Positions 1-64,000 of a stretch of 64,000 nt of DNA are shown here, piece by piece (positions within the stretch are counted from its first letter, which is position 1; the number at the start of each line of letters is the position of its first letter). The notes under the pieces were generated by a model. It did no database searches and was not told where the DNA came from. It saw only the letters and a list, made by a program, of their open reading frames with translations. Position numbers and translations under genes: made by a program. This DNA comes from Eledone cirrhosa. Lineage: Eukaryota. The DNA lies in NCBI GenBank assembly GCA_964016885.1, contig OZ024742.1:161634001-161698000 (forward strand), written 5' to 3'.

Positions 1-228
1 CATGGTTAAAGCTAGATGCTAAAATCCCACTGTTGTACAGAGAACAATGTTCTGGTATATACTTTGCTATAGACTTGAATTCTTTATCAAAACGAGGAGC
101 AACATCATCAGTGCTGTGACCAGTACACTGGGGGTTCAATTCACATAAAGATTCAGTAAGAATTTCCTTTGTTAATCGCTTGGCAAAACTATCAATATCT
201 TCAACAAATTTCACTTCTTTTCTTTCTC
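1..228 (-). CDS. PARG: Probable PARG-like exon within insertion, runs off window
   Basis: ttttatttgaag| acceptor, phase 1 matches the previous exon, and the frame is open to the window edge (GERKEVKFVEDIDSFAKRLTKEILTESLCEL...). No family motif to confirm. Confidence 0.7.
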
Positions 229-309
229 CTTCAAATAAAAAACGTTTTATTACAATTAACAGAAATCAATACAAATGGAAAATATCAACATTTTCCTTGT
301 ACCCTTAAT

Positions 310-505
310 GAAATTCTTGGGGAAGATTCAGTGTGACACAGTGTGTGACTAGGCTGGTCCTTTGAATTACAGGTACAACTAACTTTTGCTAGCTGAGCAG
401 AGAGGAACAACATAAAATAAAGTGTTTTACTCAAGGATACAATGCACCACTGGGAATCAAACTCACAACCTTATGATTATAACTACTTAGCTATGCACCT
501 TCACT
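310..505 (-). mobile_element. tRNA-headed SINE fragment
   Basis: gttgtgagtttgattccc B-box-like head and ccttgagtaaaacactt core, similar to the copies at 29745 and 59540. Confidence 0.55.
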
Positions 506-980
506 ACATACAATATTCACATATTAAAAGTAAATTGATATTATATATGTGAACAATCAACAAAGAAAAACAAAGCAGAATAATACTGTTCAATGATGAT
601 ATATATTAGTTTAAAGCTTGATATAATAGGAAAATAGTCTTAATGAAAACTTGCCAACCTCTAAAAACCCAAATGAGGAGTACCATGAAAAATAGGGCCC
701 CAAAACGGGAAGAAATGAGGCAAAATGGGGAGATTTTACATAATGAAAACTATACCCATTTTCACAAGAAGACATCTCTCACCCACCCCAAAGTGGGTAG
801 GAAATCTCCCTGTTGGACAGGGAGAGTTGGGAGGTCTGCTTAATGTTTTGGACGTTAGTCCTTCTTTGGAAGATAGAATGTAATTAATATAATGTACCCT
901 TACAGGCATTTCAGAATAATTATTTATTAAGACTGATAAATATCTAAAATTTTATAATAATAACATAAATAAGAACCAAC

Positions 981-1335
981 CTTCAACATCGGTTGTTTCA
1001 TTGGCAATGAGGATTTGATCAGCATTATTTTTATTGGGAGGTGTCATACAGCTGGAATCAATGTTGGTTGGAAGATTGGTGTCTTCGATAATTTCAGTAG
1101 TTATAGTCTGTGTCTGGGAACAGACGCACATCTTATTGAAAAAGGAAGCATCACCCTCGGCTATATATGATGTGTAATTATTTAGGGAACATACTGCTGG
1201 CTGAAAGCCAACCAAACATTTATTGAGATCTCGCAACAGGTATCGGTCCATGTATTGCCTTTGCTGATTGTTAAACTTGTACGGAAGAGTATTGATGGCA
1301 CTGAGCATTGTTTCTAGATTACCATCAGATATCCG
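981..1335 (-). CDS. PARG: PARG-like exon (macrodomain continuation plus start of insertion)
   Basis: ctccag|CGG...G|gttggt. LSAINTLPY..QY..YLLRDLNKCLVGF matches IVAIDALHF..QF..MRRELNKAYCGF. Confidence 0.88.
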
Positions 1336-1976
1336 CTGGAGGAGAAGAAAATAGGCAAACATTTCAATGAAAAACAATAAAATATCATCATCATTATTAT
1401 CATTTAACATGTTTTTCCTACTCACAAAGGCTGAACTGGTCATCACAGACCAAGTTAGTACTGACCTCTGAGACAGGTTGGGGGACTGCTTCTAACTTAC
1501 ATACAATCCTGCAATCTATAGTGTGTAATGGATGTTGTCATGCACCATGTAAATTTTGTAAAATGGTAGTGCTGGTGCCACAATAAAATGCACCCACTAC
1601 ATCCTACAAAATGGTGATTCTGGTGCCTTGATAACATGTACTCAGTACACTCAGTAAAGTAGTTGATGATAGGAAGGGCATCCAAAATTGAACATCTAGT
1701 CTCAGATCATGACAACCCATCCAACTCATGCAAGAGTGGAAAACAGATGGATGACGATGATATAAAATATACAAAAATAACAATATATACAATGTGAAAG
1801 CTGATCTCAAGAAACTAAACTATTTGCAAGAAGATAATTTCTTAAAAACGAAAAATGCTATTTTACTAAATACCTTAAAATTCTTGATTTAAAAAAAAAA
1901 CAAAAAAAAACAGTGTATTTCATTTCAAATATAGGAATGAAAAGATTAAAAATGTGTAGCATTTAAAGTTACTTAC

Positions 1977-2144
1977 AGAAGCCTTATCACAGTAGTTTCC
2001 AGAAAACTTTAAATTCTCTCCATAACCAGAAAACTCAGAGAACTTCTCAAAGCCCTTAACAGTTATGGCTTCGTTATCATCCATAGCTTCCATGAAGATG
2101 GTAGAGGCCAACAATTCAGGACATGTCATATAAATAATTTCTTC
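1977..2144 (-). CDS. PARG: PARG-like exon (EE catalytic residues, tyrosine clasp)
   Basis: atttag|GAAGAAATT...|gtaagt. EEIIYMTCPELLASTIFMEAMDDNEAITVKGFEKFSEFSGY matches [41 protein letters not shown]. Confidence 0.93.
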
Positions 2145-2426
2145 CTAAATATTTTATAAAAGAGAAAAATACAGCTTTTTTTATTTGTTTAAAGATATCA
2201 ACTGAAAATTTTTTAAAGAAATAGGACATAGTTTAACTCTTGATACCAACCCAAAACTGGCTCTATGAAACAAAACCACCTATTTTAAAGGGTTCCTATT
2301 TAAATTAAAATCTAACATTATATATAAGAACCGTATGTTAAGTTAGTAGGTTAGTAATGAAATAATAATTTTAGTAAATACCACTTCATTAATTAAATTG
2401 AAATAGAGTGTATTTCATTAGAAATA

Positions 2427-2658
2427 CAGTGTTGGATTTATACCTTGGGGGATCCTCATACACAAAAAATTAGAATATACAGCAAACCCCCCAATTTTAT
2501 AATGGCGCAAGTAATTGGAATTGAAAAGTTATACATACAGGTATTAAATTAAAAAATTCTAACCATCCTAAAACTAAAAAGCCCAGCTGAGGGTACAAAT
2601 AAATTGCAGGGAACCCGGGGAAATTGCCCTCTTTGCCCCCATTAAATCCAACACCCTG
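2427..2658. mobile_element. Degenerate MITE
   Basis: Terminal inverted repeats cagtgttggattta / taaatccaacaccctg. Confidence 0.4.
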
Positions 2659-2955
2659 CAATCACAAAGGGGTTCACTAACTTGGAGGCTACTTCTTATG
2701 ATAAACTGTTCCCTTCATTTCTCTTATAATTTAGTAATGTCTTACCATGACAATGTATGATAGTTGTTGTTACAACTCACACTTGCATAGATTTAGCTGG
2801 CATAGTATGAAGTTACATTCCATAGGAAGTTTCTTAGGTGATTTAATGATATATTTATATATATATTATATATAGTTGTGTATAATGGTAGCTAAGGTGC
2901 TTCCATAGGCGGTATGCCAAAATTAGCACTCGATATTCATCAGAGTAGAGTGTCG

Positions 2956-3188
2956 ATATTATAAAGAAAACGAAAAATCAGTGATGCATCTGGACTTAAT
3001 TTATTGCGTGTTACAATTGTTTCTCTGGCAGGTAGCTCGAGACGTGGTACTGGTATGGATCCGGCTGATTCAGTATCAGCCGGATCCTTACAAGGACCAC
3101 GTCTCGAGCTACCTGCCGGAGAAACAATTGTAACACGCAATAAATTAAGTCCAGATACATCACTGATTTTTCGTTTCCTTTATAATAT
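2956..3188. repeat. Near-perfect 233-bp palindrome (fold-back element)
   Basis: About 114-bp arms centred near 3072, next to (TA)n. Produces the mirror ORFs 2940-3140(-) and 3004-3192(+). Confidence 0.9.
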
Positions 3189-3514
3189 ATAAATATATAT
3201 AAATATATATATATATATATATTCATCATCATTTAACATCCATTTTCCCTGCTAGCAAGAGTTAAATAGGATGTCACAGGCCGACCATATCAGTACTTAA
3301 TCAGAGCCACTGATCTCTCACTTATATATATCCCCACACTCTACAGAATGTGCCATGCATTTTATCATGGCATCAGCACTATGCAGGTCTACACCTTTGA
3401 CTCACTGAAGAGTCCTCTCAACCCTTTTTTTAGGCATGATTTCTACAGCTGGATGCCCTTCCTACCACCAACCACATATTACAAAATATCTCTTCTAAAT
3501 ATAAAGGAACACAC

Positions 3515-3885
3515 AAACCATATAAAGGGACACACAAGCCATAGAAAGGGATACATAAGGCATAGAAAGGGATACATAAACCATAGAAAGAGATACTCAA
3601 GCCATAGAAAGAGAAATACAAGCCATAGAAAGGGATACATAAGCCATAGAAAGAGATATACAAGCCATAGAAAGGGATACATAAGCCATAGAAAGAGATA
3701 TACAAGCCATAGAAAGAGATATACAAGCCATAGAAAGAGATATACAAGCCATAGAAAGAGATATACAAGCCATAGAAATGGATACACAAGCCATAGAAAG
3801 GGATACATAAGCCATAGAAAGGGATACATAAGCCATATAAAGGGATACACAAGCCATATAAAGGGATACATAAGCCATATAAAAT
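3515..3885. repeat. 21-bp minisatellite, about 17-18 units
   Basis: Units AGCCATAGAAAGGGATACATA / AGCCATAGAAAGAGATATACA. Confidence 0.95.
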
Positions 3886-3905
3886 AGAAAGCAGTTATTT
3901 CCTAC

Positions 3906-3962
3906 CTGACATCTACCTTTACTGAGAATGTGACCTCCAAGAAATCTGTTAGCAAATCCAAT
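3906..3962 (-). CDS. PARG: PARG-like exon encoding the catalytic loop
   Basis: tttcag|...|gtagg, 19 codons. IGFANRFLGGHILSKGRCQ versus canonical VDFANRFVGGGVTSAGLVQ. Confidence 0.92.
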
Positions 3963-4025
3963 CTGAAATTTAATATAAATAGATAATTCAATTTATACAT
4001 AAATTTGCTTATAAAATCACTGAAT

Positions 4026-4213
4026 TATCATATATACTTGAATATAAGCTGAGGAATATGTGATCAAAAAAATTGATGGTAGAAGGGAGGTCAGCTTATA
4101 TTTGGGGGTTAATATTTTGACGATTTTCCCCAACTTCTAATTCTACGTAAATAAGGTTTGGATTTCTCAGACATAAAATAGTGGGGTCAGCTTATATTTG
4201 AATATATATGGTA
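4026..4213. mobile_element. Tc1/mariner-superfamily (pogo/Tc2-type) MITE
   Basis: TIRs tatcatatatacttgaatataagctga / tcagcttatatttgaatatatatggta. Confidence 0.5.
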
Positions 4214-4543
4214 ATTAAAAATTCTCTCAAAAATTTATTGTTTGACTTCTATTGTTGAAGGGTAGACCAAATATCTTCTAGTAATATGTTGTTTTCTTCT
4301 CTCTTTAATATTTATTTCTAATCTAGGCAAACCATTAATTTGTAAAAATGCAAATTTCCCAGTTTGTATGATTGTTCATATATCTGGTAACCCTGGATTC
4401 CAAAAATGAAATATCTTCAACACTATTGCCATCATTATTGACGGCATTGGTCTACTAGAAGTGTGAGAATGAATTAAGTAGAGAAAAAAATGTGTGAAAA
4501 GATGTTTCAGAAGGATTGCAAAGCTTAAAACTATTTTACCAAC

Positions 4544-4663
4544 CTTTAAAGTGGCACTACTGGCATCATATGTTTTACCATTTTCTCGAACATAAATAGG
4601 ACAGAGATTAGTAGAGCAATTCTTCCAAGTTTCCAGAGTTGGACGTTTTCGTGGTTCCATTAC
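4544..4663 (-). CDS. PARG: PARG-like exon
   Basis: ttttag|...|gttggt, 40 codons. VMEPRKRPTLETWKNCSTNLCPIYVRENGKTYDASSATLK aligns to [31 protein letters not shown]. Confidence 0.85.
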
Positions 4664-4829
4664 CTAAAATTAACAAAGAGTTTAGAGAAACCAGAATTTA
4701 TGAAATGAAATGTCTTCTTTCAGAGACAATAGAAAGAAGAGGCAGTAAAGTGGAATTAATCTCAAAGCAAAGTATAAAACTGAATTTTAAAGACATGAAG
4801 CTTCAAATTTATAACAAGCATTTTAAGGC

Positions 4830-5250
4830 CATATTCCTTACTAATGCAGGGGTTAGCATTGTGGGTCCCATGACAAGCTTCTCAATTTCTCCCTATTATC
4901 TGCATTCCCTACTTATCAACCCCCTGGTTTTCATTTCTTCCTCTATTTTTAGCCATGACTTTCTTGGTCTTCTTTTTCCTCTACTTCTTTCCACATTCGT
5001 TTCTATCACCCAATTACTTTCATCTTTCATAAACACATGACGCAACCATCTCATTCCATTTCTTTTCACAACATTCATTACTGGTTCTATTCCCATCATT
5101 CCTCTCACCTAATCACTTTCAACCTTCCGCAACACGACCCGAGTATCTCATTCCATTACTCTTCTCAACATTCATAACTGGTTCTATTCCCATCACTCCT
5201 CTCACCTAGTAACTTTCACCCTTCCTCAACACACAATACAACCATCTCAA
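4830..5250 (-). mobile_element. RTE LINE 3' fragment with internal tandem duplication
   Basis: MRWLRHVFM..RSRGKRRPRKSW motif. Segment 5045-5120 is repeated at 5145-5220. Confidence 0.7.
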
Positions 5251-5708
5251 TGTTCCAAACACAAACTTAATAATGAGAAAGTTAGTTATATTACTAAATC
5301 CCTGCAAATTCTTATTTTTCAAATTTAGTTGAAAATCAAAGGCATTGTTTTTAATTAGATATATGGTAACAAAAGGGTTAGTAGGAAGAAAGTTAGTTCA
5401 TCATCATCATCATCTTCATTTAATGTCCATCTTCCACGCTAACATGGGTTATATAAATAAATCCAATCAAATTCTTGATTACTTTCAAAATAATTTGGAA
5501 ATGATAAGCAGTACCTTTCATTAGAAGTATGGTAATGAAAGGGCTATGGAGTACCAACATTTATCAAACTGATTCAGAAAAACACTATTGTAGAAATCAA
5601 AACAATTCCACCATTCTAAACTGAAGAATTAAAAGTTATATATATCTATATATATATATATAAAACGAAAAAAAAAAAAGTTATCGTCTACATGGCTCAA
5701 TACAATAA

Positions 5709-5899
5709 ATGTAATCTGAGTTTTTCGAATATTAATAATAATATTCAATTCGTTTGCCACTATGCAAACAGCCTCTACATGCCAACACAAGAACAATTAT
5801 GAGGGGCTCTTTCTACTGACATGGCTTAAAAAGGGGCTGCTTGCATAATTGCAAACGAATCGAATATTATTTTTAATATTCAAAAAACTCAGATTACAT
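5709..5899. repeat. Fold-back element beside (TA)n
   Basis: About 65-bp imperfect inverted arms atgtaatctgagtttt... / ...aaaactcagattacat. Confidence 0.75.
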
Positions 5900-5949
5900 A
5901 TATATATATATATATTAGAATTGTGAGAGTCCTAAATGCAAAAAATAAC

Positions 5950-6190
5950 TGTAATAACAGTTGATCACTATAGATAATAATTGAGAAAATTGTGTACATT
6001 ACCCTTAGAGACAGAGAAAAGAGGACAGAAGAACCTAACATAATTGCACAATATTTGAGAGATATGGGGTTTGTTTCTTTGTAGGTGCCTCTTGTTTCTT
6101 TGTAGGTGCCTCAGTTCACTTTTTCTTTCCTTAAGAGTAAATTACCCAATTTTCTTAACTGTTATCTATGGTGATCAACTGTTATTATAG
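5950..6190. repeat. Degenerate fold-back element
   Basis: taataacagttgatcactatagata / tatctatggtgatcaactgttatta. Confidence 0.6.
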
Positions 6191-6254
6191 AGGTTCCACA
6201 AAACATCCAGCTCACACTGTAAAGTGGCCATGAAAGAGACACGTCAAAAAGCAC

Positions 6255-7215
6255 CCATCATCATCGTTTAACGTCCATCTTCCACGCTTGCATGGGTTTG
6301 AGGCAAGATTTGTTGTCCTGCTCGTATAGGACTGTCTGGCAGGTTTTCTACGGCTGGATGCCCTTCCTAACACCAACCACGTTTACAGTGTGGACTGGGA
6401 GGTTTTTACCGTGCTACCTACACGGCCACATTACAGCGTGGACTGTGTGTTTTTTTGTCGTGACACCTACACGTCTGGCAGGTTTTCTACGGCTGGATGC
6501 CCTTCCCAACACCAACCACGTTTACAGTGTGGACTGGGAGGTTTTTACCATGTTACCTACACGGCCACATTACAGTGTGGACTGTGTGTTTTTTTGTCGT
6601 GACACCTACACGACCTTATTTGTTTCGGACTGGATGTTGTGGTACCAACATAACTTCACATTTAAGGGGGTGGTATGGATGGGGTGGGGGTAGTGGGACG
6701 GGGGTGTATTTTGTTAGAGGTGCCTACTGACTGTAGGTTTCGCTTTATACTTAGGCAAGGCGGGTCTTCTGTATGACTGTGTAGCGCCAAAGATCTCGGT
6801 CCAGTGACATTGTCTTGGAGAGGTGTAAGTGTGTGAGGTCGGAATTTATCAAGTCGTCCCAGGTTTTTCTGGCTACCGTCTATTTTTATCGCCCTGCTCT
6901 TTTTTATACAGCTGTCGTCTTTCATGCGCATCACGTGACCGTACAAACGTAGTCTTCTCTCGAGTAAACAACATCTGATCCCTCTTATTCCTAATTTCTC
7001 CCTTAGTTAGTTTATGCTTTGCCGTTCACGTATATTACTATTACACATCCAACACACTGTAAATGTGGTTGGCGTTAGGAAGGGCATCCAGCCATAAAAA
7101 AAACAGCCGGAACCAGTCCTATATGAGCAAGACACGGTTACCCAACCCAACTTGCCTCTAATGGGACAAACCCGTCTAACCCATGCTAGCATGGAAAATG
7201 GACATTAAACAATAA
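6255..7215. mobile_element. RTE-tailed SINE copies and an RTE fragment
   Basis: (CAT)n tail and ctggatgcccttcctaacaccaacc core, with an internal duplication of about 140 bp. RTE motif YGHVMRMKDD at 6800-6950. Confidence 0.7.
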
Positions 7216-7336
7216 AGATGATTTGGAACTTTCACAATTTTAAATTTCAAACACTGCCAGCACATCAATAATTCATAAAGTTTATAATATATATATATAT
7301 CATCATCATTGTTTAACATCCATTTTAGCATGGGTT

Positions 7337-7382
<46 letters not shown>

Positions 7383-7878
7383 TCCGAAGAGATTGTTTTG
7401 GTAAAAACAGGAGCAAGCAGGAGAAAGCTCTCAACATTCGCAGTTTGTAGCTACGATGGAGATTCAGTATAATAATAACATTAACAAAGATGCTGTCAGT
7501 ATCTTTATTAATGTTATTATAAAAAATGACAAACACAGAGATATAAAAACAGTTAGTATTATTAGGTTCACGCTTTGGATGAAAGAGAAAAAAAAAATTC
7601 AACATATTGGACTTTAGTGCTTCGTCAGGAGAGTACAAGCAGAAAGATTAAATAAAGGGAGACGTGAGTGTGTGTGTTGTTTTTAATTTTTTGTGTGTAT
7701 CACCGTGTATAAAGGTGGGAAGGTCTATACATAGTTTGTTATGGTGTCCAGGTGTGTCTGGCTGTATTAGCATTGTATATGAGTGTCATATGTCAGTGTA
7801 TGTATTAAATATAATAGAATATTGGTGATAAATAAGTATCTGTTAAAATGACATCCAACTCCAAGGTGGACTACTAAC

Positions 7879-7978
7879 CTGTCGCTGTATTTCAATTTCT
7901 CCAGTCAAATATAGGCCTGCTGAAGCAACTCTATGGAAGTAATGTAGAATACAACGCAGTTTGGCACACTGGGATTGT
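7879..7978 (-). CDS. PARG: PARG-like exon
   Basis: ttctag|...|gttagt, phase 2 to 0. QCAKLRCILHYFHRVASAGLYLTGEIEIQRQ matches KLKTLFCYFRRV..PTGLVTFTRQ. Confidence 0.9.
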
Positions 7979-10010
7979 CTAGAAAATTAAACATCCAAAA
8001 TTAGTACAAAACAAAACATTTAACAAGGCACTAACTTTCTCAATAGATATCTGAGATTTTCATATGATGGAACTTTTTGATAATGATATTGCCATAGAGA
8101 TGCAGTGGCTGTGTGGTTAAGGAGTTCACTTCAGAACCACAGGGTTTCGTGTTCAGGTGTGGTACCTTATATAACCTCCTTTATAGTGGTGTCATGATAA
8201 AATGCACCCAGTGCAGTCTGTAAAGTGGTTGGTGTAAGAAAGGGTATCTAGCTAGACCATGCTAGTCATGTCACAGGCACAACTTCACTAGTGCCTGGCA
8301 CTACGAAAAATGCAGCCAGTACTCTCTGTAAAGTGGTTGGCATTGGGAATGGCATTTAAACATAGAAAACCTGCCAAAGAATGGGTTCAGAAGACTCTTC
8401 AGTTGTGTCACAGGCACAACAACCTCCCTAGCACTGATGCCATGATAGAACACACCCAGTACATTCTGTAAAGTGCTAGAATGTATGTGAGATGCAGGAC
8501 CTTGGCTTTGCCTTATCCGAGAGGCTCCAGCAGAAGACACTTCACTTTACTAACATGCCATGTGGTTGCAAAGGAAACTTCTTAACCACACAGCCATGCT
8601 GTCACATATTAAGACACACCATTGCATTAATTATACAATCAAATAGTATATTCTTTAGCTAGTTCCTATCCTTATTTTTTTTAAATCAACAATTTGGCAA
8701 ACCCTGTACTTTCTCTCAGATTGATTCCCTCTAATAACTTTTACTCAAAAATGGTTTGGTAAGTCACTCCAATTCTCACAAGGTAAACTCATCCATGATA
8801 ATGTTGCATCAAGTCCCTCACCCCTTCTTCCCAGAGTAAACGGTGAAGTGTAGTAAAAAAACATGGATCGACACAATCAAGTCTGATCCCAAGCTAATCT
8901 TTGGTTCTTGCTTATATGGTATCTGTCACTGGAATTGAGACTAGCTGACAATATCTGTGACAAAAATCTGTGATAAGTGTATGCGATGCTGTGGATGCAC
9001 CTGTTGGAACCAGCTAAACCCAGCCTGGATGAACGTTGATACAAATAGGAATATCTGACATTCCCAAATGGGGAAGATAGAACCTAAGTGCTCAAATGAA
9101 GCGCAAGGATAAGATAAACACACCTTAGTGAACGCATGTGGCTTAATGGTCATGGTTCTGATTTCTGGCCAGAGCAGTGTTGTATTCTTGACCAAGATAC
9201 CTTAGTTCATGTTGTTTTTCCTGATAGGACTGGAGATCCTTATCATTAAAAAACCTAAGAACTCACCTATGAGATGCAACCTCATAGGAGCCCAGCTAAA
9301 ACTGCATAGGGGTGAGCTGTAAAGCTCATTTTCTTCAAACATATCTTGCTTATCACACAAAATGATTTTAAAGAATAAATGACGATCACAGTAACTCATG
9401 ATAAGAGATCTTACTAAGACAAGAATCAATCCATTGCACTCACCAATAATCGTAACATTTCCAATCCAATCAATGTGTGTGTGTGTGTGTGTGCGACTTG
9501 AAAAAACAAATAAATAAAGCGTATTCGACTAAGAGATTCAGAATTGTCTCCCTTGCTATCAATTATCATTTTATAGAATTTAACAGAAAAGATTTTTTTA
9601 AATGAGAAAGTTGGATAGGAATTTTGGAAGCAATGTTTTACAACTGGATGCCCTTCCTGACACTAATCCTGTTCTTATGACATGCAGGTGTTTCTACTCT
9701 GAATTGAATACACACAGTTTGTGCATGTGTATATAATATATAACTATAACAGTCATTTGCCTTAACTAGAACTTAAATCTAAACCAAAACCATGCTGTCC
9801 ACTAATTCAAGCAAAAGCAAACCATAACCCTTCAATCAACCCTACCCATCAGACAACTACTGCACAAGTCATAAATTGAATTCAAACATGGCCTTCAAAA
9901 CCATACCCCCAGCCAAACAATGACCAACCTGCACCAATTACTGGTATGAAGATGATGGATGTCATCAGGCTGCAGCTGTTGAATTACATAGTTTCTGTAT
10001 TACTCTTCAG

Positions 10011-10051
<41 letters not shown>

Positions 10052-10819
10052 GTGTGTGTCTGTGCGTGTGTGTGGAACCCTGTTGGATTCATCATCATCA
10101 TCATTCAACATCCATTTTACACGCTACCCTGGGTAAGGCATATCAGTAATTCAAAAGGTCCAGCCTTGTTGTACATTGTGTTAATCTGGTTTGGGTTAGA
10201 AGTTAGATTAAAGGTACACATATTTGTGGAATATTCAACCACATACATGTTAATTCATGGGTTGGACGTCCAGTTGATTTAACAACCAAATGCATATTGT
10301 CAAAACCAATAGGAGGATACATTCTGTTTATATATATATATGTAGTTGCTGTGTGTATACACTGCAAATGTATATATATTGGATATATGTGGTTACTGTG
10401 TATAAAAAGGGTGTACAGGTATATATACTGTGTATATGTGGCAGCTGTGTGCATAAAAAGTACATGTCTGTATACTGCATATATGTGGCTAGTGTGTGTA
10501 TAAATACTGTATATATGTGGGTATTGTGTATATATAAAACAAAATATCAATGATATATAAGTAGCTATGTGATATACATATATATGTGCCTGCTATATGT
10601 TTATTTATGTGTATATCTGCCTACTACATGTATATATGTGTATATGTGCCTGTATAGGTGTCAGCTATGTGTATAAAACAAGGTATACATGTGTACATAG
10701 TGTATATATGTGCTTACTTAACTGCTGTATTCTTGAATGAACAAAAGAATAAATGAATTAACATATAAATCTGTATGAACAATAAAGAAAGCAGCAGAAT
10801 GTATGGTAATAATACTTAC

Positions 10820-10961
10820 AGAGGAAGGTATCGAAAAAAGTTAGAGAAATTAATATTATTTAGCCGCAATGTTTTCTCTTTCTTTCTCTCTGGAAACAGG
10901 CACAGAAATGCACATGAAATGATTGCAGACATTAAGTTACGGCTGACTGCAATGCTGTTTG
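10820..10961 (-). CDS. PARG: PARG-like exon
   Basis: caacag|...|gtaagt, phase 1 to 2. TNSIAVSRNLMSAIISCAFLCLFPER..NINFSNFF matches PARG [32 protein letters not shown]. Confidence 0.9.
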
Positions 10962-11149
10962 CTGTTGAAATATAGATGAGAAAATCTATAATTAGTCCTC
11001 TGTGAGGTATAAATAGAAAGTATATGATTCATTAACTTGTTACCAGTGTGTGTGTGTCTGTGCATTCTCATCTTGGTCAATATCTAATGTTTGCTTTTCC
11101 ATGCTGGCATGGGTTGGACATCACAGATAAAGTGACAACATATCATCAT

Positions 11150-11465
11150 CATCATCATTTTACGTCTACTTTTCCCTGCTTGCAAGGGTGGGACGGGTCC
11201 TATTCAGCACAGCATCTCTCCACTTGTCACGGTCCTTCATCATCTCCTCCGTGAGCTTCTGCGATCTGAGGTCAGCTCTCACCACCTCCGCCCATGTTTT
11301 TCGTGGTCTTCCTCTACTGCGTCTTCCTTCTACTGGCATTTCTTGGCACTTCTTTACCCATTGGTCATCCTCCATGCGCATCACATGTCCATACCATCGC
11401 AGTCTTCTCTCCAGCACACTACAATTTATCCCTCTTATACACAGTTTCTCTCTCAACTCATCCAT
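11150..11465 (-). mobile_element. RTE LINE 3' end
   Basis: RRLRWYGHVMRMEDD..GRRSRGRPRKTW and a (GAT)n tail. Same family as 41110-44170. Confidence 0.9.
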
Positions 11466-12439
11466 GTAGATTTGTATTTATTTGATTTTTGCTGCTTAGT
11501 CAGGGAAGAAAGAGCAGTGCCCATGACCCTTTTAAGGAGCTCCAAGCCTGATGGGAGAGAGAGGGATGGAGGAAGGTGTCCCCTAACCCAAGACCTGGTC
11601 AGATTGTGTCTACCCCCCAAGTATGCCAATGGCTCTTTTCAAGATGATATGAGTGGGTGGAAGGCAAGAAACCTGGTCTGAATGCTGGCAACAGAGTGTA
11701 CTTGGCTTTTAAAGGCACCCAAGGGCCAGATGATGATAAGTACAATTAGTTTTTATGTGCTTTTACACACATCAAAGTTTTCTTCTTTACCTTTTTACAG
11801 TTAGTTAGGGAAAGTTAGGCACCGAATTGTCAAAGTCCTTAAAATGTCAGATAGAATGCTCTGTTGGTATTTGTTGAGGTTCTCTGTGCTCTGAGTTCAA
11901 ATCACATCCAAGTCAACTTTGCCTTTCCACCTTTCAAGGTCAAAAAATAAACTAGCAGTCCAATACTAGGATCAATTCTTCCTTTATATCTCTCACTTCC
12001 TCTTTGTCTCTCTTTCTCTGGAAAAAAACCAGTTGGAGAGGGATGGACTGTCAGGTTTAAAAATTCCCATGACACACCATATATCATTATGATGCCGTTA
12101 TGACTCAAGAATTCAGGACCCATGGCATGGCATAGTCAGGGAAGCTGGGAGGTAGGAAAGTACCCTCAAACCATAGACCTGGCCCAAATGCTTGCAACAG
12201 AGTGGAACTCAGCTAAAGGTATCAAAGGTCCAGTATAGCCCATTGATCAATAGTTTGACGTGCAAAGATCAGTGCTTTACTTAGAAAAAAATAAAAACAA
12301 ATAGGGGTTGGGCATCCAGCCACAGAAAATGAGGGTAAAAATAGTCATAACATGCTTATCATTGTTGTATATGTAGATGTGCAATATTTCCTGAAATAAA
12401 GAAATAAAAAAAGGTGCAGAGCACTAAAAGTTGATAGAA

Positions 12440-12830
12440 GCCATGGAGTGGGGGGACCCAAGAAGACCTGGGATGAGGTGATAAAAGCAGCCCTTGCCCA
12501 ATTGCACCTCTCAACGGCAATAACACAAGACTGTGGCCTCTGGCGTCACACAGTAATACAGAAGACCCGACTGCAAAGTGGTCGTGGCGGTGCCATGACA
12601 AAGAAGCACCCAGACCACACTGTAAAGTGGTTGTGTAGGCGCCACGGAAAAAAAGCACCCAACACTCACTGTAAATGAGGTTGATGTTAAGAAGGGCATC
12701 CAGCTGTAGAAATCAAGCCAAAATCAGTTCCCGTATGAGCAAGACAAGGTCACTTGACCTAACATTGCCCACAACAGGACAACCCGTCTAACCCATGCTA
12801 GCATGGAAGAATGGACGTAAAATGATGATG
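12440..12830 (+). mobile_element. RTE fragment plus RTE-tailed SINE
   Basis: PKKTWDEVI remnant followed by the SINE core and (GAT)n tail. Confidence 0.7.
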
Positions 12831-12878
12831 ATGAAAGAAAGGAACAGCTCAGTAAAAAAAAAGTGTCGAGCAACTTAC

Positions 12879-13284
12879 TGCACTGCTTCCTACAAATAGG
12901 GATTCCCTCCTGCGGAAGTAGCTCCTTGATATTGCAGGCCATATCAATAACAGCAGGGAAGATGAAATGCAGAAAGCAGTCCTTTTCATCGATGCTAGCA
13001 ACTTGTTCCAGGAAAATCACAAGGCCTTGATAAACACATGGTTGACTTTCAGCAGTAGAGAGTTCTTTCTGTTGATTACCACTGCTACCTTCATGGTAGG
13101 AGAATGAGGTCGGTGGACCTTTGCTTCTGATCTGTAGAAAAATTTGATGATGGAGCTGGGCTAAACCTTGAGGTGTGGCTCCAGAGCTCTGACAGTAAAA
13201 CTGAAGCTGTAATAGCTGCTGGTTTACAATGTTCCAGTGAGGAAGGTCACATGGGAAAATGACCTTCCTCACACCCATCCTCTC
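12879..13284 (-). CDS. PARG: PARG-like gene, first recognisable coding exon (ATG at 13278)
   Basis: Acceptor tttcag|GAG at 13284 and donor A|gtaagt at 12879. MGVRKVIFPCD..W and FLHFIFPAVIDMACNIKELLPQEGIPICRKQ resemble the PARG accessory domain (human [29 protein letters not shown]). Confidence 0.85.
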
Positions 13285-13349
13285 CTGAAAAAATAAAAAT
13301 TAAAATGATAATTTCACATTTAGAAGGAAAATAAACATTCTATAATTAC

Positions 13350-13387
<38 letters not shown>

Positions 13388-13929
13388 AAGGAAAACCAAA
13401 GACTTTGGAAATAAAAACATCTTTTTAAAATTTCATATGTAAATATTCTGCCCAACCCTTGCTAGCAGAGAAAGTAGATGTTTTGATGATGATATATATA
13501 TATATAGCTGGTGCCACAATAAAATGTACCTGGTACACTCTGTGAAGTGGTAGTGCTGGTGCCATGATAAAATTCACCCAGTCTGGTTAACATTAGGAAC
13601 GGGGTCTAGCAATAGAAATCATGTTAAAATAGAACATATGACAGGATGTCATCCTCTGACCCATCTGAACTTAGACTGTGAGAGCTCATCCAACCCATGC
13701 CAACATAGAAAGGTCATAAAACAATGATTATATATGTATGCATAGCCCAGTTTTTAGAATAGGTACACTGTATCCTTGCCATAAGAGGTCACTAAATGGG
13801 TTGGCTTTAGTGTAAAATATTGTCTAAAAAAACCCATCCAATCCATGCCATCATGGAAAAGTGGACATAAAACGATAATGATTATTTATTTATATATATA
13901 CATACATACATATATACATATATAGAGAG

Positions 13930-14206
13930 AGAGATATCGGGAATTTTACCCGCCCTAGATAGATGTAACGGCAAAAAAGCACCCAGCCCATACTGTAAAG
14001 TGGACATGTAGGCGCCACGGAAAAAAGCACCCAGCACTCACTGTAAATGAGGTTGGTGTTAGGATGGGCATCCAGCTGTAGAAATCAAGCCAGAATCAGT
14101 TCCCGTATGAGCAAGGCATGGTCAGCCGACCAGACACTGCCCACAACAGGACAACCTGTCTAACCCATGCTAGCGTGAAAGAACAGACGTAAAATGGTGA
14201 TGATGA

Positions 14207-14244
<38 letters not shown>

Positions 14245-14740
14245 AAATAACAGATTAAAGTTTAAGCAAAGAATCGCTGCTTTCACCCTTAACGGGATCT
14301 TCTGAAAGAGTTTCAGAAGATCCCGTTAAGGGTGAAAGCAGCGATTCTTTGCTGAAACTTTAATCTGTTATTTTAATAAATATTTGCTCTACGGTTCTTA
14401 TATATCTGACATATATTTATCCTTATCGAGCCCTCTTTGGATTTTAGTTTTCAAATTTATTATTATTACTATATATATATATATATATCATCATCATCAT
14501 CATCATCATCATTTAACGTCCATATTCCACGCTTGCATGGGTCTGGACGGGAGTTTTCCCACTTGAGGCAAGAGTGGTTGTCTTGCTCGCATAGGACTGT
14601 CTGGCGGGTTTTCTACGGCTGGATGCCCTTCCTAACACCAACCACATTTACAGTGTGGAACTGGGAGGTTTTTACCGTGTTACCTACACGGCCACATTAC
14701 AGCGTGGACTGTGTGTTTTTGTCGTGACACCTACACGACC
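13930..14740. mobile_element. Two RTE-tailed SINEs, tail-to-tail
   Basis: 13930-14210(+) and 14490-14740(-), with shared core and (GAT)n tails. Confidence 0.75.
14244..14374. repeat. Near-perfect 131-bp palindrome
   Basis: 64-bp arms and a GAG loop. Each arm has a degenerate hammerhead-like CAGAAGA-TCCC-GTTAA-GGGT-GAAA. Confidence 0.9.
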
Positions 14741-14914
14741 TCATTGTTGTTTTTTTTAAAAAAACCCTAAACAAACCCCCTTTTAAAGGGAGACTACTCT
14801 TTATCCACCTAATTTTAACTCTTTGATATTAGAGATAGAACAGATACTCTATACTATTTCCTGTCAGCATGGCTTGGCTAGATATTTAGAATGCTGGTTT
14901 GAGACCTTTATTTC

Positions 14915-14949
14915 CCTCTGAAGAAGAGATATTATCTCGAAAATTAAGG
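14915..14949 (+). ncRNA. Minimal type I hammerhead ribozyme motif
   Basis: CCT-CTGAAGA-A-GAGAT-ATT-ATCTC-GAA-AATT-A-AGG: stem I CCT/AGG, palindromic stem III, UUA site. Confidence 0.6.
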
Positions 14950-15130
14950 ACATTTAAATAAATTTAAGGTAAAGGACGAATTGTCAACAATATCTTTTAC
15001 AATTGCATTCTTTTTTCTATGTCCATACCTGCATTGTTTTGGCTTTATTACACATATTCAAACGTTTATACCTCATTACACAATGCTTCAAGTGAACTAT
15101 AACCTCCTCCTATATATATATATATATATA

Positions 15131-15878
15131 TCATAAATCATGTCCTTAGAATTATTAGATAAAATATATACTATTTCCTCTTCTAATTAGCAAATTAACC
15201 ATACAAAAAATCAATTAGACCAAGCTATAAGAAGAAAGGCTCTTATGAAGAAATCTCCGACAAATAATCGAACGTGGCCTCTTCGCGGTGGCCCCAATAG
15301 ATTATTTATCCAACATTTCGACAGCATGTAGAAACTGACTAAATATATCATCAACCATACACAATTAGGTGTAAAATTAAACTTAGAAGAAATGTGTACA
15401 TACCGTAATTATATCTCTACCATGGTTTCATCCATATTTTTAGACATCCAAATAATAGGAATGTCTTGAGTTAGGATTCATCAGGAGACAAACTCAAAAT
15501 CAGACATCTAGTTTTCTAACCCGATTGCGCCAAAATTAGATTCAAAAATGGCTAAGAATCGCTATGTGGCTGTGGTCAAGCTAGAAAGAATGTGATTGGT
15601 TGCTTACGGCGGGTAGGCTTGTTGCTAGAAAGTGCAGCCAAATATCGCCAAATTGAATCTCAACCTAACGGGAGATTATTAAATATAAAGGTTTACACAT
15701 ACATAAAGTTATATATATATATATATGTTGCAACCGGTCACTTTTAAGCTCTATGAAGAATTAATAAATTAAATAATCAGAGCAATATATTATATCATAA
15801 ATCATGTCCTTAGAATTATTAGATAAAATATATACTATTTCCTCTTCTAATTAGCATAATTAACCATACAAAAAATCA
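15131..15878. repeat. About 80-bp direct repeats flanking unique sequence
   Basis: tcataaatcatgtccttagaattattag...ccatacaaaaaatca at 15131 and 15795, each preceded by TA runs. Confidence 0.7.
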
Positions 15879-15889
15879 TATATATAATC

Positions 15890-15919
<30 letters not shown>

Positions 15920-15922
<3 letters not shown>

Positions 15923-16350
15923 GTAAGAGGTAAACAGAAATAACACAATCGGTACAGTATATGAAAGGTATATATTAGGTTAATGCTTGATATAGCAGGA
16001 AGAGGGTCTAGTCCTTCATCAGAAGAAAGAATGAGAAATAAAATAGATCAAGGGGACGGGCGGGATGGAATTGGAAAGAAAGATAAAAATAATAGGTCCA
16101 TTCATGAGGGGGGACCATTGGAAGATACTAGCTTAGACCAGTAAGACCATTGTTCATCTAAATACTCGATACTTGGGGAAGTAGAGTATAGATATTTTAA
16201 AGACTTAGTGCCCAATGGCTGAACTCTTGCCGTTTTGAGTGTATCCAATTTAGGATAGCTACATGAAACCTGTGATAGATTCTCCTCCTCCACGATGTTA
16301 ATTCCTGCCTTAGCAGAGAAAATGGCCTTAAAACACTTGTGTTGCATCCT
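15920..16350 (-). mobile_element. Probable Penelope-like element 3' remnant
   Basis: Decayed ORF end, pyrimidine-rich UTR and a truncated CTGATGAAGG core. The terminal segment also occurs at 39250 and 41050. Confidence 0.4.
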
Positions 16351-17352
16351 ATTTTAGGTCACCAGTATAAAATTATATTAAGTAAGAAGTACTGTACATT
16401 AATGGTGCGCGGTACAAATGAAAGAGTAGCAGATCAAAGAAGATGTAGAATATAGAAACCAGACTGGGACTTAAAGAATTAGTCACCCATAAATATAGTT
16501 AAAAGGAAAAGGGTGCTTAATTCTTGATGGGGTTGTAGGTCCCCCATCCTGATAAACACAGCTTGTCTGAGTCATTTTTAAACTCGACAAACCTACTAGT
16601 AATCCTAATCTGTTCCTCATCTCAGTCTATAAACCAATACAGTCTATACACCAAGCCCATGTGTATGCATGCCTGAACCCTTTAGTTACCCTGCAGTCAT
16701 TGGAGTGCCATTGTGACACACAGCATATTTTGGGCATCTTAAACTTAATGGAGCATATCCCTCCCCAAGTCAGAACACAGCTAATTTCTTATAGAGAGGA
16801 GAGAGAGGATGAACAAATTCTAGTATCTAACACCTTAATGATTCTGTCAATTTCCCACTATAGTGGTGTATAGTAAAAGAAAATTTTAATATACAGCAGC
16901 AAAAAGTAATGCAACCAGCATTGTTATGGGCTCAATTGTAGGTATGGGAAAGGCATGAACACCACAATACTATATTTCCTTTTCCTCCAAGTACCTCACA
17001 AGCATGGAATTCAAAGCAAAATCCCACAAAGATTAATTTTACTTTTCATCATTCCAGAGACCCTAAATAAATACCAGTCACATACTGATGAGGTTGATTC
17101 CTTTTCTCTGAATCAGTTACATTGTGCTGTGATAAGGTTCATAAAGGAACCATTCAGAGTCCCTTTCTCCCTCCTTCTAGAGTTACTAAAAGTACCAGTG
17201 AAATACTGGAGTTGATTTTTTAATGATCATTCATTCTCTCTCTGAATCTGCTACATTGTGTTATGACAAAGTTCATGTAAGGGTTGGTGGAGTGGCATTC
17301 AGTGTCCAGAGAAAAGGATTGGGTGAGGGGCTAGCAACCCTCCTCACAGCAA

Positions 17353-17424
<72 letters not shown>

Positions 17425-18889
17425 ACTATAACCATCTAAAGAGAGCCCAATGTGTGTACAGCACAAAAATAAAAATAAAACATCTGTATGATTGCAGAGG
17501 AGCTGTCAAGTGTAAAATTGACACAAACACACACACAGAGTTGATAATTGTATAATTAACAAGTATTTCATTAGCTTACAGTATTTACTTAGTCTAAATC
17601 TGCCTCTTCTCACCTCCTACCGTAAGTAAAACCAGTACTTATGATAAAGTAGTCTTCATATTCAAAGGTAACTAGCAATCATTTAACACTATCAGCCAAA
17701 TCAGGTGACTACATCGTCACTTGACCTGTTAAAAATAGCAGCTATATCCCTCTCAAATCACATCTTGCAATATTTTTAAAAGATATGAAAGAACACATTA
17801 CTATGTGTGTAATTCTAGATATGCCTTTAAAGAAACAGGATGGTTATGGCTAGAATGTCTTTGATCATAAGTTTTCTCAATCAGCATTGACCCTAGGCTA
17901 AACAAAATTTAACACTTTAAAAACTTGAGTGAATGGGAAAGCAGGCAAATCTCACTCAAATCAAATCCTATTGTCTTAGAAAAGGGCACATCAGATAATG
18001 AAAGTAATCCTATGTGCTCTTTGTATGGGATAGTTAAAGCTAGAATGTCTTTGATTATACGTCTTCTCAATCAGAATTGAGAAGACTTATGATTCAAAAT
18101 TAACCACTATGAGAGCTGTAGAAGTAAAGTTCTCTCTACAAAACACACCCATTTTATGCTGGTGACACACGACATTTGGTAAATGGAATGATGAAAATAT
18201 AAAAATTAGGGTCAATGAACAAGACATAATTGTAAACTGTGAAATTGTTCAACATTTTCTAAGTTCTTCATTGAAACTACTAGCTCCTTACATATTTCAT
18301 AAGTCTAGTCAAGCAGAACTTAGATTGGTTTTAACAGTAATAACAAACGATAACCTTTCCATTCAGAGGTAGAGCCAATGATAGCATAACTTGCAAAGGT
18401 AAATATTTAATACCACCAGATTTTTCTCTGTTCAACAAATAAGCTTTAAAATGTCAACCACTCTTCAGTTATGTCAAATACATGACAACCTCCTTAGAGT
18501 GCAGGAATGTATCTAAGCAAGATGCAGACCCCTAACACATCCAAGAGGTCAGTGACTCGGCTTGAGTACTGACTCCGTTTGTGAAGACCCATCCAACCCT
18601 TGCTAGCAGGGAAAATCAACATTAAGTGATGACGATGATGATGGCGTTTATATTTTTGAGATGTGTAATGTTACTAAAGTATTAACATCCAATCTCAACT
18701 ATTTAACTCATCTGTTGTGGTTTTTCAACCAATACTTTATTTTGATGAGTAAATTTATCTGACAATATTCTAGTAAGATATATACAATATTTTGTATGTG
18801 CTAGGGCTGGTGGAGGGTGCATAAGCCCTGGCTACCGTTGGCCCTCCCAGACCTGAGTCATTAATGTTTTGATATTCCACTTAAAACTG

Positions 18890-19170
18890 TTGCAAGTCAA
18901 CTCCAGTAGGAGAAACATGAGGAAGGAGGGAGTTTCAGGGGTCTGATATTCTGGGCAGAAAAAATAGGGCATAGTGGAGGGTTTGGAGTTTGGCCACAAC
19001 ATGGCTTATGAGAAGAGAAATAAATGAGTTTAGAGTGCCTGAATGGAGGTGACATAATACCAGCCAGCTGTGAGAACAAAGATCATTGTAGTAGCAACAG
19101 AAGAGGTAAATGGAGGCGACAGCATGTCTATGGGTCAGAGGCTGGAGTGTGTCTGTAAGTAGCTTTATGT
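18890..19170 (-). mobile_element. Old LINE 3' fragment (CR1/Jockey group)
   Basis: LQPLTHRHAVASIYLFCCYYNDLCS resembles the LxHRRxVAxLxLFYRYY C-terminal motif. Confidence 0.5.
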
Positions 19171-20654
19171 CAATTAGTCAAGTGAGTTTTTCTCTGAATG
19201 CAGTCTAGGATGTCTGTGTAGGTAACAGCAACACTGTCCCAAATGTGATAATAATAGTCTATTTGGGGTTCCAATTGTTAGGGGTCGAAGTACTTTCTGG
19301 TCCTGAAGGGGAAGGCCAGTCTTTTAGATGCTGTCCCAGCTAATAAACCTTAATAGCTCATTGAATAATCATTGAATGTTATGTCTCCACATTGTGTCAA
19401 GGGTAAATTGGTGTGGTAGAACCTGTCTCACCTCAAACTAGTCATTGTACCTAGAAATTCCGCATCATCACCATTAACGTTTGTTTTCCATGCTTGCATG
19501 AGTTAAACGGTCATGTACTAAGACTAGATAAGTCAAGTGATCACCTCTTACTTATATGCTTCGTTTTTTGTTTGGTTTTCTATAGCTGGATGTTTTTTGT
19601 TGTAGCATCAGCACTACCATATTACGGAGTGGACTGGGTGCTTTTTCATGGCACCAGTACTACCACTTAACCAAGTTGACTGAGTGCTTTTTCCCATAGC
19701 GCCAGCTTTAAGGGTGCAGTGGTGACAGTGTGGGAAGATCATACAACCATAAGAGTGGAGGTCCCAATAGATTCATAAGAACTGGTGCATTAGTTTTAGT
19801 TTCAAAACACATTTATTTGTCTAATTACAGTTAACATTTCCAGTTGATGTGGAACCTATTACTGATAACTAGGTGAACTGAATCCATATAGAACTGTAAC
19901 TCTCCTAATACAACAACAGATCACTTCAACAGATTTAATTAAGACTCAATCAACAACTATCAATAACTCGGGGTTCAATACATGCTGCTTTATCAGACCT
20001 ATGATCAAAAGCTATTCCAACCGTGAGCATCCAGTCTATTTAGAAGAAAAGCAGGACAATATTATCTGATATGTCCTTCCTTAATTATTTACGACGATAT
20101 TGTGTGATTTGAGGAAGGTTTGCTCATTTGTTCGTTCAAATCAACTCTAGAGAAGCAATCATTTGAAAACAAAATATTCTAAGGTACAGAGATTAAAATA
20201 TCAAGGATTGGCAAATGTGTTTAGCAATAATAACAATTTCTCAATTCAATAGCTAGTATCGACATCGTTAAATTATCAACACAAACAGTTAAGAAAATAG
20301 TTGCAAATAAACCAGTCTACACAACCGTTTACCACCATCAACAATTCAAATACTCATACACACACTTCAATTTGGTCAATATAAACAGGATATAAATCCT
20401 ATTTTGAGAAAATGTTTAATAAACACCGTCTCCTAGGGTCATTGAAAAGCAAATGATAAACGGATCCAAAAGAAATAGTCAATAAATCGTGATTCTATCT
20501 AGATATTAATACAGAGAGATGCACATACATACACACACATATATATACTGTGTTTGTGTTTGTAATAACAATATTTCGCTGAAAAGATCGTAATATTTCC
20601 AGTTAATGATGTCATGTATCATTTATACAATATATCACGGTGCTAATAAACAGA

Positions 20655-20770
20655 TTACACATACAAACACGCACACATACATATATATATACACACACAT
20701 ATATATACACACACACACATATATATATACACACACACATATATATATATACACACACATATATATATAT

Positions 20771-20855
<85 letters not shown>

Positions 20856-20890
20856 CACATACACACATATATATATATATATATGCACAC
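20655..20890. repeat. (TA)n/(CA)n compound microsatellite
   Basis: Read directly. Other long (TA)n tracts lie at 17356, 21071, 21855, 39355 and 58917. Confidence 0.95.
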
Positions 20891-21068
20891 ACTTTCTGAC
20901 ACTAGCAGACATGAATTAATGACGTGAATTTCATTCAAATAATGCGTTGTTTGCCTGTAACAATAGATTTATGGTTTTAGATCGTTATCATGATGAGGTC
21001 AACAGACAAATTTATCTTAGCGATTCTTTAACAAAATAAAACAAAAAAATTCTATTCGTGATTTATAC

Positions 21069-21132
<64 letters not shown>

Positions 21133-21478
21133 TTAATCTAAGCCGAGGGAGTTGGAAAGGTAAATCATATACAATTATCGAAAATGTCTTACAAAATTCT
21201 TGTACAACAATTTTCAAGGAGTTTGGTTAAATGATTAACTGCATAAGATACCATTTACTAAATTACACCATTGAAATGTTTTAAGCTTGAACATAGGGCT
21301 TGTATACCTTATAATATATATATATGTGTGTAGCAAGTTACATAGAGTGAATCTGAAGAGAGTTAATACTGCCAAGTAATAGCAGTTTCAAGCTCAATGT
21401 GTTAATGATAGAAATAAAGATACACAAGAGGTTAGATTATTAAAGAATAGAAATCAGGGGCATATAGTACAACAGAAC

Positions 21479-21525
<47 letters not shown>

Positions 21526-21529
<4 letters not shown>

Positions 21530-21762
21530 ATATTAACAAATGGAAACTATATTTATAAAACCATATTTATTTCACTATCCAGGAAGCTCCAAGCGTTAAG
21601 GTTGTCTTTTTTCAGGGTATGTCAATATTTATTTATAAAACTAATCTGTATTATATTTTATCTGATGAAAGCGCACCATAATTTGCCTTGGTGGCCCTTG
21701 AAATATGTATAATAAAATAAATATAGTTTTATAAATATAGTTTCCATTTGTTAATATATTGT
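21526..21762. mobile_element. Fold-back element with hammerhead motif (Penelope pLTR-like)
   Basis: About 45-bp inverted ends. 21656-21716 reads TTTTAT-CTGATGA-stem II-GAA-ATATGTAT-A-ATAAAA. Confidence 0.65.
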
Positions 21763-21850
21763 ATATTTACTCCACTAATATGTTGAGTGCTTTATATCAG
21801 TTATAAAAAATGTTAAGCTTGTTGAATCCCAACAAATTAAATATAACCTC

Positions 21851-21895
<45 letters not shown>

Positions 21896-24369
21896 AAAGG
21901 AGATTTTAGGTACAAAAATCGGCCAAAGCAGTACTGTTTACCTAGTCAAACATTTTAGCTGAGTGAAATATTATCTGGGGGAGGAAAAACAACGCTTTGT
22001 AATCCTAAAACAGATAAGAAATGTTCCAATCGCTTTAAATATAACATACACATACATACACTAAATACATATGAGAGTTAGGTACGGACACATATACATA
22101 TGGATATTATTTATGATATACATACAACCGACATATATTTACATCCGGAATGAATGTGTGCGCGCGTGCAATATACACAAATAGACATCTTTACATAGAG
22201 ATAAGGGCATTATATGTTTATATATATATATATATATATATATGGGGGGGGGGGGGGTATTTACATATATACATGGAGAGGGACGCACATATAAATCAAA
22301 TTTTAAAAAAAGATACCTGTCGAGTGGAGGGATTGTGTACACTGTTCCTCCTTCTTATCCAGTGCGGTGTAAGGAAATCTAACAAACTCTGATGACAAAA
22401 ATAATAAATATAATTCTTCGTTAAAACTGCAGAGACGGAGTGTCCATTGATGTAATGTTTTAGTCAAGCATGAAGAAAGTATCAGACATAATTTAAGTAA
22501 ATATCAAAGTTTAATTATTCCATGCCTTTTTGTTGCTGTTCTTTTTATAAGAATTTTCTTTTAATAAATAAAATAAAAACAGCGGCTAAAAGACAGAAAG
22601 GATTTAGCTGCTGTGCTAGTTAAAATGTCAGCGACGAGTGGCAACAACTAACATAATCGTTCGTCAGTGACAAGTATATTCCAAGATCAAGGCCATGTTG
22701 TCACAGTAACCCCTTAACGATGTCTGTTTTCGCATTAGATACAGAATACGAAGAACGAGCATGAAGCCTACAAAATAATGTCTAGTGCTTTGGGGGGGGG
22801 GGGGCGTCTTTTTTGTGCTATTTTTCGTGGAATTTTTTTTTTGCTTACTTTCCTTGTTGCTCGTTGTCGTTGACCACTGTGTTATAAACTTCGAAATAAA
22901 GAAAAACAATTGAGTGAGAACGAATAAATCTGAATGAAGCTTTGATTAAATGGCAATAAAGCAGAAGGAATGAGTAAAATAAATTTTAAAAGAAACGGTT
23001 TCTAATTGTTATTGTTTTAAACTTGGTTCAATATTAATGATGCGTACGCAACCATATTTAAAGCAAGGGAGGTAATTCTGTCCTTACAATGTGTGTCAAA
23101 ATAGTCATGTGCTTTAGCATCATTGCCAGTCAACATTTCAACCCTACACGCTGTCCGCGTAGAATATCGACACCACAAAGTGTCAATTTGGTCTTTCGTC
23201 CTTTTAGGATCAACAATATAATTAATTATCAGTTATATACTGTAAGTTGATTCAATTGGTCGAATCTCTGTATAAAAATTACTTTTGTGCTTTGTTAAAA
23301 AGAAAAAAAAATCGCTATTTTATTCTTTATCAACCGAAGGGTCGATAGTTTGTCCCCAGTTATCGACATACAGTATTCAGGGCCAAAATATTCGCTCGTC
23401 CGACCCATAAATTAAATACAGCTTACTGCTGTAGGCAAAAGTAGCACAAAAATCAACAAGTTAACGCTTTCAATACTAGGGGTCTCCGTTGCATATAGAG
23501 TAGGTAATAGAAATTCATTCTGTCGTAGTTTTCTTTTAACAGTTCCTTTACTTGCAGGATCACTAAGCGTTGCTACAACTAATCGTTATTGTTTCATTTT
23601 AGTTTGTGTAAGCATTGCTGGATATAGAGATATATGCCTTCCCTTGAGAGTCGGGTCTTCGTCGTGGCTTCTATATCCCGATGGAAGCATGAACATCCCA
23701 TCCCGTCCCTTTTTACCGTTTCTCGTTTTTTCCCTAAAAATACAGAGCTTTTCTATCTAATTTTTATATATATTTTTAAATAACTTCTTGTTACAAAAAC
23801 TGGTAGTCTTCAGCTTCTATAGCCTAAATTCTCTAGAGATACTATTAGAGAGGGGAACACAAACCCCTACTAAGGATTCTGTATGGTCTGGTACGGGAAG
23901 AGACTGGTGGAAGGGGATGACACAATCAATTACCATACTGGGAGATATCAACCCTTATATAACGAACATCACACAACCTTATTTTACATATTATTTATCA
24001 TTTAATAATGTATAAAATCTACAAATGAAATCAGTTGAAAAATGCCTTTTATTTTTCGTCTTTATCATTTATTCCATTCTTTTTTCTCCTTTTACTTCAT
24101 CTATCAGTTATACGAAGTAAAAAAAAAACCATTGATCACAGATCTGCTTGATCAACGAAAAAAAACTGGGGCTAGACAATAACTTAGATCTTGGTGAATC
24201 TTGAGAGTTAAATATCTTCGTTACAGACACTGCATTTTTTTAAAAGAATTTCAAATTGATACATTATCGAAAAGCTTAAAACAATGTAGTAGATAGTATA
24301 GGCCATTCGACCCAAAACTAATAGCATAGCCACTGTGGAACTGAAATTCTCATACGTAAAATGTGATTT

Positions 24370-24560
24370 GTCGGCCAGCTACATTTTTCAGCCTGTGGCT
24401 TTCGAGACGTATGGGGGAGTCGGGCCGCTGACTGGCGGATCGCCTAATACAGGTAGCTGGCGAATCTCGCGAGGGCGCTTGGTTGTTCCAGTGCATTAGC
24501 CTCGCCATCACCCGAGGCAAGGCTACGAGTGTGCTGGCTTGCTCAAAAATCATTAGAGGG
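24370..24560 (+). mobile_element. CRE-like non-LTR retrotransposon 3' fragment
   Basis: FQPVAFETYGGVGP..GESREGAWLFQCISLAITRGKATSVLAC, the typical C-terminus of the restriction-like endonuclease. Confidence 0.65.
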
Positions 24561-24719
24561 GTTGCCCAGTACTCCTCGCGACGTTGCTGTCTTTTGCTCT
24601 GGTGTTGGCTCGGTTGTTCACCCCTTCCTTCACATTTTCTTTAAGATTGCAACATTAAAAGAATATATCTTTCTGAAAGAATCGCGAGCAATTTATAATG
24701 TTATCTAAGCATTGTTCAG

Positions 24720-24880
24720 TATCGGTAGAGGGTCAGACACCATGCTTTCCAGCATAGTTACGTCCCTTTACGATCTGAGTTCAAATCCCGCCGAGGTTGA
24801 CTTTGCCTTTCATCCTTACGGGGTCGATAAAATAAAGTACCAGTAATGCACTGAGTGATTGCTGGCCATGTGCCTAATAT
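24720..24880 (+). mobile_element. Nin/Deu-domain tRNA-derived SINE (near-identical copy at 29210-29350)
   Basis: gagttcaaatccc B box and gcctttcatccttacggggtcgataaaataaagtaccag core. Confidence 0.75.
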
Positions 24881-25344
24881 GTATAAGCATGTTATTTATG
24901 TATATATTTAAAACATACTTGTTATGTTATTCTACTGTAAATTTATTTATATGCTCTGTATAATAAAAATGATTTGTTTCTCATAAAATGCTTACATAGA
25001 TAGCTTAGCAAAATAACAGGGTATTACGACTCTGGACTTTCCAAGATAAACTAATTGAGGACTGATTTAGTTCCGGTGTTTGCAACCCCACACTTTCGTT
25101 ACTGCACCCTTGACCATCATTATGCCCTAAGCATAGTATGCATAATATACTCGTATCTAACCAATTGTCGGCTTATTCATGCAGCTCTCCATTTGATAAA
25201 GACTCCTGAAATTCATAATCTTTACCCTCAAATCCCTGATTCCTACTTTTACTTTTATTTACAATTTATACTCTGTGACTACTGTACGTCTCCATATATA
25301 CATATAGGTGCGAATATCGACATGTATATATGCATATTTACTCT

Positions 25345-25545
25345 TACATTTTCCATCCTGTGGTGTTCGAGCCGTTTGACGGGGCTGAGCCGCTGACAGC
25401 GAAGTTTTGTCATTGTTAGCGGCTCACTTTACCGAGGTGTCAGATGATGCTCGTAAGAGTGCTTGGTTGTTTCAGCGCCTTAGCTTCGCCATCATCTGGG
25501 GTAATGCTGCGAGCATGTTGGCTTGCGTTAAAAATTTCCGATGAA
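25345..25545 (+). mobile_element. Second CRE-like 3' fragment
   Basis: FHPVVFEPFDG..DDARKSAWLFQRLSFAIIWGNAASMLAC. Confidence 0.6.
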
Positions 25546-27269
25546 CAATTGACGCACTTGGTGTTGAATTGATGTTTTTGTTTTTTTTTGTTCTCTCGCT
25601 TTGATTATATATTTTTGTGTATTATATTTATAAGGTTCCTAGCAATAATTAATTTATTACATGTATGTACTTATAGCGGAGATACTGGGTTGTATGAATG
25701 TAACAAGGAGACATGGTTTGTGTGTATAATATTTAATTAACAATCATGGATATATATAGAACAGTATAGTTGCCATGTCAAAGTAATAGATGATAGAATG
25801 AAGCAAAGTTAGTAGTTACCGTTTTGATTGCCAGGCAAACGCGAGACGCCTGGCGAAGGCCAGGCGCCGGAAGGGCAAATGAGAGGCAGAGAACTTAAAG
25901 TTGTTAGTTTTATAGGGTTCTGACCGGAAGTTACAGAAAGGGTTCTACTTCCCGTCTAGATGTTGTGAGTCACAACAAGGGAGGCCACTGCTACATAACC
26001 TCCCGCCAGAATTTTAGAATATAAAAATCGAATGAAATATGTAGCAAGTTGGCGAGAATGTTGTAACAGGCATGAAAATTACGACAAAAGAATGTTTGTA
26101 AAAATCAATGATAGATGTCAAGGTAGCCAACGGCTCTTGGCCAGAGAACGACTGGACATCTATCTATCCATCACCCAAAGATACAATGTAATAAAGTAAG
26201 AGAAGAGCTCAAAGTTCAAATGTACAAAATATAGTTCACAGGTGTGCAATCACATGACCGCAGGAGAGAAAGTGTGTTCCAGAGAATGAATGCAGGTGGT
26301 TTCTGTTCTGTGGTATATCGTGAAATTTCCAACCTCCGAATGGATTTTCTCACAGGAAGAGTGCTGCAAAAATAAATTCTCTGGCTTGTTCTGCTGGTTT
26401 TGGTTGTTGGTGAAGCTGTGTTGCTGTGGATGTTGTCTCGCGGAGTGAGCGTATTCGGTGTTTAAATTCACAGTAAAAAAAAAATTTTTCAGAAAAAATG
26501 AGTTGCGCAAAGTGCTAGAAATAACAGCCGAAGTTGAGAATGCGTTGACCAAGAGGCCAGCGACCAAAGAAAAAAAGCATTCTGAATAAATGCGCAGTTT
26601 TCAACGGCAAATTTACGTGGTAAATTTTTAAACCGGCAAATAGGAGAATATAGCTTAAGGCTGAAGAATCCTTGGCGAGAAACGTTATCTCTGGCGTGCG
26701 GCTATCTCTGTGAGTCGAGATATCTCTGTGAGTCGAGAATTTGTGCTGCCTACACGTGCCAATACAAGGTTAAGTTAGGTTGAAAAAATAATATTTCTAA
26801 CGCGCGAGAAAATGATAGTGCAAGTGTGAAAGTGACAATGATGAAAAAGAAAGGCTTCACTTAGCATAATTATTGGTGTGAACTTTTGAAAAAAAAAAAA
26901 AAAAAAAAAAAAAAACTTGAACGATGAAGAAAACGATGAAAAAAAAGGCAATGGTTCATCGAAAATAAATGTTCCTGTTGAAATGTTTTTTAAAAAATAT
27001 CAAATTTCTTTTTTTTTTTTTTTGTTTTGAAAGTGTTCGTTGTAGGAAACAAGAAACATATATATATCGTGAAATGCGACAGTTAATTGATGCGTGAGAG
27101 AAAAAATCTGTCTGTGCGAAAATTTCACATGTGCGTGGTGTGTTCGTTTCTTTTACTGAGTATTTTCATAGTTTGTCAATAAATTTGCTGTGTATTCGTA
27201 ATGTTACTCACACAACACCAGATTCTGCTATTTTTTTCTTTTTTTTTCGGGGTGACCACTTATAACAAA

Positions 27270-27305
27270 GAACGGCTGCGTGTTCGTATCACGTCGGGAT
27301 CACCA
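27270..27305 (+). other. tRNA-Trp 3'-part sequence (extended PBS on minus strand); further copies at 27767-27802(+) and 28331-28366(-)
   Basis: GGCTGCGTGTTCGTATCACGTCGGGATCACCA versus metazoan tRNA-Trp GGCTGCGTGTTCGAATCACGTCGGGGTCA plus CCA. Confidence 0.8.
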
Positions 27306-27406
27306 ATATAGCGAAAATACTGGGTTGTATGAATGTAACAACATTCTCGCCAACTTGCTACATATTTCATTCGATTTTTATATTCTAAAATTCTGGCGGG
27401 AGGTTA

Positions 27407-27747
27407 TGTAGCAGTGGCCTCCCTTGTTGTGACTCACAACCCCAATAGATTAACAACATCTAGACGGGAAGTAGAACCCTTTCTGTAACTTCCGGTCAGA
27501 ACCCTATAAAACTAACAACTTTAAGTTCTCTGCCTCTCATTTGCCCTTCCGGCGCCTGGCCTTCGCCAGGCGTCTCGCGTTTGCCTGGCAATCAAAACGG
27601 TAACTACTAACTTTGCTTCATTCTATCATCTATTACTTTGACATGGCAACTATACTGTTCTATATATATCCATGATTGTTAATTAAATATTATACACACA
27701 AACCATGTCTCCTTGTTACATTCATACAACCCAGTATCCCCGCTATA
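27407..27747 (+). repeat. Internal inverted LTR copy (341 bp) followed by 18-nt PBS at 27749-27766
   Basis: Reverse complement of 28386-28726. TATA-like CCCTATAAAA and a GCCTGGC-CTTC-GCCAGGC hairpin. Confidence 0.9.
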
Positions 27748-27803
27748 TTGGTGACCCCGACGTGATGAACGGCTGCGTGTTCGTATCACGTCAGGGTTAC
27801 CAA

Positions 27804-28329
27804 TATAGCGAAGATACTGGGTTGTATGAATGTAACAAGGAGACATGGTTTGTGTGTATAATATTTAATCAACAATTTAACAGTATAGTTGACATGTCAA
27901 TGAATAAACGAAAGAATGAAGCAAAGTTAGTAGTTACCGTTTTGATTGCCAGGCAAACGCGAGACGCCTGGCGAAGGCCAGGCGCCGGAAGGGCAAGTGA
28001 GAGGGAGAGAGCCGAAGGCTATTCGTTTTATAGGGCTCTGCCGGAAGTTACAGAAAGGGTTCTACTTCCCGTCTAGATGTTGTTAATCTATTGGGGTTGT
28101 GAGTCACAACAAGGGAGGCCACTGCTTCCCTCTCACTTGCCCTTCCGGCGCCTGGCCTTCGCCAGGCGTCTCGCGTTTGCCTGGCAATCAAAACGGCAAC
28201 TACTAACTTTGCTTCATTCTTTCGTTTATTCATTGACATGTCAACTATACTGTTAAATTGTTGATTAAATATTATACACACAAACCATGTCTCCTTGTTA
28301 CATTCATACAACCCAGTATCTTCGCTATA
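27804..28329. repeat. Two subtype-2 LTR copies: 27804-28126(-) and 5'-truncated 28127-28329(+)
   Basis: Both share diagnostic indels (caatttaacagtatagttgacatgtcaatgaataaacg) absent from the other three LTRs. Confidence 0.85.
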
Positions 28330-29744
28330 TTGGTAACTCTGACGTGATACGAACACGCAGCCGTTCATCACGTCGGGGTCGCCAATATAGCGGGGATACT
28401 GGGTTGTATGAATGTAACAAGGAGACATGGTTTGTGTGTATAATATTTAATTAACAATCATGGATATATATAGAACAGTATAGTTGCCATGTCAAAGTAA
28501 TAGATGATAGAATGAAGCAAAGTTAGTAGTTACCGTTTTGATTGCCAGGCAAACGCGAGACGCCTGGCGAAGGCCAGGCGCCGGAAGGGCAAATGAGAGG
28601 CAGAGAACTTAAAGTTGTTAGTTTTATAGGGTTCTGACCGGAAGTTACAGAAAGGGTTCTACTTCCCGTCTAGATGTTGTTAATCTATTGGGGTTGTGAG
28701 TCACAACAAGGGAGGCCACTGCTACATACTATTTAATCTTATATATTTGTTATATGATAATTGCGAATTCTTAGTTGTGGAAATGACATCAAGTATAAAA
28801 TGTATGATATTATCGAAAGTATTCAATTTACACTTGAATTTGCTCATGACTTATACTTTTATTTCAAATATTTTACTACTCACATTTACTCTGTATCCTT
28901 TACTCCTAAACACTTCACATATGTTTACACGATTACTTATCTAATACTACAAGCCTCGCACTCATAACCAAATAAATATATTAACCGATTTTCCCCACCA
29001 CAGCATACACAACTTAGTTACAAATCATTTTTTATATCGTGATGTCGCCAGGATAACGTCAAATAGATGACACAGAGTTAACTGAACTCATGAACAACTT
29101 AAAAAGATATCTAGCTAATGTACCACCACTAACCCTAACAAGAAAAAAAAATCCCATTAATTGAAACAGCGCAACATAAAAGTACGAAAATACAAACATT
29201 ATTGTTTTATCGGTAGAGGGTCGGACTCCATGCTTTGACGTATAGAGTTACGGCCATTGCCATTCTGAGTTCAAATCCCGCCGAGGTTAACTTTGCCTTT
29301 CATCCTTACGGGGTCGATAAAATAAAGTACCAGTAATGCACTGAGTAATTATTGTTTTATTACCAGTGGTAGCGGGGGAGGGCTGGCATAGGGAATGGTC
29401 AGATGAGCATGACAATAAATAAACCCATCAGACAAGATAAGGTCGAAATGCCTGGACTGCTGATAAAACAAGAACGAACTGAGAACTACCACATTCTAAA
29501 CCCACCCACTACCATACAGAGAGAAATTGAATGACGGCTACCACCACCTATCATATACTGACCGAATTTCGGAATACTAACATCTCATGTCCCATAGTTA
29601 GCATATCATATACTTGATCATATTTATTATTATTCTCCTCTTTCTTATGATGTCGTGGTAGATCTCACATAATCTTTGACTAATGCCTCGGAAATGTACA
29701 TAACAGGCATTATTTAATAAACTAAAGTATGGAAATGTAGAACT

Positions 29745-30070
29745 TAGATATAGGCTTAGTGGTTAGGGGGTTGAATTCACAATTGTGAGTTGTGAGTTCA
29801 ATTCCTGGACCAGGCAATGCGTTGTGTTCTAGAGCAAGACACTTTATTTCATTTTGCTCCAGTTTACTCAGCAGTACAAATGAGTTACGACATAACTGGT
29901 GCCAAGCTTATATTGGCCTTTGCTTTTTCCCTGGACAGCATCGGTAGCATGGATAAGAGTAACTGTTATACATGGGCAAGTATTGGTCTTCCACAAAAAC
30001 ACCTTACCTGGGCTTGTGCCTCAGGGGGGAACTTTTTAGGTGAAAAAGCCATAGTCATTTATGACCAAGG
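29745..30070 (+). mobile_element. tRNA-headed SINE
   Basis: ggcttagtggttag A box, gagttcaattcc B box and gagcaagacacttt core. Confidence 0.65.
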
Positions 30071-31269
30071 AGGTCATTACTTTATATATGTTTTTAAGTG
30101 TTGTATGGATTCTAATAGATTTCTGATATGAGTTTCTTTCAATTATTTTCACATTTTCCATGTTTACATTATTCTGTGTTGCTTTAAAATCAGGTTAACC
30201 TTTTAGCATTAACATTAGTCAATATTTACTATTCTATTTTCACAGTAAAGGCTTTACCTCACATAATTATCTTACATAATATTGAAGCTACAAGATTTTG
30301 ATATTATTCATTTTGAGAACAATACCTTAACATCAGTATGAGTGGCTGGTTACAGTCAGTACGAACAGAAAGAGGTGAGAGAATTTTGGCCAGGTATGGC
30401 CACTGGTAAAGGGTTAATAGTGAATTTATATTAAGTTTTAATGGTCTTTTATTTGGGTATGTAGTTTCAGGCTATCAGAGTTTGTTTATTTGAGTGGTTC
30501 GCTGTAGGTTGTGTATGTATGTGTGTGTGGGCGGGGGGGGGGGGGGGGGGGTATGGTTAAGGAAATGTTTTCAGGTGGTTGCACAAAGTGTGTGGAGCAT
30601 GGCCAGTTATACAATGGGGTCATAGTCACTGCAGATAATGATTATTATAAAGAAACTACATTGTACAATGGCTGGAGCCTGATGACATCTGTCTTCCCCA
30701 TACCAGTGATTGGTGTGGGGCAATGGTTTACTGGGGGTTGAGGACTTAAAATAACATGCATCATTTAGTTCATCTTTGACTGGTATGGTTTGAATGTTGG
30801 GGTTCGAATGTAATTTTATAATATATATTCAGCTGGCTTAGATTTAAATCATCCTCATCATCACCATTTAACGTCCATTTTTCCAAGCCTTGCATGGGTT
30901 AGACAGGTTGTTCACATTATGAGACAAGTCTGGCCAGCCGACCACACCGTACCTTGCTCAAACAGAACTGTATTTTGGTTGGGATTTTACAGCTGGATGC
31001 CCTTCCTAACACCAACCACATTTGCAGATTATGTTACGGTAATTTATTTTATTGACCCTGAAAGAATGAAATGCAAAGTTGACCTCAGCAGGATTTAAAC
31101 TTAGAATGTAAACAACTGTAATAAATACTGCCAGGCATTTCATCTAATTCTCTAATGATTCTATCTTTCAGTGCACTGCCATCATCACCTCTTCTTAGAA
31201 TATAAATATATCACAGATTCCTATACACCCTGTATAACAATGTAGTTGCTGCTCATTGCAAAAACATGG

Positions 31270-31570
31270 CAATGATAATGATGGTGATGATGTTGATGGT
31301 AATGATGTTGGTGATGATGTTGATGAGGTTATTGGTGGTCATGATCTTTATGATGACGTTGGTGGTGGTGGTGGCAGCGGTGGTCATGATGTTGATGATG
31401 GTAGTGATGGTGATGGTGATAATGATTGTGGTGATGAAGGTGATGATGATGATGATTATGATAACAATATTGGATCTTGTTGATGGTAGTGGTGTAGGTG
31501 ATCATGATGATGAAGATGATGATAGTAGTGATGATGATGGTGGTGATGGTGATGATGATGGTGGTGGTAA
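31270..31570. repeat. (GAT/GGT)n low-complexity tract
   Basis: Read directly. Confidence 0.9.
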
Positions 31571-31939
31571 TGGCAGAATATTTTATTTTTGAATAGAATA
31601 TAATTTGATATATTCGTCCATTTTCACGGTAATTTTGTTAATCCTGCCTGTTCTTCCTGCCACTATGGTTGCATAGATTATATGCATCAGCACAGACACA
31701 GCTGTTACTATAGCAACCATAGAGAAGTATCTGGTGATGTATTGTTAACAGAAGCATTAGGCAATCGTGAAGGCTGCTGGCTTTTTTTTTATCCATTGTT
31801 ATTTCATAGCTGGATACCCTTCCAATAGTCAACCACTGTGTATAAAACAAATTATTATTCATTGTTAATATCTGTAAGGAGGTGGAGCTGATGCCACTAT
31901 GAAAAGCACTCAATTTGGCCTGAAATTAAAGTATTAGAT

Positions 31940-32990
31940 GAAATGCCTGGCAGTATTTATTACAGCTGTTTACATTCTAAGTTCAAATCCTGCTGAGGTC
32001 AACTTTGCATTTCATTCTTTCAGGGTCAATAAAATAAATTACCAGTCAAGTATGATATAATTGACTTCTATTTTATAATTGCTGGCCTTGTGCTGAAATT
32101 AGAAACTAATAAAGGTGGTGGATTGGAAGAATCATTAGAGTGTCAGGCAATATACTTTATGGCATTGGGGTTGATAAAATAAAGTAATGGTAATGCACTG
32201 GAGTTAATTTAATTAACTTTCCTCTTCCCTTCAAATTGCTGGCCTTGTGCCAAATGTAGTAACAATTATTATTATTGAGCTAAAGGGCAATGGATTGGCA
32301 GACTGATTAGCACACCAGAGAAAATGTCATTGTGGCATTTGTTATAACTCTTTACATTCTAAGTTCAAATCCTCCTGTAGTCAACTTTGCTTTTCATCTC
32401 TCAGGGGTGGATGTAATAAAGTACCAGTAAAGTACTGGAATCAATATAATTGACTTTCATTGAAATAAGTATCATCAGGTACCAGGTCTGTTTCAGACAT
32501 TTGTGATCATGGCTCTCCAAGTTCTTCCTGTTGTCATTGTTCTAGATGAGGTCGTTCGTTCTCACCCTATTTTCCATGATGTATTTATTCAGGCTGTCTT
32601 TAAATGTTGTTCTTTGTCTTCCTTGTCTCTTCTTTCCAGCAATCTTACCACAAAGAATCAGCTTTACCAAACTGTTTCTTCTACAAGTAGTGGGGTCAAT
32701 ATAATCAACTCCCCCTCCCCTCATATCTAGAATTGCTGGCTTTGTACCTAAATTAGAAACTATTATATGCAGTGAATTGGAAGAACCGGTAGAGCATCGG
32801 AAAACATGTTCCGCAGCATAGATTTACGGCCCTTTATGTTCTGAGTTCAAATCCCACCGAAGTCAGTTTTGCCTTTCATCCTTACAGGGTCAATAAAATA
32901 AAGTACCAGTAACAAAGTGGGGTCAATTTAATTGACTTTCCCCTACCCCAAAATTGCTGGTCTTGTGCCTAAATAAGAAACCATTATTAA
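31940..32990 (+). mobile_element. Cluster of Nin/Deu-domain SINEs with an RTE fragment (32480-32690)
   Basis: Repeated gttcaaatcc...tttcatc...aaagtaccag cores. RTE remnant GKIAGKKRQGRQRTTF on the minus strand. Confidence 0.7.
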
Positions 32991-34299
32991 CTTGGGATAA
33001 TGAAATGTCAGCTGAGAATGTTTTTTTTTCCTCATTAACTAGATGACACAGAATGAAGGTGCAATCTCATTTGACTTGTGAAGAAATGGACAAAGCGATG
33101 TTGAGGATTATGTCAGTGATGACAACAATATGATATCACCATGGTTTCCTGGCTTGCTTTAACGAGACAGTGTCAGCTATTAGCAAATTTAGAAGTTTGA
33201 AGTAAATGTTAAGCAGGGCATATAATGGAATTGGAACAGTACAGCAAGCTGTACAGCTCTATTATAGAGAATATTTTCAATAGGAAAAATTAAGTTTCTT
33301 TTTATTGCAGTTTCTACTACTACTACATGTATATATGTATACATGCATATATATATAAATGTATGTGTTTGTGTGTATGTATGTGCATACGTATACACTA
33401 TGTGTAACCAGTTTAGAATATGTAAACCATATCCCTGCATGTTGTACATATATAATGGCTTACTACATTGATTTTAGTGAATACCTGAAATTGCCTCTGG
33501 TTATACAATACATAGCTGTTTGTTTTTAAATGTTTATCATCATTATCGTTGTTGGCTTATGACTGTTATTCATGTTAGCATGGGCTGTCACAGTCTGAGA
33601 CTAGACATATGTTCGCTTTTGGCATGGTTTCTACAGCTGGATGCCCTTAATGGCAACCACAGAGTGTACTGGATGCATTTTAACATTGTACAAACTCTAC
33701 CACTTTCAGAGTCTACTGTGTGCATTTTATCATGACATAGACACTATCACTTTACAGAGTGTACTGGGTGTATTTTATCATAGTACCAGTGCTACCACTT
33801 TACAAAATACCTTCCATCGTAATTTTATGTAAGAACATTTAAGATATTCTCCAAACACCAGCTTAATACTAAGAAATTTAGTTATATTACTAAATCCCTC
33901 AAATTTCTTGATTATTTTCAAAATCATTTGAAAATCATAAGCAGTATCTATCAATAGAAATATAGTAAAAATGAAATGGGGTTATAATGATATATAATTG
34001 GTAGGGTTGTTAGGCATTAGATAGCATAACTTGTGAGATTTGTTCCAATTCTCTGTGCTTTGAGTTCAAATCTCATTCAGGTCAACTTTGGCTTTCATCA
34101 TTTCAGGAACAATAAAATGAAGTACCATTCCATGGAAGGGAATTATCGGAATTGTTAGCATGTCAGATGAGATGCCTTGTGGTATCTACTCTGGCACTTT
34201 GTATTCTGAATCCAAATTCCATCTAGCCCATAGCCAGGCCCCTAGGCTTTTAGGTATTTTGGAACCCTCTAGCACTTCAGCTATTCATCCCTACTACAG

Positions 34300-34330
<31 letters not shown>

Positions 34331-34921
34331 GACAAGTGCCTAGGTTTCAGTCATGTCAGACTTATGAATAATATAGCCCTTGTGTAAGGATCCAAATGGC
34401 CACTGTTAATCCTCTTACCACAGGACCACAACCAATTGTGAAAGATGCAATGGGTAGAAGATTATAGTCATCTGCTACTGCACTCAAATGATGATGATGG
34501 CAGCAGTGGTGATGATTGTAGTGGTGGTGGTGGTGGTGACAGTTATTCAACTCTTTCATAGCCTTATTTTTAACAGGAGTACATTGCTAATTAATTTTCG
34601 AAATAATCAAGAATTTGAAAGTGTTTAATAAAATAACTTTTATCTATTTATTAGTATATTAATCCTGTGCGACCATGTAGGCTACAGTGGAATTTGAACT
34701 CAGAACACAAAGAACTAGAATATATACTGCAAGGCATCTCATCCAATGCTATAAAAATTCTGCTAATCCACCACATTGGAGTGGTGATTTATTTTATCAA
34801 CTCTGAAAGGATGAAAGATAAAGTTGACCTTATTGAGATTCAACTCAAAATATAAATAGAATAAATAGAGAAATTGATGTTGTATTTGCCACCTCTATAT
34901 AAAAGTAGAAAAATATAGTTT

Positions 34922-35790
34922 ATAATAATAATAATAGTGAAATTATTGTGTACAGTGCTCAGGTGCACTACAGCTCATCAAAGGTGCATAGCACATAGAA
35001 TAATGTACAAATGTCAGGAAAATGAACAGTGTATGAGTCATGATATGTGTGCGTGTGTATGGAGGGGGGATATCAGGTATAGCGTTGGCGAATTTCTGGA
35101 AGCATGGAGGTTTTAAAGGATGCAGTTTCTCGGTAGCTAACTGGTGATGCAGGTAGTTTGTTCCATGCTTCAGCAACTCTGAGCGTGAAAAATGTTTCCG
35201 ATAGTCATGGGAGCTGTACTGTTTTCTGACTTTGTAGGCATGCCCAGATGTGTTAGACACATGGAAATCAAAAAAGTGCTCAGGGTTGTTGTTGGCAACA
35301 TGGTTAATAATTTTAATAATAATAATAATGAAATTATTGTGTAAAGTGCTCAGGTGCACTACAACTCGTCAAAGGTGTATGTATAGTACATAGAATAATA
35401 AACAAATGTCAGGGAAGTACATGTGTATATGTGTTGTGGGTGCTTACCAAGTCAGTTGCCAGACATCGCAACTTCAATGTATCCATGCCCAAGAAAGCAA
35501 GGCATTCAGAGTATGGTTGCACGTCTCTGAACAGTTTCCAGGAGGTCAATGTTCTGAGCAAGATAGGGGTTCCAGACGGGTGATGCAAATTCTAAGAGTG
35601 GCCTCACCATAGCTATATACAGCTTTAAATAGATAGCTGGAGAGCGGCTGACAAAGGTCTTGCTGAATGATGCTAAGACACTCTCAGCCTTCTTGACAAT
35701 TTTAGAGACGTGCTTCATCCAACGCAAATTGCTGCTGACAGTAATGCTCAGGCCACGTTCACAAGAAGACTTCTTGATATTAGTGTTCTA
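34922..35790 (-). mobile_element. CR1-group LINE fragments (two 3' ends)
   Basis: LYIAMVRPLLEFASPVWNPY..LETVQRRAT. 3' end gtagtgcacctgagcactgtacacaataattt followed by (ATT)n. Confidence 0.85.
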
Positions 35791-36029
35791 TAGTTTAGAG
35801 TCTGTTGCTCATCTTGAATTCCTGATGCATCTATAGGGGTGGCATCATGACATATATGTTGGACTTTTAAACCTGGCAGAACCCATCCCTCTCCAAGTTA
35901 GAACAGAGCCCTTTTCTTCCAGAGAAAGAAAGAGTAAGAATGAGGAAGTGAGAAAGAGAGCAAGAGTGAGGAAGTGAGTAAAATGGCTAGAGGAAGAATT
36001 GGCCTCAGTAACTATGCTGGTATACTTCA

Positions 36030-37370
36030 TTGAAAGGATGAAAGGCTAAGCTCACCACAGCAGGACTTGAACTTGGAATGCAAAGAGTCAGAACAAATAA
36101 TGGTTTCTGACTTAGGCACAAGGCCAGCAAATTTTGGGGTAGGGAAAGTCGATTAAATCGACCCCAGTGCATTACTGGTGTTTTATTTTATCGACCCCGT
36201 AAGTATGAAAGGCAAAGCTAACCTTGGCAGGGTTTGAACTCAGAATGTAAAGGGCCGTAACTCTCTGACGCAAAGCATGGTGTCCGGCACTTTACTGATA
36301 CTGCCAATCCATCGCCCTAAGTCAGATCAAATAATTGTTTCTACTTTTGGCACAAGGCCAGCAATTATCCAGTGCATTACTGGTACTTTATTTTATCGAC
36401 CCCGTAAGGATGAAAGGCAAAGTTAACCTCGGCGGGATTTGAACTCAAACCATAAAGGGGCGTAACTCTTTGCTGCAAAGCATAGCGTCAGACCCTCTAC
36501 CGATACTGCCAATCCACCGCCCTAAGTCAGATCAAATAATGCAAAGCATTTTATCAAATGTTCTAATGACTTTGACAATTTACCATATTAAAATTGAAAA
36601 ATGAATTTATTTTCCTTTTATCTCCTATGAATAATAATTTGAAATCAGAATGCAAAAAAATGGAACAAATGTTGTTTCTAATGTAGAAACAATACCCGAA
36701 AATTTAAGGGAAGGGCAACGTTGCTTATATATATATTGTAGTGCACCTGAGCACTATACACAATAATTTCATTATTATTATTATCAATCCCAAGGATGGT
36801 GGATTGGCAATATCAGTAGAGGGTTGGACACCATGCTTTGACGCATAGAGTTATGGCCCTTGCCATTCTGAGTTCAAACCCCGCCAAGGTTATCTTTGCC
36901 TTTCATCCTTACGGGGTCGATAAAATAAAGTACCAGTAATGCATTGGGTAATTGCTGGCCTTGTGCCAAAAGTAGAAACAATTATTATCAATCCCTATAC
37001 TTTATTTTAGTGATCACAGAAGGGTAAAAGGTAAAGTTGACCTTGGCAGGATTTTAACTCAGAATGTACAGAGCCAAAACAAATATCACAATGGAATTTT
37101 ATCTGATGCTTTACTAATTCTACTAATCCACCACCCTTAATGTGATTAATAAAGAGCTGGAAGAAATATTGCAAAGGATTTCATCCATCTCCCTAACAAA
37201 TCTGAGAATTCACACCCTCATAGTTGTTCCTAAGATAGGCACAAGGCTAGTAATTTGGGGGAGAGGAACATCAATTAAATTGACACCAGTATTTGACTGG
37301 TACTTTATTTTATCTATCTCAGAAGGATGAAAAGCAAAAATTGGCCTTGGCAGGATTTGAACTTATAACG
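36030..37370. mobile_element. Cluster of Nin/Deu-domain SINEs in both orientations
   Basis: At least five copies of the tcgaccccgtaaggatgaaaggcaaag core. Confidence 0.75.
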
Positions 37371-38599
37371 TACTAAATCTACAAAAATTTAGTAACTAAA
37401 TCATTGTAACTAAAAACTACAAAGCATGTTGTCCAACACTCCTATGACCCTACCAATTCACTCAGGTAGTAACATGATAAACACAAACATAAATAACTTC
37501 AGCAAGGTGAATACAATCAATGAAAGTTAAATGTCTTAGATACAAATATAAGATATGAACTGCTTGTATTTTGATTGGTTATCTGATACTCCAATGTAGG
37601 TGGCCATCTGTAGTTTCTTATGATTTCCAGGGTGAGATGAACATGGTTATAAGGGAATCTTAGGTATCATTTAATATGATAAATGTCAAGTTTATAAAGT
37701 TCCCCTGCACAATGTTTATAAATAGTAAAATGCTTACACCCCATCCCTCTACAAGAAAATGTGAGATAGACACATAGAAAGAGTACAGAAGTATATTTAG
37801 TAGTACATCTTGAATACATACCTTCAATATATATATATATATATATATATGATAGTCTTGCGGGATTTTTTTAAAACTATCATATAATAGACATCACACC
37901 ACTCGGCTTGTTTTCCTCTAGTCTCCCTTTTTACCTTTTCTACGTCCCACTGTCCTTTTTTGTCTGAACTACAGTCCTTATCATTCCCTTCTGTTTTACT
38001 ATTTCTCTTCTTTCTATATTTTTTTCTCCTTTGGTTAAGTCTTAGCACACTCTATATTTGTGTAATTTGCCCAAAGACATAACTTGTCTCTACCTGTTTT
38101 GTTAGGTCCCAATGTGCACTGGAATAAATGGTATCAACCTTAATATACTGAAACCATAGTGATTTCCAGAAGTTGACTGAAGAAATGAGCCTGCCCATTG
38201 ATTTTTCCATTGTCTTTGTCCTATGTGCCCCCTATTTTGAATATATATATATATAACCCTTACTAGCATGAAAAATGGATGTTAAATGATGATGATAATG
38301 ATGATATATATATATTTGTATTTTGTGCTCATAATTTGGCATTAATTGGATCGCCTTCCTATCACTAGCACCACTTTACAGCATGGACTGGGTGCTTTTA
38401 TTCATGCCACAGACACTAGAGAGGTTGTCTTACTGGACTCTGAGGCCCTCATTTATAATTCGAAATTATTATATTTACTAAAATTCTGGTCATATAATTA
38501 TGAATTCATCAAACAGAAATAGTTAAAAAATATATTTAAAGTAAGTGTTAAAAAAACTCGCCCCATTCCTCAATGCATTGTGAGCCTTGTAATAATAAA

Positions 38600-39250
38600 A
38601 ACAGGACTATAATGAACAAGAGCAGGCTGAGGACCGAACCCTGATGTACTTGTATCTGGAATTCCTCACTAAACTCCATTCCTACCCTCACTTTACTGAC
38701 AGCACCTCTGTACAAAGCTTGCACTGTCCTCACAAGCCATTCCTCAACACCTAGTTTCCTTAGGGACCACCAGATGACAGATCGAGGTACCCTATCAAAG
38801 GCCTTCTCTAGGTCAACAAAAGCTGAGTATAGTGGCTTATTCTTCTCTAAGAACCTCTCTTGTAGTTGTCTCACTAAGAAAAGGGCATCTGTTGTACTTT
38901 TCCCAATGTCAATATATGTGAACGACCAAGCATGGATGAGTTCAGAGAGAAACTATGTTTAAGAGGGATAAGTTGTAGTGTGCAGGAGAGAAGACTGCGA
39001 TGGTATGGACATGTGATGCACATGGAGGATGACCGCTGGGTAAAGAAGTGCCAAGAAATGCCAGTAGAAGGAAGACACAGTAGAGGAAGACCACAAAAAA
39101 CATGGGTGAAGGTGGTGAGAGCAGACCTCAGATTGCTGAAGCTTACGGAGGAGATGACAAAGGACCATGACAAGTGGAGAGATGCTGTGCTGAATAGGAC
39201 CTGTCCCACTCTTGCAAATGGAAAAGCGGACGTAAAATGATGATGATGAT
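38600..39250. mobile_element. Rearranged RTE copy: RT piece 38600-38904(-) fused to 3' end 38905-39250(+)
   Basis: FVDLEKAFDRVPR on the minus strand and RRLRWYGHVMHMEDD on the plus strand. Highly similar to 42140-42443 and 41110-41455. Confidence 0.85.
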
Positions 39251-39354
39251 GTATGTAAAAGGTAAACAGAAATAACAACACAATCAGTACAGTATATGGA
39301 AAGGATAATATATATATATATATATATATATATCTAGGGCAGTTAAAACTCCCG

Positions 39355-39404
<50 letters not shown>

Positions 39405-39412
<8 letters not shown>

Positions 39413-39848
39413 ATGCTTTGGGAGGGTCATGTTGACAATAAGAAACACACGCACCAGTTGCTTTCACTTCAATTTATTATAAATTAAATTTATAAATTTA
39501 AGAATTTATAAATTTCCGGTTGGTTGGTTCCACAACCAGACGATTGTTCATATATGTGTTACCCGGATGTAACACATGCGCAAAATAAGCACACAACACA
39601 CACAAAAACAAAATGGCGTAGGACAGAACAAAGGAGAGGCACAAAAAGAAAGAAAAGAATCCCCAGTCACTGAAGAGGTCACAGAATGTGTGACGAAAGA
39701 ACTTTGACAATATATGAACAATTGTCTGGTTGTGGAACCAACCAACCAACCGGAAATTTATAAATTTAATTTATAATAAATTGAAGTGAAAGCAACTGGT
39801 GCGTATGTTTCTTATTGACAACATGACCCTCCCAAAGCATAACAATAT
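39405..39848. mobile_element. Fold-back element with hammerhead motif
   Basis: About 135-bp inverted arms. 39666-39708 reads GTCA-CTGAAGA-G-GTCACA-GAATG-TGTGAC-GAA-AG-AA-CT-T-TGAC. Confidence 0.8.
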
Positions 39849-40028
39849 TGGTTTCAACACACGTTTTCAGATAAAGAATCTTGCTAAACAAATTCAGAAA
39901 CGATATATATATATATATTTATATAAAGTATGTCTCCCTACATGCAAAATGCATATAGGGACACATGTATTATCCAACCGTATGCCAATGTAGTTCTATG
40001 GCAGGTTAATAAATTAACGAGCCAGAAC

Positions 40029-40385
40029 ATATATAATCAAGGTTTAGCAAATAAGAAAAAGTTTTAAAATAAATTTCTTTTTGCAGTACATTGACCTTTC
40101 CGCCCCTGCCTTCTATCTTTACACACGGCACTAGACAAAATTGTTTCTTCATCATACATTCTCATCTCAGGAACAGTTCTGCGTGGCGCCAGTTCGTGAT
40201 TTGAACTCGGGAATTTTATATTCTCCGAGCGAGAAGAACCCTCTGACGAAAGTCATCTTCTCAATAAATTATCCATTTATTTTGAGACTTGAAACCGTAC
40301 GGTAAGGGTAATTACAGAAGGTACAGTGAACTTTTTAAAATTTCTTTTAAAACTTTTTCTTATTTGCTAAACCTTGATTATATAT
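40029..40385. mobile_element. Fold-back element with hammerhead motif
   Basis: About 45-bp inverted ends. 40238-40309 reads ACCCT-CTGACGA-AAGTC...GACTT-GAA-ACCGTACGGT-A-AGGGT (GUA site). Confidence 0.8.
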
Positions 40386-40392
40386 ATATATA

Positions 40393-40961
40393 TGGGATAA
40401 CAAGTTATCATTTTAGGTAATCCAGTTAGAGGTTGTGAGTACTCTGTACTATGGACAGTTTTAACGTACAGCGTTATTTGACTCAACAAGGTTTCCTTAG
40501 TTAGGTAGCGAGTTTGCGAGAATTCCCATACAGATCATTCTTGGAGTAATAGTAGTGAAAGAGTGAAGAATAACATGGTTGGCTGTACAAAATACAGTGT
40601 GTGTATCTGATCAAATCATCGGAATACTGTATTCCGATGATTTGTTCAGAGACACACACTGTATTTAAGGTCGAGTGACGCAATTTCGAGAGATTAGTGG
40701 CCTTTGGACTCACCTGTTCAATGAAACAATTGTTAATACTGTAAATAAAACCCTTTTTGTACAGCCGACCATGTTATTCTTCACTCTTTCACTACTATTA
40801 CTCCAAGAATGGTCTGCATGGGAATATGGGAATTCTCGCAAACTCGCTACCTAACTAAGGAAACCTTGTTGAGTGAAACAACGCTGTACGTTAAAACTGT
40901 CCATAATACAGAGTACTCACAACCTCTAACTGGATTACCTAAAATGATAACTTGTTATCCC

Positions 40962-40962
<1 letters not shown>
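40393..40962. mobile_element. Long-TIR fold-back element / MITE in (TA)n
   Basis: About 200-bp inverted arms tgggataacaagttatc... / ...gataacttgttatccca, with an internal hairpin at about 40592-40666. Confidence 0.85.
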
Positions 40963-40994
<32 letters not shown>

Positions 40995-41018
40995 TATATC
41001 GGGAGTTTTACCTGCCCT

Positions 41019-41055
<37 letters not shown>

Positions 41056-41109
41056 CCCTTCCATATACTGTACCGATTGTGTTGTTATTTCTGTTTACCT
41101 TTTACATAC

Positions 41110-44100
41110 AACATCATCATCATTTTACGTCCGCTTTTCCCTGTATGCAAGGGTGGGACGGGTCCTATTCAGCACATCTCTCCACTTGTCACGGTCCTTT
41201 GTCATCTCTTCCATGAGCTTCAGCAATCTGAGGTCCACTCTCACCATCTCCGCCTATGTTTTTCGTGGTCTTCCTCTACTGTGTTTTCCTTCGACTGGCA
41301 TTTCTTGGCACTTCTTTACCCAGCAGTCATCCTCCATGTGCATCACATGTCCATACCATCGCAGTCTTCTCTCCTGCACGCCACAACTTATCCCTCTTAA
41401 ACATAATTTCTCTCTCAACTCATCCATGCTTGGTCGTTCACATATATTGACATTGCACATCCAACGGAGCATGCTTGCTTCATTTCTCTCCAGTCGTCGC
41501 ATATCCTCTGCAGTTACTGCCCATGTCTCACTACCATGCAGCATCGCGCATCTCACACAGGCATCATATAACCGTCCTTTCATACGCAGGGAGAAACCCT
41601 TCTTTGTCAGCAGAGGAAGCAGCTCCCTAAACTTCTTCGAACCCGTCCTTATTCTAGATACTATGGGCTCGGAACACCCCCCCCCCCTGCTAATCTGATC
41701 ACCTAGGTACCGGAAGCTATCAACCACTTCTATAGAACCTATCTGCATTTGAAAAATGTGTATATCAATTTCCCTGTCCAATTTCCCTGTACATCTACTG
41801 CATACATATTTTTTCCTACCTGTTAGTTTGCCTGCTATCCCACTACATCTCTTGTGTACCCAAGATCTGCATTGTGTACATTTTATAGAATTTATGCCAG
41901 TTCCTTTTCTGCATATCGAACATGGCCATTTCCCTGACGGAATCAGAGTTTTGTCTTCTTTTCTACTTATCAACACTTTTGTTTTAGCTAGGTTCACTCT
42001 CAGCCCTCTTAATTCTAACTGCTGTTTCCATAGCCATAATTTATTCTCTAGCTCCTCTACTGATTCTGCTATAAGGACCAGAACGTCAGTATAGAGAAGT
42101 TCCCATGGGCAGTCTTAAACTCCTCTGTTATGACTTGGAGGACTATAATGAACATGAGCGGGCTGAGGACCGAACCCTGAAGTACTCCTACTTCTGGAAT
42201 TCCTCACTAAACTCCATTCCTACCCTCACTTTACTGACAGCACTTCTGTACAAAACTTGCACTGTCCTCACAAGCCATTCCTCAACACCTAGTTTCCTTA
42301 GGGATCACCGGATGACAGATCGAGGCACCCTATCAAAGGCCTTCTCTAGGTCAACAAACGCTAAGTATAGTGGCTTATTCTTCTCTAAGAACCTCTCTTG
42401 TAGTTGTCTCACTAAGAAGAGGGTATCTGTTGTACTTTTCCCAGGCACAAAACCAAACTGCAGCTCATCTAGTTTGACCCTTTCTCTAATTAGTTGCGTT
42501 AATATCCTTTCTGCCACTTTCAAAACTTGATCCATCAGTTTTATGCCCCTATAATTGCTCCTCTCCAGAGCATCCCCTTTACCTTTGTAGCAATTTATGA
42601 GAATACTGCTGCACCAGTCTTTGGGTATGACACCGCCATATATAGCTTGATTGATGATGCGTGCAACCAGTTTAGTGCCTACGTCCCCTGATACCTTCAG
42701 CATCTCAGCAACTATCCCCGATGGTCCAGCGGCCTTAGCATTTTTTATTTCCTTAATTGCTTCTTGGACCCTATATTCGTCAATCTCAATAGCTGGTCCC
42801 TCTGTCGGATCTACTGGGGGTAATTTCTTTCTCTCCCATTCGTTCTCTACATTCATCAGTCTCTCATAATGACATTTCCAGGCCTCCTTTTTTTGATCAT
42901 TCGTGACACTAAGTACACTGGCATCATTCCGGACACACTGCCTTGCAATGCGGAACACTGCACGTCTCTGATCTTCCCATTGCAGAACATTGGCAAACCT
43001 CCTACTATCAGCCTTCCTGTGTGCTAAGTACACCTGATGTCTAGCTTCTCTCTTAGCGGCTGTGTATCCTTCTCTACTCCCACCATTTTTCCAAGCATTC
43101 CATGCTAGTCTTTTGTCTCTAATGGCCCTATCTACCATGCTGTTCCACCACCAGGTCACTCTCTGTCTGGTTGGAGCTCTGCACCAGCCACAAGTTTCTT
43201 CAGTAGCCTGCAGTAAGTTGTTATGTAAGAAATTCCAGTTATCATATATGTCATACGACTCTAAATCGTCTTCTTTTTCGTCATATACATCTTGAAGGGA
43301 TTTCCTAAATTTATATTTTAGTGAAAGGTCTTTTAGCTTCCAGACCTTTCTTTTCCACACCTTCCTGTATGTCTCATTCTGTCTCTTGCTTACTAAGATG
43401 TCACTAACGATTAACCTATGCTGTGGGGTACATTCTTCCCCAGGGTATGCCTTAGTATTAGACACCATCAGTCTGTCTCGCTGCCTAATTAGCAAGAAGT
43501 CAATCTGGGTTATGTGCTCGTCTGATGTGTAGGTTATTAGGTTGGCAGGTTTCTTGAAGTTAGTGTTGCAAATGGTTAGTGCACTTGCATCACAAAATTC
43601 AAGAAGCCTCACTCCTTCTTCATTTCTTGAGCCATAACTGTGCCCACCATGTATCCCAGTGTATCCATCCTGGAGCTGTCCAACATGACCATTGAAGTCC
43701 CCTGCTTGCATAATGATGTCTCTGTCCTCTGTCATTGTGGCTGTTTGTAAAAGTTGCTCATAAAAGCAGTCTTTCTCTTCTTTACCTAGGCCTGCCTGGG
43801 GAGCATAGACAGAGATGATTGTCAGTAGTCTCCCACCTACAACTAATCTAAGCTTAATTATTCTATTACTAACTCTAACTACCTCTATTGTCTTATCAAT
43901 CCATCTCTCAGCCAGTAAAACGTTTACCCCACCTAACCTATCATCATTACCCACCCAGAAAAGCTTATATCTAAGATGTTTGCCTGTGATTAGTCTGAGA
44001 TTAGATCTACCTGTTATAGTTCCAACATTAAGTGTGGCAACTCTGAGATGCGACGTTTTCATACTCTTGTTCTTGTTCCTGTTGTGTGATTGCTTGATGA

Positions 44101-44170
44101 TGGTCCGGGGTTCTCGCACATGGCCGCACCAGCCACCCCACTACCGTGCGCAGCCCTAACATGGTTAGTG
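41110..44170 (-). mobile_element. Near full-length RTE-clade LINE (APE + RT), inactivated
   Basis: APE motifs TLNVGT, SVYAPQ, GDFNGH, QIDF. RT motifs NYRGIKL, QFGF, FVDLEKAFD. Catalytic YADD reads YTDV. Stops, small deletions and a (GAT)n tail. Confidence 0.93.
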
Positions 44171-44280
44171 TTATTGCTGTTTATGCAGTTGTTGTTGTGC
44201 AGTTGCTTGATGACATATGCATATATGTAAACATGTGTGTGTGCCTGTATATATATATAGATATATATATATATAGATAG

Positions 44281-44382
<102 letters not shown>

Positions 44383-44810
44383 TAATATATATCTTCATGA
44401 TTTAATGTTCAGTGTGTGTTTCTGTGTGTGTGCGTGTGATGTGCGTGCACACACATAAATAAATAAATAAATAAATGACATACATATTTCAATATAAATC
44501 TCCCTTAGGCATTAGCATTTATAAAGCCTAATATACCTAGTTAAGCCCCTTTTGAAATAGTACATTTCAGACCTATTTAAACCAATTAACAATGGATGAC
44601 TTTGTTCCAGTAAGTTCAACCTTCCATCTGTTTGTTTAAGAAGAATCATATACTCCCAGTTTATTTATTTCTCTGTTGCTCAACAGCTTTTATTGAGTTA
44701 TTAAATATGTTGTAGATATTTTATAAAACCAAATGTAGGTGGTCGTAAATATGTCATGTGCTTAGATATTCTTTGAGCATAAGATATGTATCTATAATGT
44801 ATATATTCAT

Positions 44811-44867
<57 letters not shown>

Positions 44868-44887
44868 TCTATAATGTATATATTCAT

Positions 44888-44932
<45 letters not shown>

Positions 44933-44956
44933 CCTAATAATAATAATAATAATAAA

Positions 44957-47801
44957 AACCTTCTCCGATCTGACATAGAAATTTTAACAAACTATAAAGT
45001 AGGTGAACATGTTAAACAAACTAAACTTAGAAAATTGAAAAAAAAGTACAGTATAAGATCAACATGTGACATAGACATGCTGATAGAAACAATCAAGCAA
45101 AAAGTGTCGGCCAAAGCTGCTCGTATAAGGCGCTTTGAAAAACGATCTAGATTCTATAAGGACAATAATATGTTCAAAAACAACCAAAGAAACTTCTACA
45201 GAAAAATTGGTAAGTCAACAATAACTGCTAAATCAATACCACCCAAGGAGGAAGTGCAAGAATTCTGGGAAAAGATCTGGGCCGAAGAAAAAGTTCATAA
45301 CATACATGCCCCATGGATAGACAGACAAATGAAAGAAACAGCTCACCTTGAAGAACAAACATGGGAAAATATAACAGTTGAACAGCTGCGCTTGGCTCTA
45401 AGAAAAACCAGCAAATGGAAATCCCCAGGAAAAGACAAAATACAAAACTTTTGGATAAATGCCTTCACAGAGTCTCATGAGCTGTTAGCCCAACTTTACA
45501 ATGAAATAGTTAAGGAGCCAGAAAAGATACCATCATGGCTAGTTAACGGCATTACATTCCTGCTACCGAAGAATGATGAGACAAACAATCCCAAAAATTA
45601 CAGACCGATAACCTGCTTGACCACAATGTATAAAATTTTAACATCAGTCCTAACTGAATACACATATGACCACCTGATAACAAATGACCTATTTCCCATT
45701 GAGCAGAAAGGGTGTAAACGAGGCTCATATGGCTGTAAGGATCAGCTTCTGGTTAACAAAATGATACTGGAAGATTGTCATAATAGACACAAAAATCTAT
45801 CGATTGCTTGGATAGATTATAAAAAAGCATTTGATAGTTTGCCACACAGTTGGATTGAAAAATGTTTAGAGATTTTCAAAATATCCCCCGTTGTCAGGAG
45901 GTTTTTGTCATTCAGTATGAGGACATGGAGAACGACACTCCTTTTGAATAGTGAAACAAAATCACTGGAAGCTGGAGAAGTTAACATTAATTGTGGAATT
46001 TTTCAGGGTGACTCTTTATCACCGCTTTTATTCTGCATCGCACTTATACCATTAAGTAAAATGCTCAATGAAACAAAACATGGATATAGAGTCTATGACA
46101 AAACCATTAATCACCTGTTCTACATGGATGACCTGAAACTATTCGCAAAAAATGATGAACAATTGCAAGGGTTGTGAAGCAGTTCAGTGATGACATTAAA
46201 ATGGAGTTTGGACTGGATAAATGCGCCAAAGCAACGTTCACCAGAGGAAAGCTGCTGAAGAGTCCAGACATTAATCTTGATCGGGGGAACGTGATAAGAG
46301 AGCTTGATCAAGAACAAACTTACAAATATCTAGGTGTTTGTGAAGGAGACGGAATCAAGCACTCGACAATGAGGGAAAGGATAAGGAAGGAATGTTACCG
46401 CAGAGTCAGAGCAATCTTAAGAACGGAATTGAATGCAAGGAATAGGATCGATGCCATAAACACGCTTGCCATACCAGTAGTAACCTATAGTTACAATGTC
46501 ATCAACTGGTCAAGCACAGAGATCCGTAGGCTCGATACAAAAATCCGAAAATTCTTAACCATGCACAGAATGCATCACCCTAAGGCAGACATAGATAGAA
46601 TATATCTCCCTAGGAAAGAAGGAGGACGTGGGTTAATCCAGTTAGACATTGCGTTGAAAACTGCAACAATTGGATTATCCACATATCTAAGGGAATCACA
46701 TGATTGGATGATCAAACTCGTTTTGAAACACGAAAGCACCAAAAGATCATATTCCATTACAAAAGATGCACAAAGATACAGTAATGGACTACAAATTTCA
46801 GAAGTCCCATTTACTGCTGAAATGGAAAACACAGAAAAAGCAAAGCAGGTAAAAGTAACTGCAAAGAAAGAACTGCTACAGAAACTGGCTAAGAAATGGC
46901 AAGAAAAGCCTCTGTATGGAAAATACCCAGAGCGAGCTAACAATCCTGATGTTGACAAAGCTTTAACCCATCAGTGGTTGGCATCCTCTGGACTGAAATC
47001 GGAGACTGAAGGACTGATTATATCCGCACAAGATCAGTGTCTGCCAACAAAAAATTACCAAGCCAACATAATAAAAAATGGGTGCAGCCCATTATGCCGT
47101 GTATGCAAAAAACAACCAGAGACCATTGACCATATAATTTCAATGTGCAGTCCTATAGCTCCAACCGAATACCTAAACAGGCATGACAGAGCTGCACAAT
47201 ACATACATTGGATAATGTGTAAGCATTTTGACCTGCCCCATCAAAAGAATTGGTGGGAGCATCAACCACCTCCCATACTTGAAAAAGATCACATCTCAAT
47301 CTTGTGGAACTTTAGCATCCAAACAGACCGAAAAATAGATGCAAATAGACCTGATATAATATTGAAGGACTTTCAAAGGAGGGTATGCCTGCTAATTGAT
47401 ATGTCTGTTCCAATAGACAAGAATGTATCTATAAAAACATTTGAAAAATTGAGCAAGTATAAGGACCTGGAGATAGAAATTGGAAAAATGTGGAAATTGA
47501 GAACTAAAACAATACCAGTGGTTGTAGGCGCTCTGGGAATGATACCTAAGGGGTCTAACGACTACTTATCGCAAATCCCAGGAAACCCGCGTATAGGAGA
47601 AATACAAAAGATAGTACTAATGGGAACTGCCCATATACTAAGGAAGATCCTGTCAATATAAGTACATCACAAGTCTAAACACTAAGGATGCATGTGTGAA
47701 TATGTGTGTTCTTTCTTGAACATGGCGGACCTTGTTGTCTCTTGAGGTCACTGGTTGTGACTTGGTGATAACTCGTATAAACATAAAGCAAGATAAATGC
47801 A
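44957..47801 (+). mobile_element. Dong/R4-clade non-LTR retrotransposon, 5'-truncated (RT + CCHC + restriction-like endonuclease)
   Basis: NYRPITCL, WIDYKKAFDS, IFQGDSLSP, YMDD, CRVC..ETIDHIISMC, RHD, RPDII, IDMSVP, KLSKY. One frameshifting deletion near 46175. (TAA)n on both sides. Confidence 0.92.
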
Positions 47802-47820
47802 AATAATAATAATAATAATA

Positions 47821-50800
47821 ATGTTTTCTTTATTAACCACAAGGGTTTACATAAAGTAGACATTAAGGACAGTACAGGACAATACAGGACGGTACAAATG
47901 GGCATTTCTGCGTGTAAAAAACAGAGGATGTAATAAAATAACAAAGAAAAATTCCCCAATAGGGGGGAGACTTCCGAGGGACATTTGTGGAGAAAGCCCA
48001 TTAAAAGACCACAGTGACCCTGACCACCAGGGCAAGTGCCCTCTCCCAGTTTTCCACCTTTAATTTACAGACACATACTCAGAGAAGGCCCATTCATTCG
48101 GGCCATACTTGCCTCTCTCACCCATCTTTCAACAAAATGCTGGGAAGAGAGCACTTCCCTCTCTACCCTGATTTTCCTTTTCAAATGAAATTTGAAAAAG
48201 TTAATCAGGGCATCACCGAAGAGGTAAGTGCTCGTCTTCAGCCCTTTCAAACGTGTCCACCATACTATCTCTTTCGCCATGGCCACCAGACAGATAAAAA
48301 CTGCCTGCCCTTCCCGGCTAAAGGAAGAGGGCGGGGCAATCCTCACGATGGACTCAGCTGATAGCTGGATCCGTCCTACACGTGACAGCAGGTGTTCGAC
48401 ATAAACCCACAAGTCAGCAATGCTCGGACACTGGACGAGTGCGTGCAGGACGGTTTCGTCGCCCTGTGCGCATCTCTGACATGCCCGGCTGACGGCACCT
48501 CCATGCCTGTAGAGTTTATCCCGAACTGGCAAAGCACCCCGGTAGCACTGCCAGGCCAGGGATTTCTGGAAGTTGTCCATAGGCCGCGGCCCGAAAGTCC
48601 TTCCGAAAAGATTGGCTAGTTGATTTTCGTCGACGCCTAGAGTTTCTCCAAGTACGTCGTCGCTCTTACCCTCTACTAATCCCCTATAGAACGCCAAGGT
48701 GGAGTTTCCACCGATCACATTGCCCGATTGGTCGAGGGCTGTGAGCGCCTGAAGACATTCCAGTCTCCAAGCGCTCCTTCTCGGTCTTCACTTGACCCAG
48801 GACTGCAGCTCCGTCAAGGAGACGAGCTGGGGAAAAACGTGTCTAGCAAACGGCGACCACACCTGATCACCGTCGAGGAAGAGGTGGAGATGTCGTAGCC
48901 TGAGCGCGTGTCTGCGCATCATCAGCCACGGCATGCCCAGCCCTCCACGTAGCGGGTGTTGACAGCAGATGGACCGCCTGACCATCGGAGCGCGTCCCTT
49001 CCACAAGAAGCAAAAGAGCAAACGCTCCAGCGCAGTCAGGCGGGGCTTAGAACAAGGTACGACGGTCAGGCGGTAGTAGATGACGGACGCGATGTACGCG
49101 TTAGCCACCTCCGCTCGACCTTTCAGGGATAGCTTCCTCTCGGCACATTTCTGGGTGAGAGAAGCCACCCTGCTCGTCACCTCGTCCCAGTTTTTGTCCG
49201 TCTGGAGGTCTGGACCGAACCAGACCCCTAGCAATTTAACCGGTCCGTCCGTCCAGCCTCTGAAGACGGGCCCAAAGCCAGCCGCCCTCAGGACTGCCGC
49301 TAGGTAACGATGGTCGACCCTATCGAAGGCTTTCGACTGATCTAAATTGATCAAAGACCCACCCGTGCCAGGTTCCCTAGCTACCCTCTCATGTATCGCA
49401 TGAGGTGGAGGTTGTCGTGAATGGATCTGTCGGGAATGGCGCATGTCTGTTCCTCTCCCACCAGACCACCAACGATAAGCGCCAACCTCTTTGCTAGCAC
49501 CTTGGCCAAAATCTTGAACTCTGTGTTTAGCAGAGTTATGGGCCTAAAATTATCTATGTTATCCCCCTTGTTCGGATCCTTTCTCAGCAGCGCCACCGCT
49601 CCTCGGCTTACAGAGCTGGGAATTCTCCCGTTCTGTTGCCAGTTGCAGTAGACGTCCGCCAAGAGGCCTCCGAACAAGTCTGGCATTTGTACGTAAAGTT
49701 CATAGGGCAGACCATCCAAACCAGGCGATTTACCCCTTGTGCAGCCAGTCATTGCCTCCCGTACTTCAGCGGCTGTTATCGGCTTTTCGCAACACTCCGC
49801 TTCAGTGGCCGAGAGCCGCGGCAGTCCGTCGAGGTAGACACTAAAGTCCATCCCTCGATCCGGCCCGCCGCTGCCCCCGAACAGCTGTGCGAAGTGTTGC
49901 TGAAAAGCTTCACACATTTTCCCGGGATAGAGTAGCATGCGCCCGTCGTGGTCCACCAAAGACCGGATCGTGGCTTTGTTGCCATGACGCGCCTCCGCCA
50001 CTCGGGCCCATTGAACGGCTTTCGTCCCCTCGTGTCTGAGAGCACGCACCCTAGCTCTGACAACGCAGCCTTCGTGCTTTGCATTGAAGAATTGGTCAAG
50101 GGCCGATTTCGCCGCAAGTACGTCGGTCGCGATGCCTTTGCTAAGCGCCTCGTCTAATTTTCTAACTAATTCTCCCTCTGCTCTATTTTTCTCTATTGCT
50201 AAAGCCTTACTAAACCTAATGGACTCTATTCTAATTGCTCTTTTCAGAGCAAACCACCACTTGTTGTTGATGATGGCCCCCGTCAACGCCCGCTTAACTA
50301 GTTCGCTAATCCGGTCTCTGTAGGCCTTGCGCGCCGGTAAGGATGCGTTTAGCTTCCAGTAGTCGGGTCCTCGTCTATGAAGCCTATCTAAGTTAAGCAC
50401 ACAGATCACGAATTTGTGGTCTGTGTAGCTGACTATCTTGAATTGTGGACAGCCTATGCTAGACCTATCTATTTCCCTACAAAATACTCTATCTATATAT
50501 GACCTGGATGACCCTATCCGATTTGTCCAAGTCCACATTGGCATATTCGGGAAATCCAATCGGTACCTGTCAGAAAGTTCAAAACGCCTGAGCAGGTTGG
50601 TGAGGCTCTTGCACCCTCCTCCCCTATCCGCTGATCCCACACAGTCCCAGCGTGCATCTAAGATCCCGTTCCAGTCGCCCACTAACACTAAAGAGCGGGA
50701 CGTTCCAAGAAAGGTCTCCAGACGCCGGAAGAGATCAGGCCGCCCTGCTCCTGTCGGGGCATAGACGGCCACTAGCCTGAAAGCTTGCCCGTCTCCGCTG

Positions 50801-53262
50801 GTCACGTCCAGCACCACCAACTTACCTTCTGGGTCCAGGAAGATGGCCCGTATGGCGAGATCCAAACCTCTCCGAAAAAGAACAGCAACTCCGCACCCCC
50901 GATCCCGGACGGCTGGGAGATGCGTACACATCGTAGCCGCCGAAGATCGGTGCGAAGGCCTGTGATTCGGAGATTCTGGTCTCGCTGATGGCCACGACAT
51001 CTATGTTTAGTGACCTGGGGTCGTTGAGCAGGTGGCCCTGCTTCCATGATGACCCCAAGCCACGCGCATTTATGCTACCTATTCTGAGGTCATGTTGAAA
51101 TGGAGTGGAAAAGATGGGAAAGACCACTTACCTTATTTCTCGTAGAGGAAGGACGGTTTCTCCATCCTTTTCACTGCTTGTGGCCTCCTCAGGAAGGATG
51201 TCCTTATAAATCCTCCTGGAGAGTGCTTGTCGGAAGTCTCCGATGTCTTTGGGGAATTTTTGTTTTAGTGTCATGTACGTTTTCTGTGTGATACGAGTGA
51301 TTTGTATGTGTAGAGGTGGTGTGAACTTTTGGGTTGTTGTGTAGTCTTTTTCTGTGATACTGGTGCTGTGTTGGATGTAGTGTAATAATTGGTTGTTGTT
51401 CAAATTTAATGCTGTGTAGTGTGTATCGTTTTGGTTGTTTTGTTTTGTTTGTGTTTGTTGTGGGTTTGTTTCTGTTTCGCTTTTTGGTGACTTTTGTGGT
51501 GTAAGTGATGGTGGTGTTGGGGTTAATGATGGTGATGGGGTTGGTGATGCTGGTGTGGATGGTGGCATATCTGTCCTAACTTTTTTGTTTGATAGTTTAT
51601 TTGTTTCCCTCTGTATTTTGTTTTTGGAGGGGGAAGGAAGAGAATTTTTTCTTTTTGGGGTTTTTTTTTCTTTTTTCCTGATACCGTTTCCCACTCCTCG
51701 TCGTCACAATCTGTCTCCAGTTGTGATAGGCCGGGGAGTGGAAAATCCTCCACAGGCGTTAATTTTGGTTGTGGCGTGGTGGATGGTGTAGGCGCTGGTG
51801 CTAGTTCTGGCGCGTTGGGTGGTGGTGGTGTTGGTTTTGCTACTGTTGCTGGGGTTGTTGCTGTTACAGTTGCTTATGTTGTTGCTGCTACAGTTGTTGC
51901 TGCCATCTCTGCTGCTGGTGGTGTTGATGGTTGAGTCACTGGGGTGGGTAGGAGAGGTGGCCTCAACCTTTTAGCCTGAGGACAGAAAGCCCTTAGGTTG
52001 GTTCCTTCACCACAAACGACACACCTAGGCCTTCTGCCCTCGATAATTACGGTGAGGTGGCTGCCGTCAGTGAGGTCTATTACCTCTGGGATCTCCTCAA
52101 TGCTTTTTTGGTACGCTTGGATCAGGAGCTCCATCCCAGATCCGGACCAGTTCTCCTGCTTTTCTTTCGCTATTTCGATTAGCTTGGTGTTGGCTTCGAT
52201 GCCGGCGAGGACGGCAGCTATTAGCCAGGGAATTTCGATGGCTGGTGGAACGTGGGTGACCCTGATCTTTACGAGTCTCTGGCCACAATAGCTTGGGACG
52301 AGTGTGAAGTCGTCATTTCTTAATGGGGCCATGGAGTGTTCTCTAGCCTCCTGTGGTGTTTCAAAGAACACGTCCACGGTTCCATACTTCTGCCCACGTC
52401 TGATGTGGGTTTTTTTGGCCCACACATGTCCCAAAGCTTTTTGGATTTGGGACTCGGATGCCCGTTCCACTCGGCGCGATTTTATATTAATTGTTCGATA
52501 AGACACGGTGCATAGGCGCCGATGCTCCATTTTATTAGGTGTGTGTTGGGGGGGGGGGGGGCTGACCCTGTACCCATCTTTCTTTACCATTTTTTTGGCT
52601 TCTTCTAATTCCTCCTGAGTTACCTAAAATGCTTCGCACTGTTTTGCTACTCTGGCAAAACTCAGGGTGGTTTTCTTAATGTCATTGTTGCTGTTGTTGT
52701 TATCGTTATTTTTGTTGTTATTAATTTTAGTTTCAGTTGTGGTGGTGGTGGCGTCAGTGGTGTTCGGTGTGGAAGAGTTCATTTTGGTTGAATTCATTTC
52801 GATATCACGAGTTAATTTATTTTTTTCTTTTGTTTCTGTTGTCGCGGTGGTGGTTGTGGTGGTGGTGGTGGTGGCGGCTTTAACATCTGCAGTCATTGGT
52901 AATGGCGGGAAATGAATGTCTGCCTGAAACAAATTTAAAATATTGCTACTGCTTATATTTTTAGTGTTGGCAAATGTAGTAATATTTACAATGGTGGTGT
53001 CGGTGTGAGGTGTTAGTTTGTGAGAAAGGAGTGACTCTGAGTCAGCCATGATTTTTCAAAGAAACATTTTTGTTTGATAATTATAAAAGTTTAAATTTTG
53101 GGCTCAAGGCCCCAATCTTTTTGGGTGTCCTTTTCAGATAACAATATATGTGCACTTATATACAGTTAATAATAAAAATTTTCCATGAATGGCAATTTTA
53201 AACAACTGAAAATAACAAACCTTTGCGGAGCTCACGATGATACGATTTACTACGTAGGTCGC
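47821..53262 (-). mobile_element. Tx1/L1-clade LINE with ORF1 and ORF2, decayed
   Basis: ORF1 53049-51128 has two stops, one frameshift and a knuckle-like CVVC..NLRAFC. ORF2 has APE (SINARGL, AVYAP, GDWN, YIDR, TDH), RT (NFRPITLLN, LDQSKAFDRV) and C-terminal CQRC..ETVLHALVQC. AATAAA precedes the (TTA)n junction. Confidence 0.9.
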
Positions 53263-53263
53263 C

Positions 53264-53298
<35 letters not shown>

Positions 53299-53300
<2 letters not shown>

Positions 53301-53910
53301 GTTTCTTATATAAGCACAAGGCCAGTAATTTGGGAGGAGGGGAAAGTCGATTAAATCGACCCCAGTGCGTGACTGGTACTTTATTTTATTGACCCCATAA
53401 GGATGAAAGGCAAAGTTAACCTCGGCAGGATTTGAGCTCAGATCTTAAAGAGCCGTAACTCTATGCTGCAAAGCATAGCGTCCGACTCTCTACAAATACA
53501 GCCAACCCACCGCCCTATAATGATAATAATAATAATGGTAATAATTGTTTCTACTTTAGGCACAAGGCCAGCAATTATCCAGTGCATTACTGGTACTTTA
53601 TTTTATCGACCCCGTAAGGATGAAAGGCAAAGTCAACCTCGGCGGGATTTGAACTCAGATCGTAAAGGGACGTAACTATGCTGGGAAGCATGGCGTCCGA
53701 CCCTCTACCGATACTGCCAATCCAATGGTAATAATGGTTTCTGATTTATGCACACGGCCAGCAATTTTAGAGAAGGAGAAAGTCGATTAAATCCACCCCA
53801 GTGCATTACTGGTACTTTATTTTATCGACCCCGTAAGGATGAAAGGCAAAGCTAACCTCAGCAGGATTTGAACTCAGAATGTAAAAGGACGCAACTTTAT
53901 GCTGCAAAGT
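53299..53910 (-). mobile_element. Three tandem Nin/Deu-domain SINEs
   Basis: Three consecutive cores with (TTA)-type tails. Confidence 0.8.
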
Positions 53911-55604
53911 ACTTTGTCTTACAAGAAGGGGGATGAGGAGGAGGAGGAGGAGAAGAAGAAGAAGAAGAAGAAGAAGAAGAAGAAGAAGAAGAAGAAGAAG
54001 AAGAGCAACAGCAGCAACAACAACAACATATATGATAAGGAAAAGCTGTGAGAAAACATCTTAGCAATATCCCTGATAAAACATCTCCTCAAGAAATTTA
54101 AAAAAAAACAATATTGTCTAGCACTGCACTTATACTGTGGAGATCCCTCTCAATCTAAATAATAATTATTGTGTGTCTGTAAATTAATGAGTATTTAGCA
54201 AAAATGTATGTTGGTTTGTTTGTTTGATGATCAATCTAACCCAGTAGCATGAGAAGCGGGTGGGTAGGGTGGGTGCGATAGGTCTACCCCCCTCCTTCAG
54301 CAATTATATTGGGGTAGGTGGTGGGAGTATCAAACCAAAAAGTCATGCAGGTTTTTCCATTCAATATGGCTACTGAAGCATCCATCCAAAATCTGCACCC
54401 AGTTTCTTGCCCAGATCAAAAATCTGAGAAATTTATTAATTTGAAATTCGAAGTTTATGCTTGGACAAACTTAAACAATGATGTGTATGCTTGTTCATCT
54501 GCCCTGTAGATTAGCACACCATTTGAAGTATTCAATGAGCAGCATGAAGTCTCCATGTCACAAGAGCAGCAAACCAACCTAACTTTAATCAGCATTGAAA
54601 TAGAATTCCTCACAGCTGGTGTAAAAAATAAAGTAATTGAAGTGTTTTCTGACAGGAGTTGCTGATTTTAATTTTAATTTAATGAAGTGCTTACTTCAAG
54701 TTTCATCTGTTTTTACATATTTGAATGTTTTCCTTACTCATATTTCTCCGTATTAGACTTCAGTTTTCAAGGCATCAAGAAATTGGCTCCAGGCATCACA
54801 AAACCTCTGCATGTCACTGATGTGACCATTAGTTGTAGAATTGTAGTTGAAGTAGGGAAAGTGATTTCTCTGATACATTAGACACACCAACAAGGAAACA
54901 AAACTGCTAATTATATATATATATATATTTCATGCCATGGAATTCAACAAAACCATGTGACAAACAATAACACAACTGGAATATAAAAAACTTCCAAAGA
55001 ACAAGTATGTTTTCATTTTACATAGGTAAAATATAGAGTTCTCAGAGGAGAGTTTTCTTGGGATGTCTGTATTTAGATGTAGTAGAATTTATAACTGAGG
55101 TGTATTACAGATATACAAAGTAAATGAGGGAATATAGAGATGCACTAGAGGAAAAATATCAGCATCACGTCTGGCAGATTTACTAACCTGGTGGCATGGC
55201 TTGGCTGTAGCAGTGCCAACCATTCTGACCAACTGCTACATTTAACACATGTCAAATCTGAAAGATAGAAGCCAAGAGGGTTTGGCTAATAAACCCCTAT
55301 GTGTCATCACATTTTTGTCAGAATTAAAAAAAATATGGCATATATGAAAATACACTAACACTACATTTTTGTATCAACAAATTCAACACAAAATTTATTT
55401 CGGTACAAGTAAGGGAATGGATGGAAATAGGTGAACACAAAAGTAGATGAAGATGTAATTAAGGGAAGCCAAAGAAATGGTAAATAGACCAGCAAAATTA
55501 CAACAGGCATATATTATGAATTAAATCAAGATGGATACAGTAAAAAATTGGTTAGACCATTACTCATCAGAGTAGTCAATACTTGGGGTAGTAGAGAATG
55601 GTTA

Positions 55605-55925
55605 TATGAAAGAGTCACGACCCGACGGCTGAGCTCTTGCCATTTCAACAGCTAGTTCCAGAGTCTGGAACTAGCTGTTGAAATGGCTGTTGGGGTCCTG
55701 ACTCTTTCAAATATTATGAATTATCAAAGCACTGAGAGATTTGAAATATAAAAATGTGAGAATCCTGAAAGCAGAAAATATATGCAATAACAATCAACTG
55801 TTATAAATAATAGCTGAGAGACAATGCCTCTGTCCATGTTTTTCAAAAGCTAGGGACATTTTACTTAATTCTCTCAATTATTATTATAGTTATCTTCTGC
55901 ATTCAGGATTCCCACATTTTCATAT
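55605..55925. repeat. Two small hairpin / fold-back remnants
   Basis: gccatttcaacagctagttccaga/tctggaactagctgttgaaatggc and aaaatgtgagaatcctgaa/ttcaggattcccacatttt. Confidence 0.65.
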
Positions 55926-56584
55926 AGGGTTGGGAGGACCCTCAGTTGTGTCAAAGGCATGACAACATCTCCTGAGCACTCAATGGAATGTGAGACCATA
56001 CATAAGTGAGACACAGGTCCCTGGCTTGTTTGGGAGATCAGAGGTTCCATTTCTGTACTGACTTGGTCTATATGGGCCCATCCAATCTTTGCTAGCAGGG
56101 AAAGCAGACATTAAAATGACAATGATGATGATGATGATGAAATATATTGCTTAATGGTTCATCTAAGGGTATCTCCACTTAATTAAAATTATACTTTATA
56201 TACCTTTATACTGTTTATATCTATAAACACTTACAAATGATTATTCAATACTAAGTTATACATACAAATGAAACATTACTCTCTGTAAATAATGTACTTT
56301 TGTGATACTTCCTATCCAGATAGTTGACAGCAATAACCACTTATCTTCTCTTGTCACAGGTAATGTCTCATATACTGATTTTATAAAATGACTAAAAAGG
56401 AAAAATAATAATAATAAATTGAATTACAATAATTCTGACTAACATTGACACTAGGTTAGCAGTTAAGTATTTTATTTCATCGATCTCTGAAGGATGACAG
56501 GCAAAGTTGACCTTGGCATTTGAGCTCAGAATGTAAAGAGCCAGAACAAATACCAAATTACCTGAAACTGACCCTGGTTCTATA

Positions 56585-56930
56585 TAACAATAATAATGAA
56601 AATTATTGTGTACAGTGCTCAGGTGCACTACAACTCATCAAAGGTGCATGTATAGTACATAAAATAATGTACAAATGTCAGGAAAGTGAATAGTGTATGA
56701 GTCATGATATACACACAAATACATACGTGCGTATGGAGGGAAGGGGAATATCAGGTGTAGTGTTGGCGAATTTTGGGAAGTGTCCTGACAGCTAACAACC
56801 AATGCTGGTAGTTTGTTCCATGCCTCAGCAAATTTTTCCGAAAGTCTTTTCTGATTTTGTAATCTTGTCCATGGGTGTTAGACATATGGATTTCAAAAAT
56901 GTGATCAGGGTTGTTGTTAGAAAGACGGTT
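56585..56930 (-). mobile_element. CR1-group LINE 3' end
   Basis: Same terminus as the copies at 34922 and 61560. Confidence 0.75.
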
Positions 56931-58574
56931 ACAATATAAAACTGTTTTAAACTGTTTATATCGATCTAAAAACCATCATCATAATTTTATCTCAAAATTT
57001 TTGTTAATTTATGCACCAAACACCAGCTTAATAACCCTGTCTAACATTGGCACAAGGTGAGCAATTTGGGCAAAGGGATTATCGACCCCAATAATCAACT
57101 GGTACTTTTTTTAATTGACCCCAAAAAAGATGAAAGGCAAAATTAACCTGCCTAGGTTTTGAACTTAGAACATAGACAGTCCTAACAAAATACACATTTT
57201 GCCTGATACTCTACCAATAATGTCAATCACCATCATTATAATGATTTCTACTTTAGGCACAAAGCCAACAATTTGTGGGGAGAGGAAAGTATTGACCCCA
57301 ATAAATAACAGGCACTTTATTTTATCTATCCCTGAACGATGAAAGGTAAAACTGATCACGGCGAGTTTGAACTCAGAAGGTAGAAATTAGTAACTATATG
57401 TGTGACATATAGCAAGAGATAAATTACAGGATAAGATTTTCAATTTCAGTTCACTTATACTGCTTATCTCCCTTGAAGAAGGCAGGAATAGCATACAATT
57501 ATTTCTTCAATATATCTAAACAGGGTGGTGAATTGGCAGAGTCATTAGAATGTCAGAGAGAATACTTTGTGGTATTTATTCTGGCTCTTTATGCTCTGAG
57601 TTCAAATCCTGTTGAAGTCAATGTTGCCTTTCATCCTCTTGAGCTCAATAAAATAAATATCAATCCTGAAATGGGGTTGATTCTTCCTCTATAACTTTTC
57701 CACACTTCATCTCTCTCTAGAGGAAATCTGCTACAGAGAGATGAGTTCCACCAGGTTTAAAATGTCCAAGACAGAATCTTTATGGCTCCCTCATGAGTCA
57801 TGGGTTGATGCATACATATGTATCTATATATCATGAACTTTCTATATTTATTTCTGACATACTCATCTAGTACATTAAATAATTGAGGACTATGATGACA
57901 TAAGCAAACTTACCCTGCATATATATGTGTGTGTGTGTGTATGTGTGTGCGCACGCGTGTGTGTGCATTTTGAATATGTTTTATTTTTATGATCAAAATG
58001 TTATTTTTGGCTTATTTTTAAAAAAATTATATTGATGTGTTGAATTATAAAAAAGTCATAATTCATGATAAATATAAATGTGTTTTGTATTCTGTCATAG
58101 TTATACTGTTACACATTGCACCAATATATTTTTATGAAAGTATTTTTAATATAGTGAATGAAACGTATCATAAACATATCTCTCATATTGGTTATACTGG
58201 TGTCAGTCAATTCATATCAAGCCCAATACTTTTTAAAAGTCTTGTACATATTTTATGGGACTTGATTTGTTGAACTGTTAAGTTATGGAACAAACAAACA
58301 ACACTGTAAACAGAGATATAAGCACATAAACACACACATATATAAGTCCAAAACGGATATTAAATGAAGATGATAATGTATATATATATATATTTGTATT
58401 GGTGCTCTGACACAGCGATATATATATAAATGTACGTATTGTATATTTAATAATATACGGGATGTATATGAAAAACATTTGGAAGCCTTTTGCTATGAAT
58501 TTTAAGGTTTTGACAATTGTCACATACCTAGCTTCAGCAAAACACCAAAAGCATATATATATATATATATATCA

Positions 58575-58914
58575 TCATCATCATCATCATCATTTTACGT
58601 CCGCTTTTCCCTGCTTGCAAGGGTGGGACGGGAACTGATTCTGGCTTGATTTCTACGCTGGATGCCCTTCCTAACACCAACCTCATTTACAGTGAGTGGT
58701 GGGTGCTTTTTTGCCATGGCACCTCCACGACCACTTTGCAGTGGAATTATATGGACCCCAGTCCCTATCATCTCATTTGTACAGCTGAGTAAACTGGAGC
58801 AATGTGAAATAAAGTGTCTTGCTCAAGGAACCAACACATCACCCGGTCTGAGAATTAAACTCACAACCTTTCGATTGCAAGGCCAATGCTCTAACCACTA
58901 AGCCATGTGCCTCC
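58575..58914 (-). mobile_element. Full-length SINE (tRNA head, central core, RTE tail)
   Basis: A and B boxes, ccttgagcaagacacttt core, tail gtcccacccttgcaagcagggaaaagcggacgtaaaa(tga)n. Confidence 0.85.
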
Positions 58915-59190
<276 letters not shown>

Positions 59191-59540
59191 TTACACAATG
59201 TTTCATCTGAAAGGGTGACATTAGTATTCTTATGGAAGGAATTAAATAAGATTTATGTACATCAGTAGAATTCCTCCCCTTCAGACTTTTCAGAGAAAAG
59301 TAGTTTGTCTATAATGATGTCACAAAAGGGATAAGTGTACGCTGTACAAAGTGCAAAATAACGAACCATAGATCTGGAAACAATGCAGTCTTCAAAATAT
59401 GGGAGAGAATACAATGAAGATGTCCATTGCCATTTTAGACTGGTCACAAATTTGATGCCTCTTGTATTCTGGAGGTATGGTCAATGTTGGGTCTTGAAAC
59501 TTGGGTAGTGCTTTTTTTCTGTGTATGAACATATATAAAT

Positions 59541-59845
59541 ATGGCTTAGTGGTTAGAGCATTGGCCTTGCAATCGAAAGGTTGTGAGTTCAATTCTCAGA
59601 CCAAGTGATGTGTTGTTTCCTTGAGCAAGACACTTTATTTCACATTGCTCCAGTTTACTCAGCTGTAGAAATGAGATGCACTGCAAAAGTGGTCGTGGAG
59701 GTGCCACAGCAAAAAAGCACCCAGCACTCACTGTAAATGAGGTTGGTGTTAGGAAAGGCATGCAGCTGTAGAAATCAAGCCAGAATCAGTTCCCGTCCCA
59801 CCCTTGCAAGCAGGGAAAAAGCGGTCGTAAAATGAAATGATGATG
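59541..59845 (+). mobile_element. SINE of the same family, inverted relative to 58575-58914
   Basis: Reverse-complement similarity over about 300 bp. Confidence 0.85.
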
Positions 59846-59974
59846 AATGATGATATATGATATGCAAGGTAGGTTTGCTATGTGAGGAGTTATGTCCCTC
59901 TGGAGTTCCACATGTGTACTCATAGGATTATCAGTCTTGTCCAAAGCTGCAATTGCATAACTACAACATGGTGG

Positions 59975-60335
59975 TGTTGAGGAAATGTGCAATGTAAATG
60001 TGAGAGAAATGCAGAGCTTGGATGAACTGACGAAGAAACTGGATTTAAGAGGAATCCAAAGTGGTGCTCAAGAGAGAAAACTGCATTGGTATGGACATGT
60101 GATGCATATGGATGATAATTGTTGGGTGAAAAAGTGCCAGGAATCCCAGTAGAAGTATACCAATGAGGATCAGGGCAAAGGTGGTGTGAGCTTGGCCCAA
60201 ATCGCTGAGACTCACAGAGGAGATGATGAAGGAATGTGATGTTTGGAGAGATAATATGCTGAAAAGGACTTGTTCCACCTATGCAAGCATGGGTAAATAA
60301 ATGTAGAAACACTGATGATGATGATGATGATGAAA
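59975..60335 (+). mobile_element. RTE 3' fragment (more fragments at 61040-61480)
   Basis: LHWYGHVMHMDDNCWVKKCQ and a (GAT)n tail. Confidence 0.75.
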
Positions 60336-61559
60336 AGTGGATGATGGAGCGCATCTATCTGAAAGGGAAAAAAAAATCGTTTTGTATATAGAGCTATACA
60401 TGTGTGTGTTATTATACGTTTGCACGAAGCTAAGAGGATCCGATATATATTGGCTTGGTTTCTAAGGCTGGATGCACTTCTTAATGCTAACAATGTTACT
60501 CTGTGGACTAAGTGGCTTTTATCATGGCACTAAAATGACCATTCAACAGGGAGAACTGGGTGCTTTTTCATTGTGTTACCAGCACAACCACCTTACAGGA
60601 TAGACTGAGTACCTCTTGTCATGTCACCAGCATAACCACCTTACAGAGTGGATTAGATGCTTTTGTTGTTGTGGCATCAGCCATACAAGGTGGACTAAGT
60701 GCTTCATGTCATGTCAGCAGTATTGTGAAGGAGCAGATGTGGAGCATGTCTAGCTTTCCATGCTTGCATGCATGGGCTGGAAAGGACAGGAGAGGTGTAT
60801 CAGAGGTGTGGAAGGTGGGGGTTGAGCGAGTATGAAAGTTGGATATGGATGAGGTGAGTGGGGTACTTAGCTGGTGGGGGTGAATAGGGGAGGGGTATGG
60901 AGAAGATTGGTGGAGACTAGTGTTTGTTTTATCCTGTGCTCATGGGAAGATGGTCCATCATCATCATCATCATCAATATTTTATGTCCACTTTTCCATGG
61001 TTGCTTGAATTAAAGAGGTCTTTGTCAACACAGAATCCCTCTCATTATATTCCTTCATCTCTTCTATGAGCTTCAATGACTTGAAATCAGCTCTCACCTC
61101 TTCTATAAAGGTCTTCCTCTCTTGCAGATTCCTTTCACTGGGATTTCTAGGTACTTCTTCACCCAGTGATCATCATCCATGTGCATCATATGTCAACACC
61201 AGCAGAGTCTTCTCTCTTACACACTTCATCTGATTTCCCTTATACCCAGTTTTTTTGTCAATCCATCTATGCTTTGTCATTCATGCTTTGTCATTCATTA
61301 ACAGTGTATATCTATCAAAGCATGCTCACTTCATTTCTCTGATGATGATCACTGGATGAAGAAGTGCCAAGCAATCCCAGTGGTGGGAGGCCACAGTAGA
61401 TGAAGAAAGACCAAGGAATTCTTAGATCACTAAAGCTTACAGAGGAGATGACAAAAGAATGTGACAAGTAGGGAAATGCTGTATAAGCCCTCATAACAGA
61501 ATCAGCACATGTGCTGCTACCCGTTTGTTCCCCTTATTCAATTTGAAAAAAAAAAAAAT

Positions 61560-62435
61560 TATAATAATAATGAAGTTATTGTGTAAAGTGCTCCAGTGCA
61601 CTACAACTCATCAAAGGTGCATGTATAGTACATAGAATAATATACAAATGTCAGGGAAGTGGACAGTGTATGAGTCATGATATACATGTGTGTATGTGTA
61701 TGGAAGGGGAATATTAGGTGTAGCGTTGGCGAATTTCAGGAAGCATGGAGGTTTTAAAGGATGCAGCGTTTCGACAGCTAACAACTGATGCAGGTAGTTT
61801 GTTCCATGCTTCAGCAACTCTGAGTGTGAAAAAATGTTTCTGAAAGTCATGGGAGCTGTGCTGTTTTCTGACTTTGTTGGCATGCCCATGTGTGTTAGAC
61901 ACATGGAAATCAAAAAGGTACTCAGGGTTATTGTTGCCAAGATGATTAATAATTTTCTGGGTGTTTACCAAGTCAGTTGCCAGGCGTCGGAGCTTCAATG
62001 TATCCATGCCCAGGGAAGCAAGGCATTCAGAGTATGGTAGATGCCTGATGGAGGGTATTTGCTTGGTTGCACATCTCTGAACAGTTTCCAGGCGGTCAAT
62101 GTTCTGAGCAAGATAGGAGTTCCAGACTGATGATGCAAATTCTAAGTGTGGCCGCACCATAGCTATGTACAGCTTTAAATAGATAGCTGGAGAGCGGCTG
62201 ACAAAGGTCTTGCTGAGTGATGCTAAGACACCTTCGGCCTTCTTGACAATTTTAGAGACATGCTTCGTCCAATGCAAATCGCTGCTGACCGTAATGCCCA
62301 GGTCACATTCACAAGAAGACTTCTTGATATTAGTGTTGTGGAGGGAGTATGTGGACTCTGGGTTTTTACTCCCAAAATACATGGTGGTGCACTTGTCCAC
62401 AGCTAGCTTGAGTTGCCAGTCTGTGATCCATTGTA
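61560..62435 (-). mobile_element. CR1-group LINE 3' portion
   Basis: DLGITVSSDL, VRPHLEFASSVW, LETVQR, FFTLRVAEAWNKLP and an (ATT)n tail. Confidence 0.9.
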
Positions 62436-62809
62436 TATATGGAGAATGATTCTATTTGGAATTATCTGTTTTACAAAGTAATTATTTCAAGCAAATGAGG
62501 GAGCTACTCTTTAGTTGCTAGACCTGCTAAAAATAGCAAGTGGATCTTCCTGAATACAGACACTACCATCTTAATTCTTAACGTCCTGTACCACATGAAC
62601 CCACGTTAGCAAGAAATTCTTGAAAAGCATAAAAGAATCACTATACTACATCCCTTTAAAAAATGAAGTCTTTATTCTAATACTGTAAATTTTCACAACA
62701 ATCTGTCCACACTTAGAAATACTATAAATATTTGAATTAACAAACCTTTTTTAGACATTTTATGCTAAATTATTACAAGGTCTTAAGAGTTAAAATGACA
62801 AAATGTAAA

Positions 62810-64000
62810 AACACGATCCCAAAGAATGCGCAGAACTCATTGCTGAGTGCTATGCAAGTATTTTTACTGTTGAAAACCAGAATGTACCATCTCCACCATC
62901 TCTAACATCAAATTCCATAACAACTATGGAATTTACACCTGCAATGTTGCGACATTACCTTAAGAATAAGCGCAACTATGCCTCCCCTGGTCTTGATGGT
63001 GTTACATACCTGCTTCTCAAACGTGGCGGGTATTTCCTTTTGTGCCAGCTTTCTTTCTTCTTTCAATACTGTCTCAACAATGGTGCTACTCCGGAGCAGT
63101 GGAAAACTGCCAGTGTCATTCCCCTGTTCAAAAAGGGCAACCGCATGTCACCTGTCAACTATCGTCCAGTCAGTCTTACTAGCTGTATGGCCAAACTGAT
63201 GGAATCCTGTGTCAGAGAAACACTTTGGAACTTCTGGAGCTCTCACAGCCTCATCCGGCCCTCACAATTTGGATTTATCCCTAACTCCAGCTGCTGTGAT
63301 CAGCTTATCGAGTTCCTTGAAGACATCACCCGGATCACTGACAGCGGCTCATGGGTGGATGTTGTTTACCTTGACTTTGCTAAGGCTTTTAATTCTGTGC
63401 CACACAAAAGACTTATGGCAAAACTCTCTGCAATGGATGTGAGGGATGATCTTTTCAACTGGTTGAAATCCTTCATTCTCGGCTGAAAAGAAGTAGTCAC
63501 GGTTCTAGGACAGCATTCTTCACCATATGAGATGTCATCTGGTGTACCACAGGGATCTGTTCTTGGTCCCCTTTTGTTTGTGGCATATATTAATGACATA
63601 GATGCCAACTTACAGAATGCCACGGTACTGAAATATGCAGATGACATCAAGCTGTACCTTGAAATCAAGGGGACTGATCCTGAAATCTACAACTCTTTCC
63701 TACAATCAGACCTGGACACAATGCAGCAATGGGTCACAGACTGGCAACTGAAGCTGGCTGTCGACAAGTGTACCACCATGCATTTTGGGAGGAAAAATCC
63801 AGCGTCCACATACTCCCTCCACAACACTGATATCAAGAAGTCCTCTTGTGAACGTGACCTGGGCATTACTGTCAGCAGCGATTTGCGTTGGACAAAGCAT
63901 GTCTCTAAGATTGTCAAGAAGGCCGAAGGTGTCTTGGCATCACTCAGCAAGACCTTTGTTAGCCACTCTCCAGCCATCTATTTAAAACTGTATACAGCTA
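62810..64000 (+). mobile_element. CR1-group LINE RT region, runs off window
   Basis: SPGLDG, NYRPVSLTS, QFGF, YLDFAKAFNSV, GVPQGSVLGP and YADD (63634). Premature TGA at 63484. Confidence 0.92.

Follow-up and report, generated by a model that had tools for sequence, protein, structure and literature searches.

The window analysed is a stretch of 64,000 nucleotides from the Eledone cirrhosa genome (assembly GCA_964016885.1, contig OZ024742.1, positions 161,634,001 to 161,698,000), and all positions given here without a chromosome are counted from its first letter. At 25668..28730 the window contains five LTRs and an LTR stub inside a single TACT target-site duplication (TSD). The earlier note had mapped a nested palindrome at this place, and self-comparison and alignments find all of its parts where it put them (Table 1). 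Read on the minus strand, the order is TACT, LTR E, an 18-mer, a reversed 36-nt PBS (PBS36), a reversed LTR D, LTR C, PBS36, a reversed 18-mer, a reversed LTR B with its PPT flank, a 35-nt stub, PBS36, an interior of 1274 nt including the PPT, LTR A and again TACT. There is no ORF of 120 aa or more within the interior.

Table 1. Features of the palindrome locus, by position in the window.
Feature	Position	Strand	Remarks
Target-site duplication TACT, left copy	25668..25671	.	Retained singly in the empty allele
LTR A, 3' terminal LTR, subtype 1	25672..25995	-	Alignment
Non-coding interior	25996..27269	-	PPT at about 25996-26010; first 22 nt contain a partial anti-PBS pad
36-nt extended PBS	27270..27305	-	Complementary to the 3' half of tRNA-Trp; family trait
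35-nt LTR 3' stub	27307..27341	-	Template other than A/B/E
Joint J1	27340/1		At LTR nt 307; 7-of-8-nt microhomology; single-copy
Inverted copy of interior 3' end and PPT	27341..27406	+	Self-comparison, alignment
LTR B, inverted, identical to E	27407..27747	+	Alignment
tRNA-exact 18-mer (strong-stop end)	27749..27766	+	Hot-spot joint J at 27766/7
Family-type 36-nt PBS of LTR C	27767..27802	-	Alignment
LTR C, subtype 2, without its first 3 nt (TGT)	27804..28126	-	Joint J3 at 28126/7, single-copy
Palindrome spacer, 120 nt, inside LTR C	28007-28126		Between the arms
LTR D, inverted 3' part of subtype 2	28127..28329	+	Starts 26 nt after the TATA box
Family-type 36-nt PBS of LTR D	28331..28366	+	Alignment
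tRNA-type 18-mer after LTR E, 1 substitution	28367..28384	-	Second copy of joint J at 28366/7
LTR E, 5' terminal LTR, begins exactly at TGT	28386..28726	-	Alignment
Target-site duplication TACT, right copy	28727..28730	.	Empty allele

The alignments of the LTRs agree with the proposal that two subtypes are mixed in the element. LTRs E and B are identical at 341/341 bases, and LTR A has one substitution relative to both and lacks 17 nt between ACAAC repeats. LTR C is separated from E by 20 substitutions and 15 gap columns and from D by one difference in 203, and C and D thus form a second subtype apart from A, B and E. The stub differs from A at 2/35 positions and from B and E at 3/35; being unlike all three, it is likely to derive from a third template, in which case no fewer than three templates contributed. 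The two arms of the palindrome (27405-28006 and 28127-28728) differ at 3/602 bases, with all three changes on the D/E side. The microhomology at J3 is 2-3 nt long and imperfect. The start of LTR D fits a transcription start by its position after the TATA box, while the locus on C6 ends elsewhere.

The whole unit was proposed to have been integrated as one, and this is borne out. A single TACT duplication surrounds it (the chance that two 4-mers drawn at random from the window agree is 0.005), and no TSDs are found at the inner joints, which rules out nested insertions as its origin. Contigs of the sequencing runs X1 and X4 join 25667 to 28727 with one TACT left between the flanks. The X1 contig has a depth of 12.4, with 32 letters on the short side and 4 shared letters; the contig of X4, which is another sample, has a depth of 4.2, with 35 letters on the short side and 4 shared letters. 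The empty site with its single TACT therefore indicates one integration and an insertion that is polymorphic and not fixed. In runs X5 and X6, from related organisms, pieces resembling the family were found, and the rows listed contain no joint of one flank to the other.

The inner palindrome might instead be a fold-back chimera of the assembly. X1, which may be the assembly's own sample, has the empty allele, and no contig bridges J1, J or J3 among the pieces listed, which are 40-80 nt long. Against this, the arms are not identical, the outer arm stops exactly at the LTR start, before the TSD that the empty allele confirms, and comparable TSD-bounded palindromes occur elsewhere in the genome, at the locus L132 (770 bp) and at C2:283 Mb (1270 bp). 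A chimera has, on this evidence, very little probability.

The LTR family of the window is common and non-coding, with elements of 2 kb that have two LTRs, a PBS, a PPT and a TSD and are without a coding frame. An LTR search of the 3.0 Gb genome gave 1997 first-look candidates, of which 40 were scored and 30 loci read. All 30 were solo LTRs or plain 2-kb elements with the order LTR, PBS36, interior, PPT and LTR. Since PBS36 is found in these plain elements, the extended PBS is a trait of the family. The 18-mer is exactly complementary to the end of tRNA-Trp genes in the genome, and comparison with these genes upholds the view that strong-stop synthesis copied the 18-mers from tRNA-Trp. The 36-mer that had been described as tRNA-sense is present as well, but its sequence is that of the family's own 36-nt PBS in reverse complement; a fresh copy of the tRNA was rejected as its source, because it carries family-specific bases that are missing from the tRNA-Trp genes. 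No tRNA-Trp gene variant with both of the family PBS bases is found among the first 100 of 117 matches, and no tRNA was found in the window with ARAGORN. The pattern of an LTR end followed by a PBS gave 413 matches. The first 100 listed comprise 80 of family type, with two differences from the tRNA, 10 that are tRNA-exact, and groups of 9 and 1 that are intermediate. The tRNA base at PBS position 5 is present in 19/100 of these listed PBSs, so inheritance from the tRNA is reduced rather than absent.

The helper of this family is likely to be a CsRn1-type Gypsy element, judging from sequence features of a second family, x. Family x is a 6.1-kb element with a 1051-aa frame for RT, RNase H and integrase, and a Pfam scan of the pol frame of one copy (L086) gave these domains in Gypsy order. 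A CHCC-type Gag motif (CX2HX9CX3C) was found in 2/3 copies read. All three copies have a 4-bp TSD and TGT..AAA ends, and the tRNA-Trp PBS is an exact 18-mer in L086, with small insertions in L087 and L088. The CsRn1 clade of Ty3/Gypsy (CsRn1, PwRn1, AgCR) is characterized, in the text available of PMC2582038, by a tRNA-Trp PBS, a 4-bp TSD and TGT..ATA or TGT..AAA ends. Family x shows these traits, and the suggested CsRn1-type affinity is supported to that extent, the placement being one by traits. The window's family differs from the clade in being non-coding and in having the 36-nt PBS and the pad. It resembles family x in the PPT region, and parts of its interior are 81-89% like the 3' interior of x. 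TSD-bounded chimeras with family x are found at 4 loci. In runs X1-X3 a loose end of 12 nt before 27749 agrees with the end of the helper LTR, which is only a hint of J in the reads.

The earlier note had proposed to look for the junctions of the palindrome throughout the genome. J1 (27340/1) and J3 (28126/7) each occur once, and the palindrome is therefore not spreading as a family, contrary to one of the suggestions made for it. The joint at 27766/7, in contrast, recurs. In this joint, J, an LTR with 18 tRNA-exact bases runs directly into the 36-nt family PBS in reversed orientation, and the joint is base-exact at 10 loci. That J is a hot spot common to the helper families had been missed. 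A search with the sequence across 27766/7 gave 11 matches at 8 loci and none with the reversed control, and when a free gap of 0-10 nt was allowed, 10/10 matches lay in one register. In the own family, LTR ends with the exact 18-mer and a next base that is not A were found 9 times. Five of these matches are J joints, at 4 loci, three landed at other places, and one is an ordinary copy. J is thus used at 4/7 of the aberrant own-family loci (p ~2e-5 against 38 ATC sites), a count that required the exact 18-mer and misses aberrant products continuing with A. Among 49 matches in a search for LTRs ending in TAAAG, 8 are J, at 6 loci; 34 of the matches were read, two were already known, and the 13 unread ones were excluded as J by their next base. 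These wider searches added two J loci to the first eight.

The ten J loci all differ in architecture. A perfect 4-bp TSD is present at 8/10 (TACT, TGTC, GAAG, AGTT, GATG, CATA, GCTT and ACAT), one of the others having 3/4 bases and the last a degraded TSD. The LTR before the 18-mer belongs to family x at 4 loci, to a third family, y, at 2 and to the window's own family at 4. With LTRs of three families found at J, the joints represent independent events. Both tRNA-diagnostic bases are present in 11/11 of the J 18-mers matched at the 8 loci, and neither is present in 80 of the first 100 of the 413 family PBSs. The PBS36-bearing LTR is the terminal LTR at three J loci. At C2:283 Mb the locus opens with a helper LTR end that has snapped back and continues into the 18-mer and J; the two integrated termini of this locus belong to different families. 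From these chimeras the non-coding family would have been co-packaged with at least two other families.

Rearrangement of a normal insertion after it had entered the chromosome, through fold-back during replication or recombination among nested copies, is another conceivable origin. Quasi-palindromes are prone to fold-back, and the microhomology at J1 and J3 would be in keeping with such a course. It is very unlikely nevertheless: inner TSDs are absent, LTRs B and E are identical, the 18-mers are of tRNA type where most listed family copies are not, and J links different families at 10 loci inside single TSDs.

The sequence on which the joint lands has properties of its own. The anti-PBS pad lies directly after PBS36 in 441 copies, and 81 of the first 100 listed begin with ATCGC. 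By prediction it can pair with the 18-mer at two places, the 3' end and the 5' part. In predicted duplexes with the 18-mer the pad ranks second of 39 ATC sites on both strands, behind the true minus-strand PBS, and first among the ATC sites of the plus (RNA) strand; this ranking used DNA-DNA and RNA-RNA rather than hybrid energies on two closely related natural copies, with template folding ignored. Pairing of the tRNA primer is predicted at -49.9 kcal/mol for the 36-nt PBS versus -32.8 kcal/mol for the helper PBS. The three LTRs of L132 are identical up to position 349, and the LTR beside J takes its last 20 nt from another subtype. At this locus the PBS36 on the J side differs from its sister PBS by six A-to-G changes and no other (five if the tRNA-diagnostic site is dropped). 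This PBS36 variant occurs once in the genome. The cluster, in this one case, suggests that an edited RNA served as template over about 55 nt starting at J. No A-to-G skew was found at the other J loci.

The palindrome probably originated in a helper particle, from dead-end plus-strand strong-stop DNA that mis-primed on co-packaged family RNA, the chimeric cDNA still being integrated. The priming DNA would be an LTR with 18 tRNA-copied bases, landing just past the 36-nt PBS. We infer the order of the steps, their direction and the RNA template, the last from the one edited locus, L132. First, a minus strand primed by tRNA would have extended through LTR A, the interior and the PBS and 35 nt into the LTR end. 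Microhomology would then have let it jump to minus-strand DNA close to the PPT, from where it would have run through the flank and LTR B and into the attached tRNA, copying 18 nt of it up to the stop at A58. The 3' end would next have annealed to the pad on an RNA of subtype 2, and PBS36 and LTR C would have been copied to nt 4. Because LTR C is without its first 3 nt, and thus lacks TG, this end would be unusable until E was added. The end of C may then have been joined at LTR position 121, either through self fold-back or to a second chain consisting of E, the 18-mer, PBS36 and D and made through the same hot spot. The microhomology at this step is short and imperfect, and the two forms of the step are indistinguishable. 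Finally E, a PPT-primed strong-stop DNA, would have given the proper end, and integrase would have inserted the whole.

Parts of this route have counterparts in other systems. For HIV-1, an end at m1A58 is what is expected to give an LTR with exactly 18 tRNA bases, according to the portion available of PMC8599865. In Ty3, as in Ty1, the strong-stop strand with the tRNA copy is displaced, the first such strand of Ty3 building up as a dead-end product, and it is the RNA that supplies the inherited PBS (PMC5371799). Inheritance of this type fits the 80/100 listed PBSs with mismatches, the family keeping two PBS mismatches while the 18-mers at J are all of tRNA type. The Ty1/Ty3 product differs in that it accumulates in particles and has 12 nt copied, and the accessible text of PMC5371799 does not describe priming on RNA or integration.

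The same joint would result from the opposite polarity in the particle, if a nascent plus strand ending in PBS36 and ATC jumped onto the 3' end of strong-stop DNA as its template. The product sequence would be the same, and primer and template strand are unreadable from it; the ATC microhomology works either way, and the terminal position of the PBS36-bearing LTR at three loci would be in agreement. The opposite polarity is nonetheless unlikely, since it gives no reason for the fixed stop at +39 and leaves unexplained the 7-bp anchor of the pad, the A-to-G cluster beside J and the snapped-back helper end at C2:283 Mb. It is likewise doubtful that the 36-nt PBS and the pad are a selected weapon of a parasite. 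They would then bind the shared tRNA primer more strongly than the helper PBS, capture helper strong-stop DNA as a tRNA-free primer and poison or recombine helper genomes, and the palindromes would seed double-stranded RNA against the guild of tRNA-Trp Gypsy elements.

Multi-LTR insertions within one TSD have been described in plants (PMC1950507, 10.1101/452573, PMC6894440). Like the palindrome locus, these template-switch insertions have extra LTRs in one TSD, are made during or right after reverse transcription and are integrated as one. Those in the available text of PMC1950507 and 10.1101/452573 have three LTRs joined via LTR homology within a family, whereas at the palindrome locus the LTRs are inverted and the joint is PBS-to-PBS, at a fixed base and across families. 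The palindrome locus has more than two LTRs in its TSD, and its outermost LTRs, A and E, are nearly identical, but in place of two complete cores around a shared internal LTR it has one interior and inverted inner LTRs. Autointegration also gives inverted segments in LTR-element cDNA, with joints at a processed LTR end as far as PMC7197481 could be consulted; J1 lies at LTR nt 307 and J at the end of the 18-mer. Autointegration was rejected as the origin because J, J1 and J3 are not at intact LTR ends. TRIM/LARD elements and Helenus resemble the window's family in being non-coding LTR elements with a PBS, a PPT, a 4-bp TSD and a Gypsy helper (PMC10886601). Helenus has, in the part available of that source, a tRNA-like promoter inside its LTRs. 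The window's family lacks the tRNA-like Pol III promoter in the LTR that marks Helenus and TRIMp3; its tRNA-related stretch lies outside the LTR and antisense, as an extension of the PBS, in an element of about 2 kb. A PBS-to-PBS inverted joint was not found in the literature searched, with most subscription papers and all supplements outside the scope.

For a transcript of 27407-28726, folding predicts a single, almost perfect hairpin of about 600 bp (-1205.7 kcal/mol). The earlier note had considered the palindrome a propagating family or a candidate silencing (siRNA/piRNA) or ADAR-substrate locus. The predicted hairpin and the family RNA apparently edited at least once, at L132, would suit such a function, but J1 and J3 are single-copy and the insertion is not fixed, and a spreading family or a silencing locus kept by the host has hardly any probability. 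Because the allele is polymorphic and single-copy, the palindrome is most likely a functionless accident. A PARG-like gene on the same strand has its ATG 12.4 kb downstream of the palindrome, which possibly lies inside the 5' intron of that gene. The PARG-like gene matches octopod proteins, and its exon gave no PDB match. No host exon was found in 76/80 frames examined between 13.3 and 41 kb, where there was one RT match.

The hot spot J, rather than the single locus, is the finding. What is new is a base-exact, cross-family hot spot among template-switch insertions, and the mis-priming by strong-stop DNA is directly testable. To our knowledge, reverse-transcription intermediates of animal Gypsy elements are seldom seen, and the Eledone genome preserves them as integrated fossils. 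The fossils argue that the route of yeast Ty3, in which the tRNA copy is discarded, operates also in an animal Gypsy lineage, and that the discarded strong-stop DNA is reactive and lands at a fixed site. They further argue for packaging of a non-coding family together with at least two others, with chimeras as evidence instead of shared motifs alone, and for an integrase that takes ends from two different families. Finally, in an animal group in which heavy A-to-I editing is known, they argue that errors of this kind repeatedly generate long inverted repeats, which are raw material for silencing and editing.

The joint of an LTR and its tRNA-type 18-mer to a reversed 36-nt primer binding site (PBS36) also characterizes chimeric elements at other loci of the genome. 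One of these, at 283227550-283232638 of C2 (L042 and L043), is a 5.1-kb chimera within a GATG duplication; one of its ends derives from the likely helper, a CsRn1-type Gypsy element with a tRNA-Trp PBS, and the other from the non-coding family, and it contains 2.9 kb of helper interior together with three such joints. Two further, distinct chimeras with the joint, at 204.39 and 204.43 Mb of C1 (L044 and L045), lie 41 kb apart, and the insertion sites of both are within the same tandem-repeat array.

At L134, L139 and L140 strong-stop ends had landed at other sites through microhomology of 3-7 nt, giving TSD-bounded deletion or hairpin elements. The variants at L092, L090, L007, L009, L010 and L027 include a three-LTR tandem array, a tandemly duplicated PBS and an LTR subtype with its 3' end duplicated. 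In other tRNA-Trp LTR families the tRNA was copied beyond A58 (L108, L110, L117, L118, L124-L126, L128, L135 and L136); some of these read-through copies have an altered base at the A58 site and several end at tRNA positions 29-39.

The genomic DNA of L132 (4474-4509; C2, 372.13 Mb) carries a fixed A-to-G cluster, which is likely to be reverse-transcribed A-to-I edited RNA.

The insertion is situated 12.4 kb from a PARG-like gene on the same strand. The ATG of this gene is immediately preceded by a splice acceptor, and a 5' intron therefore extends toward the insertion.

Features of the window
Feature	Position	Strand	Remarks
PARG-like gene	2-13278	-	8 coding pieces; matches to two octopod proteins
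Pad	27248-27269	-	present family-wide
143-nt repeat	29208-29350		many further copies within the window
Non-LTR (LINE-type) RT and endonuclease frames	38551-51000, 62809-63486		several

The pad, a partial anti-PBS stretch directly after PBS36, is similar to an LTR end plus PBS, as if it were a relic second copy. It is retained across LTR subtypes of only about 73% likeness. Within the RNA, pairing between the pad and the PBS is predicted.

The tRNA base at PBS position 5 was present in 19 of the first 100 family PBSs listed (413 matches), far fewer than the half expected under tRNA-copy inheritance (p about 3e-10). The PBS36 of the non-coding family itself likely originated as a read-through tRNA copy past A58.
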